Part shown: positions 1-64,000 of the stretch, piece after piece
Position numbering within the stretch: position 1 is the stretch's first letter
Layout of the letters: every line of letters begins with the position of its first letter
DNA from: an uncultured Granulicella sp.
Lineage (GTDB): Bacteria > Acidobacteriota > Terriglobia > Terriglobales > Acidobacteriaceae
NCBI GenBank assembly: GCA_937873265.1
Contig: CALMVL010000072.1
Span: 2,557 to 66,556, forward strand
Length of the DNA stretch: 64,000 nucleotides
Reading direction: 5' to 3'
Notes under the pieces: model-generated
The model's input: only the letters and a program-made list of their open reading frames with translations
The model's database searches: none
What the model was told of the DNA's origin: nothing
Position numbers and translations under genes: made by a program

Positions 1-1290
1 GCCGCCGCCGCCGACCTCAACCTTGGGGGTCTGGGTCTGCCAGGCGATGCGGTTCGCGTCGAGCAGGTGGAGGATGCGGGCAGTGAACTCGGAGTTGGGG
101 TCGAAGCCGGCGCCGTAGCGCTTGATGGCGACGCCGTAGCCGACGATGGCGGCGTTGGAGTCTTCGGAGTTTTGGGGGAAGAGGGGGTTGATGCCGTCGT
201 TGGTGTCGGCGGAGAGGACTTCGGCACGGGCGAGGGCATTGCGGAAGGCTAGGGGACTGGCGCCGGGGTGCTGGGCGTCGAGGAGTTGGGTGTAGACAGT
301 GTCGAGGAACTGAGAGCCGGCGCCGGTGTTGTTGGGCGAGCCAACCTCTTCGAAGTTGGTGATGTAGGCGATCGCGGTTTTTTGCGGGGTGCCTTTGAGG
401 TCGAAGATGGCGCGTGCGGCGGTGTAGGAGGAGAGCTTGTCGTCCTGGCCCCAGGATCCAGTGAGACCGCGATCGATGCCGACGTCGGCGGGTTCCGTGG
501 CGGGGACGAGTTCGAGCTCGGCGGAGACGAGGTCCTCGTCATGAATGTTGAATGTCTGGTGGAGGGCGGCTTTGACCTGCTCGGCGACGCTGGACTTGTC
601 GCCGGGGATGGATCCGGCGACGGGATCCATCTCTTCGCCGGCGAGGACCTGGGTGTAGGTGCGGGTGCGCTCGAGTGTGTCGGAGTGGGGGGCGGCGTCG
701 GCGATGACGAAGACGGGGTCGCCGGGAGCGAAGCCGATGCTGACGGGGATATGGCGGCCGTCGACGGTGTCGATACGGCCGACGAGGGCGAGAGGGAGGT
801 TGGACCACTGATACTTTTTCAGGCCGCCGTAGAGGGTGGTTTTGAAGAGGGCGACGGAGCCGGGGGCCTGGATGACAGGGCGGGATTTGAGGTTGATGTG
901 GGGGGAGTCTTCGTGGGCAGCAATAAGGCGGGAGCCGGTGTCGAGGGGATCGGCGCCGATGACGACGAAGGCGACCGCGCGGTCGCGGTTGTTGAGAATG
1001 AGGCGTGCGCCGGGGTGGACCTGGGAGGCGGAGGTGAACGGGGTGAAGCCGCTGGCGCGGGCCAGGATGGAAAGTTCGGCCGCTGAGAGAGCCGCGGACT
1101 TGGCGTGGCGGAGATACGTCTTATAGGGTTCAGCGAACTGCATGACGGCGGAGCGCTGGTCGGGCGAGAGCGTGATCCAGGCGGAGGTTGCAGCGACAGA
1201 GCCGGAGGCGTCGGGCGGGGCGTTCTGGGCGAGAAGGGAGAGTGGACCGGCGATGAGGGCTGCGGTGAGGAGGCGCTTGCTCAAGGGCAT
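1..1290 (-). CDS. M18-family (ApeA-like) metallo-aminopeptidase with N-terminal signal peptide; 3' end runs off the window
   Basis: Absent from the ORF track because it is open-ended; translated by hand from ATG 1290: MPLSKRLLTAALIAGPLSLLAQ...AAHEDSPHINLK...YGGLKKYQWSNLPLAL...DPVFVIADAAPH...GIDRGLTGSWGQDDKLSSY...FEEVGS...KVEVGGG. These match M18 ApeA motifs (H-x-DSP, YGGIKKYQW, GQDDR, EEIGS, GGG). Confidence 0.85.
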   Translation of the reverse strand, partial: MPLSKRLLTAALIAGPLSLLAQNAPPDASGSVAATSAWITLSPDQRSAVMQFAEPYKTYLRHAKSAALSAAELSILARASGFTPFTSASQVHPGARLILNNRDRAVAFVVIGADPLDTGSRLIAAHEDSPHINLKSRPVIQAPGSVALFKTTLYGGLKKYQWSNLPLALVGRIDTVDGRHIPVSIGFAPGDPVFVIADAAPHSDTLERTRTYTQVLAGEEMDPVAGSIPGDKSSVAEQVKAALHQTFNIHDEDLVSAELELVPATEPADVGIDRGLTGSWGQDDKLSSYTAARAIFDLKGTPQKTAIAYITNFEEVGSPNNTGAGSQFLDTVYTQLLDAQHPGASPLAFRNALARAEVLSADTNDGINPLFPQNSEDSNAAIVGYGVAIKRYGAGFDPNSEFTARILHLLDANRIAWQTQTPKVEVGGGG

Positions 1291-1338
1291 GGCGACAGGA
1301 TAGCGCGACGAGGCCGCGGGCGAGGGTTACAGACGAAG

Positions 1339-1372
1339 AGACCGGGCCTGCTACTTTGGGCAGGCCCGGTCT
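1339..1372 (-). terminator. Probable intrinsic terminator after the acidic-protein gene
   Basis: Perfect 13-bp stem AGACCGGGCCTGC / GCAGGCCCGGTCT with an 8-nt loop, 29 nt past the stop at 1401; weak pyrimidine tail on the minus strand. Confidence 0.6.
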
Positions 1373-1400
1373 GGGTGCGGCTGTGGTGGGGGCGCGAAGA

Positions 1401-1850
1401 TCAGGAGCGACGCCGGATGGCTTGGGCGGCTTCGGTGGCGCGACCGCGGATGGACTCCGACGGCTCCATCTTTAGCGTGGCGTCTTCATCGTCCTCGTCT
1501 TCATCTTCGTCATCCTCGTCGTCGTCGTCATCATCCTCTAGGTCATCGTCATCTTCGTCGTCCTCATCTTCGTCGAGGTCGTCGTCTTCGTCGTCCTCAT
1601 CGTCGAGGTCGTCGTCGTCGTCCTCGTCATCTTCGAGGTCGTCATCGTCGTCCTCATCTTCTTCTTCATCGTCGTCGAGGGGTGTTTTGGCGGCGTTGAG
1701 GCCGCCAGCGGCATAAAGGCTTTCGCTGCCGGCGTTCTCCGTTGGGTTGCTGCCGGCGAAGTTTGCGTCGTCTTCGAAGGTCGCGGTCGCGTCGTCGCCT
1801 AGCACCTCGCTGAGCTTCTCGTCATAGTTGGTTTCGGGGATCGCAGCCAT
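1401..1850 (-). CDS. Small, extremely acidic (Asp/Glu-tract) hypothetical protein, 149 aa
   Basis: ATG 1850 preceded by CAGGAG RBS; MAAIPETNYDEKLSEVLGDD...; ~65-residue D/E tract; downstream hairpin. The longer ORF-track start (2372) overlaps the upstream gene and is unlikely. Confidence 0.75.
   Translation of the reverse strand: MAAIPETNYDEKLSEVLGDDATATFEDDANFAGSNPTENAGSESLYAAGGLNAAKTPLDDDEEEDEDDDDDLEDDEDDDDDLDDEDDEDDDLDEDEDDEDDDDLEDDDDDDEDDEDEDEDDEDATLKMEPSESIRGRATEAAQAIRRRS
1505..1680 (-). repeat. Low-complexity degenerate repeat encoding L-(D/E)n units
   Basis: Recurrent GAGGTC(G/A)TC(G/A)TC units on the + strand at ~30-42 nt spacing; encodes LDDDEEEDEDDDDD LEDDEDDDDD LDDEDDEDDD LDEDEDDEDDDD LEDDDDDD... 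Confidence 0.8.
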
Positions 1851-3348
1851 GTGTTTCTCCTGTTCGGTTAGAAGGTAAGGGAATGTCGCGTTTTGCGCTG
1901 TTGGGGTTGGATGCAGGGAGCCGTGACGGGATGGATGAACAGACGAGGAAAAAGGCTGCGGGAATGGAACGGGGTTGGATACGGTGAAGGGTTTGCAGGG
2001 GGCGTGGGGCAGAAGATTGCCGGTACAGGCAAAAGAGATAGAAGGCAGTGAGGGTGAGCAGGACGATCGGCATGGGGCGATAGGCGAACAGGGTGAGGAG
2101 TTTGCCCGGGGGCGTCTGGCCGGTGAGGAGGCGGTCCGCCACGTGGGGGAAGCTGTGTGTGGTGACGGCGACGGCCATGGAGGTGAGGGTGAGGGCAGCG
2201 AGGCCCAGGCGGCGCTGGCTGGCGAGGAGTATGGCAAGGGCAGGGAAGGTGAGCAGGAGGAGACGCGTGTCGTACTGGCGATGGTAGATGGGCAGCAGGG
2301 ACAGGGTGACGATGGCGGCGATGGCGAGGAGGTCGCGCTGTGGGTTGGCGGGGGTGCGCAGGACTGGAGCAAGCCACAGGAAGAAGAGCGCGGCGGAGAT
2401 GGTGAGAGACGCGGAGTTGTAGAAGGAGGGCTGGTCGCGAAGGACGCTGAGGGCGGCTTGAAGCGAGGTGATGTCGTGGGCTTCGTTGTTGGCTGGGCCG
2501 GGATCGGAGGCGTTGCCGTGTGCTGCGATGCCGCGCAGGTTCTGGCGGAGTTCGGTCGGCCAGTGGGCGGAGGCGGAGGAGGTGCTGGCCCAGATCAGGC
2601 CGGGTAAGGAGAGGAGGATGGTGGCGGTCGCGATTTCGAGAGCGCGGCGGCGATAGAGGACGGCGGGCGTGGCGATGGCGGGCCGGACGAGCAGAAAGAA
2701 GAGCCAAAGAAGCGCGCCGAGGTGGGGTTTGAGGGTGAGCGCAAGGGCGAAGGCGAGGACCGCGAGGGCGGGATGGCGGCCGCGGAGGAGGCACCAGGTG
2801 GCAATGCCGAGAAAGCCTATGGCGATGCCGGCAGGTTGCGCGAGCATGAGCAGCATGGTGGAGGTGGAGACGAAGGCGGCGAGCAGAAGGGCAAGGGCGA
2901 GGGTGGTCCAGCGTGAGGGGGGATGTGCCGGGTTCGGTGTGAGGCAGAGGTCGGCGGTGAGGAGGGCGGCCATGGAAAAAAGCGTTGTGCTGAGAGCGAG
3001 CCAGAGGAGGTGGGCGGGGCCGAATGGAAGAAGCGCGAAGGGTGTGACGAGGGCGAGGGCGGAGGGTGGGTAGTTGCTGTTGAAGGGCCGGAAGGGCCGG
3101 AGGTCGGTGGGATCTCCGCCGTGCGCGAGGAACTCGCGTTGGATGGCGGCGGAGTCGTAAGGGTCGCAGCGGTCCAGGAGGCAGCGCGCGGCGCCGTAGA
3201 CGGGTTTGAAGTCGAAGGACTGGAGGGTGGTGGTCTGATCGCGGTAACCGCGAACGGCGAAGAGGAGGCAGCCGAGGAAGACGAGCAGCAGGCCAAGCAA
3301 TCGGGTGCTGCGACGTGCGGGCGGCATGGGGCCTAGTGTCTCAGACAA
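1822..3348 (-). CDS. Polytopic membrane glycosyltransferase, GT87/DUF2029 (GT-C)
   Basis: DFKPVYGAARCL...DPY, NYPPSALALVTPFALLP, LALTLKPHLG, YHRQYD motifs; many TM segments. Confidence 0.75.
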   Translation of the reverse strand: MSETLGPMPPARRSTRLLGLLLVFLGCLLFAVRGYRDQTTTLQSFDFKPVYGAARCLLDRCDPYDSAAIQREFLAHGGDPTDLRPFRPFNSNYPPSALALVTPFALLPFGPAHLLWLALSTTLFSMAALLTADLCLTPNPAHPPSRWTTLALALLLAAFVSTSTMLLMLAQPAGIAIGFLGIATWCLLRGRHPALAVLAFALALTLKPHLGALLWLFFLLVRPAIATPAVLYRRRALEIATATILLSLPGLIWASTSSASAHWPTELRQNLRGIAAHGNASDPGPANNEAHDITSLQAALSVLRDQPSFYNSASLTISAALFFLWLAPVLRTPANPQRDLLAIAAIVTLSLLPIYHRQYDTRLLLLTFPALAILLASQRRLGLAALTLTSMAVAVTTHSFPHVADRLLTGQTPPGKLLTLFAYRPMPIVLLTLTAFYLFCLYRQSSAPRPLQTLHRIQPRSIPAAFFLVCSSIPSRLPASNPNSAKRDIPLPSNRTGETHGCDPRNQL

Positions 3349-3380
3349 GCTTTGCTACCATCACAGAAAAGCAGGACGAC

Positions 3381-4556
3381 ATGGCAGCGGACCAGCGGAG
3401 CGGTACGGTCAAACGGTATGGGGAGCTGGATGCGCTGCGAGGTGTGGCGGCGGTGGTGGTAATGCTGTACCACTTCTTCCGGCTGTGGGCCGGGACGGCG
3501 CATGCGCGGTGGGTGGAGCGGTTGTTTACGGCCACACCGCTGCGTCTGCTGGTTTCGGGTCGGGCGGCGGTGGTGCTGTTTTTTGTGTTGAGCGGGTTTG
3601 TGCTGTCGCTGCCGCGGTTGGAGGGGGTGGAGCGGGGATACGGGCGTTACCTGGCCAAGCGGGTGTGCCGGATCTACCTGCCTTATCTGTTTGCCCTGGG
3701 GCTGGCTGTGCTGGGGTGTTGGCGGTGGCATGGCGCGACGGAGTTCGGTGGGTGGTTTGCGCTGACGTGGTACGAAGCTCCGCGGCGGGCGCTGGTGCTG
3801 GCGCACGTGCTCTTTTTGGGCAACTACGACGATGCGGCGTACAACACGGCATTTTGGTCGCTGGTGCAGGAGATGCGGATTTCGCTGGTCTTTCCCCTGC
3901 TGTTCTGGGCGGTGATGCGGATGAGGGTGAGGTGGGCGCTTTGGGTGCCGCCCGTGCTGACGGTGATCACCGGCGTGACTCTGGCAAGGACGGATCTGCC
4001 GGAACAGGTGGTGTGGACGGCAAACTACGCGGGGGCATTTACCTATGGGGTGCTGCTGGCTGGACACAGGGACAAGCTGGAGCGCTGGCTGGGGAGGCTG
4101 GGACGGGCGGGATACGCGGGGTTTGCGGCGGCGGCGCTGCTGCTGTTCATGGCGCCAGATCGGGCGAGCCGGGTGATGCTGGGCCTGGGGCCGCCGGCGG
4201 TGGATCTGGTGATGATGTGGGGCGCTGCTGGGGTCCTGCTGCTGGCCCTGTCGCATCAGCATGTTCTGCGGGTGCTGCGAGGACGGTTGCTGCAGGTGCT
4301 TGGGCGGATGTCGTACAGCGTGTATCTGTTGCATGGGACGGTGCTGTTTGCGCTGGTGTACGCGTTTGCGCCGCGGTACGGAGTGACGGTGCTGTTGGGG
4401 CCGTACCTGGTGCTGACGTTGCTGGGCGGGTGGGCGATGTTCTGGGTGGTGGAGCGGCCGGCGATGCTGCTGGGGCGGCGGCTAGCGCGGAGCAGGGAAC
4501 CGCAACTGACTTCCGGCGTGGTGGAGAGCGCTTCGGGGGCGAAGAGCCGGGCTTGA
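3381..4556 (+). CDS. Acyltransferase-3 (OafA-like O-acetyltransferase)
   Basis: ELDALRGVAAVVVMLYH, AVVLFFVLSGFVL, KRVCRIYLPY, FWSLVQE, LGRMSYSVYLLH, VERP; AGGA RBS before ATG 3381. Confidence 0.9.
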   Translation: MAADQRSGTVKRYGELDALRGVAAVVVMLYHFFRLWAGTAHARWVERLFTATPLRLLVSGRAAVVLFFVLSGFVLSLPRLEGVERGYGRYLAKRVCRIYLPYLFALGLAVLGCWRWHGATEFGGWFALTWYEAPRRALVLAHVLFLGNYDDAAYNTAFWSLVQEMRISLVFPLLFWAVMRMRVRWALWVPPVLTVITGVTLARTDLPEQVVWTANYAGAFTYGVLLAGHRDKLERWLGRLGRAGYAGFAAAALLLFMAPDRASRVMLGLGPPAVDLVMMWGAAGVLLLALSHQHVLRVLRGRLLQVLGRMSYSVYLLHGTVLFALVYAFAPRYGVTVLLGPYLVLTLLGGWAMFWVVERPAMLLGRRLARSREPQLTSGVVESASGAKSRA

Positions 4557-4623
4557 CGGCGGGCCGGTGCGAGCCGGATCGCATCTTTCCGGGGCTGGCG
4601 GCTGAATCAGGGCATGAGCTGAA

Positions 4624-4646
4624 GAGGCCGGGGCGAAGCCGGCCTC
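4624..4646. terminator. Hairpin between convergent genes; possible bidirectional terminator
   Basis: GAGGCCGG-N7-CCGGCCTC between the acyltransferase and GH3 stops; no clear U-tract. Confidence 0.4.
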
Positions 4647-4705
4647 ACTCAGAAGAATGCGGGTCTTGAGGCAGAGAGAAACACGCGAGCGGTTCCGATC
4701 CGGTG

Positions 4706-6919
4706 CTAGTGGAGTTGTGCGGTTGCCTTGAGCGGGAGATCGCGGGAGGAGGAGCCGACGGAGACGGTGTAGTCGCCGGGGAGCCAGGTCCAGCTGTGCT
4801 GCGGATCGCTCCAAGTGGCATAGGCGAGGTGCTCGAGTGGAATGGTGACCTGCTTGTGCTCGCCGGGGGCGAGCGGGACGCGCTGCCATCCGGCGAGGCG
4901 GCGGAAGTGCTCGTTGCTGGGCGAAGGGAGTTGGATGTAGGCTTCGGTGATTTCGGTTCCGGGGCGACTGCCAGTGTTTGTAACGGTAACGGTTACGGAA
5001 TGATCGGCTGCGTTCACGGCCAAGTCGGAGTAGGTGTAGGTGGTGTAAGAGAGGCCGTAGCCGAAGGGGAAGAGGGGCGCCTTGTTTTCCGAGTCGAACC
5101 ATTTGTAACCGAAACGGACGCCTTCTGTGTATTCGGCGGGGAAGGTGGACTTCTTTTCTTCGTTGACCCAGTGCTCGGGGAGGCCGCCGTTTTTGGCGGC
5201 ATAGGTAAGGCCGAAGATCTTGTCGTGCGGCAGATCGGCTTCGGATTTGGCGAAGGTGATGGGGAGCTTTGCGCTGGGATTGACGGTTCCGAAGAGGAGG
5301 TTGGCGATGGCCTGACCGCCGGCAATGCCGGGATACCAGGCTTCGAGAACGCCGGAGACCTGGTCGATCCAGGGCATGGAGACCGGATTTCCGGTGATGA
5401 GGACGACGACGGTGCGGGGGTTGGCCTGGGCGACGGACTGGATCAGGGCGTCCTGATTGTCGGGAAGGGCGAGGGTGGGCGCATCGCCGCCTTCGCTCAT
5501 GTATTGGTCGGCGAAGACGATGGCGACGTCGGCGGATTTTGCGATGGATGCGGCTGCGGCGGGGTCGGTGCCGGGGTTGAAGCTGACCTGCGCGTTGGGG
5601 GCGTGTTCGCGGATGTAGCGGAGCGGCGCGGAGGGGAAGTAGACGGGTTCGCCCCAGTGGGTGCCGCGGCCGGGATGGATGGCATTGCCGCCGGGGGCAT
5701 CGACCTGGGCGGAGCCGCCGCCGGACATGATGCCGACGTCCGCGTGGGCGCCGATGACAGCGATGGAGTGGATGGCCGCGGGGTCGAGGGGAAGGACGTT
5801 GTGCTGATTGCGAAGGAGAACGATGGACTCTTCGGCGATGTGCTGGGCGTCGTCGCGGCCGCGAAAGGGATCGACCACCGTGCGCGGGGTGGACGGGTGA
5901 TCGACGACGCCGGCGGCGAACATGGAGCGGAGGAGACGGTGGACCATGTCGTCTAGGCGAGCCTGCGGAACTTTGCCGGACTGGACGGCGTCTTCGAGCG
6001 GCTTGCCGAAAAATTCATCGCCGGGCATCTGCATGTCGAGGCCGGCGAGGGCGGCTTTGACGGTGGTGTGGGTGGCTTCCCAGTCGGAGACGACGAAGCC
6101 GGGGTATTTCCACTCGTCTTTGAGGACTTGATTGAGGAGCCAGTCGTTTTCGCAGGCCCAGTCACCGTTGACCTTGTTGTAGGAGCACATGACGGAGGCG
6201 GGGTGGCCGATGCGGATGCCGATCTCGAAGGCGAGGAGGTCGCTTTCGTGGGCGGCCTTGTGGTCGATGATGGCATTAACGACGGTGCGGCCGGTTTCCT
6301 GATCGTTCATGGCGAAGTGCTTGATGTCGCCCATGACCTGGTTTTGCTGAACACCCATGATGAGGTGGCCGACGGTGGTTCCTGCGAGGACGGGGTCTTC
6401 TCCGGGATATTCAAAGAGGCGGCCGTTGCGCGGGTCGCGGGCGAGATCGACGCCACCGCCGATCGACTGGTTGTAGCCCTGGGCGCGGAGCTCGCGGCCG
6501 ATGACATCGCCATAAAGGTGGGCGGCGGCGGGATCCCAGGAGGCTGCGGCCCCGAGAACAGAGGGGAGCAGCGTAGCGTAGCGAGACTCGGGAGCGGCCA
6601 TGCGGATGCCGACGGCGGAGTCTGCCTGCTGGAGGGAGGGGATGCCGAGGCGCGGGATGCCGGGCACCTGGCCGGCGCCGCCGTTGTTGTCCGTGGGAAC
6701 AGGGGCGCCGTCGCGGAGCGGCCCCCAGCCAATGCCATGGACCAGCTGGATCTTCTCAGCGAGGGTGAGTTCTTTAAGGACGAGGTCGGCGCGCTGGTCG
6801 GGCGAAAGGGAGGTGTCGGCCCAGGGATGGCCGGCGAGGGGGTTCGAAGCGGGGTGGTGCTGAGCCAGGAGGGGAACGGAAAGGAGGGTGAGAGCGAGGA
6901 GGGTGCGACGCAAGGGCAT
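4706..6919 (-). CDS. Secreted glycoside hydrolase family 3 beta-glucosidase/xylosidase with C-terminal Fn3-like domain
   Basis: Signal peptide; RDPRNGRLFEYPGEDP, IKHF, VMCSYNKVNG, nucleophile motif GFVVSDW, EGGD, YTEGVRFGYKWFD, PFGYGLSYT. Confidence 0.93.
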   Translation of the reverse strand: MPLRRTLLALTLLSVPLLAQHHPASNPLAGHPWADTSLSPDQRADLVLKELTLAEKIQLVHGIGWGPLRDGAPVPTDNNGGAGQVPGIPRLGIPSLQQADSAVGIRMAAPESRYATLLPSVLGAAASWDPAAAHLYGDVIGRELRAQGYNQSIGGGVDLARDPRNGRLFEYPGEDPVLAGTTVGHLIMGVQQNQVMGDIKHFAMNDQETGRTVVNAIIDHKAAHESDLLAFEIGIRIGHPASVMCSYNKVNGDWACENDWLLNQVLKDEWKYPGFVVSDWEATHTTVKAALAGLDMQMPGDEFFGKPLEDAVQSGKVPQARLDDMVHRLLRSMFAAGVVDHPSTPRTVVDPFRGRDDAQHIAEESIVLLRNQHNVLPLDPAAIHSIAVIGAHADVGIMSGGGSAQVDAPGGNAIHPGRGTHWGEPVYFPSAPLRYIREHAPNAQVSFNPGTDPAAAASIAKSADVAIVFADQYMSEGGDAPTLALPDNQDALIQSVAQANPRTVVVLITGNPVSMPWIDQVSGVLEAWYPGIAGGQAIANLLFGTVNPSAKLPITFAKSEADLPHDKIFGLTYAAKNGGLPEHWVNEEKKSTFPAEYTEGVRFGYKWFDSENKAPLFPFGYGLSYTTYTYSDLAVNAADHSVTVTVTNTGSRPGTEITEAYIQLPSPSNEHFRRLAGWQRVPLAPGEHKQVTIPLEHLAYATWSDPQHSWTWLPGDYTVSVGSSSRDLPLKATAQLH

Positions 6920-7134
6920 GAGGGTTGGGGCTCCGGTGATGGCTGACGTGTTCGCGCAAGGATAGCGGATGGTAAGCAGGGCTGGCTACGGAGGCGCGGG
7001 GCGGCAGGTTGCGTTACACGGCGGCGGATCGGATGAGTTTGGAGCTTTGCAGGTGGCTCGCTAGGTCCACGACCAAGGACGTGGTAGAAACGCCGAGAGA
7101 TGTGCTTCGGGGTAGACGAGACATGAGGGGCATT

Positions 7135-8124
7135 TCAGGCAGGCATTTCCGACCGGGCGCCGAGGCGCATCAGCTCGCCCTCGTCCAACACGCGCACCCG
7201 ATCTGCGACGCCCAGCCGGCGAGCCTCGGCCAGCAGGCGAACGGGGGGCTCTTCCATTGGCTCGCGACCCAGCCGAAAGGTCCCGAAGTGCATAGGCGCC
7301 ATCCACTCCGCGCCGGTTTCGAGGAACGCTCGCAGGGCCTCCTCAGGGGAGGTGTGCACGGCGCGGTAGCTGTCCGGGAAGTAGGCGCCGATGGGCAACA
7401 GGGCCACTTCGGGGTGCAACCGCCGGCCGACCTCGCGGAAGCCATCGAAGTATGCGGTGTCGCCGGAGTGGTAGACGCTGTGGCCGCCGGCTGCGATGAC
7501 ATAGCCGCCGAAGCCGCGATGGGTGTCGCTAAACATGCGGGCTCCCCAGTGCCTGGCCGGGGTCATGGTGATCCGAAGCTCCTGGACGGTGCGCTGGTCC
7601 CACCACTCCATCGCGTGAACCCGCGCGAAGCCAAGCCGCTCAACCAGATCCTGAACGCCCCAGGGAACGACTACCTCCGGAGCTCGTCCGGTCAATCGTT
7701 TCGACCGGCGGATGACGCGGCGCAGGCTGGCGATATTCAGGTGGTCCATGTGGGCGTGCGAGAGAAGGACAACGTCCACCGCCGGGAGTTCGGCGAGGGC
7801 GAGCCCCGGATGCCGCTGCCGCCGCATGACGATCAGGCGCTTGGAAAAGACCGGGTCCACAAGGACTCGCTTTCCGCCGATCTGCAGGAGAAACGAGGAG
7901 TGTCCGATGAAGGTGATCCCGAGTTCTTCCGCGCCAACGCCCTGAAACGGTCGGGATCGACCTGCCATGGGCTGCTCGTGACTTTCCCGCACCAGCCGCC
8001 ACATCTGCCTCAGCTTTGTCCACCGCCATCCGGCCATCCGCTTCGATCTCCCATCAGATTGGATGTTCCTTTGCTCCCGGCCGACTCCATCTCCATGAAC
8101 CAGCCGGAGGTCCGTGGCGCGCAT
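7135..8124 (-). CDS. MBL-fold metallo-hydrolase (RomA/NAPE-PLD-like); start uncertain (8124 or 8037)
   Basis: FIGHSSFLLQ, VLVDPVFS, SHAHMDH, PARHWGAR, YHSGDTAY, LPIGAY, PMHFGTF. Confidence 0.85.
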   Translation of the reverse strand: MRATDLRLVHGDGVGREQRNIQSDGRSKRMAGWRWTKLRQMWRLVRESHEQPMAGRSRPFQGVGAEELGITFIGHSSFLLQIGGKRVLVDPVFSKRLIVMRRQRHPGLALAELPAVDVVLLSHAHMDHLNIASLRRVIRRSKRLTGRAPEVVVPWGVQDLVERLGFARVHAMEWWDQRTVQELRITMTPARHWGARMFSDTHRGFGGYVIAAGGHSVYHSGDTAYFDGFREVGRRLHPEVALLPIGAYFPDSYRAVHTSPEEALRAFLETGAEWMAPMHFGTFRLGREPMEEPPVRLLAEARRLGVADRVRVLDEGELMRLGARSEMPA

Positions 8125-8186
8125 CTGTCTAGAGTGAGGCACACGCGCTAAAGCGGAGACGTTGTTCCCCTGCAAGGAGACGCTTG

Positions 8187-9287
8187 ATGGAACCAACCAG
8201 GACCGAGGGGACGACCAAGCCGGGACAGGGTTCGGCGCCTGACAGCCAGCACGGCGCGAATGATCTTCGGGCGGCTCACGCCGACCCGGCACGGCAGCGC
8301 ATCTGGGAGCACGTTTCACACTCGCCGTTGCACAATTTGTGGGACTTCCAGGGCATCTCGCCCGGGATCATCTTCCGACGCACGTTTACGAGCTTCAACG
8401 AAGACAACCTGCTCTCCCGGGCCGCGGAGCTGGGCTACTACTTCCTTTTTGCTCTTTTCCCGACCCTGGTCAGCGCTTCGTCTATCCTGGGGCTTGCCGC
8501 GAAACGGGCTTCGAGCATCTACGTTCACCTGCTGGACTATCTCGCTCTGGTGATCCCGCCCTCGGCCTTCAGTATCGTCGTGGATACGTTCAACCAGACG
8601 ACGGCGGCTTCGAGCGGTGGAAAGATCACGCTTGGCCTGGCTGCCGCGCTTTGGTCGGCCTCGGTCGGCTTTGCGGCCATCCAGGACACGATGAACACGG
8701 TCTACAAGGTGAAGGAGACGCGGCCATACTGGCAGGCGCGCGGATCGGCCATTCTGGTGACCGTTCTGCTTTCGGTGATGGTTACGTCCATTCTGGGTTT
8801 TCTGTTCGGGGGAGACTTCACGGCGCACTACTTCAAGCGCGTCCTCGCGCCGCACTCCGTCGCCGTTGCCGCGGCTGTGATGATCCGGATCGCGACCTGG
8901 GTCGTGTCCACGGCGATGCTGATGCTTCTGTTCAGCACCATTTACTTCTTTGCCCCGGACGTGCGGAATAAGCGGTGGCACTGGCTTACGCCAGGGGCTG
9001 CGGTCGGCATTCTTGGCTGGCTTGTCGCCTCCATCGCGCTTCGGATCTATCTGCATTACTTCGACAATTATTCCGTCACCTATGGATCTCTCGGCGCGGT
9101 CATCATCCTGTTGACGTGGTTTTACATTACGGGGTTGATGTTGCTGACCGGGGCGGAAGTGAATTCGGAGATCTCAGCGGCGGTGATCGAGAAGCAGCTG
9201 AAAGAACGTGGCGAACTGCCGAGTTCGGCCAGCGCCGACCTGGAGCACCCTGCGGGAGGGAACGTCGGGAAGCCGAGTGCTGCTTAG
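8187..9287 (+). CDS. YihY/virulence factor BrkB family membrane protein
   Basis: RAAELGYYFLFALFP, ALWSASVG, PGAAVG, YSVTYGSLGAVIILLTWFY; AAGGAG RBS. Confidence 0.9.
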   Translation: MEPTRTEGTTKPGQGSAPDSQHGANDLRAAHADPARQRIWEHVSHSPLHNLWDFQGISPGIIFRRTFTSFNEDNLLSRAAELGYYFLFALFPTLVSASSILGLAAKRASSIYVHLLDYLALVIPPSAFSIVVDTFNQTTAASSGGKITLGLAAALWSASVGFAAIQDTMNTVYKVKETRPYWQARGSAILVTVLLSVMVTSILGFLFGGDFTAHYFKRVLAPHSVAVAAAVMIRIATWVVSTAMLMLLFSTIYFFAPDVRNKRWHWLTPGAAVGILGWLVASIALRIYLHYFDNYSVTYGSLGAVIILLTWFYITGLMLLTGAEVNSEISAAVIEKQLKERGELPSSASADLEHPAGGNVGKPSAA

Positions 9288-9300
9288 TGCGGGCCTCTTC

Positions 9301-10092
9301 CTACTCGCCATCGGCGGCGGGCCCGGCGGAGACGCCGGCCGAGGTTCCGTCCGGAAGAAAGCCGACCGGCACCTGAAACAGACTGGGATCCGGAGGCACC
9401 CGCAGGATTTCGGTGAGGCCGACCTCCGTCGTCTCATGCCGCGCGGTGTCGGTCTCGATCATTCGCACATATAGGCCCAAGTCCACCGAAAACCAGCTCT
9501 CCATCTCCCTCTGCGCTGAAGCGGGCTGCTTCTGCGCAGCGGAAAGCGATCCGGCCGAGGGTGCCGACCAGAGCTCTCGGCTACCGACCGCCATCACGCC
9601 CGCGATCAGCTTCGTGCCCAGATGCGTCACCGTCGCTTCTGCTCCGTTGCGCAGCTCTCGCTCCGAGCGCCCCTGCGTCTCCGCTGCTCGATGCAACTGC
9701 TCTGGCACGGCGGCCGGCGAAAGCTCCTGCGCAGCCAGTTGCGGAGCCGGCCGTATGCTATAGCGCTTGTGCGCCAGATCGAGCACGATACCGCGCCTCC
9801 CCGGGACGTCGAGGATGAAGGCGGTGGTTGCGACACCGCTGCGCGGATCGACCAGCTCCACATACGTGCTGCCCGCGGCATCGCGGGCCATGCGACCCCG
9901 GGTGACCGTAGTTCCCGCCTCGTTCGCCCGCGTCACCACCTGCATGGCTTGAAACGGAACGTCGCGCACCTGCACGGAGTTATCGAGCATCTGCGCCCGG
10001 GCGCCTGAGCTGAAGGGCAGCAGCGACACCACGACAGTTAGACCGGCTCCCCGGACGGTTCTCTGCAACGATCTTCGCCGGCTCACTCGCAT
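9301..10092 (-). CDS. Secreted hypothetical protein
   Basis: Signal peptide ending ARA-Q; GRMARDAAGSTYVE, WFSVDLGL, PDPSLFQVP resemble a family of Acidobacterial exported proteins. Confidence 0.65.
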   Translation of the reverse strand: MRVSRRRSLQRTVRGAGLTVVVSLLPFSSGARAQMLDNSVQVRDVPFQAMQVVTRANEAGTTVTRGRMARDAAGSTYVELVDPRSGVATTAFILDVPGRRGIVLDLAHKRYSIRPAPQLAAQELSPAAVPEQLHRAAETQGRSERELRNGAEATVTHLGTKLIAGVMAVGSRELWSAPSAGSLSAAQKQPASAQREMESWFSVDLGLYVRMIETDTARHETTEVGLTEILRVPPDPSLFQVPVGFLPDGTSAGVSAGPAADGE

Positions 10093-10333
10093 GCGGCACC
10101 CATCTTCCGGGCATCTCCTGGACAGCGGCCGCTCAGACGGTCCCGCGGCACTGAATCCGATACGCCCAGCCGTCTTTCCTGGATTTCCTCATTGGCCAAC
10201 TTACGTGCAATCGGGAACCCAGGCGATTACACCAAAGTGCGATTGCGTCTATCGGCGTTACATTCCCTATTCGTCGCGCGTAGGTCGATCGCGTGGCGAA
10301 AGACCGTCCACGCTACAATTCCCCGACACCACC

Positions 10334-11851
10334 ATGAATCTCGCTGCTCTGGTTATCGGTCTGATCGCGCTCACCCTGCTCGCCGTTTCGCTCGGCCAGC
10401 TGGGGAAGGTGCGGACGAAGGCCGACTACCTTGTCGCGGGCCGGTCGCTTTCTGCGTTTGTGCTGGTGTTCACGCTGCTCAGCTCGTGGATCGGTTCGGG
10501 GTCTCTGCTTGCCGGGGCTGAAAATGCATACCGTCACGGTTTTGCCGCGCTCTGGCAAGCCGGCGGCGGATGGACCGGCCTTCTGCTGATCTACTTCATC
10601 GCGCCGCGGGCGAGGAAGTTCGCGCAGTATACGATTCCCGACCTGCTCGAGGCCCGATACAGCCAGGCTGCCCGGGTGCTTGGCGTGCTCGCCATCCTGC
10701 TTGCCTATACCGCGATCACCTCGTACCAGTTCATCGGCGGAGGCGATATCCTTCACCTCATCTTTCCCGGCGCGATTACACCCATCGCCGGCCGCTACAT
10801 CATTGCGGGCTTCGTCATCCTGATCACGGCCGTGGGCGGCATGAGCTCGGTTGCCTACATGGACCTGTTTATCGGGCTGCTGGCGACCTCTGCCCTGTGC
10901 GTCGCGCTGCCGGTGCTGATTCACCTCACGGGCGGATGGCCGACGGTTCGCCAGGCGCTTCCGCCGACGCACTTCGAGGTGTTCGGCGACCTTTCCCCGA
11001 TTCAGGCGCTCGAGCTGTTCCTGCCGACATGCCTGCTGCTGCTCGGCAACCAGTCGATGTACCAGAAGTTTTTCTCGGCAAGAACGGAGAAGGACGCTTC
11101 CCGCGCCGTGGTCGGCTGGATCGTCGGAACCGTGATTCTTGAGTCCGTGATCGTTGCACTTGCGGTTACCGGTTCGGCGCTGTTTCCCACCGGCGAGGTG
11201 AGCCAGGCACCGCGCGAGATCCTCGCCTACATCGGCCTGCATGCCTTTGTGCCCGCTGCCACGACGGTGGTTCTTGGTCCGACAGCGGCGGTTACCACCC
11301 ACGTGGCTGGCGCGGTGCCTGCTCTGGAAGCCACGCTGCTCCCGCTGCTCGGCGCTGTGCTGCTCGGAGCCATTTTTGCGAAGGTCATCTCCACCGCCAA
11401 CAACTGGCTCTTCTCGCCCGCCACGAATCTGGTCAACGACATTTACGTTCGGTACATCGCCCCGAACGCGTCAAATCGCCGGGTTCTGGCAGTCAGCCGG
11501 CTCACGGTGGTCGGCCTCGGCGTGTGGGCGCTGTACCAGGGCTTGTATGCCCAATCGGTCCTCAAGGTAGCGCTTTATGCGTACACCATCTACGGATCCG
11601 CGCTCACACCGGTGATCCTGGCGGCGTTTTACTGGCGGCGAGCAACGGCTCCCGCGGCGGTTTCGTCGATCGCCACGGGCACGCTGGTGACGGTTCTGTG
11701 GGACCGCATTGCGCCGCATCTTTCCCCCGCTCTGGCGCGTCGCGACGCGATCTTCCCAGCGCTCGTGCTTTCACTCACCTGCCTCTTCGTGGTCAGTCTG
11801 CTCACCCGTCCACCCGATCCCGCCCACCTTCAGACACTCGGGGAAGCGTAA
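10334..11851 (+). CDS. Sodium:solute symporter family protein
   Basis: DYLVAGRSL, SWIGSGS, TIPDLLEARY, GGMSSVAYMD, NQSMYQKFFSAR, AKVISTAN; ~13 TM segments. Confidence 0.92.
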   Translation: MNLAALVIGLIALTLLAVSLGQLGKVRTKADYLVAGRSLSAFVLVFTLLSSWIGSGSLLAGAENAYRHGFAALWQAGGGWTGLLLIYFIAPRARKFAQYTIPDLLEARYSQAARVLGVLAILLAYTAITSYQFIGGGDILHLIFPGAITPIAGRYIIAGFVILITAVGGMSSVAYMDLFIGLLATSALCVALPVLIHLTGGWPTVRQALPPTHFEVFGDLSPIQALELFLPTCLLLLGNQSMYQKFFSARTEKDASRAVVGWIVGTVILESVIVALAVTGSALFPTGEVSQAPREILAYIGLHAFVPAATTVVLGPTAAVTTHVAGAVPALEATLLPLLGAVLLGAIFAKVISTANNWLFSPATNLVNDIYVRYIAPNASNRRVLAVSRLTVVGLGVWALYQGLYAQSVLKVALYAYTIYGSALTPVILAAFYWRRATAPAAVSSIATGTLVTVLWDRIAPHLSPALARRDAIFPALVLSLTCLFVVSLLTRPPDPAHLQTLGEA

Positions 11852-11916
11852 CTTTTCCGCTTGTAACGGTTTAGTATGGTCAGCACTACAGAGAGAACCG
11901 CGTCGAGGACCACCGG

Positions 11917-13206
11917 ATGCAGCTCGCCCCCGTTCCCCACATCGTCGCGCTTGGAGCGCTGCTGCTGCTGCTGGACTGGTTGCGCAGGAGGTATCCCGAG
12001 CAGCGTTTTGGGTTATGGCTGGCCGGTCTTCTGCTCATCTTTGTCGCGGAGGTTGAGCGTGTCCTGTTTCTGCTTCCCGGGCCATGGAGTCACGCGGCGC
12101 ACGTCGTTGCCCTGAACTGCTTCGCCCTCGCCGGCAGCATCTTTTTCTGGGGGTCCTTTCCGACCCAGAACGCGAACCCGGTAGACCGCCGTCACCTGCT
12201 GGCCAGCGTCCCACCCCTGCTTGCCTTTCTCACGCTGTACGGTTTCGGCGTCACCAATCCTACCTGGTACTACATCCTGATCGGGCTGGGTTTGCTGACC
12301 GGCATCTGGACCATTCTTCGGCTGCAATTGCCTTTGCTCATCCTTGGGCTGCGCGTCAGCATTCTTCTGCTCATGGCTGCCGGCGTTCGGCACGGAGATC
12401 TGGGGTTCGCCGCCCATCTGCCGCTCGCGTACACCTACGCCTTCTGCGCCTGGTCGTTTTTCACGGGATTGCCGCGCACGAGTCTTGGCCGCACCGTGAT
12501 CGTCACCGGCTTCTCCATTTGGTCGGCCTGCTTCGCCTTGCACGCCTGGACGGCCACCCATCCCAGCTGGATGCCGCTTGCCGCCGAGATCTGGTCGCTG
12601 CAGACCTTTGCCGTTACGCTGGGGATGCTGCTGGTGGTGTTTGAGCAGCAGGTGGAGCGCAACAAGCACCTCGCGCTGCACGACCAGCTTACGGGACTGC
12701 CCAATCGCCGGCTCTACGAGGATCGTCTCCATCAGGCGACGCTGCAGGCGCAGAGGACCGGGCAGCGCGTCGCCTTAATGGTGCTGGACCTTGATGGGTT
12801 CAAAGCCATCAACGATGCTCTGGGCCACGCCGTCGGCGACCAGTTCCTCTGTCAGGTCGCGCAAATTCTTCGTCAGTCTCTCCGGAGCTACAACACCATG
12901 GCCCGGCTTGGCGGCGACGAGTTCGGCATCATCTCCCCGGACCTCGTTCCCTTTTCCCACCAGGCCCGATCTGCTGCCGAGGCGATCGTCGCTTCGCTGC
13001 ATACGGCGCTTGCGCCGCCTGTCACGGTCGGAGCTCATACGTTCCGGGCGAGCTGCAGCGTCGGTGTCGCCATCTTCCCCGACGACAGTACGGATCTTGA
13101 GGAGCTGCACCGCATGGCCGACCTCCGCATGTACGAGCACAAACGCACGAAGCCTGTCGGCAATCGGCTCGTCGCCGCCGAGTTCCAGCCCACGTCGGCG
13201 CTGTGA
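11917..13206 (+). CDS. Membrane-anchored diguanylate cyclase (GGDEF)
   Basis: Multi-TM N-terminus; HDQLTGLPNRR, LDLDGFKAINDALGHAVGD, ARLGGDEF, ADLRMY. Confidence 0.92.
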   Translation: MQLAPVPHIVALGALLLLLDWLRRRYPEQRFGLWLAGLLLIFVAEVERVLFLLPGPWSHAAHVVALNCFALAGSIFFWGSFPTQNANPVDRRHLLASVPPLLAFLTLYGFGVTNPTWYYILIGLGLLTGIWTILRLQLPLLILGLRVSILLLMAAGVRHGDLGFAAHLPLAYTYAFCAWSFFTGLPRTSLGRTVIVTGFSIWSACFALHAWTATHPSWMPLAAEIWSLQTFAVTLGMLLVVFEQQVERNKHLALHDQLTGLPNRRLYEDRLHQATLQAQRTGQRVALMVLDLDGFKAINDALGHAVGDQFLCQVAQILRQSLRSYNTMARLGGDEFGIISPDLVPFSHQARSAAEAIVASLHTALAPPVTVGAHTFRASCSVGVAIFPDDSTDLEELHRMADLRMYEHKRTKPVGNRLVAAEFQPTSAL

Positions 13207-14276
13207 ACTTCTCCGCAATGCGAAGTCACGCTGTTATCGTCCTTTTGCTCTGCTCCGCAGTACTCTGCGCTCAAAATTCCAACCCAGCACCAGGCGCACA
13301 ACCACCAACCCTCTCCGTCCAGTCCAACCTCGTCCTCGTCCCCACCACCGTCCAGATCAAGTCCGGGGACATGCTGTACACCCTCAAGCCGGAGCAGTTC
13401 GTCGTGACCGCCGACGGCGTGCCCCAGACAATTCACCTCGACGAAGAGACGGACTCCCGCGGCCTTTCGCTTGTCGTCGTGCTCCAGTGCTCTCGCTCCG
13501 CCATTGCTGAGTTCGCCAAACTCCCCGGTCTTGCCAGCATGATCGACGCCATCGCGGGCGGTGGCCCGCGCGAGGTCGCCCTTGTCTCCTTTGGGTCCGA
13601 GCCCACCGTCCTCCAGGACTTCACCCCGGACCCCGATGCCATCCACACCGCCCTCGGGCAGCTCGAACCCTGTACCGATGATGCCAATGCCGCGATCCTT
13701 GATGCCGTCGCCTACTCCACGGCCATGCTCGAGCACCGCCCCGACACCAACCGGCACGCCATTCTCCTCATCAGCGAAACTCGCGACCACGGCTCGCACC
13801 ACAAGCCTGAGACGGTTATCTCGTTTCTCGGACGCACCAATGCCCTTGTCGATTCTGTCGCCTTCGCGCCCATGAAGACCCAGTTCCTCAGCGACCTTCG
13901 CCATAGCTCCGGCAATGGACCCGACTTCCTTCCCCTTTTCCTGGCCGCCGTCCAGGCAGTCCGGTCCAATGCTCCCAAAGAGCTGTCTCGCCTGTCAGGC
14001 GGCGAGTACATCAACTTCACCACCCAGAAAGGGTTCGAGCGCGGCCTTTCGGACATCGCCAATCACATCCACAACTACTACCTCATCAGCTTCCAACCTC
14101 ACGCGAAAGACGACGCCCCTGTTCCCACCGGCCTCCATGCCATCTCCGTCACCGTCCCTGACTATCCTTCCGCCCGCATCCGCTTCCGCGAGTCTTACTG
14201 GACGGGCGATCCAGTCACACCCGCCCCGGATCCCAATCCAGCCCCCAACCCAGCGTCCGAGCCCAAACATCCCTGA
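13203..14276 (+). CDS. Secreted VWA-domain protein (Acidobacterial VWFA-related)
   Basis: Signal peptide; [48 protein letters not shown]; GTGA overlap with the GGDEF stop. Confidence 0.85.
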
Positions 14277-14320
14277 GTTCAGTACACTCCCTCACATCGT
14301 CGATTGCCCAAGGAGCCTCG

Positions 14321-15637
14321 TTGAGCCAGACCATCTTCACTGCCATGCCTACCGTGACGTACGAAGGTCCGACCAGCCAGAACGAGCTCGCCTACCGTTG
14401 GTATGACCCCGACCAAGTGGTGCTCGGTCAGCCGCTTCGAGAGCACATGCGCTTCGCCGTGGCCTACTGGCACTCCCTTGTGATGAACGGCGCCGATCCG
14501 TTTGGCGCGCCCACCCTTCACCGTCCATGGATGGATCGCGACGACGCGATGCAGGCTGCGCGCGACAAGGCCGATGCCGCCTTTGACCTTTTCCGGGTGC
14601 TTGACCTGCCGTTCTTCACCTTTCACGATCGCGACATTGCTCCCGAAGGCGATTCGCTTGGGCAGTCCCTCGCCAACTTCCACACCATTGCTGACTACCT
14701 TGCGGAGAAGATGTCGACGTCGAAGACCAGGCTTCTGTGGGGAACCGCCAATCTCTTCACGCATCCACGCTTTATGTCGGGGGCGGCCACCAACCCTGAT
14801 CCAGAGATTTTTCGCTACGCGGCCACCACAGTGAAGCACTGCATGGACGTTACGAAGGCCCTGGGTGGGGAAAATTATGTACTCTGGGGCGGCCGCGAGG
14901 GATACGACACCCTGCTCAACACCGACATGGGCCACGAGCTCGAGCAGGCTGGCCGCTTCCTTTCGCTGGTTGTGGAGTATAAACACAAGATCGGCTTTTC
15001 CGGGCAGATTCTGATCGAGCCTAAGCCCAAAGAGCCCACCACCCATCAGTACGACTTCGACGCGGCCACGGTGTTCGGATTTCTCAAGCGCTTTGGCCTC
15101 GAGACCGAGGTGAAGCTGAACCTGGAAGCCAACCATGCGCTTCTTGCCGGCCACTCCTTCGAGCATGAGATCGCCACCGCCGCCTCGCTGGGGCTGCTGG
15201 GCTCGCTCGACATCAACCGGGGCGACCCGCTGCTCGGCTGGGACACCGACCAGTTCCCGAACGACTTACAAGCAGCTACCCTCGCGATGTACCACGTTCT
15301 TCTTGCCGGCGGTCTCGGCAAGGGCGGCATGAACTTCGACGCCAAGATCCGGCGTCAGTCGATCGACCCCGAAGACCTCGTCTATGCGCATGTGGGCGCC
15401 GTCGACCTTTGCGCCCGCGGATTCCTCAAGGCGGCGCAGCTTGTCGAGGAAGGAAGGCTTGCCGCCGCCCTCCAGGATCGGTACGCCGGCTGGAACAGTA
15501 CTGAAAATGCAGCGATGCTGCGCGGCGAAGTTGCCCTGGAGCAGATTGCCGCCGAAGCTGAAGAGAAGGGCCTGAACCCCCAACCCCGCTCCGGGCGGCA
15601 GGAGCGGCTGGAGAACCTCCTCGCGCGCACCTTCTAG
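14321..15637 (+). CDS. xylA: Xylose isomerase (class II)
   Basis: [62 protein letters not shown]; AAGGAG RBS before TTG. Confidence 0.97.
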
Positions 15638-15649
15638 GCGCGAGCGGAG

Positions 15650-17164
15650 TTACGGCGCCAGGGGCAGGCTGTCCGGGGACACCGCGACCTCCGGGTAGAG
15701 CCGGTGCAGCCAGGTGCGGTAGGCCGTTCGCGCACGGTCGTAAGCGGCTCGCCTGGAGATGTCGGGGTGAGCCGTCCGATCTTCGCGCAGGCGCACAAAC
15801 CTGTCCGCGACCGCTGCAAAGGAGAGCTCGTCTCCCCTGCTCCGCCCGTAGGCCACTGCCGCCTGCATCGCCGCCCCCAGACATCCGGCTTCCTCTTCGG
15901 CGGGAATCTCGATCACCGCACCTGTGGCATCCGCGAGCAGCTGCCCCCAGGCAGGGGACCGCGCCCCGCCCCCGATGAGAACGATTCGGTCTGCGGGTTC
16001 GCCCTGCAGAATCAGGTCCAACCCATTCAGAATGCCGAAGCTCACCCCTTCTATCAGCGCTCGAACGATGTGTGTCGCCTTGAAGTTGCTCGCGGAGATC
16101 CCGACCATGGATCCTTGCGCTTCGGGCAGATCCGGTGTCCGCTCCCCATTCAGAAACGGCACAAAGACCAGCCCGTCCGCGCCCGGCTCTGTCGCCGCCA
16201 ACGCCGGTTCGATCTCCGCGACGCTTTTGCCTAGAACCTCCAACGTTTGCGTCACGACATTCGTTGCATTCATGGTGCAGACCAGCGGGAGCCAGCCCCC
16301 GCTTGAGGAGCAAAACGGAGCGACATTGCCGGTTGGGTCCAACACCGGCCGACGGCGAAACGAGTACACGGTCGATGAGGTTCCGAGGCTCATGGTGACA
16401 ATTCCTTCGCGCACGTTGCCGGTCCCGATTGCTCCCATCATGTTGTCGCCACCGCCCGCCGATACCACGCATCCGCTCTGCAGGCCAAGCTCAGCGGCCA
16501 CCTCCGCCCGCAGTGTGCCCACCACTGCATCAGCCGGCATGAGCTGCGGCAGCGCGCAAACGAGCTGGCCCGTTCCTCCGTCGATGGCGTCCAGCACCTC
16601 CCGCGCCCAGGTTCTTGTTCGCACATCGAAGTAAGCCGTCCCCGAGGCATCGCCAAACTCCGCCCGCAGCTGGCCGGTAAGCCACCAGTTCAGGTACTCA
16701 TGCGGCAACAGGAGGTGCCGCACCCGCATGAAGTTTTCCGGTTCCCGGTCTCGCAGCCAAAGCAGCTTTGACACGGTATACCCGGTAAGGGGAATGATGC
16801 CAAAGCGCTGAAAGCATGCCTGCTTCCCACCCAGACGATCGATCACCTCGCGATTTTGTGGAGCTGTTTCGGTGTCGTTCCAAAGCTTTGCCGGACGGAT
16901 GACACGCATGTCCTGATCCAGGACCACCAAGCCATGCTGCTGCCCCGAAACTCCCATGGCAACGACGTCGGCTCCCGCCGTACCGACGGCTTCGCGCACG
17001 GCCAGCCGTACCGCCTCGACCCACCACGCCGGGTCCTGCTCTCTCGCACCATTTGCCTTTTCGATGAGCCGATGCCGCGCATACCCCCGGCCCAGCGCTC
17101 GCCCGTGCTCGTCCACCAGCAAGGCTTTTGTCCCCTGCGTCCCGCAGTCCACTCCCAGGTACAT
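15650..17164 (-). CDS. xylB: Xylulokinase (FGGY family)
   Basis: MYLGVDCGTQGTK, SGQQHG, RPAKLWND, GDASGT, GGGDNMMGAIG, SLGTS, FLNGERTP, GGGARS; GGAGG RBS; adjacent to xylA. Confidence 0.93.
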   Translation of the reverse strand: MYLGVDCGTQGTKALLVDEHGRALGRGYARHRLIEKANGAREQDPAWWVEAVRLAVREAVGTAGADVVAMGVSGQQHGLVVLDQDMRVIRPAKLWNDTETAPQNREVIDRLGGKQACFQRFGIIPLTGYTVSKLLWLRDREPENFMRVRHLLLPHEYLNWWLTGQLRAEFGDASGTAYFDVRTRTWAREVLDAIDGGTGQLVCALPQLMPADAVVGTLRAEVAAELGLQSGCVVSAGGGDNMMGAIGTGNVREGIVTMSLGTSSTVYSFRRRPVLDPTGNVAPFCSSSGGWLPLVCTMNATNVVTQTLEVLGKSVAEIEPALAATEPGADGLVFVPFLNGERTPDLPEAQGSMVGISASNFKATHIVRALIEGVSFGILNGLDLILQGEPADRIVLIGGGARSPAWGQLLADATGAVIEIPAEEEAGCLGAAMQAAVAYGRSRGDELSFAAVADRFVRLREDRTAHPDISRRAAYDRARTAYRTWLHRLYPEVAVSPDSLPLAP

Positions 17165-17261
17165 CGCTCTGCCTCCAGCACCGCCACACCGCAAGCAACA
17201 CTATAGGTGGGCTACGCGATGGCCGCACCTTTCACCTCGACAGGCTTGCGCTTCCTCTGCA

Positions 17262-19688
17262 ATGATTCGCTCGGTCCCGACATCCCAGCCGCCGACACTG
17301 GAGTGCACCCGCTTGGCCTATTTCACGCTGCCCGCCCGCCACTTCGCTGTCTTCGCCATTGCTCTGCTTGCCCTGGCCACCGCCACCGCCCAGACGATCC
17401 AGACCACCCGCGATCAGGCGACCATCCTGGTTGAGCCGTACGCTCCCAACATTCTCCGCGTCACCCTCAGCCTTGATGCCCATTTTGCCGAAGCTCCGCC
17501 CGGGTATGGCATCGTCGCGCGCCCTTCGGTTACCGGTTGGCAGACCGGCTCAGGTGACCAGCTCCGATCGTCTGCACTCACGGTCACCGTCGCTCCCCAA
17601 CCTGCGCGGAACCCAAACAGTCCGAATCCGAACGCGTTCACCCAGTCCAGCATTGCCCGGTTCTTCAACGGATCGACGCCCTACGTTGGCCTGTCGATCC
17701 GAACCGCCGAAGGCAAGCCGCTCTTCCAGCTCAACGGCTGGCAGATGTCCGTCCCCAACCATAAGGACGGCAACGCGCAGGTCCTGAATGATCGGCGCCC
17801 TTCGGATCCGCCGTTCTTTGAGGTTGGCGCGACCTTCGCCGCAGCGCCGGACGAGCACGATTACGGCCTGGGCCAGAACCAGCAGGGGTTCCTCGACCGG
17901 CGAGGCCACGTGATCGACTGTGCCCACGATTACAACGCTCCGGCCGGCCCCTCCGTCTGTGTTCCTTTCTTTGTCACCAACAAGGGCTACGGCCTGATTT
18001 GGGACAACCCGGCCAAGACTCGCTTTGAGTTCGGCTTCAACGATGTAAACAAGATCACCAGCCAAGTCGGCCAGCGTGTCTCCTTCTTCGTCATCGCGGG
18101 AGACTACGACGCGATCTACCAGGGCTACCGCCTGCTTACCGGCGATGCCCCCATGCTGCCGAAGTCCGCGTTCGGGTACATCCAGTGCAAGCAGCGCTAC
18201 ACCTCCCAAGCCGAGGTGATGGAGGTTGCTCACGGATACCGCTCGCGCCACCTGCCGATCGACGATATCGTGATCGACTGGTTTACGTATACCAAGATGG
18301 GGGAGATGGACATGGATCCGGCCCGCTGGCCCGATCCCAACACCATGAACCGCGAGCTCCACGCCCTTAACATCCATACGATGATCAGCGTGTGGCCGCG
18401 CTTCGTCCCGGGCAGCCGTTACTACCAGACGATCCTCGACCACGGGTGGTTTGAGGCGCTCGCCGACGGCACCCCGACCAACGGTCTTCCCTACGACCGC
18501 GCCGGCTCCGACATTGATACCACCAACCCCCAAGCAGCCGCCTGGTACTGGTCTGTTATCCGCGAGAACTACGTTGCAAAGGGATTCGACAGCTTCTGGG
18601 CGGATGAGACCGAGCCTGATCTCCCACCCAACGGCAGCTACTTCCATGTGGGCCCCGGCACCGAGTTCTTCAATGTGTACCCTCTCTTCCACACCGCCGC
18701 GTTCTACAACGGCCTGCGGCGCGACACCACGAGCCGCGCCCTGATTCTTTCCCGGGACGCTTACCTCGGCGCCCAGCATAACGGCACGATCTTCTGGTCG
18801 TCCGACATCCAGGACAACTGGGACACGCTCCGCCGCCAGATCCCAACCGGCTTGAACTTCGTCGCCTCCGGCATGCCCTTCTGGTCCACTGATATCGGCG
18901 GTTGGCAGTATCTGCCGGCCGTTCACAAGCCAGCCCACCCACCGCTGCTTGATCCCAGTGACGCCCGCGACAACATCGGCGGCTATGATGACTACCCCGA
19001 GCTTTACACCCGTTGGTTCGAGTACGCCACCTTCCAACCCAATCTCCGCGCCCATGGTTCCCGACCGCATAACGAGGTTTGGAGCTATGGAAAAGCCGCG
19101 CAACCGATTCTTGAGAGGTACTTACGCCTTCGCTACCAGCTCTTGCCGTATATCTATTCCCTCGGCTGGCAGACACACGAGACGGGTGCGCCGTTCATGC
19201 GCGCCCTTTTCCTGGACTTTGGGCAAGACCCACAGGTGGCCGACATCGGCGACGAGTATATGTTTGGCCCCGCCCTGCTCGTTGCGCCCGTCACCGAGCA
19301 GGGCGCCACCGCGCGTTCCGTATACCTGCCCGCCGGAGCCGACTGGTATAACTTCTGGACCAACGAGAGGGTTCATGGCGGCCAGCGCATCACCGTCCAG
19401 GCCCCCATCGACCAGATCCCCCTGTTCGTTCGCGCCGGATCCATCCTTCCGCTCGGCGCGCCGATTGAGAGCACCAAGGACGTGCAGACGATTCAGAAGC
19501 TTCGGGTCTACCCTGGAGCGGATGCGGACTTCACGCTTTACAACGACGACGGAACCACCTATGCCTACGAGCGCGGCGCCTTTGAAGAAACTCACCTCCA
19601 CTGGTCCGACGCCCAAGGCAGACTGACTCACACCGGCGCCCAGCCGTGGACGGTTCCTGATTCGGAACTGATCGAGGTAGCTCGTTAG
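17262..19688 (+). CDS. Secreted glycoside hydrolase family 31 (alpha-xylosidase-like); start approximate
   Basis: Hydrophobic signal-like segment; YGLGQ, FGYIQCKQRY, IVIDWF, nucleophile motif FWADETEP, WSSDI, WSTDIGG, RYQLLPYIYS, YMFGPALLVAPV. Confidence 0.92.
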   Translation: MIRSVPTSQPPTLECTRLAYFTLPARHFAVFAIALLALATATAQTIQTTRDQATILVEPYAPNILRVTLSLDAHFAEAPPGYGIVARPSVTGWQTGSGDQLRSSALTVTVAPQPARNPNSPNPNAFTQSSIARFFNGSTPYVGLSIRTAEGKPLFQLNGWQMSVPNHKDGNAQVLNDRRPSDPPFFEVGATFAAAPDEHDYGLGQNQQGFLDRRGHVIDCAHDYNAPAGPSVCVPFFVTNKGYGLIWDNPAKTRFEFGFNDVNKITSQVGQRVSFFVIAGDYDAIYQGYRLLTGDAPMLPKSAFGYIQCKQRYTSQAEVMEVAHGYRSRHLPIDDIVIDWFTYTKMGEMDMDPARWPDPNTMNRELHALNIHTMISVWPRFVPGSRYYQTILDHGWFEALADGTPTNGLPYDRAGSDIDTTNPQAAAWYWSVIRENYVAKGFDSFWADETEPDLPPNGSYFHVGPGTEFFNVYPLFHTAAFYNGLRRDTTSRALILSRDAYLGAQHNGTIFWSSDIQDNWDTLRRQIPTGLNFVASGMPFWSTDIGGWQYLPAVHKPAHPPLLDPSDARDNIGGYDDYPELYTRWFEYATFQPNLRAHGSRPHNEVWSYGKAAQPILERYLRLRYQLLPYIYSLGWQTHETGAPFMRALFLDFGQDPQVADIGDEYMFGPALLVAPVTEQGATARSVYLPAGADWYNFWTNERVHGGQRITVQAPIDQIPLFVRAGSILPLGAPIESTKDVQTIQKLRVYPGADADFTLYNDDGTTYAYERGAFEETHLHWSDAQGRLTHTGAQPWTVPDSELIEVAR

Positions 19689-19790
19689 GATCACCGACAT
19701 GGCGATTGACTACGTCGTTTGCCCTCGCCGGGCACGGGCGGACGCCTGGGGCGTATGCACCGGATTCGGCAATGGCGCATCTGATTCGGT

Positions 19791-20672
19791 ATGGCGAATC
19801 AAGGACAAGCAACAGCGGTGCAGGCGTCTGCGGGTGGGACGTTTGCGTTGGGCGGTGACCTGACGGTGAACCGTTTGGGGTTCGGCGCGATGCGGATCAC
19901 AGGCGAGGGCATCTGGGGTGAGCCGAAGGACGAGGCGGAGGCAAAACGGGTTCTGCGGCGGGCGGTGGAGCTGGAGATCAACTTCATCGACACAGCGGAT
20001 AGCTATGGTCCTGAGGTGAGTGAACGTCTGATCGGTGAGGCACTTGCGCCATATGGCCAAGGAACGGTGATCGCGACCAAGGGCGGCCTGGTGCGGACGG
20101 GGCCGGGGCAATGGCTTCCGGTGGGCCGGCCGGAGTATCTGCATCAGGAAGTAGAAATGAGCCTGCGACGGCTGAAGCGCGAAACGATCGATCTGTGGCA
20201 GCTGCACCGGATCGATCCCAAGGTGCCGGTAGAGGAGTCACTTGGCAAAATCGCCGAGTTGCAGAAGCAGGGGAAGATCCGGCATGTGGGCCTGAGCGAG
20301 GTGAAGCCGCAGGAGATCGAGCGGGCGCAGAAGGTGGTCAAGATCGTCAGCGTGCAGAATCAGTACAACATCGGCGACCGGCGGCACGAAGACGTAGTCG
20401 ACTTCTGCGAGCAGCATGGGATTGCCTTTATTCCATGGTTTCCGGTGGCCGCTGGGAAGCTGGCGCAGCCGGGCGGACCTCTGGATAAGGCAGCGGAGCG
20501 GCACGGCGCGACGGTGAGTCAGCTTTCGCTGGCGTGGCTGCTCCATCGGAGTCCGGTCATGTTGCCGATTCCGGGAACGTCTTCGGTCGCACATCTTGAA
20601 GAGAACGTTGCCGCGGCTGGCGTGACTCTAAGCGATGCGGAGTGGACGGAGTTGGAGAAAGCTGCGCAGTAG
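19791..20672 (+). CDS. Aldo/keto reductase
   Basis: [64 protein letters not shown]. Confidence 0.95.
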
Positions 20673-20685
20673 AGAGAAGAGCGGG

Positions 20686-20725
20686 GCACAAGAGGAGTCG
20701 CTTGTCGGCTCCTCTTGTGTCTTTC
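20686..20725 (+). terminator. Intrinsic terminator after the AKR gene
   Basis: Stem GCACAAGAGGAGTCG / CGGCTCCTCTTGTGT followed by CTTT, 14 nt after the stop. Confidence 0.75.
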
Positions 20726-20934
20726 GAGAACGCGAGCAGGCGAGTGAAGCAGTGCTGCAGGGAGGTTCCGTTTAGAGAACGATGCGGCCGCGATCGCGGA
20801 TGGGTGAAGGGAGTTTTCGGGGCGCACTTTCCCGTTTTGGGACGGGCGTAAACCGGGAGTTGTGGGCCGGGACAACTTCTGCCGGGATGTTCGGGTCACA
20901 CGCAGTGGGATGATTTTTCATCCCGGAGGGCAGG

Positions 20935-21303
20935 ATGAGCAAGACACGAACGAGCTTTGCGGGCGTTTTGTTGCTGGGAGCGATGTCGCTGGGCGGGTGG
21001 CAGGTGGGACAGGCTCAGGGTGTTCCGCCGCCGGCGGCGTATGGTCCAGACTGGACCGCGCCGCGCGGGTACTCGGACTACTACCAAGAGAACGGGCAAG
21101 CGAACCTAGCAGCTCGGCAGGGTTACTCGGCGGGATTTGCGCAGGGCGAGTCGGATTCGCGGCTCGGTCATAGTTACCGGCCGACACACGACAACACCTA
21201 CAAGCACGTTCCGGACTCGCCGCAGAACATCAATCGCAATGAGTTCAAACATGTGTACCGGGAGGCGTTTGAACGGGGTTATGCGAAGGGATTTGGGCGT
21301 TGA
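20935..21303 (+). CDS. Small secreted hypothetical protein
   Basis: GGAGG RBS; signal peptide; Gly/Tyr motifs RQGYSAGFAQGESD and YREAFERGYAKG; downstream hairpin. Confidence 0.75.
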   Translation: MSKTRTSFAGVLLLGAMSLGGWQVGQAQGVPPPAAYGPDWTAPRGYSDYYQENGQANLAARQGYSAGFAQGESDSRLGHSYRPTHDNTYKHVPDSPQNINRNEFKHVYREAFERGYAKGFGR

Positions 21304-21327
21304 TCTTGCCGGCATGATGAAGCAATC

Positions 21328-21348
21328 GCGGGGCCTTTGAGGCCCCGC
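21328..21348 (+). terminator. Hairpin after the small secreted protein gene
   Basis: GCGGGGCC-TTTGA-GGCCCCGC; no U-tract. Confidence 0.45.
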
Positions 21349-21363
21349 TGATGTCTGCAGGAT

Positions 21364-21597
21364 GTGGGGAACGATAGTTCGTTCGTGGGATGGATCAGCA
21401 TCTGCTGCGATCGGTATCGTGCCGTGGTTATGAACGCTGATCGCGAAGTCGTCGACTGCTCGAAGCTACTGGAACAGGCCTGCCCAACGCGGGCCGATGT
21501 TCCGTTTTTCAACCACTGCATGCACCTGGCGCGCTCAATGGGCATGACCTGGGAGGAGGGATTGCGCTATGTGATTGAGCAACGCGAAGCTCGCTGA
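21364..21597 (+). CDS. Small hypothetical protein (start could be ATG 21431)
   Basis: Fills the gap between genes; C-terminal half looks helical (NHCMHLARSMGMTWEEGLRYVIEQR); no recognised family. Confidence 0.4.
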   Translation: MGNDSSFVGWISICCDRYRAVVMNADREVVDCSKLLEQACPTRADVPFFNHCMHLARSMGMTWEEGLRYVIEQREAR

Positions 21598-21679
21598 CGA
21601 ATTCACTCTACGGCTGAGGGCTGGAAGGACCAATGCAGGTGTCCGCCCGGTTTGCGCGGTAGCCGCGTTTGTCTCCCGA

Positions 21680-22336
21680 TCATTCCTGTGGGAAGGTGAT
21701 GACCATGACTTTGGCAGGCTGCTCGCCGGTACAGACGTAATGCCGCTTGGTTTTTGCGTCGATGCAGGCCACGTCTCCGGACGAGAGGAGCTGCTGTTCC
21801 GAGGTGGTTTGAAGGCAGAGTGAGCCCTCGAGGATGTAGATCAGTTCGAGGCCGCGGAACACGCGCGGAGTGAAGTCGCAGTGAGAACCGCCGGGGACGA
21901 ACTCAGCGAGGCAGGGTACCATGCGCCGATCGGGGACGAGGGCCCCGAGCGACTCAGAGATGAAGCGTGACTTGCCTTTGACATTGAGATTCAGGCGGAC
22001 GCGGTCCGATTTACGCAGAGTTCGCAGTGTCAGGCTTTTCTCCTGACGGAAGAAGTAGGACAAGTCCTTTTCGAAGACAAGGGCGAGTTTAGCCAGATTC
22101 CGGATCGTGGGAACGACCCGACCAGTTTCGAGCTGCGACAGAAAGGAAGCAGAGAGCCCGGTGCGAGTACCGAGTTCGACCAGGCCCATGGAGCGCTTCA
22201 GACGGAGTCGGCGAATGCGCTCGCCAATCAGCTTCTCGTCGATAAACTGTTCAACCTTATGCTCGTCAACGGTATCCACGCCGGCTTCCGCTTGTACCGC
22301 AGGCGAGATCTCCTCTTGCGTCTGTGTCTCAGGCAT
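21680..22336 (-). CDS. XRE-family HTH regulator with cupin domain
   Basis: IGERIRRLR...GLSASFLSQLETGRVVPTIRNL; C-terminal ELIYILEGSL cupin; AAGGA RBS. Confidence 0.9.
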   Translation of the reverse strand: MPETQTQEEISPAVQAEAGVDTVDEHKVEQFIDEKLIGERIRRLRLKRSMGLVELGTRTGLSASFLSQLETGRVVPTIRNLAKLALVFEKDLSYFFRQEKSLTLRTLRKSDRVRLNLNVKGKSRFISESLGALVPDRRMVPCLAEFVPGGSHCDFTPRVFRGLELIYILEGSLCLQTTSEQQLLSSGDVACIDAKTKRHYVCTGEQPAKVMVITFPQE

Positions 22337-22451
22337 TTTGAACTTTTCCTTTGTGTCCGCGCTCGGCTGGGACCAAGTATTTAGATGAGGCTAGCTCGCC
22401 AAAGGTAGGCGGGGTAGTTCGTTGCAACGGCTACTTGGATGCACGGTGGTA

Positions 22452-23177
22452 CTACGCGATGGGGGCGCTCGGAGGGCGGCGTCCGAAGATGGCAGTTCCG
22501 ATGCGGACGGTGGTCGAACCTTCTTCGATGGCGACGGTGAAATCGTTGGACATGCCCATCGAGAGCTCTATGAGGGTGGGCGAGGCTGGCTGGAGTCGAT
22601 CGCGGAGCAGGCGGAGCTGGCGGAAGTAGGGGCGCGCCGGTTCGGCTTCGGTGGACCAGGGTGGGACGGTCATCAGCCCGCGAAGCTGAAGCGACGGGAG
22701 AAGAGCGATGCTGTCGAGAAGTTCGGGGAGGAGATCTGGAGCGATGCCGTGCTTGGACTCTTCGTGGGAGAGTTTGACTTCCACAAGGATGGGCAGAAGT
22801 TTGCCGGTGCTGGTGGCGGCAGCGGAGAGCCGTTGCGCGGTTTTGAGAGAGTCAACGGTGTCGATGGACTGGAAGAACTCGGCGGCTTTCGCGGTTTTGT
22901 TACTTTGTAGCGGTCCGATCAGGTGGACCTCCAGACGATGCGGATCGTCTTTTCCAGCGGAGTCAAGCAGATGGAGCCGATTGAGCTTGGCGGCGAACTC
23001 CTGGACCCGGTTTTCACCAAAGAGGCGCTGGCCTGCGGCGTGGGCTTCGAGGAGGGTCTCGGCGGGATGAACCTTCGAGACGGCCATCAGTTGAACGTCT
23101 TCCGGGCGGCGGTCGGCGCGACGGCAGGCAGCGGCGATGTCGTCGTGAACACGCTCAAGATTTTCTGCAATGGACAT
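22452..23177 (-). CDS. yggS: PLP homeostasis protein YggS/PROSC
   Basis: LMAVSK, FGENRVQE, HLIGPLQSNK, GLMTVPP, LSMGMSNDF, GSTTVRIGTAIFG. Confidence 0.96.
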   Translation of the reverse strand: MSIAENLERVHDDIAAACRRADRRPEDVQLMAVSKVHPAETLLEAHAAGQRLFGENRVQEFAAKLNRLHLLDSAGKDDPHRLEVHLIGPLQSNKTAKAAEFFQSIDTVDSLKTAQRLSAAATSTGKLLPILVEVKLSHEESKHGIAPDLLPELLDSIALLPSLQLRGLMTVPPWSTEAEPARPYFRQLRLLRDRLQPASPTLIELSMGMSNDFTVAIEEGSTTVRIGTAIFGRRPPSAPIA

Positions 23178-23285
23178 GTCACCTTGAGTGTAGAGGGCGC
23201 GTGACGCCTGCGTGGGACGGGTGCGTTACCGGATTGCATCGAACGAGATAGCCGCTTCAGGCGGCGAAAGGGAGAATCGTGACGG

Positions 23286-23531
23286 ATGGCGAACCAAGAA
23301 GCGGGAGCAGGCACTGAGTTCAAGAAGCGGATCTCAGCGAGGAATCATCTCCGAGGAACCGTGGAGGAGATCGTTCTGGGGACGGTGACGGCAAAGGTAA
23401 GCGTGCGCGTTGGCCAAAACCTGATTGAGAGTGTCATCACGCGGCAGAGTGTGGAAGAGATGGGCATAGCGGTGGGCGACACCGTGACAGCACTGATCAA
23501 GTCGACCGAGGTGATGATCATGACGGAGTAG
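23286..23531 (+). CDS. Single TOBE/Mop-domain molybdate-binding protein
   Basis: ISARNHLRGTV, SVITRQSVEEMGIAVGD, ALIKSTEVMI. Confidence 0.9.
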   Translation: MANQEAGAGTEFKKRISARNHLRGTVEEIVLGTVTAKVSVRVGQNLIESVITRQSVEEMGIAVGDTVTALIKSTEVMIMTE

Positions 23532-23907
23532 GCCCCGAGGCTAAGGAGTAAGGGCGTTGCCGGGTCGGCGCACTGCCGTTCGGAATGGGGATCTCAGGCG
23601 GTGACGACGGAACGATACGAGTACTTCCGGGCGGGATGATCTCGGTGGTTGAAGGAATATCGGCTGACCCAGCTTCCGTTCCGGTTTGCGTTTCTGTAGC
23701 TCTAGACACGTTGGCATGGCGTCCCGGCCGTCGTTGACGATGGCCTCGGTGTTCGAGGTAAGGTGTTCTGGCCAGCGGCTGCGTACACGGCGAGCGTCTA
23801 GGCTTCCGGCTTGGGAGATTCGGCTCAGTTCGATCAAACGGTACGCACAGGGTAGCGGGAGCAGTTAACTTCCCAAGGCTAGCCTGAGCATACGCAGACG
23901 TTCGTGA

Positions 23908-24885
23908 TCAGCGGCCGTGATCTTCGAGGTACTTTTCGACTTCCAGGGCGGCCATGCAGCCAGAGCCGGCAGCTGTGATGGCCTGGCGGTAGCGGCGGTC
24001 CTGGATGTCGCCGCAGGCGTAGACGCCGGGGAGAACCTGGCCATTCAGGGTGCAGTAGACGTCGTTCTGGGTAAGGATGTAGCCGTCAGGATCGAGGTCG
24101 ATGAGGCCACGGAAGGCTTTCGCGTTGGGCTCGTGGCCGATGCCGAGAAACATGAACGAGATAGGGAGGGTGGATTCTTCGCCGGATTGACGGTTTTTGA
24201 GCCGTAGGCCCTTGACGTCCTTTTCTTCAACGCCGAGAACTTCCTCAACGGTGGTATTGGTCATGAAATCGATCTGCGGATGTGCGATCGCGCGCTCGAG
24301 CATGATCTTTGAGGCGCGGAACTGCTCGGAGCGATTGACGAGAGTCACCTTCTTGGCGAAGCGGGTGAGGAAAAGGGCTTCTTCCATGGCGGAGTCGCCG
24401 CCGCCGATGACGGCGATCTCTTTTCCCGAGGCGAAAAAGCCATCGCAGGTGGCGCAAGAGGAGACGCCGTAGCCGATGAGGGCCTGCTCGGACGGCAGAT
24501 TGAGCCAGCGGGCGGATGCTCCGGAGGCGATGATGAGGGTGCGGGTAAGAACTTCTTCCGAGCCGATCTGGAGACGGAAGGGAGGTTGGGAAAGGTCGAT
24601 TCTGTCGAGATGACCCATGCGGAGTTCGGCCCCGAAGCGAGTGGCCTGCTTTTTCATGTTCTCGATCAGTTCGGGCCCCTGAATACCGTCGGGCCAGCCG
24701 GGGAAGTTTTCGACGAGGGTGGTGATGGAGAGCTGGCCACCGGGCTCGTGGCCTTCGACGACAAGGGGTTTGAGGTTGGATCGGGCAGCGTAGATGGCGG
24801 CGGTTAGGCCGGAGCAGCCGGAGCCAAGAATGACGGTGTCGCGGATGAGAGACTGGGCGGCTGAGGTAGCGATGATCTCTGACAT
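23908..24885 (-). CDS. trxB: Thioredoxin-disulfide reductase
   Basis: GSGCSGLTAAIYAAR, GGQL, VENFPG, CATCDG, GGGDSAMEEA, YRQAITAAGSGCMAA. Confidence 0.97.
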   Translation of the reverse strand: MSEIIATSAAQSLIRDTVILGSGCSGLTAAIYAARSNLKPLVVEGHEPGGQLSITTLVENFPGWPDGIQGPELIENMKKQATRFGAELRMGHLDRIDLSQPPFRLQIGSEEVLTRTLIIASGASARWLNLPSEQALIGYGVSSCATCDGFFASGKEIAVIGGGDSAMEEALFLTRFAKKVTLVNRSEQFRASKIMLERAIAHPQIDFMTNTTVEEVLGVEEKDVKGLRLKNRQSGEESTLPISFMFLGIGHEPNAKAFRGLIDLDPDGYILTQNDVYCTLNGQVLPGVYACGDIQDRRYRQAITAAGSGCMAALEVEKYLEDHGR

Positions 24886-25297
24886 GATGGGCCTAACTAG
24901 TGTAAATGCGCGAGATCCGCAAAGGATTCAGCGGGCGGAAGATGCGCGGCGTGCGGAGGGTCGGTTTCTCGCCAACGGAGGTGGCCTTGGAGGCATGGCA
25001 GCTGATTCACCTAGGGGAAGACGAGTTGCCGGCAGGTCTTCGGGCTGTGGAAATGCGGACGTGGTGAGATTGCTCGGGGGTGCGTTTGGGTAAGCCGGTG
25101 CGGAGGAGCGTGTGACCGTCTCCATTCGGACCTGGGCTGGGTGATCGATTCCAGTGCTCGGCTTCGCGACAAGTGCGACGAACTATGGCTGTCGCAATGC
25201 TGAGGCTCGGTCTGCCGGATCGGACGGCGAAGACAGGCGCGGCTAGTCTGGATTTGGGGGTCTGAGCTTTTGAGCGGAGATGCGCGAGAATGGAAGA

Positions 25298-25498
25298 ATG
25301 GCGAATCTGACGTTGGTCTATGGCATGCGGCTGCTGCCGGCAGATGAGGTGGCAGAGGTGAGTGAGGCTCCGATTAAGCTGAAGAACGGTAACGAGGCGC
25401 GGGTAACGATGCACGTGCTTGAGGGGTCGCGGGAGCAGATTGAGGCGCAGTTGAAGCTGAGTCTCGATGCGTTTTTTGATCTGTATCCGGAGATCTAG
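25298..25498 (+). CDS. Small hypothetical protein
   Basis: MANLTLVYGMRLLP...TMHVLEGSREQIEAQLKLSLDAFFDLY; globular-looking composition and typical codon usage. Confidence 0.65.
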   Translation: MANLTLVYGMRLLPADEVAEVSEAPIKLKNGNEARVTMHVLEGSREQIEAQLKLSLDAFFDLYPEI

Positions 25499-25613
25499 CC
25501 CGGAGAAAGATAGTCGGACGACGACGTGCGGGGTTTGTTGCGGCGCCCGTATGAAGCCGGGCCGTGAGCAACGGCCTAGGTCGTTTCCGACGACAGATAT
25601 GCGGTCTCCATGA

Positions 25614-26183
25614 TCAAAGACGGACGCTCAGGACGAAATCGTCATGCAGGGTCGTTCCCACGAGGAACTGCCGCGTGCCGATGATCTCGAAGCCGTGCCG
25701 ATGGTAGAAGCTGATGGCGGCATGGTTCTGGCCGTAGACGCCGAGCAGCAGGCGGGGGGCGCGGAGTTGCCGGGCGCGGTCCATGGCCCACCGGAGAAGC
25801 GCACCGCCGCAGCCGTGTCCCTGAAAGCGGTGAAGCATATAAATTCGCTTAAGTTCGAGGTCGCGCGGTTCTGGGAGGACGGGGAGGTCGGGCGGGCAGA
25901 GGACGGCGTAGCCCACGGGGGCGCCGGTTGAGGTCTCGGCGAGGCAGCAGGCGGCCTCTGGGTGGGTGAGCCAGGCGGTGTAGATTGCTGGGGCATGCTG
26001 GTGTTGGCTGTGGAGGAGGATGTCTTCGCCGGTGAGGACGTGCGCGTAGCTTTCAAGGAAGGTAGAGCGGCCAAGGAGGGAGAGACGGTCGGCGTCGGCG
26101 GGGGTGGCTTCGCGGAGGTTTGGGAGCGGAAGTGGGGGTTCAGTGACCCGGGGTGCTTGGGGAAGGGAGGCTGAAGTTCTCAC
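25614..26183 (-). CDS. GNAT N-acetyltransferase (PaiA-like)
   Basis: ELKRIYML, FQGHGCGGALL, LLLGVYGQNHAAISFYHRHGF. Confidence 0.88.
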   Translation of the reverse strand: MRTSASLPQAPRVTEPPLPLPNLREATPADADRLSLLGRSTFLESYAHVLTGEDILLHSQHQHAPAIYTAWLTHPEAACCLAETSTGAPVGYAVLCPPDLPVLPEPRDLELKRIYMLHRFQGHGCGGALLRWAMDRARQLRAPRLLLGVYGQNHAAISFYHRHGFEIIGTRQFLVGTTLHDDFVLSVRL

Positions 26184-26353
26184 GGGCTGATTGTAAAAGA
26201 GACTGCCTCTGGGCTGGGAACGTCCGTAGGTGCCGGCTGAGGACCGTTGGGGAGGTTTCGTCCGTGCTCACCACTTACCGACACAGATTTTGGGGAAATA
26301 CGACTGGGTTGCGTCATACTCAGAGCTGCGTCGCCAGCGTTAAAGGAGCGCCT

Positions 26354-26935
26354 ATGCAGAGACCCGTGTCCGTTCCCATCTCCGTAGCTCGATTGCCACG
26401 TGTCGCCCGTGCAGGCCTAGGCGGCCTTTTGTCTGTGGTGCTGTCCGGTGGATGTCACTTCGCGCCGCCGGCGAACGTCAAAAACCTGCAAAAGGGAATC
26501 GAGCGATACCTGGCGGAACACCCGGATTGTTTGTATAAGCAGGCATTGCGATTTCCGTACGAGACCTCGTCGAAACCGGAGATAGCGCAACTGGACACGC
26601 TGGTGAATGCAAAGCTGCTGGAGCGGGGGACGGAGCCGGCGATCCATGTGAGCCGGTACTCGGTTTCAGACTACGGCGCGAAATCGGCGCCGCGGTTCTG
26701 CTATGGGTATCGAGAGGTGACATCGATCGAAAGCTTTACCGCACCGGCCAAGGGGAGTGATGGTTTTATCGAATCGCAGGTGACGTACAACTACAAGCTG
26801 CGGGACGTTCCGGTTTGGGCGAAGGATGCGGACGTGGAGAAGATGTTTTCGGATGAGGCGAAGGAGCTGACATCGGCAGCGCCGGCGACGTTGACTCTGG
26901 CCCAAACAGGAGCCGGGTGGCAGGTGCCGGAGTAG
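26354..26935 (+). CDS. Putative lipoprotein, hypothetical
   Basis: AAGGAG RBS before ATG 26354; hydrophobic stretch ending LSGGC (lipobox-like); two further Cys (DCLY, RFCYG). Confidence 0.65.
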   Translation: MQRPVSVPISVARLPRVARAGLGGLLSVVLSGGCHFAPPANVKNLQKGIERYLAEHPDCLYKQALRFPYETSSKPEIAQLDTLVNAKLLERGTEPAIHVSRYSVSDYGAKSAPRFCYGYREVTSIESFTAPAKGSDGFIESQVTYNYKLRDVPVWAKDADVEKMFSDEAKELTSAAPATLTLAQTGAGWQVPE

Positions 26936-26946
26936 CGGAGGCGGGG

Positions 26947-27429
26947 TCAGAAGACGGGGATCTTCGGCGCCTTGCGAATTCCGAGAACGTTGAAGTCCCG
27001 TAAGCGGCTTTTGAGCACGTAAATCAGGCGATTGTTACCGTTCGGGTCGGTGGGCATCATGAAAAAACCCTCGCCGAGAACGTGATCGTGCGTATTGCTG
27101 ATGAGACCCTCGATTGCCTCGCCGTCATGGAACCGCACACGGACCCAGAGACCTTCCATCACGGGGGCGTTTTCGTGAAAATGCAGAGCGCGATGGTTAA
27201 GGTCTCCGTCGAAGGTGCGAACAAAGAAGATCGCCTTCGCGTCGCGCACATGAACGTCTCGAACATCGCCGGACTCCGGGGATGTGAGCCGGATCGAGTC
27301 AAGCGGATGTTGCGGCGCATTGCGCAGAAGCTGCTCGACCGTGCCAAGCTCGCTGGCCTGGGCAAATCCGCGAATCGCGTGGTCCTCGAAGCGAACGACG
27401 ACTTTGTAGGTGACGGGTCCGCCTTGCAC
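26947..27429 (-). CDS. DUF6982-like hypothetical protein; GTG start inferred
   Basis: YKVVVRF...IRGF, AKAIFFVRTFDG, VRVRFHDGEAIEG, GFFMMPTDPNGNNRLIYV; begins 11 nt after the stop of the sigma-54 activator. Confidence 0.7.
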   Translation of the reverse strand: MQGGPVTYKVVVRFEDHAIRGFAQASELGTVEQLLRNAPQHPLDSIRLTSPESGDVRDVHVRDAKAIFFVRTFDGDLNHRALHFHENAPVMEGLWVRVRFHDGEAIEGLISNTHDHVLGEGFFMMPTDPNGNNRLIYVLKSRLRDFNVLGIRKAPKIPVF

Positions 27430-27440
27430 GCTGGCCGTCC

Positions 27441-28868
27441 CTAGGCTGCTCCTGGCGGCGATAGATCGTACTGCTTGATCTTGTAGAGCAGCGCCTTGTA
27501 ACTGATCTGCAGATCGTTTGCTGCCGCCTTCCGATTCCATCCGACACCCTCCAGGACCTGCTGAATTGCGCTTGCCTCTGCGGAACCCTTGAGGCTGCGA
27601 ACCATTTGCTTCAGACCACGGCCGCTGCTGCTATTGTCCATGCTGTGGGCGGAGACATGGTCGCCTACGGACCCCGGCATCAACTCTTCCAGGATGGCCT
27701 GCTCTTCACCAAGGACGAGGTAGCGGTTGATGACGTTTTCGAGTTCGCGGATGTTGCCGGGCCACGTGTACTCGGTCAGCGCGTGGGTGAGATCGGGAGA
27801 GAAGGTAAGCGGATCTCTGCCGTACCGCTTTGCGGCTTTTCGCATGAAGTAATCGGAGAGGACTGGAATTTCTTCCTTGCGATTGCGCAGGGCGGGAATG
27901 CTAAGGGTAAAGCCGTTCAGACGGTAGTAGAGGTCCTCGCGAAAGGTCTTTTGCGCCATCGCCTCTTTCATGTTGATATTTGTCGCGGCGATGACGCGGA
28001 CATCGACCTTCATGGGAGAGCGACTGCCCAGGCGCGAAAACGTGCCATCCTGCAGAACCTGTAGCAGCTTGGCTTGCAGTATGGCGGGCATCTCTCCGAT
28101 CTCATCGAGGAAGATCGTTCCCCCGGTACAGATTTCGAATTTTCCGGGTTTGGTCTTGACTGCGCCGGTAAAGGCTCCTTGTTCGTAGCCGAAGAGTTCG
28201 CTTTCGAGCAGATCGGCAGGCACGGCGGCGCAGTTAACCTTGAGAAAGGTGTGCTGGCTGCGCGAAGACATCTTGTGGGTGTAAAGCGCGAGGATTTCTT
28301 TGCCGGTTCCGCTCTCGCCGAGAATCAGGACAGGGATGTCGGCTCGGGCGACAAGGGACGCCTGCTGCTCGAGTTCGCGCATGCGTTTGCTGGAGCGGAC
28401 GAAGGAGTGATTCTCGGTGAGCGGAACTTCTTTGGGGGCTTCGGTCACGCTGCGACGCTCTGTCAGCGCGAGGTGTTCCTCCACGGCGGCTTCGACGTCG
28501 CTTCCCAGAAAAGGCTTCATCACGATGCCACGCACGCCGAGGCGAATCACCATTTCGAGATCCTTCAACTCAGCGGAGCAGGACAGGACAACAACGGGAA
28601 GTTGCGGTTTCGTGGTTCGGATGGAAGTGAGTAGAGGGAGGGGATCGCGGGTTGCGTGCAGGGCAAGAAGGAGAAGCTCGGGAGAGTCGCCATGTGCGAG
28701 ACGACTCAGGAAGAGTTTTTCGTCCGAGAAGCAATCAAGCTTGTACCGGCCTTCAAGAGTGGACTTCAGGTAGTCCAGTACGGCGATATCCGGCTCCAAG
28801 ATCATGACCTGAGCTGGGGATCGGCTTGGCTTGGCAGAGGCAGGTGAGAACGACAAAGTAGTGGACAT
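27441..28868 (-). CDS. Sigma-54-dependent enhancer-binding protein with atypical receiver domain
   Basis: GESGTGKE, ESELFGYEQGAFTGA, IFLDEIGE, FREDLYYRLN, WPGNIRELEN, Fis-type HTH (WNRKAAANDLQISYKALLYK); REC-like N-terminus; GGGAG RBS. Confidence 0.93.
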   Translation of the reverse strand: MSTTLSFSPASAKPSRSPAQVMILEPDIAVLDYLKSTLEGRYKLDCFSDEKLFLSRLAHGDSPELLLLALHATRDPLPLLTSIRTTKPQLPVVVLSCSAELKDLEMVIRLGVRGIVMKPFLGSDVEAAVEEHLALTERRSVTEAPKEVPLTENHSFVRSSKRMRELEQQASLVARADIPVLILGESGTGKEILALYTHKMSSRSQHTFLKVNCAAVPADLLESELFGYEQGAFTGAVKTKPGKFEICTGGTIFLDEIGEMPAILQAKLLQVLQDGTFSRLGSRSPMKVDVRVIAATNINMKEAMAQKTFREDLYYRLNGFTLSIPALRNRKEEIPVLSDYFMRKAAKRYGRDPLTFSPDLTHALTEYTWPGNIRELENVINRYLVLGEEQAILEELMPGSVGDHVSAHSMDNSSSGRGLKQMVRSLKGSAEASAIQQVLEGVGWNRKAAANDLQISYKALLYKIKQYDLSPPGAA

Positions 28869-29255
28869 GCGTGCTCCCTAAATGACTGGTTCGGATTCGC
28901 TGTCCGAAACTTGCCAGAGGCAAGAGACCAGATGAGGGTGAAGGTTGCGCCGGGTTGACCTCACAGTGCGGAGGCGATCGGATCGCTCCGGTGTGCTGGG
29001 GACGATTCTAGCCGGACGCACATCTGGAAAGGAACAAAAATGTTAAGTATTTTGCCGACGAAGGGTGGAAACATTTACCACTTTTCCAAATTGGGAAAGA
29101 AAGGCTCGACATCTTGCGGTCGCTTGGTCGGTGGAGAGGCTACGGAGCTGAACTGCGGCGTATGATGGCGTTGACTTCCTTCCAAGCAGACTTTGCGTGA
29201 CGAGTGCGAACCGTCATGTCCGCTCAGGTGACCCTTGGTTGGGACTAGGTACGAT

Positions 29256-29271
29256 TGGCGATCTACGTGCA
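29256..29271 (+). promoter_or_regulatory. Candidate sigma-54 (-24/-12) promoter of the second activator gene
   Basis: TGGCGATCTACGTGCA: GG at 29257-58 and GC at 29269-70 with canonical 10-nt spacing, 57 nt upstream of ATG 29328. Confidence 0.5.
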
Positions 29272-29327
29272 CGGACGAAGGGTGCTGTAGCGCTCTTGTT
29301 TTGTTTGACGACTTCTACTCTTAGGAT

Positions 29328-30431
29328 ATGACCTTGGTTTCCACGACACTTTCGCCGAGTTCTTCGCAATTTCCGCCTTTGGACATCCTTTTTGGCAAGA
29401 CCCCGGCCATGCAGACCGTTCGCAACAAACTGGAGCGGGTTGCGGAGACGGATGTTCCGGTGCTGTTTCAGGGCGAGAGTGGAACTGGAAAAGAGATTTG
29501 CGTTCGTTTATTGCACGCGACGTCTTTGCGGGCGAAGGGGGCGCTGGTCAAAGTGAGTTGCCCGGCCATCCCGCATTCCCTGCTGGAAACGGAGCTCTTC
29601 GGGTATGAAAAGGGGGCGTTTACGGGGGCGCTCATCACGAAATTGGGCCGTGTGGAGCAGTCCCACATGGGAACTCTTTTTCTCGATGAGGTGGGAAGTT
29701 TGGATCTAGCTGTTCAGTCCAAGCTGCTTCAAGTCTTGCAGGACGGAACCTTCACGCGAGTCGGTGGGCAGGAAGCACGGTCGATTGCGACTCGGTTGGT
29801 TTCGGTTGCCAACGCCGATCTGCGCACCCAGGTGGATGAGGGAACGTTCCGTCTCGACTTCCTGTACCGCATTAATGCAGTGACCATCAGTCTGCCCCCG
29901 CTCCGGCAGCGTATCTCGGATCTGCCGGTCCTCATTGACTATTTTATTGAGCAATATGCGCGCATGTTTCATCAGACGCCGGAGCTGTTGTCGAAAAGCG
30001 CGATCCGGCTGATGCAGGGGTATCACTGGCCGGGCAATATTCGACAGCTGGAAAATATGGTGCGCAGCTATGTTTTGATCGGAAGCGAGGAGGCGTTGGT
30101 CGCGGAGTTGATGCCGGAGGAGTCGCGGGGCGGCATCACAACAGAACTCGACCTGAGCGAGCCGGTTTCACTCAAGCGGATCACGAAACGGGCGACGCAA
30201 GATCTGGAACGGCAGATCATTTTGAAGGTGTTGCAAGCGAACCATTGGAACCGGCAGAAGACTGCTAAGTGGCTGCAGATGAGTTATCGCTCACTACTCT
30301 ATAAGCTGAGCGAGGTTGGGATGCCGGGAGTTCCGCCACGGCCGATCCGGATGCCGCAGCTCTCAAAGCGCGAGGGAGATGGGGCGGAGCGGGAGGTCCG
30401 TCCCGCGATTGCGCGTCCACGGGCGTTTTAG
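29328..30431 (+). CDS. Sigma-54-dependent enhancer-binding protein without N-terminal sensor domain
   Basis: AAA+ domain begins within ~25 aa; GESGTGKE, ETELFGYEKGAFTGA, LFLDEVG, FRLDFLYRIN, WPGNIRQLEN, HTH WNRQKTAKWLQMSYRSLLYK. Confidence 0.92.
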   Translation: MTLVSTTLSPSSSQFPPLDILFGKTPAMQTVRNKLERVAETDVPVLFQGESGTGKEICVRLLHATSLRAKGALVKVSCPAIPHSLLETELFGYEKGAFTGALITKLGRVEQSHMGTLFLDEVGSLDLAVQSKLLQVLQDGTFTRVGGQEARSIATRLVSVANADLRTQVDEGTFRLDFLYRINAVTISLPPLRQRISDLPVLIDYFIEQYARMFHQTPELLSKSAIRLMQGYHWPGNIRQLENMVRSYVLIGSEEALVAELMPEESRGGITTELDLSEPVSLKRITKRATQDLERQIILKVLQANHWNRQKTAKWLQMSYRSLLYKLSEVGMPGVPPRPIRMPQLSKREGDGAEREVRPAIARPRAF

Positions 30432-30491
30432 TTCGATTTTGCGGTCTGAGCTAAACACGGCGCGGCTGAAAGTGAGGCAACAAAGAGGACG

Positions 30492-31868
30492 TTACTGAGC
30501 TCCCCGGCGGCGCAGGATCGTTTTGACAGTTTCGAACATAATCAGCAGGTCAAGGCTGAGCGACATGTGCTTGATGTAGTAAAGGTCATATTCGAGCTTT
30601 TGTCGTGTTTCCTCCAGTGTGGCGCCATAGCCGTAGCGAACCTGTGCCCATCCGGTGAGGCCCGGTCGGATCATGTGGCGGAGTTCGAAATACGGGATCT
30701 GCTCAACCAGCCAGGGCACGAACTCCGGGCGTTCGGGCCTGGGTCCAACGAAGCCCATGTCTCCGCTGAGCACGTTCCAGAGCTGGGGAACTTCATCAAG
30801 GCGCGTTTTGCGCATCAGCATGCCGAGCCGTGTGACACGGGGATCGTTCTTCGTTGCCCACTTCGCTCCGGCGATCTCGGCGTCTTGCCGCATCGTGCGA
30901 AATTTGACGACCTGGAAGCTCCGCCCGCCCAGGCCAACGCGAGTCTGTCGGAAGAAGATCGGTCCTGGAGAGGAGATCTTTACCAGAAGCATGATGACGG
31001 GAAAGAGGGGAAGGAACAGCAGCAGGCCGATGGCGGCAGCAATCGTCGACGCGATGCGGCGAGCGATCTGCTGAGAGGGCTTGATGCGAAAACCTTCGCT
31101 GTAGATGAAGCTGCTGGGGCGAAGGCCGTCCAGCTGTAGCTTTCCGGAGAGGCGCTCCAGCAGGGTGCCGGCCTCCTCGATAATGACACCATCAAAGCGA
31201 AGTTTGAGGAGTTCGCGAACGGGGAGCGCGCCGCGTCGGTCCTGCAGGGCGACGATAACTCGATCGATCTTGGGTTTTGGACCACGAAAGGATTCAAGAA
31301 TGTCGGCAAAATCCTCACGACTCTCGGAGCGATCTGAGGGGAGGTCGTTCCATCCGATGACCGACATGCCGGCGTCCTTGCGGGAGCGAAGCATTTCGAC
31401 GATGGTTTGCGCTCGTTCCCCAGCGCCGAGCACATAGACGCGTTCGCGAAAGGCGCCCCGGCCGAGGAACCATTCGTAGGCGCTGCGCCAGACGACGAGG
31501 GCGGCGGTGAGGAATGCGAGGCCGAGCAGGAGGACGTAGTGGGCGATGTCCGCGGCCGGAAACAGGTATGTAATCGCGGAGAGAAGAAAGGAGAGAAAGC
31601 CAAGGACGAGCAGCAGGCGGAAGTAGATCTCCCAGCGTTCCGAGATGCGCTGCGGCTCGTAGAGATCGAAGTAGTAGGAGCAGAGCAGCGTAACCGCAGT
31701 CAGGAAGAGAATCTTAAGGGCGCCGTACTCGTAGCTCAGCACCAAGTACGTATCGGGACCAAGGACGAGGGCAGTCGCCAGCAGAAAAGAGCCGCTGACG
31801 ATGAGTGCCTCGCAGAGCAGAAGCACGATGGTTCGGGTTGGGTAATAGACGTTAAACAGTCGAATCAT
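30492..31868 (-). CDS. Priming polyprenyl-phosphate glycosylphosphotransferase, TIGR03013 XrtA/PEP-CTERM type
   Basis: MIRLFNVYYP N-terminus with TMs; KFRTMR, DPRVT, RKTRLDEVPQLWNVLSGDMGFVGPRPERP, RPGLTGWAQV, DLYYIK. Confidence 0.93.
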   Translation of the reverse strand: MIRLFNVYYPTRTIVLLLCEALIVSGSFLLATALVLGPDTYLVLSYEYGALKILFLTAVTLLCSYYFDLYEPQRISERWEIYFRLLLVLGFLSFLLSAITYLFPAADIAHYVLLLGLAFLTAALVVWRSAYEWFLGRGAFRERVYVLGAGERAQTIVEMLRSRKDAGMSVIGWNDLPSDRSESREDFADILESFRGPKPKIDRVIVALQDRRGALPVRELLKLRFDGVIIEEAGTLLERLSGKLQLDGLRPSSFIYSEGFRIKPSQQIARRIASTIAAAIGLLLFLPLFPVIMLLVKISSPGPIFFRQTRVGLGGRSFQVVKFRTMRQDAEIAGAKWATKNDPRVTRLGMLMRKTRLDEVPQLWNVLSGDMGFVGPRPERPEFVPWLVEQIPYFELRHMIRPGLTGWAQVRYGYGATLEETRQKLEYDLYYIKHMSLSLDLLIMFETVKTILRRRGAQ

Positions 31869-32839
31869 GGAAGCGTGCCTGCGTGTGCCTGCTCCTGCCG
31901 GCTATCGTACCCATAGTAGGAGCCGAGCTGGGGAGCTTTCGCAACGGCGTTGAGGACAAACCCGAGGAGATTTGCGGTTTTGAGCTGTGCCTGGGCCTGC
32001 TGCGCGGTGGTGAACTGGGTGACTCCGGAGCGGGCAACGAGCAGAACCCCGTCGGCGGCGCGGGAGTAATTGACAGCGTCGGAAACCGGAAGGACGGGAG
32101 ACGAGTCGATGATGATCCAGTCGAAGACGGCCCCAGCATTCTGAAGAAGTTCCGCAAAGCGCGGGCTGGCAGAAAGATCGGAGGCTCGGTCTCCGCCATC
32201 TCCGCCGGGGATGAGGGTAAGGTTGGCGATCCCGGGCAGGTTTCCCCCGCTTCCATTTTTCGGCGGCGCACAGCGTTGCATTACCTCCTGCATGTCGGCG
32301 CGGTTGGCGAGATAGTCGGCCAGTCCAGGGTGCGGGTCGCAGCCGAGCACCTTGTGCAGTGTGTAACGGCGCATGTCGCCGTCGATCAGGAGCACTCTGC
32401 TGTTGCGGTTGCGAGCCAAGCTGAGGGCGAGATTGGTCGCGACAAAGCTTTTGCCCTCCTGGGGCAGACCGCTGCTAATCAGGATGGACCGCATTGGCTT
32501 GATGTCGCGGAGCTCATAAATGCGGGAGCGGAGACTGCGGAACTGTTCGACTGCGGGGCCGCGCTCGAGCAGAGCGGGGAGCGCGGCGAGGTTCGGATCC
32601 CAGGGGCGGGCGCACACAGCGTCGACGTCCAGACCGAGAGGGGAATGGAAGGTCTCCGGAATAGGGAGCGGAGCAGAGGGAAAAGAGTCGTTCTCGAGTT
32701 CTGGCTCGGGCTCCGCGAGAGCGAGAGCGGCGGCGGCTCGTGCGTGGTAGCCACGAGTGGGCTCTTCGCGAGTGGGCAGAGAGCTTCCTGAGGCTCTTTC
32801 GGATTCTGCTTTCTGGAGTGCTTCGTAGATGCGGCTCAT
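31865..32839 (-). CDS. CpsD/CapB-family BY tyrosine kinase
   Basis: MSRIYEALQKAE, EQFRSLRS, QEGKSFVATNLA, LLIDGD, IIIDSSP, C-terminal Tyr cluster SYYGY. Confidence 0.92.
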   Translation of the reverse strand: MSRIYEALQKAESERASGSSLPTREEPTRGYHARAAAALALAEPEPELENDSFPSAPLPIPETFHSPLGLDVDAVCARPWDPNLAALPALLERGPAVEQFRSLRSRIYELRDIKPMRSILISSGLPQEGKSFVATNLALSLARNRNSRVLLIDGDMRRYTLHKVLGCDPHPGLADYLANRADMQEVMQRCAPPKNGSGGNLPGIANLTLIPGGDGGDRASDLSASPRFAELLQNAGAVFDWIIIDSSPVLPVSDAVNYSRAADGVLLVARSGVTQFTTAQQAQAQLKTANLLGFVLNAVAKAPQLGSYYGYDSRQEQAHAGTLP

Positions 32840-33783
32840 CGTTCGCGCCTTCCCGTCAGTTCATTTCCTTGCACTGCTGCAAAGGCCGTTGGCTCGGCCA
32901 CGAGGGGGCGCGGGGAGCCGGTGGGTATGCCGTTCATGGCGGCAGGAGAGAGCAGGAAGGGCTGCGACTCGAGTTCGAGTTCGGCTGCCACTCCCTCGAC
33001 AACCTTGGGGGAAATCTGCTGGAGCTGTTCCACATAGCCAACGATGAGGGCATGCTCACAGAGCAGATTGATGATGCGCGGAATGCCTCGGCTGTAGCGG
33101 TGAACGGCGTCGAGGGCTTCCGGTGTGAACAGGGTCCAGGTGGCCCCGGCGATGCGGAGCCGCTCGGCGACGTAGGCACGGGTCTGGACTTCGGTGAGCG
33201 GCTGGGTTCGGCACCAGAGGGCAACGCGTTGGCGGAGCTGGCGCACGGAGGGGTGCCGCAGTTTCTCCTCGAGTTCCGGCTGACCGGAGAGAACAATCTG
33301 GAGCAATTTTTCGGAGCTGGTCTCGAGGTTCGTCAGAAGCCGGATCTCTTCGAGCAGTTCCCAGGAGAGGTTCTGCGCTTCATCGACGACGACAACGCAG
33401 GTGTCCTGCATGCGGAACCGCTCGATAAGCCATCGGTTGAGCTGAAGAAGCATGCCGGACTTGGTGCGCGAGGTAGGGGTGAGGCCGAAGTCGCTGAGCA
33501 CGAACTCGAGAAAATCAAGCGGCTCGAGCAGGGGATTGAAAACAAAGGCAGTCGAGACCCGGCGCGCCTGGAACGAAGCGAGGGCGCGGCGAAGCAGGGT
33601 TGTTTTGCCGGTGCCAACCTCTCCGGTGAGCACGGTGAAACCCTTGCGCGCGGAGATGCCATACTCCAGGCAGGCAAGGGCCTCGCGCGTGTGCGGCATC
33701 ATGTAGAGGAAACGCGGGTCGGGGCTGGTGCCGAAAGGGCTGCTTTCGAGTTTGTAAAAGCTGTTGTACATGGGTTTAGGCAC
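32836..33783 (-). CDS. ExeA/GspA-like AAA ATPase (TIGR03015-like, XrtA-associated)
   Basis: PFGTSPDPRFLY, TGEVGTGKTT, VVDEAQNL, LEEIRLLTN, SGQPEL, GIPRIINLLC. Confidence 0.92.
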   Translation of the reverse strand: MPKPMYNSFYKLESSPFGTSPDPRFLYMMPHTREALACLEYGISARKGFTVLTGEVGTGKTTLLRRALASFQARRVSTAFVFNPLLEPLDFLEFVLSDFGLTPTSRTKSGMLLQLNRWLIERFRMQDTCVVVVDEAQNLSWELLEEIRLLTNLETSSEKLLQIVLSGQPELEEKLRHPSVRQLRQRVALWCRTQPLTEVQTRAYVAERLRIAGATWTLFTPEALDAVHRYSRGIPRIINLLCEHALIVGYVEQLQQISPKVVEGVAAELELESQPFLLSPAAMNGIPTGSPRPLVAEPTAFAAVQGNELTGRRER

Positions 33784-35362
33784 CTGCGCTCAGGGGTTTT
33801 CCGCTGACGGATGTCTGCTTCCCACGCTTCCAGAACCGAAGTCTGGAGGTGCGGGCTCCACCACCGTCCGGAGCAGGCTGGGCGGCGGCTCCGTCGTTGA
33901 GCGAGAGGATGGCGAGGGTGGGAAGCTTGGTGAAGGCCCAGAGATCGCGCTCGCTGCGAATGACGGTATCACGGTATTCGAGAAGAGCAATGATGCCAAG
34001 ACCGAGTGCAAGGCCAAAGAGGAGACCTCCTGTGGCGAAGACGCTCCGTTTGGGAAAGGCCGGCGAATCGGGCAGGTTGGGCTCGTCCATGATGCGGAAC
34101 TGCTCGCCCTGCTGTCGTTTTTCGAGATCGACGGCCATCTTTGCCTGCTGGCTCTGCTTGAGCAGGTCGTCGTAGAGCTGTTGTGAGGTTTGGTGATCGC
34201 GGGTGATGTTGGCGTATTCCTGTTGAACGGCGGGACTCGAGGAGATGCGGTCCTGGTACATATGGATCTGGCTCTGGATGCCGGCCTGGTCCCGCCTCTT
34301 CTGAAGAATGCCCTGGTCGGTGGCGTTGAGGGAGGCGCGCAGCTGCTGCACGGCTACCGGTTCATTGCGGGGCACAGCCGCGCTCGGGGTGGACGCGGCT
34401 GGAGCGGGGGCGGGCGCCTGCGCCATCTGTTTGCGGAGCTCGGCGATCTTGCGGTCGACGGCGACGACGTCCGGGTAATCGGCAGTGTAGCGATTGGTCA
34501 GGTCCGCCTTCTGCGCGAGGAGATTCTGCAGCTCAAGCTGTTTCTCCTGAGGGGCGGCGCGCTGCTCTCCCGCCGGCCCTGTTGCAGGCGGGAGATCGCG
34601 GGACTGCTGGAACTGTTGGGACTGCTGCGCGAGCATGGACGCCATATAGCTGCGATCCTGTTCCATGCGCGTGAGCGCCTGGGTGGCGGCGTCGAGTTGG
34701 GTGTTGAGGCTTTGCAGCATGCCCATGTTGGCGGAGTCTTCGCCTGGAAGTCTGCCGACATAGGTCTGCTGGAATTTTGCGAGCTTGGCGTCCTGATCGT
34801 CGAGGTTGCGCTTGGCGTCGTTAAGCTGCTGCTTCAGGAAAGCAGTGGTCCCTTCTGCGGAATCCTGCTGATCGGTGTTGCTTTGATTGATAAACAGCGA
34901 GGTGATGTCGGCGCAGACGAGTTGCGCGGTGTGGGCGTCGCTTGCCTTGAAGGAGATGAAGAATCCAGGCAGGCCACCGGCGCGCGCGACCTCCGACTGA
35001 ATCGGCTTGATGTCGATGTTTTTGCGGGTTGCGTCGATGCGGTCGTCCATGGAGATATGTCCGCCGCCGTACAGGTTGTATTTTTCAATGATTGGCTGGA
35101 GCCGTGAGCGGCTTAGAATTTGCTCTTTCATCGAGGCGAGACGGCTGTTGAGGTCTTCGGTCACGACGGGCATGACGTACTTCTCAGGGACCTTTTGTTG
35201 CTCGATCAGAACAAGGGTCTGCGAGACGTACTGGGGCGAGAGCAGATAGCTGCACGCGAAGGCGATAACAGGAAAGAGGATCCCAGGGATCAGGATGATC
35301 CAGCTGCGCCGCTTGAGGATGGTGAAGTAATCTTCGCGGGTGAGTGGCCGATGACCGAGCAT
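33776..35362 (-). CDS. Polysaccharide co-polymerase/chain-length determinant (Wzz/GumC)
   Basis: N- and C-terminal TMs flanking a coiled coil; ILSRSRL, YTADYPDV, GEQFRIMDEPNLP; AAGGAG RBS. Confidence 0.92.
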   Translation of the reverse strand: MLGHRPLTREDYFTILKRRSWIILIPGILFPVIAFACSYLLSPQYVSQTLVLIEQQKVPEKYVMPVVTEDLNSRLASMKEQILSRSRLQPIIEKYNLYGGGHISMDDRIDATRKNIDIKPIQSEVARAGGLPGFFISFKASDAHTAQLVCADITSLFINQSNTDQQDSAEGTTAFLKQQLNDAKRNLDDQDAKLAKFQQTYVGRLPGEDSANMGMLQSLNTQLDAATQALTRMEQDRSYMASMLAQQSQQFQQSRDLPPATGPAGEQRAAPQEKQLELQNLLAQKADLTNRYTADYPDVVAVDRKIAELRKQMAQAPAPAPAASTPSAAVPRNEPVAVQQLRASLNATDQGILQKRRDQAGIQSQIHMYQDRISSSPAVQQEYANITRDHQTSQQLYDDLLKQSQQAKMAVDLEKRQQGEQFRIMDEPNLPDSPAFPKRSVFATGGLLFGLALGLGIIALLEYRDTVIRSERDLWAFTKLPTLAILSLNDGAAAQPAPDGGGARTSRLRFWKRGKQTSVSGKPLSAGA

Positions 35363-35371
35363 TACGACTCC

Positions 35372-36697
35372 TTAGAACTGACCGAGACGGGTGGCTCGCG
35401 GACTGAACGAGACACCGATCCCGAAGGCGTTTGAGAGGCCGCTGAGCGCGGCGGAGTTGAGTCCGGGCGCGTTGCTCAGGGATTGATCTTGAGCGGTGTA
35501 GCTGACGAAGCCAGAGAGAGTATCGGTAAAGCGACGCGAGAGCTGAACGCCGGAATACTCGCTCGAGATGGTGCCGCTGGAGAAGTACGGTGACAGCAGG
35601 GGATTGTCGTTGATGGCGGCTCCGCCCTGCGAAAGTCCGCTGTTGTGGAAGTAGGTTTGTGAAAGACCCAACGCCCAGCCGCGGCCGAAGTTGCGTCCAT
35701 AAACGGCCTGGACGCCGGTGGACAGGGCTCCGGGTTGAGCGCCGGAGCCACCGTTGACGCCGCGTGTGAAGTGAACGCTGAGAGTGGTTGCATTGCGAGC
35801 GTAGGCGATGCCGGCATCGGCGGAGACGTCGAGTCGCGAGGGGATCGCGAGCGATGCCGAACTGCTAACCCAGAGCGGGCCCGCGGACGCATCTGCCGTG
35901 AGGTTTCGGGTGAGGCGTCGGGAGAAGCCCGCGGTCAGGCCCTTGCTAATGAACGAGGAAGAGCCGGGGAAGGAGAAGACGGAGTAGTTGGCGCTGAGTG
36001 TGCCGCTGTCCCGAGCGTCAAACTGGTGCGTGAGGGATGCGCCGGCGACAATCTGTGTACTGTCGAGCCCGTAACCTCCCAAGAAGCGCAGAATTCCGTA
36101 GCTGCCGGTGCCGCTGAGGGAGGTGTTCGCGTCCAGGTGCCGCGAGACCTGACCACTGACGGAGTTGCTCACACGTGAGCTGTCGGTGGCGAGGACGTCT
36201 TGCGCGGGCTCATCTCCCGTGGAAACGGGCTGGGAGCCCAGGTCCCCTGTGCCGGGGACGCCGGAGAGGCCGACGGTCGGCGACGAGGGCAGATAGCTGA
36301 CCGAATCCGATGCTTCAAAACTCCAGCCGCGCGTGTTGAAGCCTTGCGCGAGCGTGAGGCTCTGGAAGAAGGTTGTGGATTCGCTGCTCTGATTGCTGAT
36401 CAGCACCCCTCCGGCGTAAACGGCAGAGAAGGGCCGGGCAGCGTTCTTGGTGTTATAGATGACGTCGCCCGAGAGATTGGTGCTGTAGTAGAGGTTGCTG
36501 TTTGCGCCGTACCCGGTCTGGATAATCTCGGAGGCATTGAGGGCATAGTCAAGCTGGCCGTCGATCAAAGGAAGCGATCGCAAAGGCTGGAAGGGTGTGG
36601 GCGTAGCCGTGGCTGTGGGTACGGCCTGGGCGCCCGCGGAGGACGCGAGGCAAAGAACGGCCGAAAGTAAACGAACGTGTTGCACGGGAGATCTCAT
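35372..36697 (-). CDS. Putative outer-membrane beta-barrel of the EPS export system
   Basis: Signal peptide; alternating amphipathic beta-strand pattern rich in S/G/Y; terminal strand FGIGVSF; lies between wza and wzz. Confidence 0.7.
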   Translation of the reverse strand: MRSPVQHVRLLSAVLCLASSAGAQAVPTATATPTPFQPLRSLPLIDGQLDYALNASEIIQTGYGANSNLYYSTNLSGDVIYNTKNAARPFSAVYAGGVLISNQSSESTTFFQSLTLAQGFNTRGWSFEASDSVSYLPSSPTVGLSGVPGTGDLGSQPVSTGDEPAQDVLATDSSRVSNSVSGQVSRHLDANTSLSGTGSYGILRFLGGYGLDSTQIVAGASLTHQFDARDSGTLSANYSVFSFPGSSSFISKGLTAGFSRRLTRNLTADASAGPLWVSSSASLAIPSRLDVSADAGIAYARNATTLSVHFTRGVNGGSGAQPGALSTGVQAVYGRNFGRGWALGLSQTYFHNSGLSQGGAAINDNPLLSPYFSSGTISSEYSGVQLSRRFTDTLSGFVSYTAQDQSLSNAPGLNSAALSGLSNAFGIGVSFSPRATRLGQF

Positions 36698-37446
36698 GGG
36701 ACCACAACGGTATCACCGGGCTGAAGCAGGATGTCCTGCCGGCTATCCCCTTTGAGCGCCTGTTTGTAGTTGAAGAAGATTTTTTGCTCGTGCCCCTTCG
36801 CTCCGCGCAGAATATAGATGCGCTTGGAATGCGCGAAGGTCGTGAGGCCGCCCGCGGCAGAGATAGCCTGGAGCAGAGTCATTTCAGAGCCGAGGTTAAG
36901 CGGGCCGACCTTGTTGACCTCACCGACGAAGTAGGCTCTTCGGCTATTCACGCCCGTCACGAGTACGGAAACGATCGGGTCCTGGATGTACTTCTTGAGC
37001 CTGCCTGTGATGTCGCTGGTTAACTGCGTGGGCGTGTTGCCGGCTGCGGGGAGATCGCCCAGCAGCACCATCGAGATCATGCCGTCGGGACGAACGGGGA
37101 CGGTTCCGCTGAGCGTCGGTTCCTTCCAGACGGTAATCTGCAGATTGTCTTCCGGGCCGATGATGTAGTGAGTCGGGTCCACTCCCGGCGGGGTGGCGGC
37201 GGCGGAAAGCGGTTGGCTGCTCGCGGGAGCGGGGACTGTTGGCGACTGGGTGGGAACCGTCGCGACCGGAGCGGGGGCTGGGGAAACGGCGGGCGCGGGC
37301 GCGGTATTCTGCTGCGCATAGACCGGAGCGAAGGAAAAGAAGAGGGCGGCGACCGCAGAGACATAGGAACCGCAGTGCAGGACTGGCGCGTCGGAGAATC
37401 GAGCTTTGCTGGCGAGGCGTCGCCGGTGGAATTCCAGAGAGTGCAT
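36694..37446 (-). CDS. Polysaccharide export protein (Wza/OPX, short form); start approximate
   Basis: YIIGPEDNLQITVW, VRPDGMIS, VGEVNK, LQAISAAGG, LQPGDTVVVP; signal-like segment ending VYA-Q, then a Pro/Ala linker. Confidence 0.9.
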   Translation of the reverse strand: MHSLEFHRRRLASKARFSDAPVLHCGSYVSAVAALFFSFAPVYAQQNTAPAPAVSPAPAPVATVPTQSPTVPAPASSQPLSAAATPPGVDPTHYIIGPEDNLQITVWKEPTLSGTVPVRPDGMISMVLLGDLPAAGNTPTQLTSDITGRLKKYIQDPIVSVLVTGVNSRRAYFVGEVNKVGPLNLGSEMTLLQAISAAGGLTTFAHSKRIYILRGAKGHEQKIFFNYKQALKGDSRQDILLQPGDTVVVP

Positions 37447-37507
37447 GGCCAAAATCCTATACCGTCCCGACTTGCGCATTGCTGTTTGTGCAAGGCGCTG
37501 CGGCTTA

Positions 37508-37523
37508 TGGTCGTGCGTTTGCA
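37508..37523 (+). promoter_or_regulatory. Candidate sigma-54 promoter of the exosortase operon
   Basis: TGGTCGTGCGTTTGCA: GG at 37509-10 and GC at 37521-22 (TTGCA -12 element), canonical spacing, ~205 nt upstream of ATG 37729. Confidence 0.45.
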
Positions 37524-37728
37524 CACACGTGGTGAACCCAAGTATAGGGGCTGTGTCTCGGAGTTTGTTACGCGGCATGTACAACTTAAGTGTGCAAACA
37601 GGCAACAGTTTGGCGCGAACATACGGGTACGCGCAGGGTATACTTCCGGTCTGTCCTCGCATGCCGGCGAAGCGTTGTTGCACAATGTTTCGCAAGGGGG
37701 AAGCGCGAGGCAGGTAAGGAAATGCATA

Positions 37729-38700
37729 ATGGCCATCACAGCAGGCGGTCTTCCGGCCACCTCTTCCATTGAGGTCGGCGAAAATCCGATAACGGCAGGT
37801 GGGCGAGTTTCCGCGCCTGCCGGGCAGCCCGGTGTGGGCGAACGGAGTGGCCGCCCCAACTCGGTTCTGCATCATTGGGCCCCGATCGCGATGATCGTTG
37901 TGCTGCTTGCGGCGATGTACTTCCGGATCGCGGCGAAGCTGGTGACGGACTGGTATGAGATCCCGGATTTTTCGCACGGATTTCTGGTTCCGTTCTTTGC
38001 TGCGTTTCTGGTCTGGGATCGACGGAAGGTGCTGGGGGCTGTTCCGCTGCGGCAGAGCTGGGCGGGCATTCCCCTGATTGTGTTTGCCCTGGCGATCCTG
38101 TTCGTTGGCGTCTATGGAGCGGAGCTGTTCTCGTCGCGGCTCTCCTTTATTCTGCTCACCGCCGGTCTGATCTGGACGTTCTTCGGATCGCGGATGCTGC
38201 GCGAGCTATGGTTTCCGCTCGCTGTTCTTCTGCTCGCGATCCCCATCCCCGCGATCCTGTTCAATCGCATCACATTTCCGCTGCAGCTGATGGCGTCCGA
38301 GGTTGCGAGCAACGTGCTGCCCATGCTCGGTGTACCGGTGCTGCGCGACGGCAACGTCATTCAGCTGCCGATCATGCGGCTGGAGGTCGCGGAGGCATGC
38401 AGCGGGATTCGGTCGTTGATGAGCCTGTTTACGCTTTCCGTGTTCTACGGCTACTTTACCGAGCGAACAACGGCACGGCGATGGATTCTGGCGCTGGCCA
38501 GCATTCCCATTGCCGTAACCGCGAATGTTGCGCGCATTGTGGGAACCGGGCTCTGCGTACAGTACTGGGACCCGTCGAAGGCGGTCGGGTTCTTTCATGA
38601 ATTTTCTGGCTGGGTGATGTTTCTGGTATCGCTCGGCTGCCTGTACTTTGTGCATCGCGCGATGGAGTTGATTCCGGTACGAAGGGCGGCGACGGTATGA
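37729..38700 (+). CDS. Exosortase (EpsH/XrtA family)
   Basis: FSHGFLVP, LLAIPIP, FPLQ, GVPVLRDGN, catalytic Cys VAEACSGIRS, Arg ANVARI, His FFHEFSG; multi-TM; TAAGGA RBS. Confidence 0.93.
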   Translation: MAITAGGLPATSSIEVGENPITAGGRVSAPAGQPGVGERSGRPNSVLHHWAPIAMIVVLLAAMYFRIAAKLVTDWYEIPDFSHGFLVPFFAAFLVWDRRKVLGAVPLRQSWAGIPLIVFALAILFVGVYGAELFSSRLSFILLTAGLIWTFFGSRMLRELWFPLAVLLLAIPIPAILFNRITFPLQLMASEVASNVLPMLGVPVLRDGNVIQLPIMRLEVAEACSGIRSLMSLFTLSVFYGYFTERTTARRWILALASIPIAVTANVARIVGTGLCVQYWDPSKAVGFFHEFSGWVMFLVSLGCLYFVHRAMELIPVRRAATV

Positions 38701-39350
38701 TCGGCGCGCGTTACCTTGTGGTTCTGCTGCTGTTGCTTGGGTCCACCGGTGTTCTGCTCTCGCGGGGCGATACCGATCGCGTACCGATGAGCGCACCGTT
38801 GGCAGAGATGCCGGAGGACATCGGGCAGTGGCACGGGCACGATATCGCGATCGCGGATGACGTCCTGGCCATTCTGGGCAAGGGCGACTTCCTGAATCGG
38901 GTTTACACGTACGGGCCGGGCGGAAATGCGGGCGTGATGCCGATCAGCTTGTTTATCGGCTACTTTGCCACGCAACGGACGGGACAGGCGATTCATTCGC
39001 CGCAAAACTGCTTGCCCGGGGCGGGATGGACGTTTCAAAGTTCGAAGTACGCCACGCTGACGGCGGCAAACGGGAAGAACTTCAACGTTGGGGAGTACAC
39101 CATTGCGAACGGGGATGCCCGACAGTTTGTTTTGTACTGGTATCAGGCTCATGGGCGCAGCATTCCGAACGAGTATGTGTCGAAAGCGTACATGGTCGCG
39201 GACGCAATGCGGCTGCGGCGAACCGATGGTGCGATTGTGCGCGTAATCACCACGATCGCTCCGAACGAAACGCAGGACGAGGCACGGAAGCGGGTCTTCG
39301 CCTTTACGGCCCAGATGGCTCCGTCGCTGCCTCGATTTATACCCAACTAG
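38697..39350 (+). CDS. epsI: Exosortase-associated EpsI-family protein
   Basis: IGQWHG, LFIGYF, IHSPQNCLPGAGW, VLYWYQ, RTDGAIVRV; ATGA overlap with the exosortase. Confidence 0.9.
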   Translation: MIGARYLVVLLLLLGSTGVLLSRGDTDRVPMSAPLAEMPEDIGQWHGHDIAIADDVLAILGKGDFLNRVYTYGPGGNAGVMPISLFIGYFATQRTGQAIHSPQNCLPGAGWTFQSSKYATLTAANGKNFNVGEYTIANGDARQFVLYWYQAHGRSIPNEYVSKAYMVADAMRLRRTDGAIVRVITTIAPNETQDEARKRVFAFTAQMAPSLPRFIPN

Positions 39351-39439
39351 ATAGCGAGCTGTCTGCACGACGGGTTCTCGAGATACGGAAACATGCACCT
39401 GTGCAAGCTAGACCGCGCTAACGAATAAAGGACTGGATC

Positions 39440-41767
39440 GTGATGGAGAAGCACGGAAGAATGTCAGCAACGATGAAACGCAAGGTGGCGAGGGCCGTTC
39501 GCATTGGCCTGTGGAGCACGGTCTTGTCGGCGTCTCTGGTGACGGTGGGCTGTCATCGCGATCCCAACGTGCAGAAGCAGAAGTACCTGGAGAGCGGCAA
39601 GCGGTATTTCAAAGAGGGCAAGTATAAGGAAGCGAGCATTCAGTTTTCGAATGCGCTGCGTGTCGACCACAACTTCGCGGACGCGCATTACCAGCTGGCG
39701 ACAACGTATCTGAAGATGGGTTCGCCGATGCCGGCCTACGCGGAGCTGAGCCGCACCGTTGCTCTCCAGCCCAATAACGTTCCGGCGCGCGTCGATCTCG
39801 GTAACCTGCTTTTGGCGGGCAAGCAGATTGATCGCGCGGGCGATCAGGCCAAGGCGATTCTCGCAATCGACAACAACAACGCCGATGCGTACGCTCTGTT
39901 GTCGGCGGTGGCAGCCGCGCATGGCAATAGTGCCGAGGCGCTCGCGCAGATCCAGCATGCGTTGGCGATCCAGCCGGATCGGGCTTCTTTCCACACCGCG
40001 CTTGGCCTGCTGCAGCTGCGCGACGCGTCGGGAACCGCGCCAGCAGAGGCGGAGCTGCGCAAGTCGATCGCGCTTGATTCGTCGAATGTGACGAGCCATC
40101 TGGTGCTGGCCGCGATTCTCGAACGACGGGGCGATCTGGCCGGAGCGCTTGACCAGCAGAAGCAGGCGGTGGCCGGGGATCGCAAGAATGTGAGCGCTCG
40201 CGCCAGCCTGGCGCAGATGTACCTGCGGCAGAACGACAAAACCAACGCCGAAGCGACGCTGCGGCAGGCCGCGGAGGATCTGCCGGATGACCTGACCGCG
40301 AGTCAGATGCTGGGAACGTACTACCTGCAGACCGGGCAGGGGGACAAAGCGGAGTCCGCCTATGCCGATCTTGCGAGCAAGCACCCGAAGAGCGTGCCGC
40401 TGCGGCTGGCGTATGCGCACATTCTGATGGCGAAAGGAAACACCGACAAAGCCCGCGGAATCGCTGCCGATCTGGCCAAGACCGACAGCTCCGACCCAAA
40501 TGTCGCGATTCTGAATGCGACGCTGCAGATGCGCGACGGCAAGGCGAAGGAAGCATTCGACACGCTGCAAAAGGCGGCCAAGAACAACCCGGAGAACATA
40601 GGCGTCAAAATCTGGCTCGGACGGGCGGCTCTGGCCAAGGGCGACCTGAATACAGCCCAATCCAGTTTCACTGATGCTTCGCGCCTGAGCTCCTCGAATA
40701 TGGAGGTGCAGGACGGTCTGGCGCAGGTGGCGCTTCAGAAGCACGATTCGAGCCTGCTCCGGCAGGTGGGTGAGCAGGCCATCGCGCAGCATCCGCAAGC
40801 CCCAGCGGGGTACATGTGGCGCGGCATGGCCGAGGGAAACTCGCAGGAGTATGACAAGGCTGGCGCCGACTTTCAGCACGTGTTGACGCTCGATGCGAAA
40901 AATCCAACGGCATACCTGGAACTTGGCGTGTTGAAACTGAACGAGAAGCGTTTCGACGAGGCGAAACCGTTGCTGGAGCAGGCTCTGAACGCTGATCCAA
41001 ATCTGGGACGAGCTCTGGCTTTGCTGGTGGATATTGATCTGTCGCAGAAGCAGCCGCAGCGGGCGCTTGACCGCATCCAGGCACAGATCGGCAAATCGCC
41101 CCAGAATGGGGCGATGTACGGCCAGCTTTCCCAGGTGCAGCTGCAGATGGGCAACGCTGCCGGAGCGGCGGACTCTGCCCAGAAAGCCATGCAGCTCAAT
41201 CCCGCGGACAACGGGGCCGTGCTGGCATACAGCCGGGCCGAAATCGCCCAGGGGGACCCGGGCAAAGCCATCGGAGCCTGGCAGCAGTGGCTTTCAGCCC
41301 ATCCTGGAGACGCGCAAGCCGATGCGGTTCTGGGCTCGCTTGAGCAGGCGCAGGGCGACCGCGACAAAGCGATGAGCTACTACAAGGACGCGCTAAAGGT
41401 GCAGCCCGACCAGCCGGTGGCCCAGAATAACCTGGCTTACCTGATGGTCGAGTCGGGGCAGAACCTGGATGTAGCGTTGTCGTTGGCGCAGAGCGCGCAC
41501 CGCAGCATGCCGAATGCTTCCAGCACGGCCGACACACTGGCCTGGGTGTATTACCAGAAGGGTACGTATGGCTCCGCGCGCGATCTATTGGAGGATGCGG
41601 AGAAGGAGGCGCCAAACGACCCGGCCATTCAGTATCACCTGGGCATGACTTACCGGAAGTTGTCCGACGAGTCGGACGCGGTCCTTCACCTGAAAAAGGC
41701 TGCTCAGCTCTCCCCGAACTCCGAGGCGGGTAAGGATGCGCAGAAGGCGTTGGACCAGCATGCCTGA
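39440..41767 (+). CDS. Tetratricopeptide-repeat lipoprotein (PrsT-like)
   Basis: Lipobox-like LVTVGC; TPRs along the whole length; NNLAYL and ADTLAWVYY C-terminal motifs. Confidence 0.88.
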   Translation: MMEKHGRMSATMKRKVARAVRIGLWSTVLSASLVTVGCHRDPNVQKQKYLESGKRYFKEGKYKEASIQFSNALRVDHNFADAHYQLATTYLKMGSPMPAYAELSRTVALQPNNVPARVDLGNLLLAGKQIDRAGDQAKAILAIDNNNADAYALLSAVAAAHGNSAEALAQIQHALAIQPDRASFHTALGLLQLRDASGTAPAEAELRKSIALDSSNVTSHLVLAAILERRGDLAGALDQQKQAVAGDRKNVSARASLAQMYLRQNDKTNAEATLRQAAEDLPDDLTASQMLGTYYLQTGQGDKAESAYADLASKHPKSVPLRLAYAHILMAKGNTDKARGIAADLAKTDSSDPNVAILNATLQMRDGKAKEAFDTLQKAAKNNPENIGVKIWLGRAALAKGDLNTAQSSFTDASRLSSSNMEVQDGLAQVALQKHDSSLLRQVGEQAIAQHPQAPAGYMWRGMAEGNSQEYDKAGADFQHVLTLDAKNPTAYLELGVLKLNEKRFDEAKPLLEQALNADPNLGRALALLVDIDLSQKQPQRALDRIQAQIGKSPQNGAMYGQLSQVQLQMGNAAGAADSAQKAMQLNPADNGAVLAYSRAEIAQGDPGKAIGAWQQWLSAHPGDAQADAVLGSLEQAQGDRDKAMSYYKDALKVQPDQPVAQNNLAYLMVESGQNLDVALSLAQSAHRSMPNASSTADTLAWVYYQKGTYGSARDLLEDAEKEAPNDPAIQYHLGMTYRKLSDESDAVLHLKKAAQLSPNSEAGKDAQKALDQHA

Positions 41768-41824
41768 TGAGAGCCGCAAGGTACGCAAGGTAAAAGACGA
41801 GAGGCCGACCGAGAAAGGGGCCGT

Positions 41825-43564
41825 ATGCCTTTCCGGCCGCTGGCATCTCTAATGGGAACGGCCGTGACATCCCTTCCTGAGATCGCGGACCAGGCTGAGG
41901 AGCGTGGTTCTCCGGGAGGTGCGCGGTGGCTGCGTTGGCGCGATCGGGCCGTCCCTTTGCTGGTCATCACGGCCATTCTTCTGGTTTTGCTGCACGGGAT
42001 CCGCCGTGGAGAGTTCAGCTACAACGTAGACGAGACACAGCACGCGTGTACCGGCCAGTTTGTCGCCGATCTGATCCGCGACCATCCGCTGCGTCATCCC
42101 GTGGCCTACACCTACCTCTACTACGTGCACTATCCCGCGCTCAGCGGCGTGCTGCACTGGCCGCCTCTGTTTTATGTCTGGGAGGGACTGGTGTTTCTGC
42201 TGTTCGGATCGTCGGTGGTTACGGCACGTCTCGCGGTTCTGGCGCTGGCTGCTGTTGCGCTCTGGTTCTGGTTCCGGATGTTGGAGCGACTTCAGTCGCG
42301 TACAGCGGCCGTGGCCGGCACGGTTTTGCTGGCATTCTGCCCGTCATTTCTGCTGTTTGAACGCACGGTGATGCTGGAAATCCCGACAGTTGCTCTGTGC
42401 CTTGCGGCGACGTTCTGTTGGGTTCAGTTTCTGCGGAACGGAAGGGACAAGGACCTTCTCTGGTTCGCTTCGCTGGCTGCCGCGGCTATGCTTACGAAGC
42501 AGAACGCGGTGTACCTGCCCGTCTTCTGCGTCATGACGCTGACCGTGCTTCGTCAGTGGAAGCTGCTCTGGCGGCGAGCCAGCCTTGGAGCGCTCGCTCT
42601 GGCCGTGGCGATCGCAGGACCTTTCTACGGTCTCGTTTCAATGCTGCATTGGTCGAGCATCCAGGGGGATTTGGCGGAGAAGCACAGCAGCGTGTGGGCG
42701 CAGCTTGCGTTCTACCCCCGCGTGCTGCCGGCGCTGCTCGGATGGCCATTGCTGGCCATGTCGCTCGTGGGACTTCTGACGTGCTGGCTTTGGGATCGAC
42801 GAGAGAACACCACCCTGTTCCTTTGCTGGGGGTTGTCGGTGTATGTCGCGATGACCGCGATCGGCCACAAAGAACCGCGATATGTCCTGTATCTGGTTCC
42901 GGCTGTTCTCTATTTTTCCCTGTGGCCGCTGAGCATGCGTGGATCGTGGCCGCGGATCGCCGGGATGGCTGCGATCGGTTTGTTGCTTGTGAGCTCCGCC
43001 GTGCATGCCTGGCGCAGCGAGCGACCGTATGTGACCGGCTACGCCGACGCCGCTCGCGGCTTAGCGAAGATCTCCGATGGCGGAGTCATTCTGGTGGACA
43101 CAAAAATTCCGGCAAACCTGATCTTTTTTGTGCGGAACGAAGATCCGGCAAGGCGCTACGTTCTGCTGCGTAAGGCGCTGTATTCGGTACGCATCAAAGA
43201 GGAGCTCGGCGGCGAGGAGTACGTCCATACGCCGGCGGACCTCAAGCAGCTGCTTATTCAGGACGGTATCCGCTTTCTCATTGTTTCCAATCGACCACCG
43301 GAGCCCTTTCCAGTGGCGGGGGTCTTGCGGCAGATGCTGCGGACTCCGCAGTTTCGGTTGGTGAAGAGCTTTCCGGTCGAGGGCAACAGCCCCGAGTGGG
43401 CAAACTATTCGCTGGAGCTCTACGAAAATCTGGATGCAGGACCTCCGACATCGCCGTACCTGCGCACGCCGATGATGACGCTTGATCACGATATCGAAAC
43501 TCCGTTCTCTGAGCTGGGAATCCCTCTCACGCCGGCTGTTACGCAACCTCCTCCCGTTCGGTAA
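41825..43564 (+). CDS. GT-C membrane glycosyltransferase (ArnT/PMT_2-like)
   Basis: YNVDETQH, HWPPLFY, VMLEIP, MLTKQ, KEPRYVL; ~11-13 TMs plus a soluble C-terminal domain. Confidence 0.82.
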   Translation: MPFRPLASLMGTAVTSLPEIADQAEERGSPGGARWLRWRDRAVPLLVITAILLVLLHGIRRGEFSYNVDETQHACTGQFVADLIRDHPLRHPVAYTYLYYVHYPALSGVLHWPPLFYVWEGLVFLLFGSSVVTARLAVLALAAVALWFWFRMLERLQSRTAAVAGTVLLAFCPSFLLFERTVMLEIPTVALCLAATFCWVQFLRNGRDKDLLWFASLAAAAMLTKQNAVYLPVFCVMTLTVLRQWKLLWRRASLGALALAVAIAGPFYGLVSMLHWSSIQGDLAEKHSSVWAQLAFYPRVLPALLGWPLLAMSLVGLLTCWLWDRRENTTLFLCWGLSVYVAMTAIGHKEPRYVLYLVPAVLYFSLWPLSMRGSWPRIAGMAAIGLLLVSSAVHAWRSERPYVTGYADAARGLAKISDGGVILVDTKIPANLIFFVRNEDPARRYVLLRKALYSVRIKEELGGEEYVHTPADLKQLLIQDGIRFLIVSNRPPEPFPVAGVLRQMLRTPQFRLVKSFPVEGNSPEWANYSLELYENLDAGPPTSPYLRTPMMTLDHDIETPFSELGIPLTPAVTQPPPVR

Positions 43565-43602
43565 GCAGAAGGTCGCCGCGAGTGAGGCGACCTTCCTGCT
43601 TG
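43564..43602. terminator. Bidirectional terminator-like hairpin between convergent genes
   Basis: AAGCAGAAGGTCGCC-N8-GGCGACCTTCCTGCTT. Confidence 0.7.
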
Positions 43603-43616
43603 CGGTTTGCACAGGT

Positions 43617-46600
43617 TCAGAAGCAGCTGGTCTGGCCGACGCCAGATGTTCCCGTGATACTGGGGATCAGGCTGATGGTCTGTTGGAGCGAGTCAGTCGC
43701 TCCCAGGTTTGGGTTTGAGGTGCGGGGGACGGCGAAATCCAGGCCAGGCAGATACGCGGACCGCGCCGGCATGGCGCAGATTGCGTTGGGCAGGGGATCG
43801 CCCGCCGGCTCGCTCGAACTCAGGAGAAAGGATGCAGCATCAAATGGTTGTGTGGCGGTGGTGAGCAGATTCGCGCTTGTGAAGCCGGTGAGGTGAGACG
43901 CGAGATGCTGGGCGTTTTGGTACGCAGCCCCTGATGTGTCCCAGCCAGTTCCGGCTCCGCCGTTCTGGTCGTTGGTTCCCCAGCCTGCGGGCAGCAGATT
44001 CAGCCCAGCCCTTCCAATGAAGGCGGAGTTGTTGTTCCAGAAGAACTGCGGCCGGCTTGAGGCGTCCATCCAGAGGACGTTATCAAAGACCTGGACGTTG
44101 TCGTACTCCACCTGGGGCAGGTATGTTCCATTGCCGGCGCTCGTATCGAAGAGCACCCATGGAGCCGCGCCGCATGCGGCGCAATGTGTGCGGTTGTAGG
44201 TGTTGTGATACCAGAAGAGCGATCCCTTGCGCGCGCCTTCGCCGCCGTCGGTATCCTCCCCGAAGTGGATGGCCGAGGTGGAGGTGCTGTCCTGGTAAAG
44301 GTTGCCGTAGACGAAATGCGCGTTCCAGGCCTCCTGCTCGGCCGCGATCTGGTCGGCAGGGTACACGTTGTCGGAACCGATGGCTGCGGTGAGGTCGGCA
44401 TCCGCCAGAAAGGCGGCAAACGACATGAAGGGCAGGGCATCGTGCACGTCAACCAGGTCCATCTGCAGCGCCGGTCCGTCACCCAGGAGATTGTAGCGGA
44501 GCACATCGCCGATGCCGCGCGACTGGATGTTGGCTCCGAGCGCGCCGGCCGGGAAACCGTCAATCAGGTTGAACTGCACGACGTTGTTCCAGCCCTCCAG
44601 CGAGAGCTGACCGCCGGCGTTCGATCCGGCGACGCCGTTTCCGTGGAGGTGATTGCCTTCCCAGAGCGTGTTCAGGTCGGAGGCACCCCAGCCGTTGCTG
44701 GCGACCCAGCTACTTCGGCCGCCGAGACTGCAATTACCAAGGTCATCGCCGACGATCGCAACGTTCTGCGCCTCCGTGATCGCAAGGCAGGCCGAAGCGT
44801 TGCTCCACGACGCGCCCGAGCCGTCTGAAGAGGTGTATGTCGTTGCGCTGCTTGCGTTTCGGATCTGCAGGCCTTCAATCTGGATGTTTGCCGGCCCGGT
44901 AAAATCCGGCCATCTGGCGGAGGCGCTCGGATTGTGAAGGGTGATCAATCCGGCAGGAGCGCTCTGGCCGCCGGTGGCATCGGTCCCGTCCAGGATGGGC
45001 AGTAGGCCCGTGCTATCCGGGACACCACAGATGCGCAGCGGTTGGTCCGGTGTTGCGTTCGTCGAGACCTGAAGGAACTCGTGGTAGGTGGTCGGATTTG
45101 CGCCGGAGGTGTCCTCATTGTGGACGCGGATCGTCGACCCGGGGGAGACGGTGGCGAGCGGCAGATCCTGGAGGCGGTGATACGGCTGTGATGGTCCGAC
45201 GTCGTACACCTGGCCGACCAGCGATGGATCGACGGTGCAGTCCACGGGCTCAGTCCCAAGCGCGGTCGCTCGGTAAGGCATGCTGTTGCCAGTCACGTAG
45301 AGGATGGCGTTCGCACTTTGCGAAGGGGTTGCGAGACTCGTTGCCGTCAATGTGTACCGGCCAGGAACGGTGGCGTAGAACACAGCGTCGCGCAGCGTGC
45401 TGTCCACCAGGAAGCCATCACCGCCACGTGGTTGCGCGGTCAGGGTCCAACGTACGTTGGTGTCGGTGTTTCCCAGAACAAAACTCTGGAGATCCGCAGG
45501 CTGCCCCGCGTAGAGGGTCCGATACGCCGGAACGACGCTCACCTGCGTGGCCGGATTGCAGACGTTGAACGGCACATCGGTGGATTGGCTCGGATCGTCG
45601 ACCGAGGTGGCGCGCACAGTAAAGGTGGTCGCTGAGGAGATCCCGTAGCCGGACGTCGTGCTGACGTACTGGCAGGAGCTGCCCGAGGCCGGTGCAGTGA
45701 CGTCGATCCATGACCCCGACGCCGCAGACAGCCTGGCAGAGCCTGACGTGAGCGACCACGCGACCTGATCTGTGCTGCCGTTCGTGACGGTGGCAAAAAT
45801 TCTTCGCACGGAGCCCGGAATGACATTGAAGCCGTACTGCGGCCGCGCCACGGAGATTGCCACCGTTGGTTGAGCGGCGACGGTCACCGAGGTGGTGTTC
45901 GAGAGAGCGGACGTGTACGTCTCGTCGCCCGAGTAGCTCGCCGTTGCCGCGAACAGACCGGCGCTGGCGAAGCTCACGGTCGCGGTTGCTACACCGGAGA
46001 CGACCGATGCCTGCACGGTGTTGCCAGCGTAGGAGAAGGTAACGACGCCGGTGGGAACGTCGGCAGTGCTGCCGGAGATCGTTGCGCTCAGCACAACGCT
46101 CTGGCCGGCAAGAACCGAAGCGGGTGTTGCCGTGAGCGTGGCCTCGACAGTGGTCGTCGCGATCGACGATGGACCGACGGAGACATTTGGGCCTGAGTAC
46201 ATCAGGGCGCCGATCGTTGGAGAGGAGCCCCGGGACACTCCGAGAAAGTCGACCGTCAAACCGGGAATGGCGACACCTTTGCCGATGGCGTTGGTACTCG
46301 CCGCGGTGAGGGCGAAGTTCACCGAGTCGAAGGACGTTTCGTCGTTCGGAACACCGTTTCGGAAGCTCGGTTCCCCCTTGAGATGGGGGTCTTGGCAGCT
46401 GCTTCCGGTTTCTGCGGGGCAGGCGCGCATGTTGTAGTAGATATTGTGATCGACGATGCTGAACCGGGGCCTGCTGTCACCGTCTGTTCCCGTCGGGGGT
46501 AGCTCGCCGTAGTGGTACGTCGGCACCACGTAGGGGTACCCCACCATGAGATTGTTCTCGAAGACAATGTTTGGCGTGTTGCAGTCGGTGGTCGGTGCGG

Positions 46601-47906
46601 AGACAAACGTGTCTGTGCAACTGCCCGATTCGAACATGGCGTCGCCCGCGTAACCGAGAAAATCGTTGTTCTGCCAGCGATAGCTGCCGCCGCCGCCGTT
46701 GTCGCCTCGTTGCACCATGACCACGCCCGCCTGCGCGCGGCAGAAGTCACTGAGTCCGGCATTCCACCCGGCCGGAGCGCCCGGCATCGCGGCCGACATC
46801 CGCTTGCAGTTCGTGAGGAAGAGATTGTTCGTGACGCTCGTACTCGCCATTGGACCCAGCTTGAGCTGCTGGCCCATGTTGCCGTAAAAACTCGACGTCG
46901 TCACCGTGATGTTGCTTCCGGTGGTGTGCAGCAGATCGAGGCCGTCCTGCGTGTTGTAGCGGACGATCGAATGGTCTACGGCGAAGTTGATCTGCGTATC
47001 CGGTGTGCCGACGCCATCGCCATAGCCTCCGTTGTTGTCGTCGTAGCAGTAGGCCGCCGGGAAGGTATGCGCGATGGGGTACTCCTCAACACACCCATTC
47101 CCCTCGATCGTGACGTACGACCAGTTCATCTGCCCATTGACGCTTTTTGTGCCGAACCCGTCGTCGAAGTTCCAGCCCGACCCGCCATTGAAGGCAACGC
47201 GTACCCGTGTCGCGGTGACCACGCCTCCAACCGGACCAACAATGCCGTTGTCCCGCAGGCCGTGTATGTCGAGATCCTGCAAGAGAATGTCGTGCGTGTT
47301 CTGATTGGTCAGAATGCCTGATTTCGCATAATCGTCGATGATCGCGCTGTTGCAGGCGACCGGCTTGCGGATGCCCGCGGTTGTGCATTGCGAGTGATCC
47401 GTGATCTCGAGGCATTGCAGCTGCACGTGGTTCGTGTCGCGCAGGCTAAAGATGCCGTTAACGGTGTACCCGCCGAAGAGCTGCGTCTTTGTGGTGCAGT
47501 TGGCATAGTTTTCGCCGCGGATGGACGTCGGCTGGGCCGCTGTACCAGCCGGCGGCGGAGGAATGAATGCGTTATCGGACGAGCATCCGTTGCCAAACTG
47601 CTGGCAGCTGACGCCGCTGTTTTGCCCGATACGCCACGGGCCGCCTCGCAGCAAAACCGTGTCGCCGCCGGCGATCACCCAGGCATACGGCTGATTGGTG
47701 CCGTCGCTGAAGAGATACCGTGGGTCGCTGAGGGCGCAGGGCTGATTGACGCCGGATCCTGGATACGCCGCGTCGGTGGTTCCGTTGCACTGGCCGGATG
47801 GAATGGAACCCGAGTACCGCGTTCCGCCGTCCGGGCGGACATACCAGGTCTTTGCCCAGGCGGGCACGGAAAGCATCACCAACAGTGTAAAAAGAAAAGC
47901 CTTCAT
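43617..47906 (-). CDS. Large secreted protein: beta-helix / Ig-like repeats / second beta-helix
   Basis: Signal peptide MKAFLFTLLVMLSVPAWA; KTWYVRPDG, GGDTVLLRGG, IHGLRDNGI, YNTQDGLDL; Ig-like ASYSGDETY; second module YDVGP...PGSTIRVH, WEGNHLHGNG; AAGGA RBS. Confidence 0.8.
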   Translation of the reverse strand: MKAFLFTLLVMLSVPAWAKTWYVRPDGGTRYSGSIPSGQCNGTTDAAYPGSGVNQPCALSDPRYLFSDGTNQPYAWVIAGGDTVLLRGGPWRIGQNSGVSCQQFGNGCSSDNAFIPPPPAGTAAQPTSIRGENYANCTTKTQLFGGYTVNGIFSLRDTNHVQLQCLEITDHSQCTTAGIRKPVACNSAIIDDYAKSGILTNQNTHDILLQDLDIHGLRDNGIVGPVGGVVTATRVRVAFNGGSGWNFDDGFGTKSVNGQMNWSYVTIEGNGCVEEYPIAHTFPAAYCYDDNNGGYGDGVGTPDTQINFAVDHSIVRYNTQDGLDLLHTTGSNITVTTSSFYGNMGQQLKLGPMASTSVTNNLFLTNCKRMSAAMPGAPAGWNAGLSDFCRAQAGVVMVQRGDNGGGGSYRWQNNDFLGYAGDAMFESGSCTDTFVSAPTTDCNTPNIVFENNLMVGYPYVVPTYHYGELPPTGTDGDSRPRFSIVDHNIYYNMRACPAETGSSCQDPHLKGEPSFRNGVPNDETSFDSVNFALTAASTNAIGKGVAIPGLTVDFLGVSRGSSPTIGALMYSGPNVSVGPSSIATTTVEATLTATPASVLAGQSVVLSATISGSTADVPTGVVTFSYAGNTVQASVVSGVATATVSFASAGLFAATASYSGDETYTSALSNTTSVTVAAQPTVAISVARPQYGFNVIPGSVRRIFATVTNGSTDQVAWSLTSGSARLSAASGSWIDVTAPASGSSCQYVSTTSGYGISSATTFTVRATSVDDPSQSTDVPFNVCNPATQVSVVPAYRTLYAGQPADLQSFVLGNTDTNVRWTLTAQPRGGDGFLVDSTLRDAVFYATVPGRYTLTATSLATPSQSANAILYVTGNSMPYRATALGTEPVDCTVDPSLVGQVYDVGPSQPYHRLQDLPLATVSPGSTIRVHNEDTSGANPTTYHEFLQVSTNATPDQPLRICGVPDSTGLLPILDGTDATGGQSAPAGLITLHNPSASARWPDFTGPANIQIEGLQIRNASSATTYTSSDGSGASWSNASACLAITEAQNVAIVGDDLGNCSLGGRSSWVASNGWGASDLNTLWEGNHLHGNGVAGSNAGGQLSLEGWNNVVQFNLIDGFPAGALGANIQSRGIGDVLRYNLLGDGPALQMDLVDVHDALPFMSFAAFLADADLTAAIGSDNVYPADQIAAEQEAWNAHFVYGNLYQDSTSTSAIHFGEDTDGGEGARKGSLFWYHNTYNRTHCAACGAAPWVLFDTSAGNGTYLPQVEYDNVQVFDNVLWMDASSRPQFFWNNNSAFIGRAGLNLLPAGWGTNDQNGGAGTGWDTSGAAYQNAQHLASHLTGFTSANLLTTATQPFDAASFLLSSSEPAGDPLPNAICAMPARSAYLPGLDFAVPRTSNPNLGATDSLQQTISLIPSITGTSGVGQTSCF

Positions 47907-48434
47907 AACCTTGATCCTTCTCTATGTACGTAAATGGAACTCCTCGGGGAGTTCGCAAAGAAACTGTCGCGTTTAAATCGCAGTAAGTTAGCACCCGCAC
48001 GCTGAATCCGCACAGAGATCCTCGATACGGAACTCGTGCCGTGAGTTGGTGCGACCACATGCAAAAAGGGTTTGAAATGTAGCAGGCGAGAACGTAACGA
48101 AAGCTGAACGCAACAGAGATCTGCACCGTTCCCAAAGAACTCGAAAGAGCGCGACGACCCTACTTGATTGAGCCGTCGCTTACCGCCCGAAGCTCTTCGG
48201 GCACTTAGTACAGGCGAAGAGCTAACGTTTAGTAAGTGTGCGGAGAGTCTGTCGTTGATGTGCAAATCTGTGAAGCCCCGGTGCGTGACTGAGTTGCGAG
48301 TTCCAGGGCAGAGCAGAAAGTGGTACGTGAGGCGTTGGAGCAGTTCAAGACGTTCGCAGAACTTCATTATGACACAGCAGGTCGTTCCCGCAAGGGAGGG
48401 AGGCTAAGTTGCTGCGGTGCTATACTCTGCCCCG

Positions 48435-49418
48435 ATGAAAATTTCGGTAGTCATCCCTGCTTACAACGAAGCTCGATACATAGGCAGGTGTCTGGAATCT
48501 CTGAGCAGGCAAACCTTACCTCGCGAGCAATATGAGGTGGTGGTCGTCGACAATGGTTCCACAGACGCGACGCCGGAGATAGTGCGTCAGACTGCAGCAA
48601 TCGAATCGTTTCATCTGCGGCTCATCTCACGACCAAAGGTCAGCATCTCTGCCGTGCGAAATCTTGGCGCTGCAGCGACCTCCGGCGAGCTTCTGGCATT
48701 TCTGGATGCGGACTGCATTCCCGATCCGGACTGGTTAGCTTCGGCTCTTAGACTGGCTCCCGCTTCAGGCCTGTGGGGAGCGCATTACCGCATCCCGCAG
48801 GATGCAACCTGGGTGGGCCGAACCTGGTTTCGCTACCAAGCCACTCCGTATGATGGGAACGTTACCTTTCTTCCGGGTGGAGATATGTTTGTCCACCGAG
48901 CGGATTTTGACGCAGTCGGTGGCTTCGAAGAAGCGGTGCGAACCAGCGAGGACGTTGACTTATGTGCACGGGTACGTAGGGCTGGTATGCCTGTCGTCGC
49001 CATGCCCGCGCTCGGAGTCGTTCACCTTGGCACGCCGCGTACCTTAGGTGGCTTTTATCGACAAAACAGGTGGCATGGGCAGGAAGTACTTCGCCTATTT
49101 CTGAAGAACCTGCCGTCTACCAAACACCTGTCGATCATTCTTCTGAGTGTGGCTACTTTGTTATTATTCTGGTTAACTTTCTTCGGGACTTTCTACGCCC
49201 TTTATCGCCATACCTGGTATTTCTTTCTGGCGCCATTTCTGCTTCTTCTTCTGCTTCCCCTACTTCTCGCAGCGCGAAAATGTATACATACTAGGTCCAT
49301 TCGGTCATTTGTATCTTTATTTGCCTTATATCTAACATACTTTTTGGCGAGGGCCGCAGCGCTTCGACATATCATTCGATTAACGTCCTTGGCGGAACGC
49401 GGTCGTACGAAGAGTTAG
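48435..49418 (+). CDS. Glycosyltransferase family 2 with C-terminal TMs
   Basis: ISVVIPAYNE, VVDNGSTD, RNLGA, FLDADC, GGFEE, SEDVDL. Confidence 0.9.
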   Translation: MKISVVIPAYNEARYIGRCLESLSRQTLPREQYEVVVVDNGSTDATPEIVRQTAAIESFHLRLISRPKVSISAVRNLGAAATSGELLAFLDADCIPDPDWLASALRLAPASGLWGAHYRIPQDATWVGRTWFRYQATPYDGNVTFLPGGDMFVHRADFDAVGGFEEAVRTSEDVDLCARVRRAGMPVVAMPALGVVHLGTPRTLGGFYRQNRWHGQEVLRLFLKNLPSTKHLSIILLSVATLLLFWLTFFGTFYALYRHTWYFFLAPFLLLLLLPLLLAARKCIHTRSIRSFVSLFALYLTYFLARAAALRHIIRLTSLAERGRTKS

Positions 49419-49497
49419 TTCGAACGCCTTCTTGCGCTGCTCCTGACTATGACTCCGCGCAGCAACGGAGGCGAGTCCCGCAGGGCGGAACCGGAAC

Positions 49498-50610
49498 TCA
49501 GCGTCCAGGGGACATGGCCTCGCCGTAGAAGTCGAGGTAAGTGTGTGTCATGCGGCTGGCTGAGAAATTCGCCAGCACTCTCCGGTGTCCGGCGTCCGCT
49601 AGGCTTTGACAGCGGCCGGGCTGCAACACCAGGGAGGTAATGGCGTCCGCGAGACGTGTGGCGTCTTCGGGCGCAACTAAGACGCCGGCGTCGCCGTGAT
49701 CGAGCACCATAGGAATCTCGCCGACGGTGGTGGCGATCACGGGGCGACGGCTTGCCATCGCTTCCAGGACGGAGATAGGCAGGCCCTCACGTCGTGACGC
49801 GCAGACGACGATATCCAGGGAGGCGAGCAGCTCAGGAATATGCTCACACCGCCCGAGAAAGGTGACCTGCTTCTGAATGCCGAGCGCCTGTGCCAGGTCG
49901 CCGAGCAAAGAGCGATCGGGACCGTCGCCGGCGATGACGAACTGCACTTCGGGCTGCTCGGCCAGCACGAGAGCGGCGGACCGGAGAAAAAGGTCGATGC
50001 CTTTCTCGTGGGTGAGCCGTCCGATCAGGCCGACTCGCAGCGGACCGCCGCTGGGATTCGCTTCTCTGCCCGGGTCTGCCGCGTTTGCAAATGGTTCGGG
50101 ATCGATGCCGTTTGGAATCAGACGCACCTTCGCGCGAGCTACGCCGGAGCGGATCAGCGTCGTGCAGACGGCGTCCGAGACGGCGGCGACGGCGGCGAAG
50201 CTGCGCAGGGCGAAGCGGTCGGCAATCCCATAGGCGCGTACCTTGGCGTTGCTGTCGAGCCAGTTGTGACAGGTCGATACAAGCACGACGCCTGTGCTCC
50301 GCAACGCCAGGTAAGCGTACACATCGGCCTTGTACCCGTGAGCGTGGACAATGTCGAAGCCCCGATCCCGGACAAGCCCGCGAAGCTGGGCAAAGAGTTT
50401 GCGATCGAACTGCCCATGACAGGGAAGCAGCAGTGACTCGATCCCGTGCGCTCGGCCCTCATGGTAGAGCTGCACATCACCGCCGGCAGAGTTGGCGAAG
50501 ATCCCGAGCACAACGTCGTGGTGGCAGTGCGCCAGACCTTGCGCGAGAGTCAGCACGACCGCCTCCGCGCCGTACATGCCGCCGCTGCTGATGAGGTGCA
50601 ACACCTTCAT
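49498..50610 (-). CDS. Glycosyltransferase family 4
   Basis: MKVLHLISSGGMYGAE, HAHGYKA, IPNGID, GRLTHEKG, EGLPISVLEAMA. Confidence 0.92.
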   Translation of the reverse strand: MKVLHLISSGGMYGAEAVVLTLAQGLAHCHHDVVLGIFANSAGGDVQLYHEGRAHGIESLLLPCHGQFDRKLFAQLRGLVRDRGFDIVHAHGYKADVYAYLALRSTGVVLVSTCHNWLDSNAKVRAYGIADRFALRSFAAVAAVSDAVCTTLIRSGVARAKVRLIPNGIDPEPFANAADPGREANPSGGPLRVGLIGRLTHEKGIDLFLRSAALVLAEQPEVQFVIAGDGPDRSLLGDLAQALGIQKQVTFLGRCEHIPELLASLDIVVCASRREGLPISVLEAMASRRPVIATTVGEIPMVLDHGDAGVLVAPEDATRLADAITSLVLQPGRCQSLADAGHRRVLANFSASRMTHTYLDFYGEAMSPGR

Positions 50611-51392
50611 AAGAGATCTGCCCCGGCCGTCTCCCGTACGGTCTCTGCGCGATTGATCACGCTCCACAGTCTGGCGTAGAGCCTGTCTCCGAGCATCTGC
50701 TTGCCGGCCTGCTTGAGCCGATCCTGCCGTATAACCTGCCGAAGCAACTTGCGATCGGGGGCGAGTAGATCCGCGATCCACGCGAGCCTTGTGTCGCCGC
50801 GAAGGTTGAGCCGGCCGAGGACCGGCGCCGCTGGATCAGGCTCCGCGCGCGGGTTGGAGGTATACACCTGCGTGTAGCCCATCTCGCGACAGGCCGCAAA
50901 GACGCGTCGATTGCCGCGTCCGCCGGGAAGCGAAACTGCTTCGATTGCTGTCCCGAGCTGCTCCTGAAGCAGCTTGCGCGAGTCCCCCAGCTCCGACCGC
51001 AGCTGCGACTCGGAACACTGCGTCAGCAAAGCGTGTGACCATCCATGCGCCCCGATGATGTGACCGGCTCGATGGAGCTCCCGCAGCTCGCGCCAGTTCA
51101 TGTAGCCGGCCCGGCGCTCTGTCCACCCAGCGGTGATGAAAAATGTGGCGCGTTGCTTGTACGAGTCGAGGATCGGCCTCGCGATCTCGTAATCGGACCG
51201 GTGGCCATCGTCGAAGGTGATCTCCGGCAGCAGCGTTGCGCCGGCTTCGCGATGCATACCGGCAAACAGCGCAACTTGCTCCTGAAATCGATCTGGGCTC
51301 ATCACGTAGGAGTAGCGGCTGCCCTCGGGCCGAAGCTCGTGGTAGAGGAAGTAGAGCCGATCGATGCTGGAGGGCGGCACGGCATTGGTCAC
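50607..51392 (-). CDS. Polysaccharide deacetylase (CE4/NodB-like)
   Basis: LYHE, ITFDDG, ATFFI, GAHGWSH, SLPGG. Confidence 0.88.
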   Translation of the reverse strand: MTNAVPPSSIDRLYFLYHELRPEGSRYSYVMSPDRFQEQVALFAGMHREAGATLLPEITFDDGHRSDYEIARPILDSYKQRATFFITAGWTERRAGYMNWRELRELHRAGHIIGAHGWSHALLTQCSESQLRSELGDSRKLLQEQLGTAIEAVSLPGGRGNRRVFAACREMGYTQVYTSNPRAEPDPAAPVLGRLNLRGDTRLAWIADLLAPDRKLLRQVIRQDRLKQAGKQMLGDRLYARLWSVINRAETVRETAGADLL

Positions 51393-51602
51393 GGTGTTGC
51401 TGCCCCTCTATCTTTCCGCGCCAACGAACTTGGACCCCTGCTGTGAGGAGTCGCGTGGCAGCGTGGCATCTTGGGAATATCTTACCGATCCACGGTAGGC
51501 GTGATCGTTCGTGGATCTACAACCTTTGTGGCAGAGCACATCGATCTCCCGCGCGGAAAGGCCCGTTCCGTTCGCACGCCGCGCACGTAAAATGAAACAG
51601 CG

Positions 51603-52538
51603 ATGCCGCGGATCTCGGTCGTCATTCCGACATACAACTGCGCTCATTACCTCGGCCAGGCGATCGAGAGTGTGCTCGACCAGACCTTCTCTGATCTTAG
51701 CGTGTTCGTGGTGGATGACGGTTCCAAAGACAATACGGCAGAGGTGGTGGCGGCGTATGGCTCGCGCGTTACCTACCTCCACCAGCAGAACCGGGGATTG
51801 CCGGCAGCGCGCAATCGGGCGATGGAGGCCTCCGACTCCGAGCTGATCGCGCTGCTGGATGCGGACGACTGGTGGGAGCCGACCAAACTCGCGAAACAGG
51901 TGGCTCTCTTCGACCAGGCAGACCGGCCGGAGGAACTGGCGCTGGTCTATACCGACCTCAAGGTGATCTACGAAGATGGCGCGATCCTGCCGTCGTTTCT
52001 GGCGAGCCGTCCCTTGGCGAAGGACGGCTACGTCTTCGAGAATCTCATCCAGAGCGGCTTCCTTCTTCCCTCGACCGTACTGCTGCGGCGATCCTGCATG
52101 GATGCGGTCGGCAACTTTGATGAGACGATGCGCTCGCATGAGGATATCGATCTGTGGCTACGGCTGTGCCATCGATGGAGGGTGGCCGGCATTCGCGAGC
52201 CGCTGGTTAATCGGCGGCAAGGCGCTCAGAACATGACGGCTAACCCCGCCTTGCGTGCTGAATACGGGGTCAAGACCTATCAGAAAGCGCTCTTGATTCC
52301 GGGACTCACGCTCGACGAGCGCGCGGCCCTTGAGCGCAGACTGCGCCAGGCACACTTCGAGCTCGCGTATTACCTCTTCGATGTAGGGGACGGCCCATCC
52401 TGCCGGCGCAATCTCGCAAAGAGCGTAGCCGGCGGCCGGTGGGACTCTCTCGCGCGCAAGTACTACCTGCTTAGCCTTCTGCCGCGCGGTGTTGTCTCGC
52501 TGGCACGCCGGAGCCGGCCTTTGCCACCAGGTAGCTGA
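51603..52538 (+). CDS. Glycosyltransferase family 2
   Basis: ISVVIPTYN, VVDDGSKD, AARNRA, LLDADD, HEDIDLWLR. Confidence 0.92.
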   Translation: MPRISVVIPTYNCAHYLGQAIESVLDQTFSDLSVFVVDDGSKDNTAEVVAAYGSRVTYLHQQNRGLPAARNRAMEASDSELIALLDADDWWEPTKLAKQVALFDQADRPEELALVYTDLKVIYEDGAILPSFLASRPLAKDGYVFENLIQSGFLLPSTVLLRRSCMDAVGNFDETMRSHEDIDLWLRLCHRWRVAGIREPLVNRRQGAQNMTANPALRAEYGVKTYQKALLIPGLTLDERAALERRLRQAHFELAYYLFDVGDGPSCRRNLAKSVAGGRWDSLARKYYLLSLLPRGVVSLARRSRPLPPGS

Positions 52539-53715
52539 CGCGCTCGAGCGCCTCCGCGCGCGCGGTCCAGGCGAACTCACGTCGAACCCGCTCCAAACCG
52601 GCGGTTCCCATGCGGTTGCGAAGATCCGCATCGTTCAGCAGTTGTCGCAGCGCCGCACGCAGCTCCTCGTCGTTCTCCGACGAGACCAGCAGACCAGTGC
52701 GGCCATCGGCGATTGCTTCTGCCGTGCCGCCGGACCTGCCGCCGATTACCGCTTTTCCCGCTGCGTTCGCCTCGAGGAACACCATGCCAAACCCCTCAAC
52801 GTCGCCGGCCTCCGCCGTGTTCGGCATGGCCAGCAGATCGGCAAGATTGTAGTGCTCATTCAGAGCCTCATCCGCGACAAAGCCGGCGAAGACAACTTGC
52901 TCGGTCAATCCCAGATCTTCCGTTAGGCGGCGCAGCTCGGATTCAGCCGGACCTCGGCCCGCGATCAGATACTTCGTAGGCGGAACCTCATCGCGCAGGG
53001 CCGCAAGCGCTCGAAGGACGCGAGCGTGCCCTTTCCGCGGTACCAGGCGAGCGATCGTGGCGACCACCAGGAAGCCGTTGAGGCCGTACCGCTGCCGCAG
53101 CTGCGGGTCCGGCAGTTCAGGGAAGAAGTATGTCGGATCGAGTCCCGGAGTGAGCTTGTGAATCCTCTCGCGGGCGACCCCGAGGTGCAGCAGGTTTTCG
53201 ACGGCAAAGTCTCCATTGGCCACGACGGCATCGGCGGATCGATAGATGAGATCGCGCAGCTTGGGTTGGAAGCGGCGCTGGTTTGTGAGGGTGATGTCCT
53301 CGCCATGGCAGTACGCGATGAACGGCAGGCGAAACAGTTTCTTGCAGACCAAACCGATCACTGCGGAAGGATAGAGATCGCCGCAGTGCAGCACATCAGG
53401 CCGGCCGCGAAGCATGCGCCAAAGGGTCACAAACAGCGGACCGGCAATCTTAGCCAGCTGCGAGTAACTGAGATCGCGCAGGGGCCGGAAGTGACGACGG
53501 ATGCGATAACGGCCTGTCTGCTCCCGCGCGTCGAAGTTCTCCCAGTCCTTCATCTTGGTGGTCAGAACAAGGACATCGTGGCCCATCCGGGCCAGTCGCG
53601 AGAAGAGGTTGTGGTAGTACACCCGTGAACCCCCGGTGTGGGGGAGGTAGGCGTCGGTCACCAGGGCGATGCGCAGCGGAGCACGCTGTTTCAGCATTTC
53701 GCTTTCCGTCTGCAT
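52471..53715 (-). CDS. Glycosyltransferase family 4 (PimB-like); start approximate
   Basis: LVTDAYLPHTGG, YCHGED, ARLVPRKG, EGFGMVFLEANA, GRSGG. Confidence 0.9.
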   Translation of the reverse strand: MQTESEMLKQRAPLRIALVTDAYLPHTGGSRVYYHNLFSRLARMGHDVLVLTTKMKDWENFDAREQTGRYRIRRHFRPLRDLSYSQLAKIAGPLFVTLWRMLRGRPDVLHCGDLYPSAVIGLVCKKLFRLPFIAYCHGEDITLTNQRRFQPKLRDLIYRSADAVVANGDFAVENLLHLGVARERIHKLTPGLDPTYFFPELPDPQLRQRYGLNGFLVVATIARLVPRKGHARVLRALAALRDEVPPTKYLIAGRGPAESELRRLTEDLGLTEQVVFAGFVADEALNEHYNLADLLAMPNTAEAGDVEGFGMVFLEANAAGKAVIGGRSGGTAEAIADGRTGLLVSSENDEELRAALRQLLNDADLRNRMGTAGLERVRREFAWTARAEALERVSYLVAKAGSGVPARQHRAAEG

Positions 53716-53853
53716 CAGTGCCCCATCAACTCTCACGTATGCGCCTGCCGCCAACCGAAACCCGGAGTGTCCGAAGGCATCCGCAGCGTAACACGCAGGA
53801 TGGGCCTCCACAATGCGATCCCGATACGACTTTCGTGCCATCGGTCCGACCTT

Positions 53854-55482
53854 CTACCGGAGTGCGGAAGCCTGCGGCAGATGACTGGTCTGCTCCGGGG
53901 AGTCAGGAGGGAGCGCCTGGGCGACACCTGAGACGAGAACCGCCTCCCCGGCTTTTGCCGCTTCTGCTGCGGAGACGTCCTGTCCCGGGTGCCGCAGCTT
54001 CACCAGTTCACGAACTTCGCCACGGAAAACCAGACCGACGCATGCCGCGTATACCGGCAGCAGCATCAGCACCTGCGTGAAGAACAGCAGCTTGGAATGA
54101 GCCGGCCAATACCGGTCGAGTGCCGCTGTCGCCGTCGCAAAGGGTATCGCGCACACTGAAATTTTGAGCCAGCCCTGCACGACGTACTCGCCCACAGGCA
54201 CGCCCAGTGTCCGCTCTACATGCCTCGGCCAGAACAGGAGATGAATGCCGGCCATGGACAACGCCGTGCCCCAGGCCACACCGTAGACGCCGATCGTTCG
54301 CACCAGCACAAGGCTCAGACCGAGGTTCAGCGCGGCTTCGATGCTGGCCCACTTCGCCACGGGCTTATGCTGATTCGTGGCGAACATGATGGCGCCCGCA
54401 GTCAGGTTGGCCACAGTGAAAAACTGACTGATCAACAGGATCTGTATGACGGTTCCTGAGATCTGGCTGAACTGCGGTCCCATCCATAGGCCGACAAACG
54501 TCTTACCCCGAAACAGGAGCGTGACGCTGATGGGCAGAGCGAGCCCCAGCGTCGCCTGCGTTCCACGCAAGAGAAATCGCCGCATCTTCTCCGCCTGGCC
54601 CGCGGCCTGGAGATTGCTGGCGAGCGGAACAAAGGTCGTGGACAGTGCCGTGACCACCTGGCTCGCGTACTGGATCAGGCTGCCGCCTATCGAATACGCC
54701 GTGACCAGGCTGACCGTAAGGAAGGCGCCGACCACCAGAGTATCGGTGTTGAAGACGATCTGGCCCGCGATAAGAATGACAAACATGACGAAGCTGTACG
54801 ACCAGATCGTCCGGAGTGTCTCAAGGTCGGGCCGCCCCAACCGAACTCGCGCGGGCGGGAAGATCCTGAGGGCCACAGCGGAGGTCATGAGAGCAACCAT
54901 CAGGATAACGCCGAGTTCCCAGCACGCGAGTGCCTTCAGGCCGCCGCCAGAGCGCAAGATGAGCAGCACGCCCCCCGCGCGCAGCAGTGTCTGCGTCATC
55001 GTAAGCGAGCTGAGGATGTCGAAGCGGTGAATGGCGGAGAGCACCGCGCCATAGACGCCGGATACCAGCGTGAGCGCCACGCCGACGGCGCTGCAAAGGA
55101 CAGTGATCTGGGCCGCTGCCTGAAGCGCGGGCGGAATCCGGAACAGGTGAGGGAAGAGCCACGCGAGCGCGGCGCTGAGCACGGTCACGCCCGCTGCGAT
55201 GAGGAGTCGAAACCACAGAGCGGCTCCGATCGCCCGGCTTGCCGCGGGATGATCTTTTTCAGCGTCTGCTTTCGACACGTACCGAATGACCGCCGACCGA
55301 AGCCCGAGGTCGAGCAGATTGAGGTACGCCACGGTCGACATGGCCAGAATCCATACGCCGTAGGCGCTCGCACCCAGACTTCGGACGATAAACGGCGTCA
55401 GAAAGAAAGGGACCACCATACCAATGGCGGTTGCCCCCCAATTCATGAGTACGTTCGTCGCGAATCGTCTTGGGTTGATCAT
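53854..55482 (-). CDS. Wzx-type oligosaccharide flippase
   Basis: PFFLTPFIVRSLGASAYGVW, LLDLGL, NTDTLVVG; ~12-14 TMs. Confidence 0.88.
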   Translation of the reverse strand: MINPRRFATNVLMNWGATAIGMVVPFFLTPFIVRSLGASAYGVWILAMSTVAYLNLLDLGLRSAVIRYVSKADAEKDHPAASRAIGAALWFRLLIAAGVTVLSAALAWLFPHLFRIPPALQAAAQITVLCSAVGVALTLVSGVYGAVLSAIHRFDILSSLTMTQTLLRAGGVLLILRSGGGLKALACWELGVILMVALMTSAVALRIFPPARVRLGRPDLETLRTIWSYSFVMFVILIAGQIVFNTDTLVVGAFLTVSLVTAYSIGGSLIQYASQVVTALSTTFVPLASNLQAAGQAEKMRRFLLRGTQATLGLALPISVTLLFRGKTFVGLWMGPQFSQISGTVIQILLISQFFTVANLTAGAIMFATNQHKPVAKWASIEAALNLGLSLVLVRTIGVYGVAWGTALSMAGIHLLFWPRHVERTLGVPVGEYVVQGWLKISVCAIPFATATAALDRYWPAHSKLLFFTQVLMLLPVYAACVGLVFRGEVRELVKLRHPGQDVSAAEAAKAGEAVLVSGVAQALPPDSPEQTSHLPQASALR

Positions 55483-55757
55483 CGCCGCAAACGCCGGAAC
55501 AGCCTCGAGTCTAGCAGCGCCACTGGCCCGCGGCTGCCCGTACGGCAGCACCTTTCCCGTTTTGGGCTGCCACTTCTGTGGTAATGCGCGGGGGCCGCGA
55601 ATCGACCATTCTGCACTATGATCGTGTTGCCAGGACGGACATGCCTCTGCCGCCTTGATTCGGCGCGGAGTTCGATCCGACCTGCCTGGAACCTACCCCT
55701 GCCTATGTCCACACCAGGCGCAATCTTCACTCGCATGAAAGCTCGCCGCTTGGTGCG

Positions 55758-56885
55758 ATGGGCGCGATGAGAGCTCTTTTCTGGTTTTCGGCAGTGGCGG
55801 TGGCCTACGCCTATGTCGGCTACGCTCTTGTGCTGGCGTTCCTGGCTCGCGTCAAACGCCGGCCTGCACTGCGCCAGACGATCTACCCTTCGGTATCGGT
55901 TGTGATGGCCGTCCGTAATGAAGAGCGGAGTCTCCCGGCGAAGCTCACAAACCTGGCTGCTTTGGACTACCCGCCGGAGTTACTGCAGACGATCGTGGTC
56001 TCGGATCGATCTGTGGACCGGACGCCTGAGGTGCTGCTTGAAGCGCGGCCGGCGATTCTTCCGGTGATCCTTACGGACGAGAACAATCAGCCTGGCGGGA
56101 AGGCGTCGGCGCTCAATCAGGCAGTAAAGCAGGCGACCGGAGAGGTGCTCGTCTTTTTGGATGCTCGGCAGAGGGTGGATCAGAATGCGATCTCCCAGCT
56201 GGTCTCTTGTTTTGCAGACCCGGAGGTTGGGGCGGTCAGTGGAGAGTTGCTGCTGGAATCCGCGACGGGAGCGTCAGAGGCACTCGGCATCTACTGGAAG
56301 ATCGAGAAGGCGGTTCGGAAGCTGGAATCCGCGACCGGGTCGACGGTGGGCGTGACTGGCGCGATCTACGCGATCCGCCGCGAGCTTTACCGCGAGATTC
56401 CTCCCGGGACAATCCTGGATGACGTTTATGTGCCGATGAACGTCGCCCGCCTGGGAAAACGGGTATTGTTTCAGCCGTCGGCTATCGCGCGCGACCGTCT
56501 GTTCGTGGAGAAGGGCAGGGAGTTCTCGCGCAAGGTGCGCACCCTTACGGGCAACTACCAGCTCCTGCGGCTCGCCCCATGGATCTTGTCGCCGGCAAAT
56601 CCGCTGTTGTTTCGCTTTGTCAGCCACAAGCTGGCCAGGCTTGCCGTTCCGCTATTTCTTCTGACAATGCTTGTCAGCTCCTGGTCCGCAGGTGGTGTCC
56701 TGTATCGCGCTCTCTTCAGTCTGCAACTATGCGTCTATAGCCTGGCCGCGTTCGGCGTGTTGTTGCCGCGAACGCAGCGGTTTAAGCCGGTCGGCATCGC
56801 GCAGACGTTTGTGATGCTGAACGTTGCCGCCGCCGTGGCGTTCTACAACTTTGTAGCGGGTCGTAACAGCGTTTGGGTCCGGTAA
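55758..56885 (+). CDS. Glycosyltransferase family 2 (CESA-like/IcaA-like) with TMs
   Basis: YAYVGY, VRNEE, VSDRSVD, GKASALN, FLDAR, GAVSG, GAIYAIRR, ILDD, RKVR. Confidence 0.9.
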   Translation: MGAMRALFWFSAVAVAYAYVGYALVLAFLARVKRRPALRQTIYPSVSVVMAVRNEERSLPAKLTNLAALDYPPELLQTIVVSDRSVDRTPEVLLEARPAILPVILTDENNQPGGKASALNQAVKQATGEVLVFLDARQRVDQNAISQLVSCFADPEVGAVSGELLLESATGASEALGIYWKIEKAVRKLESATGSTVGVTGAIYAIRRELYREIPPGTILDDVYVPMNVARLGKRVLFQPSAIARDRLFVEKGREFSRKVRTLTGNYQLLRLAPWILSPANPLLFRFVSHKLARLAVPLFLLTMLVSSWSAGGVLYRALFSLQLCVYSLAAFGVLLPRTQRFKPVGIAQTFVMLNVAAAVAFYNFVAGRNSVWVR

Positions 56886-56945
56886 ACTGCATCCAGCAGC
56901 ATCGACCATCCGACACCAACGGAGCCGCTTTTCCGGAGACTGCAC

Positions 56946-58283
56946 GTGGGATTGCACCTGGCACACTACATCCCGTTCATTGCGTACCTTGGCTTCTATG
57001 TCATGTGTGTTGTGGCGTTGTTTAAGGAGCCCCTCTACGGTCTGTATTACGTCATTCCTTTTTTGCCGTATCGCACGATGCGCGATCACTTTACCGAGTA
57101 CCCCCTGGGAGACAATCTCCTTTCATTGCTGATTGTGTGCATCATTGTTGGGGCGTTGCTCAAGGGCAAGCACCTTGCGAAATCCAAGATTTACCTCACC
57201 TGGCTGCTGTTTGCGCTCTATCTTTATCTGTCACTCTGGCTGGGCATGATGCTCGGCTACGGGCCTGCGCCGTTGTGGACTTCGGACGTGAATTTCGTCA
57301 CGTGGAAGGATTACATGATGCTTCCGCTGCTGCTGGTGGCGGCCGGGCTCGTGGTGGAAGACCGGAAGGCGATCCGCACCGTGATCCTGCTCAGTGCGTT
57401 CGCTCTGGTGTTCATCGACCGCGCCTCTCTGATGGATAGTCTTTCCCGTTCCTGGGGTCACTTTGATGAAGACAAACGCGATGGCGGTCCGCTTGGATTT
57501 GCCGGTTCCAACGGGCTGGCGGCCTACCTTGCGCAATCGGCCTTGTTCTTTTGGGGACTGCTGCAGTTTGTTAAGCGCTGGAAAGTGAAGCTGGTTGGCT
57601 ATTCCATCATTGCTGTAAGCCTGCTCGCCACCATGTATGCGTTTTCCCGTGCGGCCTATATCGCCGTGATCGCGGGAGCTTTTGTGCTGGGTGTGCTCAA
57701 GGCGAGAAAGTTGCTCGTCGTGCTGGCGGTATTTCTGGTCACATGGCAGGCAGTGGTTCCCAGGGCGGTTACCGAGCGGGTGCATATGACCTCGGACGCA
57801 AACGGGCAGCTTGAGGCATCCGCTCAGGGGCGTGTCGGCCTGTGGGAGGAGGCCGAGCAGCAGTTTCTGAGCTCTCCAATTGTGGGAGAGGGATACGCGA
57901 CGTACCAATTGCGACCACACTTCGGCAATCTGCGCGACACGCACAACTGGTATGTCAAAGTGATCGTCGAAACGGGCCTGATCGGCCTGTTCTTTGCGCT
58001 TCGCCTGATCGCTCAGGTGATGGCGCTCGGTTGGAGGCTGTTCCGGCAGGGGGTCGATCCGCTCTTTCAAGGGCTCGGGCTTGGTCTCTTGTTGATGATG
58101 CTGGCCTCGGCGATCACCAATTTTTTCGGCGACCGGTGGACCTTCATCGAGATAAATGGGATCTTGTGGGTGATGGTCGGAGCCGCGGCGCGCGCCTTGG
58201 CCCTGGGCGAGGCGCAGGCTCCCGAGATCGCCACATCGGAGCCGGCGACCACAGTCGCGCCGCGCTACCTCGCCTACCACTAG
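56946..58283 (+). CDS. O-antigen ligase/Wzy-polymerase family membrane protein
   Basis: Multi-TM; SNGLAAY, FSRAAY, GRVGLW, PIVGEG, DTHNWYVKVIVETGLIG. Confidence 0.85.
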   Translation: MGLHLAHYIPFIAYLGFYVMCVVALFKEPLYGLYYVIPFLPYRTMRDHFTEYPLGDNLLSLLIVCIIVGALLKGKHLAKSKIYLTWLLFALYLYLSLWLGMMLGYGPAPLWTSDVNFVTWKDYMMLPLLLVAAGLVVEDRKAIRTVILLSAFALVFIDRASLMDSLSRSWGHFDEDKRDGGPLGFAGSNGLAAYLAQSALFFWGLLQFVKRWKVKLVGYSIIAVSLLATMYAFSRAAYIAVIAGAFVLGVLKARKLLVVLAVFLVTWQAVVPRAVTERVHMTSDANGQLEASAQGRVGLWEEAEQQFLSSPIVGEGYATYQLRPHFGNLRDTHNWYVKVIVETGLIGLFFALRLIAQVMALGWRLFRQGVDPLFQGLGLGLLLMMLASAITNFFGDRWTFIEINGILWVMVGAAARALALGEAQAPEIATSEPATTVAPRYLAYH

Positions 58284-58326
58284 CACGCAGCCGCATGTCG
58301 ACCGCCACGCAGAGCCGAGTACGCCT

Positions 58327-59508
58327 ATGACGCCCCTGCAGTGCCTTCATCCTGGACCCGGAAGCTCGGCCGGTGATCGCCGCTCATCCCACGCGGCTGA
58401 TCCGCCTCACGTGCTGCTGGTATTGGATCAACTGCCCGCCAACACTGGCGGAGCGGAGCGGATCGCCTTCCGACAGGCGGCGTTGCTGCCCCGATTCGGC
58501 TACCGCGTCTCCATCCTGACGTTCCTTGCGCACCCGCAGAGTGCCTGCCTCGTCGACCCGCCCTGCCCCACATATCTGCTCCCCATGACTGGCGCCTATA
58601 ACCGGTCCGCCCTGCGTGCTGCGCCGGCGTTCTGTTCTTTTCTGCAGCGGGAAAAGGTGCGGATCGTACAGACGTTCTTCGAGAGCTCCGACCTGTGGGC
58701 GGGCGTCGTCACCAAAACTGCATCCGATGCGAAGCTGGTTTGGAGCCGGCGCGACATGGGCATTCTGCGCGGCGGGAAACATCATCTTGCCTACAGGCTG
58801 CTTGCCGGCATGCCGGATGCGGTGCTGGCGGTCTCCGAGCAGGTCCGTCGCCATGCAATCGACGTGGATGGCGTCGCGCCGGAGCGGGTGCAAACGATCT
58901 ATAACGGTCTCGATCTGGCGCGGTGGAGCGCACGCCGAGAGCCGCGGGAGAGGTCTGCTCCTGTCATCACGACCGTGGGCAATCTCCGGCACGTCAAGGG
59001 GCACGACGTTCTGCTGGAAGCTGCGGCCATCGTGCGGCAAAGCCTTCCGGAGGCGCGGTTCACGATCGGCGGCGAGGTGCTCGAGCCGGCGTACTTCGAG
59101 TCGTTGAAAGAGCAGGTTCGGAGACTCGGGCTTGGAGATCACGTCGATTTTGTCGGCGGTGTGCGGGACCTCGAAACGCATCTTGCCGGTGCGGACCTTT
59201 TTGTTCTGCCGTCTCGCAGCGAGGGTTTTTCGAACGCCATCATCGAGGCAATGGCCGCCTCGCTTCCGGTGGTTGCCACCAATGTCGGGGGAAATGCCGA
59301 GGCCGTTCGCGACGGGGTCACGGGAAGCATCGTTCCATCCGACAATGCGCCGGCTCTGGCGCAGGCTATGCTCACGCTCTTACAAGATCCCCGCAAGGGT
59401 CGTGCGATGGGTGAGGCAGGCCGGACACGGGTCGCTGAAAACTTCACCATGGATGCCATGATGGGGCGAATCGCTGGTCTCTACGGAACACTCCTGGCCG
59501 AGGCGTGA
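58327..59508 (+). CDS. Glycosyltransferase family 4
   Basis: GGAE, IYNGLD, VGNLRHVKG, EGFSNAIIEAMA, TNVGGNAE. Confidence 0.92.
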   Translation: MTPLQCLHPGPGSSAGDRRSSHAADPPHVLLVLDQLPANTGGAERIAFRQAALLPRFGYRVSILTFLAHPQSACLVDPPCPTYLLPMTGAYNRSALRAAPAFCSFLQREKVRIVQTFFESSDLWAGVVTKTASDAKLVWSRRDMGILRGGKHHLAYRLLAGMPDAVLAVSEQVRRHAIDVDGVAPERVQTIYNGLDLARWSARREPRERSAPVITTVGNLRHVKGHDVLLEAAAIVRQSLPEARFTIGGEVLEPAYFESLKEQVRRLGLGDHVDFVGGVRDLETHLAGADLFVLPSRSEGFSNAIIEAMAASLPVVATNVGGNAEAVRDGVTGSIVPSDNAPALAQAMLTLLQDPRKGRAMGEAGRTRVAENFTMDAMMGRIAGLYGTLLAEA

Positions 59509-59571
59509 GCGAGCCAAAGCCTCGAAGAGGTACCTGGCAACTCGCTTCGGGTCCCTACCGTATCGCTGACG

Positions 59572-60939
59572 CTAGCAGCGTACGATCTTGGGCGACTTGA
59601 TCCCTTTGGTCGCATTGCGTGAGTCGACCACCAGCTGCGATTCGCGCACAATGCGCTCGTAGTCGTAGTCGGAGTGGTCGGTTACGATCAGCACACAGTC
59701 GTACTGCTCCAGGTGCTCAAGCGGTGTGCAGGTGAGATTGAGGTTGTAGTGCCGGCCCCGCCCAACCGTGGGAAAGTACGGATCGTTGTAGACGACCTCC
59801 GCACCCTCGTGGCGAAGCAGTTCGATGATGGTCAGCGACGGGCTCTCCCGCAGGTCGTCGATGTCCTTCTTGTAGGCCATGCCGAGCATCAGGATACGTG
59901 ACCCATTCATCGGTTTGCGGTGCTGGTTGAGCGCCTTGGCTACCTGGCTGACCACAAACTCCGGCATCGCCTCGTTTACTTCGCCAGCCAGTTCGATGAA
60001 TCGCGTATTGAAGTCGTACTCCTTCGCTTTCCAGCTCAGGTAGAAGGGGTCGATGGGAATGCAGTGACCGCCGAGCCCGGGGCCCGGATAGAACGGGTGG
60101 AATCCGAAGGGCTTGGTCGATGCGGCTTCGATCACCTCCCAGATATCGACACCCATGCGGAGCGACAGGATCTTCAGCTCGTTGACCAGCGCGATATTGA
60201 CGCAGCGGTAGATGTTCTCGAGAAGCTTGGTCATCTCGGCGGCGCGGGTCGTTGAAACGCGAACAGCGCGCGTGAAGATGGCCTCATAGAGCGCCGCCGC
60301 GAGCTCGGTTGCCTGCTCTTCGTGGCCGCCGACGACCTTGGGGATGTCGTGCCGGGCGACGGTGTCGTTGCCTGGGTCTTCACGCTCCGGCGAGAACGCC
60401 ACATAAAACACACCCGCCTGTGCCGGCTCCCCCGCTCCCTGCACCGTGAGACCATGCCGATTGCCGCCTTCGAGAATGGGGATCAGCACATCATCCGTTG
60501 TCCCTGGATAAGTCGTGCTTTCGAGAACCACAAGCTGGCCCTCCTCAAGCCACGGCGCGACCGATCGGGCCGTGTTCTCGATGTAGCTGAGGTCCGGCTC
60601 ACGATGCCCGGTGAGCGGCGTTGGGACGCAGAGGATAATCGCATCCTGGTCCGAAAGCCCGGCAAAGTCGACGGTTGCCCGAAAACCATGCTCGCGCGCG
60701 CCCTGGATCTCAGTCGCCGGGATGCGAAAGATGTACGATCGACCCGCTTCCAGGTCGGTCACCTTGCGCTCGTCAATATCGAATCCGGTGACCCTGAATC
60801 CGGCTTCGGAGAGCAGCAGCGACAGCGGCAGGCCCACGTAGCCGAGCCCGATCACGCCGATCTTGGCAGTGCGGGCATGCAATCGATCAAGGCGTTCCTG
60901 GGCGATCTTCGGCAGAGAACTCGGGCTGGTGGTCAACAT
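59572..60939 (-). CDS. Nucleotide-sugar dehydrogenase (UDP-GlcNAc 6-dehydrogenase, WbpA/WecC-like)
   Basis: GLGYVGLP, CVPTP, ESTTYPGTT, FSPEREDPG, KLLENIYR, GPGLGGHCIPID, YKKDIDDLRESP. Confidence 0.93.
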   Translation of the reverse strand: MLTTSPSSLPKIAQERLDRLHARTAKIGVIGLGYVGLPLSLLLSEAGFRVTGFDIDERKVTDLEAGRSYIFRIPATEIQGAREHGFRATVDFAGLSDQDAIILCVPTPLTGHREPDLSYIENTARSVAPWLEEGQLVVLESTTYPGTTDDVLIPILEGGNRHGLTVQGAGEPAQAGVFYVAFSPEREDPGNDTVARHDIPKVVGGHEEQATELAAALYEAIFTRAVRVSTTRAAEMTKLLENIYRCVNIALVNELKILSLRMGVDIWEVIEAASTKPFGFHPFYPGPGLGGHCIPIDPFYLSWKAKEYDFNTRFIELAGEVNEAMPEFVVSQVAKALNQHRKPMNGSRILMLGMAYKKDIDDLRESPSLTIIELLRHEGAEVVYNDPYFPTVGRGRHYNLNLTCTPLEHLEQYDCVLIVTDHSDYDYERIVRESQLVVDSRNATKGIKSPKIVRC

Positions 60940-61088
60940 GTCCGCTATTATTGCACCGGCTCCGGCCCGGAAAGCTAGCGTTGACATACCACCTTTGTCG
61001 TATTCTCATGGCGAACCGGAGTGATGTTTTCTGAGTGCTCCACGTCCTGCTCGCACCCCCATACCTTTGCTGCACGGAGAGGATCGAA

Positions 61089-62060
61089 ATGCCACGCTAT
61101 CTGATTACGGGAGTCGCCGGATTCATCGGCTCGTCCATCGCTCGGGCGCTTGTTGCCGAGGGGCACGAGGTTCGAGGCATCGACAATCTGTCGACAGGCA
61201 ATCTCGACAATCTGTCGGAGATCCGCGGCGCGGTCGACTTCCGCGAGGCGGACCTGCAGGACGCGCAAGCGATGCGGTCGGCTTGTGAGGGCATCGAGTT
61301 CATCTCGCACCAGGCCGCCCTCGCGAGCGTGCCGCGTTCCGTCAAAGATCCGCTGACCTCGCATGAGTCAAACATCAACGGAACGCTGACCCTGCTGCTC
61401 GCGGCGCGGGATGCCGGGGTGCGGCGTGTCGTCTATGCCGCCTCTTCCTCGGCCTACGGCGACCAGCCGACGCAGCCGAAACACGAGGAGATGCTGCCTG
61501 CCCCGCTTTCGCCGTATGCGGTCCAGAAGCTGACCTGCGAGTACTACCTTCAGGCGTTCGCGAAAGTTTACGGGATGGAGGCAATCTGCCTGCGCTACTT
61601 CAACATCTTTGGTCCGCGGCAGGCTGCGGATTCGCCCTACTCCGGCGTGATTGCGCAGTTTATCTTCAAGATGATGGCCGGGGAGACGCCCACGATCAAC
61701 GGGGATGGCTCCACATCGCGCGACTTCACCTTCGTCGAGAACGCGGTCAATGCCAACCTGCTCGGGTTCCGTGCTCCTGCAGCCATAGCGACTGGCCGGG
61801 TGTTCAACGTCGGAACCGGCCACAGCCACACACTGCTTGACCTCTATGCCGAGTTGGCCGCCATTCTCGGCTTTGATCGCAAACCCAACTTTGGTCCGAC
61901 GCGCGCGGGTGATGTGCAGCACTCGCTCGCCAAGATCGACCGCGCTCGAGAGGAGCTTGGATACAGGCCGATGGAAGACTTTCGCAAAGGCCTCGAAATC
62001 ACGGCTGATTGGTACTTGGCCGAAAGAGATAAGCTGTCGGCCGCAGCTGTCCACGCCTAG
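61089..62060 (+). CDS. Extended SDR NAD-dependent epimerase (WbpP-like UDP-GlcNAc/GlcNAcA 4-epimerase)
   Basis: TGVAGFIGS, HQAALASVPRS, AASSSAYGD, SPYAVQK, RYFNIFGPRQ, YSGVI, RDFT. Confidence 0.92.
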   Translation: MPRYLITGVAGFIGSSIARALVAEGHEVRGIDNLSTGNLDNLSEIRGAVDFREADLQDAQAMRSACEGIEFISHQAALASVPRSVKDPLTSHESNINGTLTLLLAARDAGVRRVVYAASSSAYGDQPTQPKHEEMLPAPLSPYAVQKLTCEYYLQAFAKVYGMEAICLRYFNIFGPRQAADSPYSGVIAQFIFKMMAGETPTINGDGSTSRDFTFVENAVNANLLGFRAPAAIATGRVFNVGTGHSHTLLDLYAELAAILGFDRKPNFGPTRAGDVQHSLAKIDRAREELGYRPMEDFRKGLEITADWYLAERDKLSAAAVHA

Positions 62061-62120
62061 CCCCGGCCGGCAGGTCGTTCAGCCGGATGCGCCGAACGGA
62101 GCTGCTGGATAAGAGAGACC

Positions 62121-62939
62121 TTGATATCCGTTCTGATTCTGACGCGCAACGAAGAGGCGGACCTGCCGGGATGCCTCGCGTCGGTCTCCTGGTCCGATGA
62201 CGTTCACGTCTTCGATTCGTTCAGCACCGACCGGACGGCGGAGATCGCCCGCCAGCACGGAGCGCACGTGCATCAGCGAACGTTCGACAACTACGCGACA
62301 CACCGCAACGCAGCGCTCGCGAGTCTTCCTTTCCGGCATCCGTGGGTCTTCATCCTGGACGCCGATGAGCGTCCGACGCCGGAGCTCTCGCGCGAACTGC
62401 CGTCAACCGTGCAGGCTGCGCCCTCGAGCGTCGCGGGCTACAGCCTCCGACGTCGCGATTTCCTGTTCGGCACGTGGCTGAAGCACGCCCAGATCTCGCC
62501 GTTCTACATCCGGCTGGTGCGTCCGGAGCGGGCCCGCTACACCCGCGCCGTCAACGAGGTGCTTGAGCTGAACGGCGCTGTGGGGCAGCTTCGCGAGCCG
62601 CTCGATCACTTCCCCTTTTCCAAGGGCATCGCGCACTGGATGACGAAGCACAATCGTTACTCCACCATGGAGGCAGAGCTGATTCACAGAAGTGCGGGTC
62701 TGCAACGTCCCTCGCTGCGCACGGCTCTGACGGCCGGGGACTTTCACCAGCGGCGTCTGCACCAGAAGGCCCTCTTCTATCGGCTGCCGGCGCGGCCGCT
62801 GCTGAAATGGATCTACATGGTTGCGTTTCGGGGAGCCATCCTGGACGGTCCCGCCGGCCTGACGTACTCCACGCTGCAGGCAATCTATGAGTACCTGATC
62901 GTGCTGAAAACGAAGGAGCTTCGCGGGAAAGGTGCTTGA
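62121..62939 (+). CDS. Glycosyltransferase family 2 (beta-1,4-glucosyltransferase-like)
   Basis: LTRNEE, DSFSTDRT, WVFILDADE, KHNRYSTMEA, LDGPAG. Confidence 0.9.
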   Translation: MISVLILTRNEEADLPGCLASVSWSDDVHVFDSFSTDRTAEIARQHGAHVHQRTFDNYATHRNAALASLPFRHPWVFILDADERPTPELSRELPSTVQAAPSSVAGYSLRRRDFLFGTWLKHAQISPFYIRLVRPERARYTRAVNEVLELNGAVGQLREPLDHFPFSKGIAHWMTKHNRYSTMEAELIHRSAGLQRPSLRTALTAGDFHQRRLHQKALFYRLPARPLLKWIYMVAFRGAILDGPAGLTYSTLQAIYEYLIVLKTKELRGKGA

Positions 62940-63134
62940 TCTGTTCGCGGGAGAAGTGGTGCGCCCGAGACGATTCGAACGTCTGACCTACAGCTTCGGA
63001 GGCTGCCGCTCTATCCAGCTGAGCTACGGGCGCGCGCTGAGATTAGCGTAGCATGGAACGCAGGCCGCTTCGCACCTTGCGACACCGGGAGAAACCAGCA
63101 GAAGCCGCCGCCAGAAACGAGAGCCCCAAACCGC

Positions 63135-63668
63135 ATGTCTCTTCGCACCGTTCTATCGCTTGCCGGCGCTCTCAGCCTTTCCGCGGGAACACTCGCCCAA
63201 AGCCCGGCGGACACACCGCTTCCCAGTCCAGCTGCGACCGCCAGCACCACGCTCAACGGCAAGTCCATCGTGGTGCGCTACAACGCTCCCTCGATGCGCG
63301 GCCGCAAGATTGTGGGCGGCCTCGTTCCCTATGGCCAGGTCTGGCGCACCGGCGCCAACCCGGCCACGACCCTTGTTACCGCCGCACATCTGAAGATCGG
63401 CACCCTCGACGTCCCCGCCGGCACGTACACGCTGTACACCCTGCCCGGCGCGGAGACCTGGATGCTGATCGTGAATAAGCAGACTGGACAGTGGGGCACG
63501 ATCTACAAGCAGGACCAGGATCTCGGCCGCACAGTCATGACCGCCAATCCTTTGGCCCGGCCGCAGGAGGTCATGTCGATCTCGTTTGAACACACCGAGG
63601 CGCACACCACCGAGCTCCACGTGAAATGGGAGAAGACGGATGAGTATGTGACCATCTCGGTGGAATAA
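63135..63668 (+). CDS. Secreted DUF2911-family protein
   Basis: Signal peptide; PSP, YNAPSMRGRKI, LVPYGQVWRTGAN, GTYTLYT, GQWG. Confidence 0.88.
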   Translation: MSLRTVLSLAGALSLSAGTLAQSPADTPLPSPAATASTTLNGKSIVVRYNAPSMRGRKIVGGLVPYGQVWRTGANPATTLVTAAHLKIGTLDVPAGTYTLYTLPGAETWMLIVNKQTGQWGTIYKQDQDLGRTVMTANPLARPQEVMSISFEHTEAHTTELHVKWEKTDEYVTISVE

Positions 63669-63699
63669 ATCTATGTTGTACGAAGGAACGGTCTGCGGC

Positions 63700-63966
63700 T
63701 TACTCCGCAGCCTCTTTCCCCATCCGCAGCTCTTCCATCACCGAGCTCACCAGCGCCTTCGCCCCATCCAGATCGTTGAGAACTGCTCGCAGATCAAACG
63801 CCGGCAGCTTTGGGTCGCGAGCGCTCGTGCAATACACGCCGTGTTGGCCGACCAGCGCCATGGCGTCGGTCAGCACATCCATGGTCACGGCCAGGCGGCC
63901 GCGCGCCACGCCCATCATGAACTCATACTTTTCGAGCTCGAGGTGACGGTCGTGGAAGACGGACAT
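63700..63966 (-). CDS. Small helical hypothetical protein
   Basis: 88-aa ORF with typical codon usage; LELEKYEFMMG...GRLAVTMDVLTDA; purine-rich upstream (AAGGAGTGGTAGG). Confidence 0.7.
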   Translation of the reverse strand: MSVFHDRHLELEKYEFMMGVARGRLAVTMDVLTDAMALVGQHGVYCTSARDPKLPAFDLRAVLNDLDGAKALVSSVMEELRMGKEAAE

Positions 63967-64000
63967 CGACCTACCACTCCTTCGCCGCGGAGTCCGGCGT

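Follow-up and report, generated by a model that had tools for sequence, protein, structure and literature searches.

The 64,000-nucleotide stretch of uncultured Granulicella sp. DNA analysed here (contig CALMVL010000072.1; hereafter the window) carries a trio of genes composed of R1, a sigma-54 activator with an Asp-less receiver, a DUF6982 gene, and the divergent gene for R2, a sensorless activator (Table 1). On balance, the trio is best read as a FleQ/FleT-like feed-forward switch of R1 and R2 that the DUF6982 protein may tune. R1, having no phosphorylation site, would activate the sigma-54 promoter before R2, the two activators together would drive the exosortase and other surface genes, and the DUF6982 protein is predicted to tune R1. 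The input would be non-phosphoryl, and is probably a protein bound to the conserved pseudo-receiver. That R1 is the activator of R2 is quite probable, and that surface and EPS genes are the targets is nearly as likely. Binding of the DUF6982 protein to R1 or to the ring is a tentative proposal, and a mixed ring of R1 and R2 in the FleQ/FleT manner is held slightly more tentatively still.

Table 1. Features of the regulatory trio and the adjoining EPS/exosortase locus, in window positions.
Feature	Positions	Strand	Remarks
DUF6982 protein, regulator-linked paralogue	26947..27429	-	160 aa; GTG start at 27429; PF22478, Pfam E 1.8e-38
R1: bEBP, REC-AAA+-HTH, Asp-less receiver (Ala69), Fis-type HTH	27441..28868	-	475 aa; canonical AAA+ motifs
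Enhancer box 1 (putative)	29041..29058	.	Weak match, 6.7 bits against the 18-bp palindrome from other genera
Enhancer box 2 (putative)	29064..29081	.	Spaced 23 bp from box 1; scores 8.7 bits, with genome p about 8e-5
Sigma-54 -24/-12 site before R2 (predicted)	29256..29271	+	Kept across orthologues
R2: sensorless bEBP, AAA+ and HTH only	29328..30431	+	367 aa; Ser77, Ala161
TIGR03013 XrtA-system priming glycosyltransferase	30492..31868	-	Convergent with R2; 437.7 bits, cut-off 393.35
Operon of wza, outer-membrane protein, wzz, TIGR03015-like ATPase, tyrosine autokinase	31865..37446	-	Putative target; the start of wza is inferred
Sigma-54-like site between wza and xrtA	37508..37523	+	Without strong enhancer, unlike one subclade of relatives
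Exosortase xrtA, epsI (DUF3485), PrsT	37729..41767	+	Candidate targets

The proposed activation of R2 by R1 draws on the promoter region of R2. A cascade was among the options raised in an earlier note on this DNA, and the predicted sigma-54 site and putative enhancer upstream of R2 give that option direct sequence support. The sigma-54 pattern precedes R2 in 39 of 46 orthologues, compared with 1.16 expected from shuffles, and the site recurs in 74 of 75 loci of a further set; before R1 the pattern is found in 1 of 39. The enhancer sequence is a palindrome of the GTGAAAA-nn-TTTTC type, 18 bp long, that emerged from a de novo search of 53 regions upstream of R2 in other genera and lies 135-175 nt before the R2 sigma-54 site in 40 of them; enhancer box 1 coincides with a conserved block in 14 aligned intergenic regions. 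Both boxes of the window match this palindrome weakly, which speaks against the switch. The genome encodes rpoN, and a sigma-70 scan of positions 26800-30600 returned no sites. The two activators had been described as having very similar HTHs, and this is borne out: their HTH stretches agree at 12 of 20 residues, compared with 6-9 of 20 when the five other HTH-bearing bEBPs of the genome are considered, and their recognition helices are near-identical.

The receiver of R1 is degenerate, as the earlier note had stated, with Ala69 at the phospho-acceptor position and an acidic pocket of EPD, and the Pfam receiver profile scores it at 27.2, below its cut-off of 30.2. Among 74 R1 relatives the acceptor position is Ala in every one and EPD is present in 69, the other five being gaps; Ser96 and Lys118 of the receiver are also kept. 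The receiver is under purifying selection (dN/dS 0.062), consistent with an input that has been retained. Walker A/B, GAFTGA, the R-fingers, sensor II and the HTH are all present in both activators. R1 has both the glutamate-switch Asn and the sensor-I Thr, and its Leu195, the fifth residue past the Walker A Lys, occupies the site of the post-Walker-A Arg. R2 consists of AAA+ and HTH only, and the absence of an input domain noted before therefore stands; its open frame is just 368 aa, so that no upstream extension of the protein is possible. The glutamate-switch Asn and the sensor-I Thr belong to the usual features of sigma-54 enhancer-binding proteins. The claim that motifs are intact in both proteins holds for Walker A/B, GAFTGA and the R-fingers, but fails for R2 at two positions, where the glutamate-switch Asn is replaced by Ser77 and the sensor-I Thr by Ala161. 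These positions are Ser and Ala/Ser, respectively, in all 75 R2 relatives, among which GAFTGA, Walker B and the two R-fingers show no variation; two more distant R2 copies have GSFTGA instead. For PspF, the N64S variant is reported to keep engaging sigma-54 while losing ground-state complexes (PMC2731916, PMC4132715).

The window was said to hold no histidine kinase, and no kinase domain was found among the 53 + 9 ORFs searched. In the genome, which is 73% complete, none of 24 hits reaches the TIGR02916 (PrsK) cut-off. None of five trio genomes, four of them near-complete, yielded the cognate kinase, and all 5/5 controls did; together with the invariant Ala, this supports the suggested phosphorylation independence of R1. 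Five kinase matches in relatives' loci proved to be unrelated downstream genes at 25-36% identity. Across the family, the module usually comprises a sensorless kinase together with an R1 that retains Asp, and often also a PilZ gene (28 of 40 loci of the ancestral cassette), and the trio is therefore a derived, kinase-less version. PrsK/PrsR, the canonical arrangement cited earlier, is not the parent, and the module instead descends from an R2 / PilZ / kinase-R1 cassette found throughout the family; TIGR02915 (PrsR) scores are 311.2 for R1 and 269.1 for R2, both under the cut-off of 502.6. Within one kinase-less clade (SH-aLRT 99) the acceptor decays in a graded manner from Asp to Glu to Ala, and the switch and sensor-I changes of R2 arise inside that clade; in relatives, R2 leads the wza operon and has canonical motifs. 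By these sequence comparisons, the window's lineage has lost a kinase and a phosphorylation site that its relatives retain.

The trio is conserved as a unit: of 121 genus genomes, 71 have the complete set, 44 none of the genes and 6 only part, which indicates that the genes were gained and lost together, these counts being drawn from related genomes and not from independent samples. All trio domains are under purifying selection (dN/dS 0.026-0.078). Weighing against the favoured reading, EPS/xrtA loci persist in 21 of the 44 trio-less genomes. Many soil acidobacteria keep the activator pair and the small protein beside EPS genes, and cultured strains are among the trio carriers, including Edaphobacter aggregans DSM 19364, E. 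modestus DSM 18101 and Tunturiibacter strains.

The expected linkage to EPS and exosortase genes is seen in the window, where an XrtA/EpsI/PrsT/TIGR03013 locus adjoins the trio. Contrary to the first description, the trio does not head this locus but is placed at the EPS operon's tail: R2 converges on the TIGR03013 gene, with which the wza-to-epsB operon ends, and some 7 kb separate the trio from xrtA. Upstream of xrtA, 9 of 21 trio-bearing loci have an enhancer that scores 17-25 bits and, 86-140 nt downstream of it, a sigma-54 site, in a test that is partly post hoc because the strict TGG pattern matched near 0 of 16 predicted xrtA starts, after which a looser pattern was applied that took the protein core as its anchor. 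In trio-less xrtA loci, an enhancer of at least 12 bits occurs in 0 of 19, and rpoN is retained in all five trio-less genomes tested. As a point against the favoured reading, the strong pair is absent at xrtA in the window, in the three relatives closest to it among those sampled and in most of a second subclade, amounting to 12 of the 21 trio-bearing loci. Another such point is that, of 16 PEP-CTERM genes examined, only three have a clear sigma-54 site. A genome-wide scan for enhancer plus sigma-54 site gave 15 mostly unconvincing matches, among which one PEP-CTERM gene (C339) fits.

The small DUF6982-like gene does follow R1 by 11 nt, its GTG at 27429 lying that far past the R1 stop, and in 64 relatives the gap ranges from -4 to +74 nt. 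By this gap and by co-occurrence, DUF6982 is co-transcribed or conserved with its bEBP in the way of accessory regulators of the FliX/HrpV/VnfZ type. Nearly every kinase-less R1 locus in the window's clade retains DUF6982, and 38 of 40 R2-anchored family loci lack it; it is also found alongside the kinase, and so did not replace it. Its dN/dS is 0.078. The AlphaFold model consists of two small beta-barrels (pLDDT 83.8), for which Foldseek gave no match at E <= 0.001 and fold matches were weak, the best being YaeO (Z 4.1, rmsd 4.7, 62 aligned), followed by Sm/LSm/Hfq at Z 3.0-3.5. The family profile has 1564 representatives, of which the best 150 span 85-261 aa. No fusions were found among longer proteins, a weak test, and seven long open frames in other Acidobacteriota have no second Pfam domain; four that were inspected as possible fusions were non-coding N-terminal extensions. 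No R1 residue convincingly tracked DUF6982 presence in 43 sequences. A housekeeping paralogue is located before lpxD, and elsewhere in the phylum DUF6982 adjoins PilT-like and ClpB-like ATPases.

How else could these genes work? In a plain cascade, R1 and R2 would form independent homo-hexamers, with R1 constitutive after loss of kinase and Asp, R2 amplifying alone, and the co-transcribed DUF6982 protein doing a separate job such as RNA binding or an envelope function. The ATPase and sigma-54 motifs kept in both activators, the scarcity of DUF6982 in R2-anchored loci, its housekeeping paralogue and the Sm/Hfq entries among its weak fold matches are all compatible with this account; however, the strongly conserved pseudo-receiver, the retention of DUF6982 across the kinase-less R1 loci and the fixed R2 changes at catalytic accessory residues argue against it, and we hold it to be a serious but unlikely contender. 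Those same R2 changes would suit a role in negative feedback, in which R2, induced by R1, would end the response by binding at R1's boxes or by poisoning R1 rings, particularly as a sensorless activator firing its own promoter might otherwise lock on. Yet the invariant GAFTGA, Walker B and R-fingers, and the canonical R2 that heads the wza operon in relatives, make such a role improbable.

The remaining alternatives concern the input. Direct sensing of a small molecule such as c-di-GMP by R1, in the manner of FleQ or BerB, could have replaced the lost PilZ and kinase input, given the PilZ gene of many ancestral cassettes and the precedent of BerB/BerA, a c-di-GMP two-step EPS cascade (PMC5552954). 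This is decidedly improbable, as FleQ R185, required for c-di-GMP binding (PMC10723142), corresponds to Leu195 in R1, R185 being the one FleQ contact compared. An orphan kinase elsewhere might still phosphorylate R1, considering the 24 kinase-domain hits in an incomplete genome and the retained Ser96 and Lys118, but the invariant Ala and the contrast between trio and control genomes leave very little room for it. A broader formulation of the favoured feed-forward switch, in which a family-wide kinase-activator-activator relay was rewired to a phosphorylation-free, obligate and DUF6982-gated R1-R2 mixed ring of complementary degenerate subunits, with DUF6982 as founding member of a novel class of small beta-barrel adaptors that serve ring ATPases, is speculative and unlikely.

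Comparison with known systems, as described in the cited papers, places the feed-forward switch in context. In Rhodobacter sphaeroides, fleT is switched on by FleQ, which afterwards works jointly with FleT (PMC7277832). The likeness seen here is one of promoter layout, at the sequence level, whereas the targets there are flagellar and no accessory DUF6982 is involved; a pair of that type also needs a hetero-oligomer for downstream activation, as R1 and R2 may. Azotobacter vinelandii VnfA1/VnfA3/VnfZ are similar in having paralogous bEBPs with common target sites, one of which belongs to the regulon of the other, and an accessory protein, translationally coupled, that co-activation requires (PMC9542535), but VnfZ is a substrate-binding-protein homologue, DUF6982 being modelled as two small beta-barrels, and the trio's coupled gene follows the upstream activator, which carries the pseudo-receiver. 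HrpR/HrpS/HrpV of Pseudomonas syringae also combine a partially degenerate bEBP pair with a small trans-acting protein; HrpR and HrpS, however, are tandem, both sensorless and 55-65% identical as recent duplicates (PMC3105312), whereas R1 and R2 are divergently encoded, 41% identical, from old separate clades in the tree, and one has a receiver. Caulobacter crescentus FlbD/FliX pairs a divergent-receiver bEBP lacking a cognate kinase with a small controlling partner, but has a single activator and a demonstrated partner interaction (PMC3096577), where DUF6982 is a candidate partner. BerB/BerA of Burkholderia cenocepacia is a sigma-54-initiated two-step exopolysaccharide cascade in which BerB has c-di-GMP as its ligand and the second tier is described only as a c-di-GMP-binding regulator (PMC5552954), where the trio has a second bEBP. 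PrsK/PrsR shares sigma-54 and enhancer control at exosortase/EPS loci with an adjoining TIGR03013 gene, but PrsK, usually in tandem there, was not found here, and its enhancer is a 17-nt motif ending TTTACA (PMC1569441).

The literature searched, with most subscription papers outside its scope, yielded no description of DUF6982, nothing on Acidobacteria with PEP-CTERM/exosortase, and no published account of the trio as a regulatory system. The trio supplies candidate regulators, along with a promoter and an enhancer sequence, of Acidobacteriaceae EPS/exosortase genes, for which no earlier ones were found in that literature, and gives an uncharacterised Pfam family a role that can be tested. 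Its relatives form a natural series, from kinase with Asp, through no kinase with Asp and then Glu, to Ala, that leads from a two-component system to phosphorylation independence.

All three genes of the module were re-found at the positions assigned by the earlier note: R1, a sigma-54 enhancer-binding protein (bEBP) with an Asp-less receiver, R2, a divergent sensorless bEBP, and a gene for a DUF6982 (PF22478) protein. This trio is a real, conserved regulatory module, for which no description was found in the literature searched. Among 121 genomes of the genus, 71 carry the full trio (69/119 without the unpublished G009 and G291), 44 carry none of it and 6 a subset, the last being mostly fragmented or incomplete assemblies; the trio lies on a single contig in 70/71, judged by eye from coordinate tables. 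In 80 trio loci of relatives used for conservation statistics (by record titles Acidobacteriaceae, Edaphobacter, Tunturiibacter and Granulicella), the acceptor-site Ala is fixed in R1 (74/74), as are two non-canonical sites in full-length R2 (75/75), where the glutamate-switch Asn is replaced (Ser77 in the window) and the sensor-I Thr is lost. For the pseudo-receiver the median pairwise dN/dS comes to 0.062; the R2 AAA+ domain and DUF6982 have 0.026 and 0.078, respectively.

The window holds a complete XrtA-type locus (TIGR03013, tyrosine kinase, ATPase, wzz, wza, xrtA, epsI and prsT) and its genome carries rpoN. The module had been proposed to head this EPS locus; R2 instead converges on the operon's end. 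Of the 11 trio loci retrieved first, 10 have TIGR03013 3' of R2, and the gene following R2 in the 80 loci encodes TIGR03013 in 52 and a GT4 glycosyltransferase in 14. Conservation of the trio as a unit stands (71/121 complete), but the distribution of xrtA speaks against a strict link to it: at E <= 1e-50 the exosortase gene is present in 70 of the 77 genomes that have at least one trio gene, and 21 of the 44 genomes lacking all three have it too. Elsewhere in the window, the Ig-like repeat protein is a candidate regulatory target, and the ORF between wza and wzz is probably an outer-membrane export protein.

Features of the window, its genome (G000) and comparison loci of relatives (L-numbers)
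Feature	Position	Strand	Remark
R1 (REC-AAA+-HTH)	27441-28868	-	Ala69 at acceptor site
R2 (AAA+-HTH)	29328-30431	+	open frame of 368 aa
DUF6982 gene	GTG start at 27429		11 nt past R1 stop
Ig-like repeat protein, 1429 aa	43617-47906	-	homologues directly 3' of R2, replacing TIGR03013, in L043, L090, L091, L146, L147
Lipoprotein-like unannotated ORF	26153-26935	+	convergent with DUF6982; retained in closest relatives only; two genome paralogues
72-aa ORF	25280-25498	+	no Pfam match; 98% identity in closest relative
ORF between wza and wzz, ~400-440 aa	35372-36697	-	no Pfam or NCBIfam match; position conserved order-wide
Parent cassette	L095:8643-13004		example from L093-L132 (40 loci)
Stressosome cassette	L054:5168-12585		also L056, L058, L060, L061, L068
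GAFTGA-less third bEBP	L079:11591-12505; L093:17744-18649; L097:17457-18401		same HTH type; directly 5' of wza
DUF6982 housekeeping paralogue (L015)	G000:C82:13234-16692		directly 5' of lpxD

How did a kinase-less module arise? An R2 orthologue is present in 145 of 201 family genomes (unpublished G064 included), and a regulator-linked DUF6982 in 18/201 at E <= 1e-25. In 40 of the 145 R2 loci, picked by score spread and contig size, R1 is found in 36 (acceptor Asp kept in 35), a small kinase directly 5' of R1 in 30, a PilZ gene in 28, DUF6982 in 2 and, at most 19 kb away, a core EPS/exosortase gene in 26; no sensor domain was evident in six kinases inspected. This family-wide parent cassette, for which the literature searched likewise gave no description, comprises a sensorless kinase with an Asp-bearing bEBP, a divergent PilZ gene with a sensorless bEBP, and an 18-bp enhancer. 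DUF6982 is older than the kinase loss, because 6 of 15 DUF6982 loci in other genera have kinase, Asp-bearing R1 and DUF6982 together (7 are kinase-less, one is truncated at a contig end, and one has no R1). R1 and R2, 41% identical, form separate clades in a quick tree (SH-aLRT support only, midpoint root), in which 21 kinase-less DUF-linked R1 cluster (SH-aLRT 99) with Asp at the acceptor site in basal rows, Glu in locus L076 and Ala in the genus. Another group of kinase-less R1 branches off elsewhere. The cognate kinase was found in 0/5 trio genomes (4 near-complete) versus 5/5 controls, and PilZ in 0/5 in a search covering the trio genomes. Kinase, PilZ and acceptor Asp have all been lost.

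In the sister family, R2 is often the first gene of the wza operon and stands opposite either a pair of kinase and R1 or a stressosome cassette (RsbR/S/T/X, an RsbU_N-HisKA_3 kinase and a LuxR regulator) with a second sensorless bEBP, the cassette lying between or beside the two at the operon's head. The third bEBP seen in some genera is possibly a repressor or sigma-70 regulator.

The predicted DUF6982 structure (pLDDT 83.8) consists of two small beta-barrels, with weak matches only to YaeO, Sm/LSm, Hfq and Tudor domains. Within the phylum, 122 of 301 genomes encode a member of the family, and the housekeeping paralogue, oriented away from a gene of the poly(A)-polymerase family, is seen in two families. 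Among 20 hand-picked distant loci, DUF6982 follows a PilT-like ATPase in 6, all from one other acidobacterial family, and a ClpB-like ATPase comes next in 5; the run PilT-like ATPase, DUF6982, TPR/ClpB-like ATPase is seen in L283-L286, L293 and L296. DUF6982 adjoins a bEBP in another three loci, convergently in two. These contexts are suggestive, no more, of an ATPase adaptor.

A -24/-12 pattern, picked after prior inspection, lies 15-110 nt 5' of R2 in 39/46 orthologues (shuffled sequences predict 1.16; the opposite strand has none) and before R1 in 1/39, after removal of short flanks and of five rows that were frameshifted or third paralogues; it precedes R2 in 74/75 of the relatives' trio loci, a set partly overlapping the earlier genomes. 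These scans establish a promoter asymmetry, R2 having a predicted sigma-54 site and R1 lacking one. De novo search of the regions upstream of R2 in other genera (53 sequences) returned an 18-bp palindrome (log-likelihood 252 versus 22 shuffled, width 17), placed 135-175 nt 5' of the sigma-54 site in 40/53. With a matrix trained without any xrtA sequence, it recurs at xrtA, upstream of a sigma-54 site and scoring 17-25 bits, in 9/21 trio-bearing loci, 8 of the 9 from one subclade; the top score in 19 trio-less xrtA loci is 9.6, and just 11 positions in the genome (3.6 Mb) reach 15 bits. R2 and xrtA promoters in one subclade share a predicted enhancer. At 6.7 and 8.7 bits, the boxes in the window itself are weak, yet aligned across 14 intergenic regions, and its xrtA promoter is without a strong enhancer and sigma-54 pair. 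A clear sigma-54 site precedes 3 of 16 inspected genes among 17 PEP-CTERM matches above cut-off.

By membership, the module is neither PrsK/PrsR, with no PrsK match above cut-off in the window's genome (73% complete), nor HrpR/HrpS. A sensorless activator with its own sigma-54 promoter needs a partner or a brake. The recognition helices of R1 and R2 share 12/20 residues, and the fixed switch and sensor-I changes fit a reliance of R2 on R1, as in FleQ/FleT (PMC7277832) or VnfA1/VnfA3/VnfZ (PMC9542535). Ser at the switch does not prove impairment, because PspF N64S still engages sigma-54, while losing ground-state complexes and escaping PspA (PMC2731916, PMC4132715). FleQ-type c-di-GMP binding by R1 is unlikely, since FleQ R185 corresponds to Leu195. 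The trio most likely works like FleQ/FleT, with an accessory protein in addition: R1 would fire R2's sigma-54 promoter, and both would act at surface-gene promoters. The parent cassette from which the kinase was lost may be the chief EPS regulator of Acidobacteriaceae.
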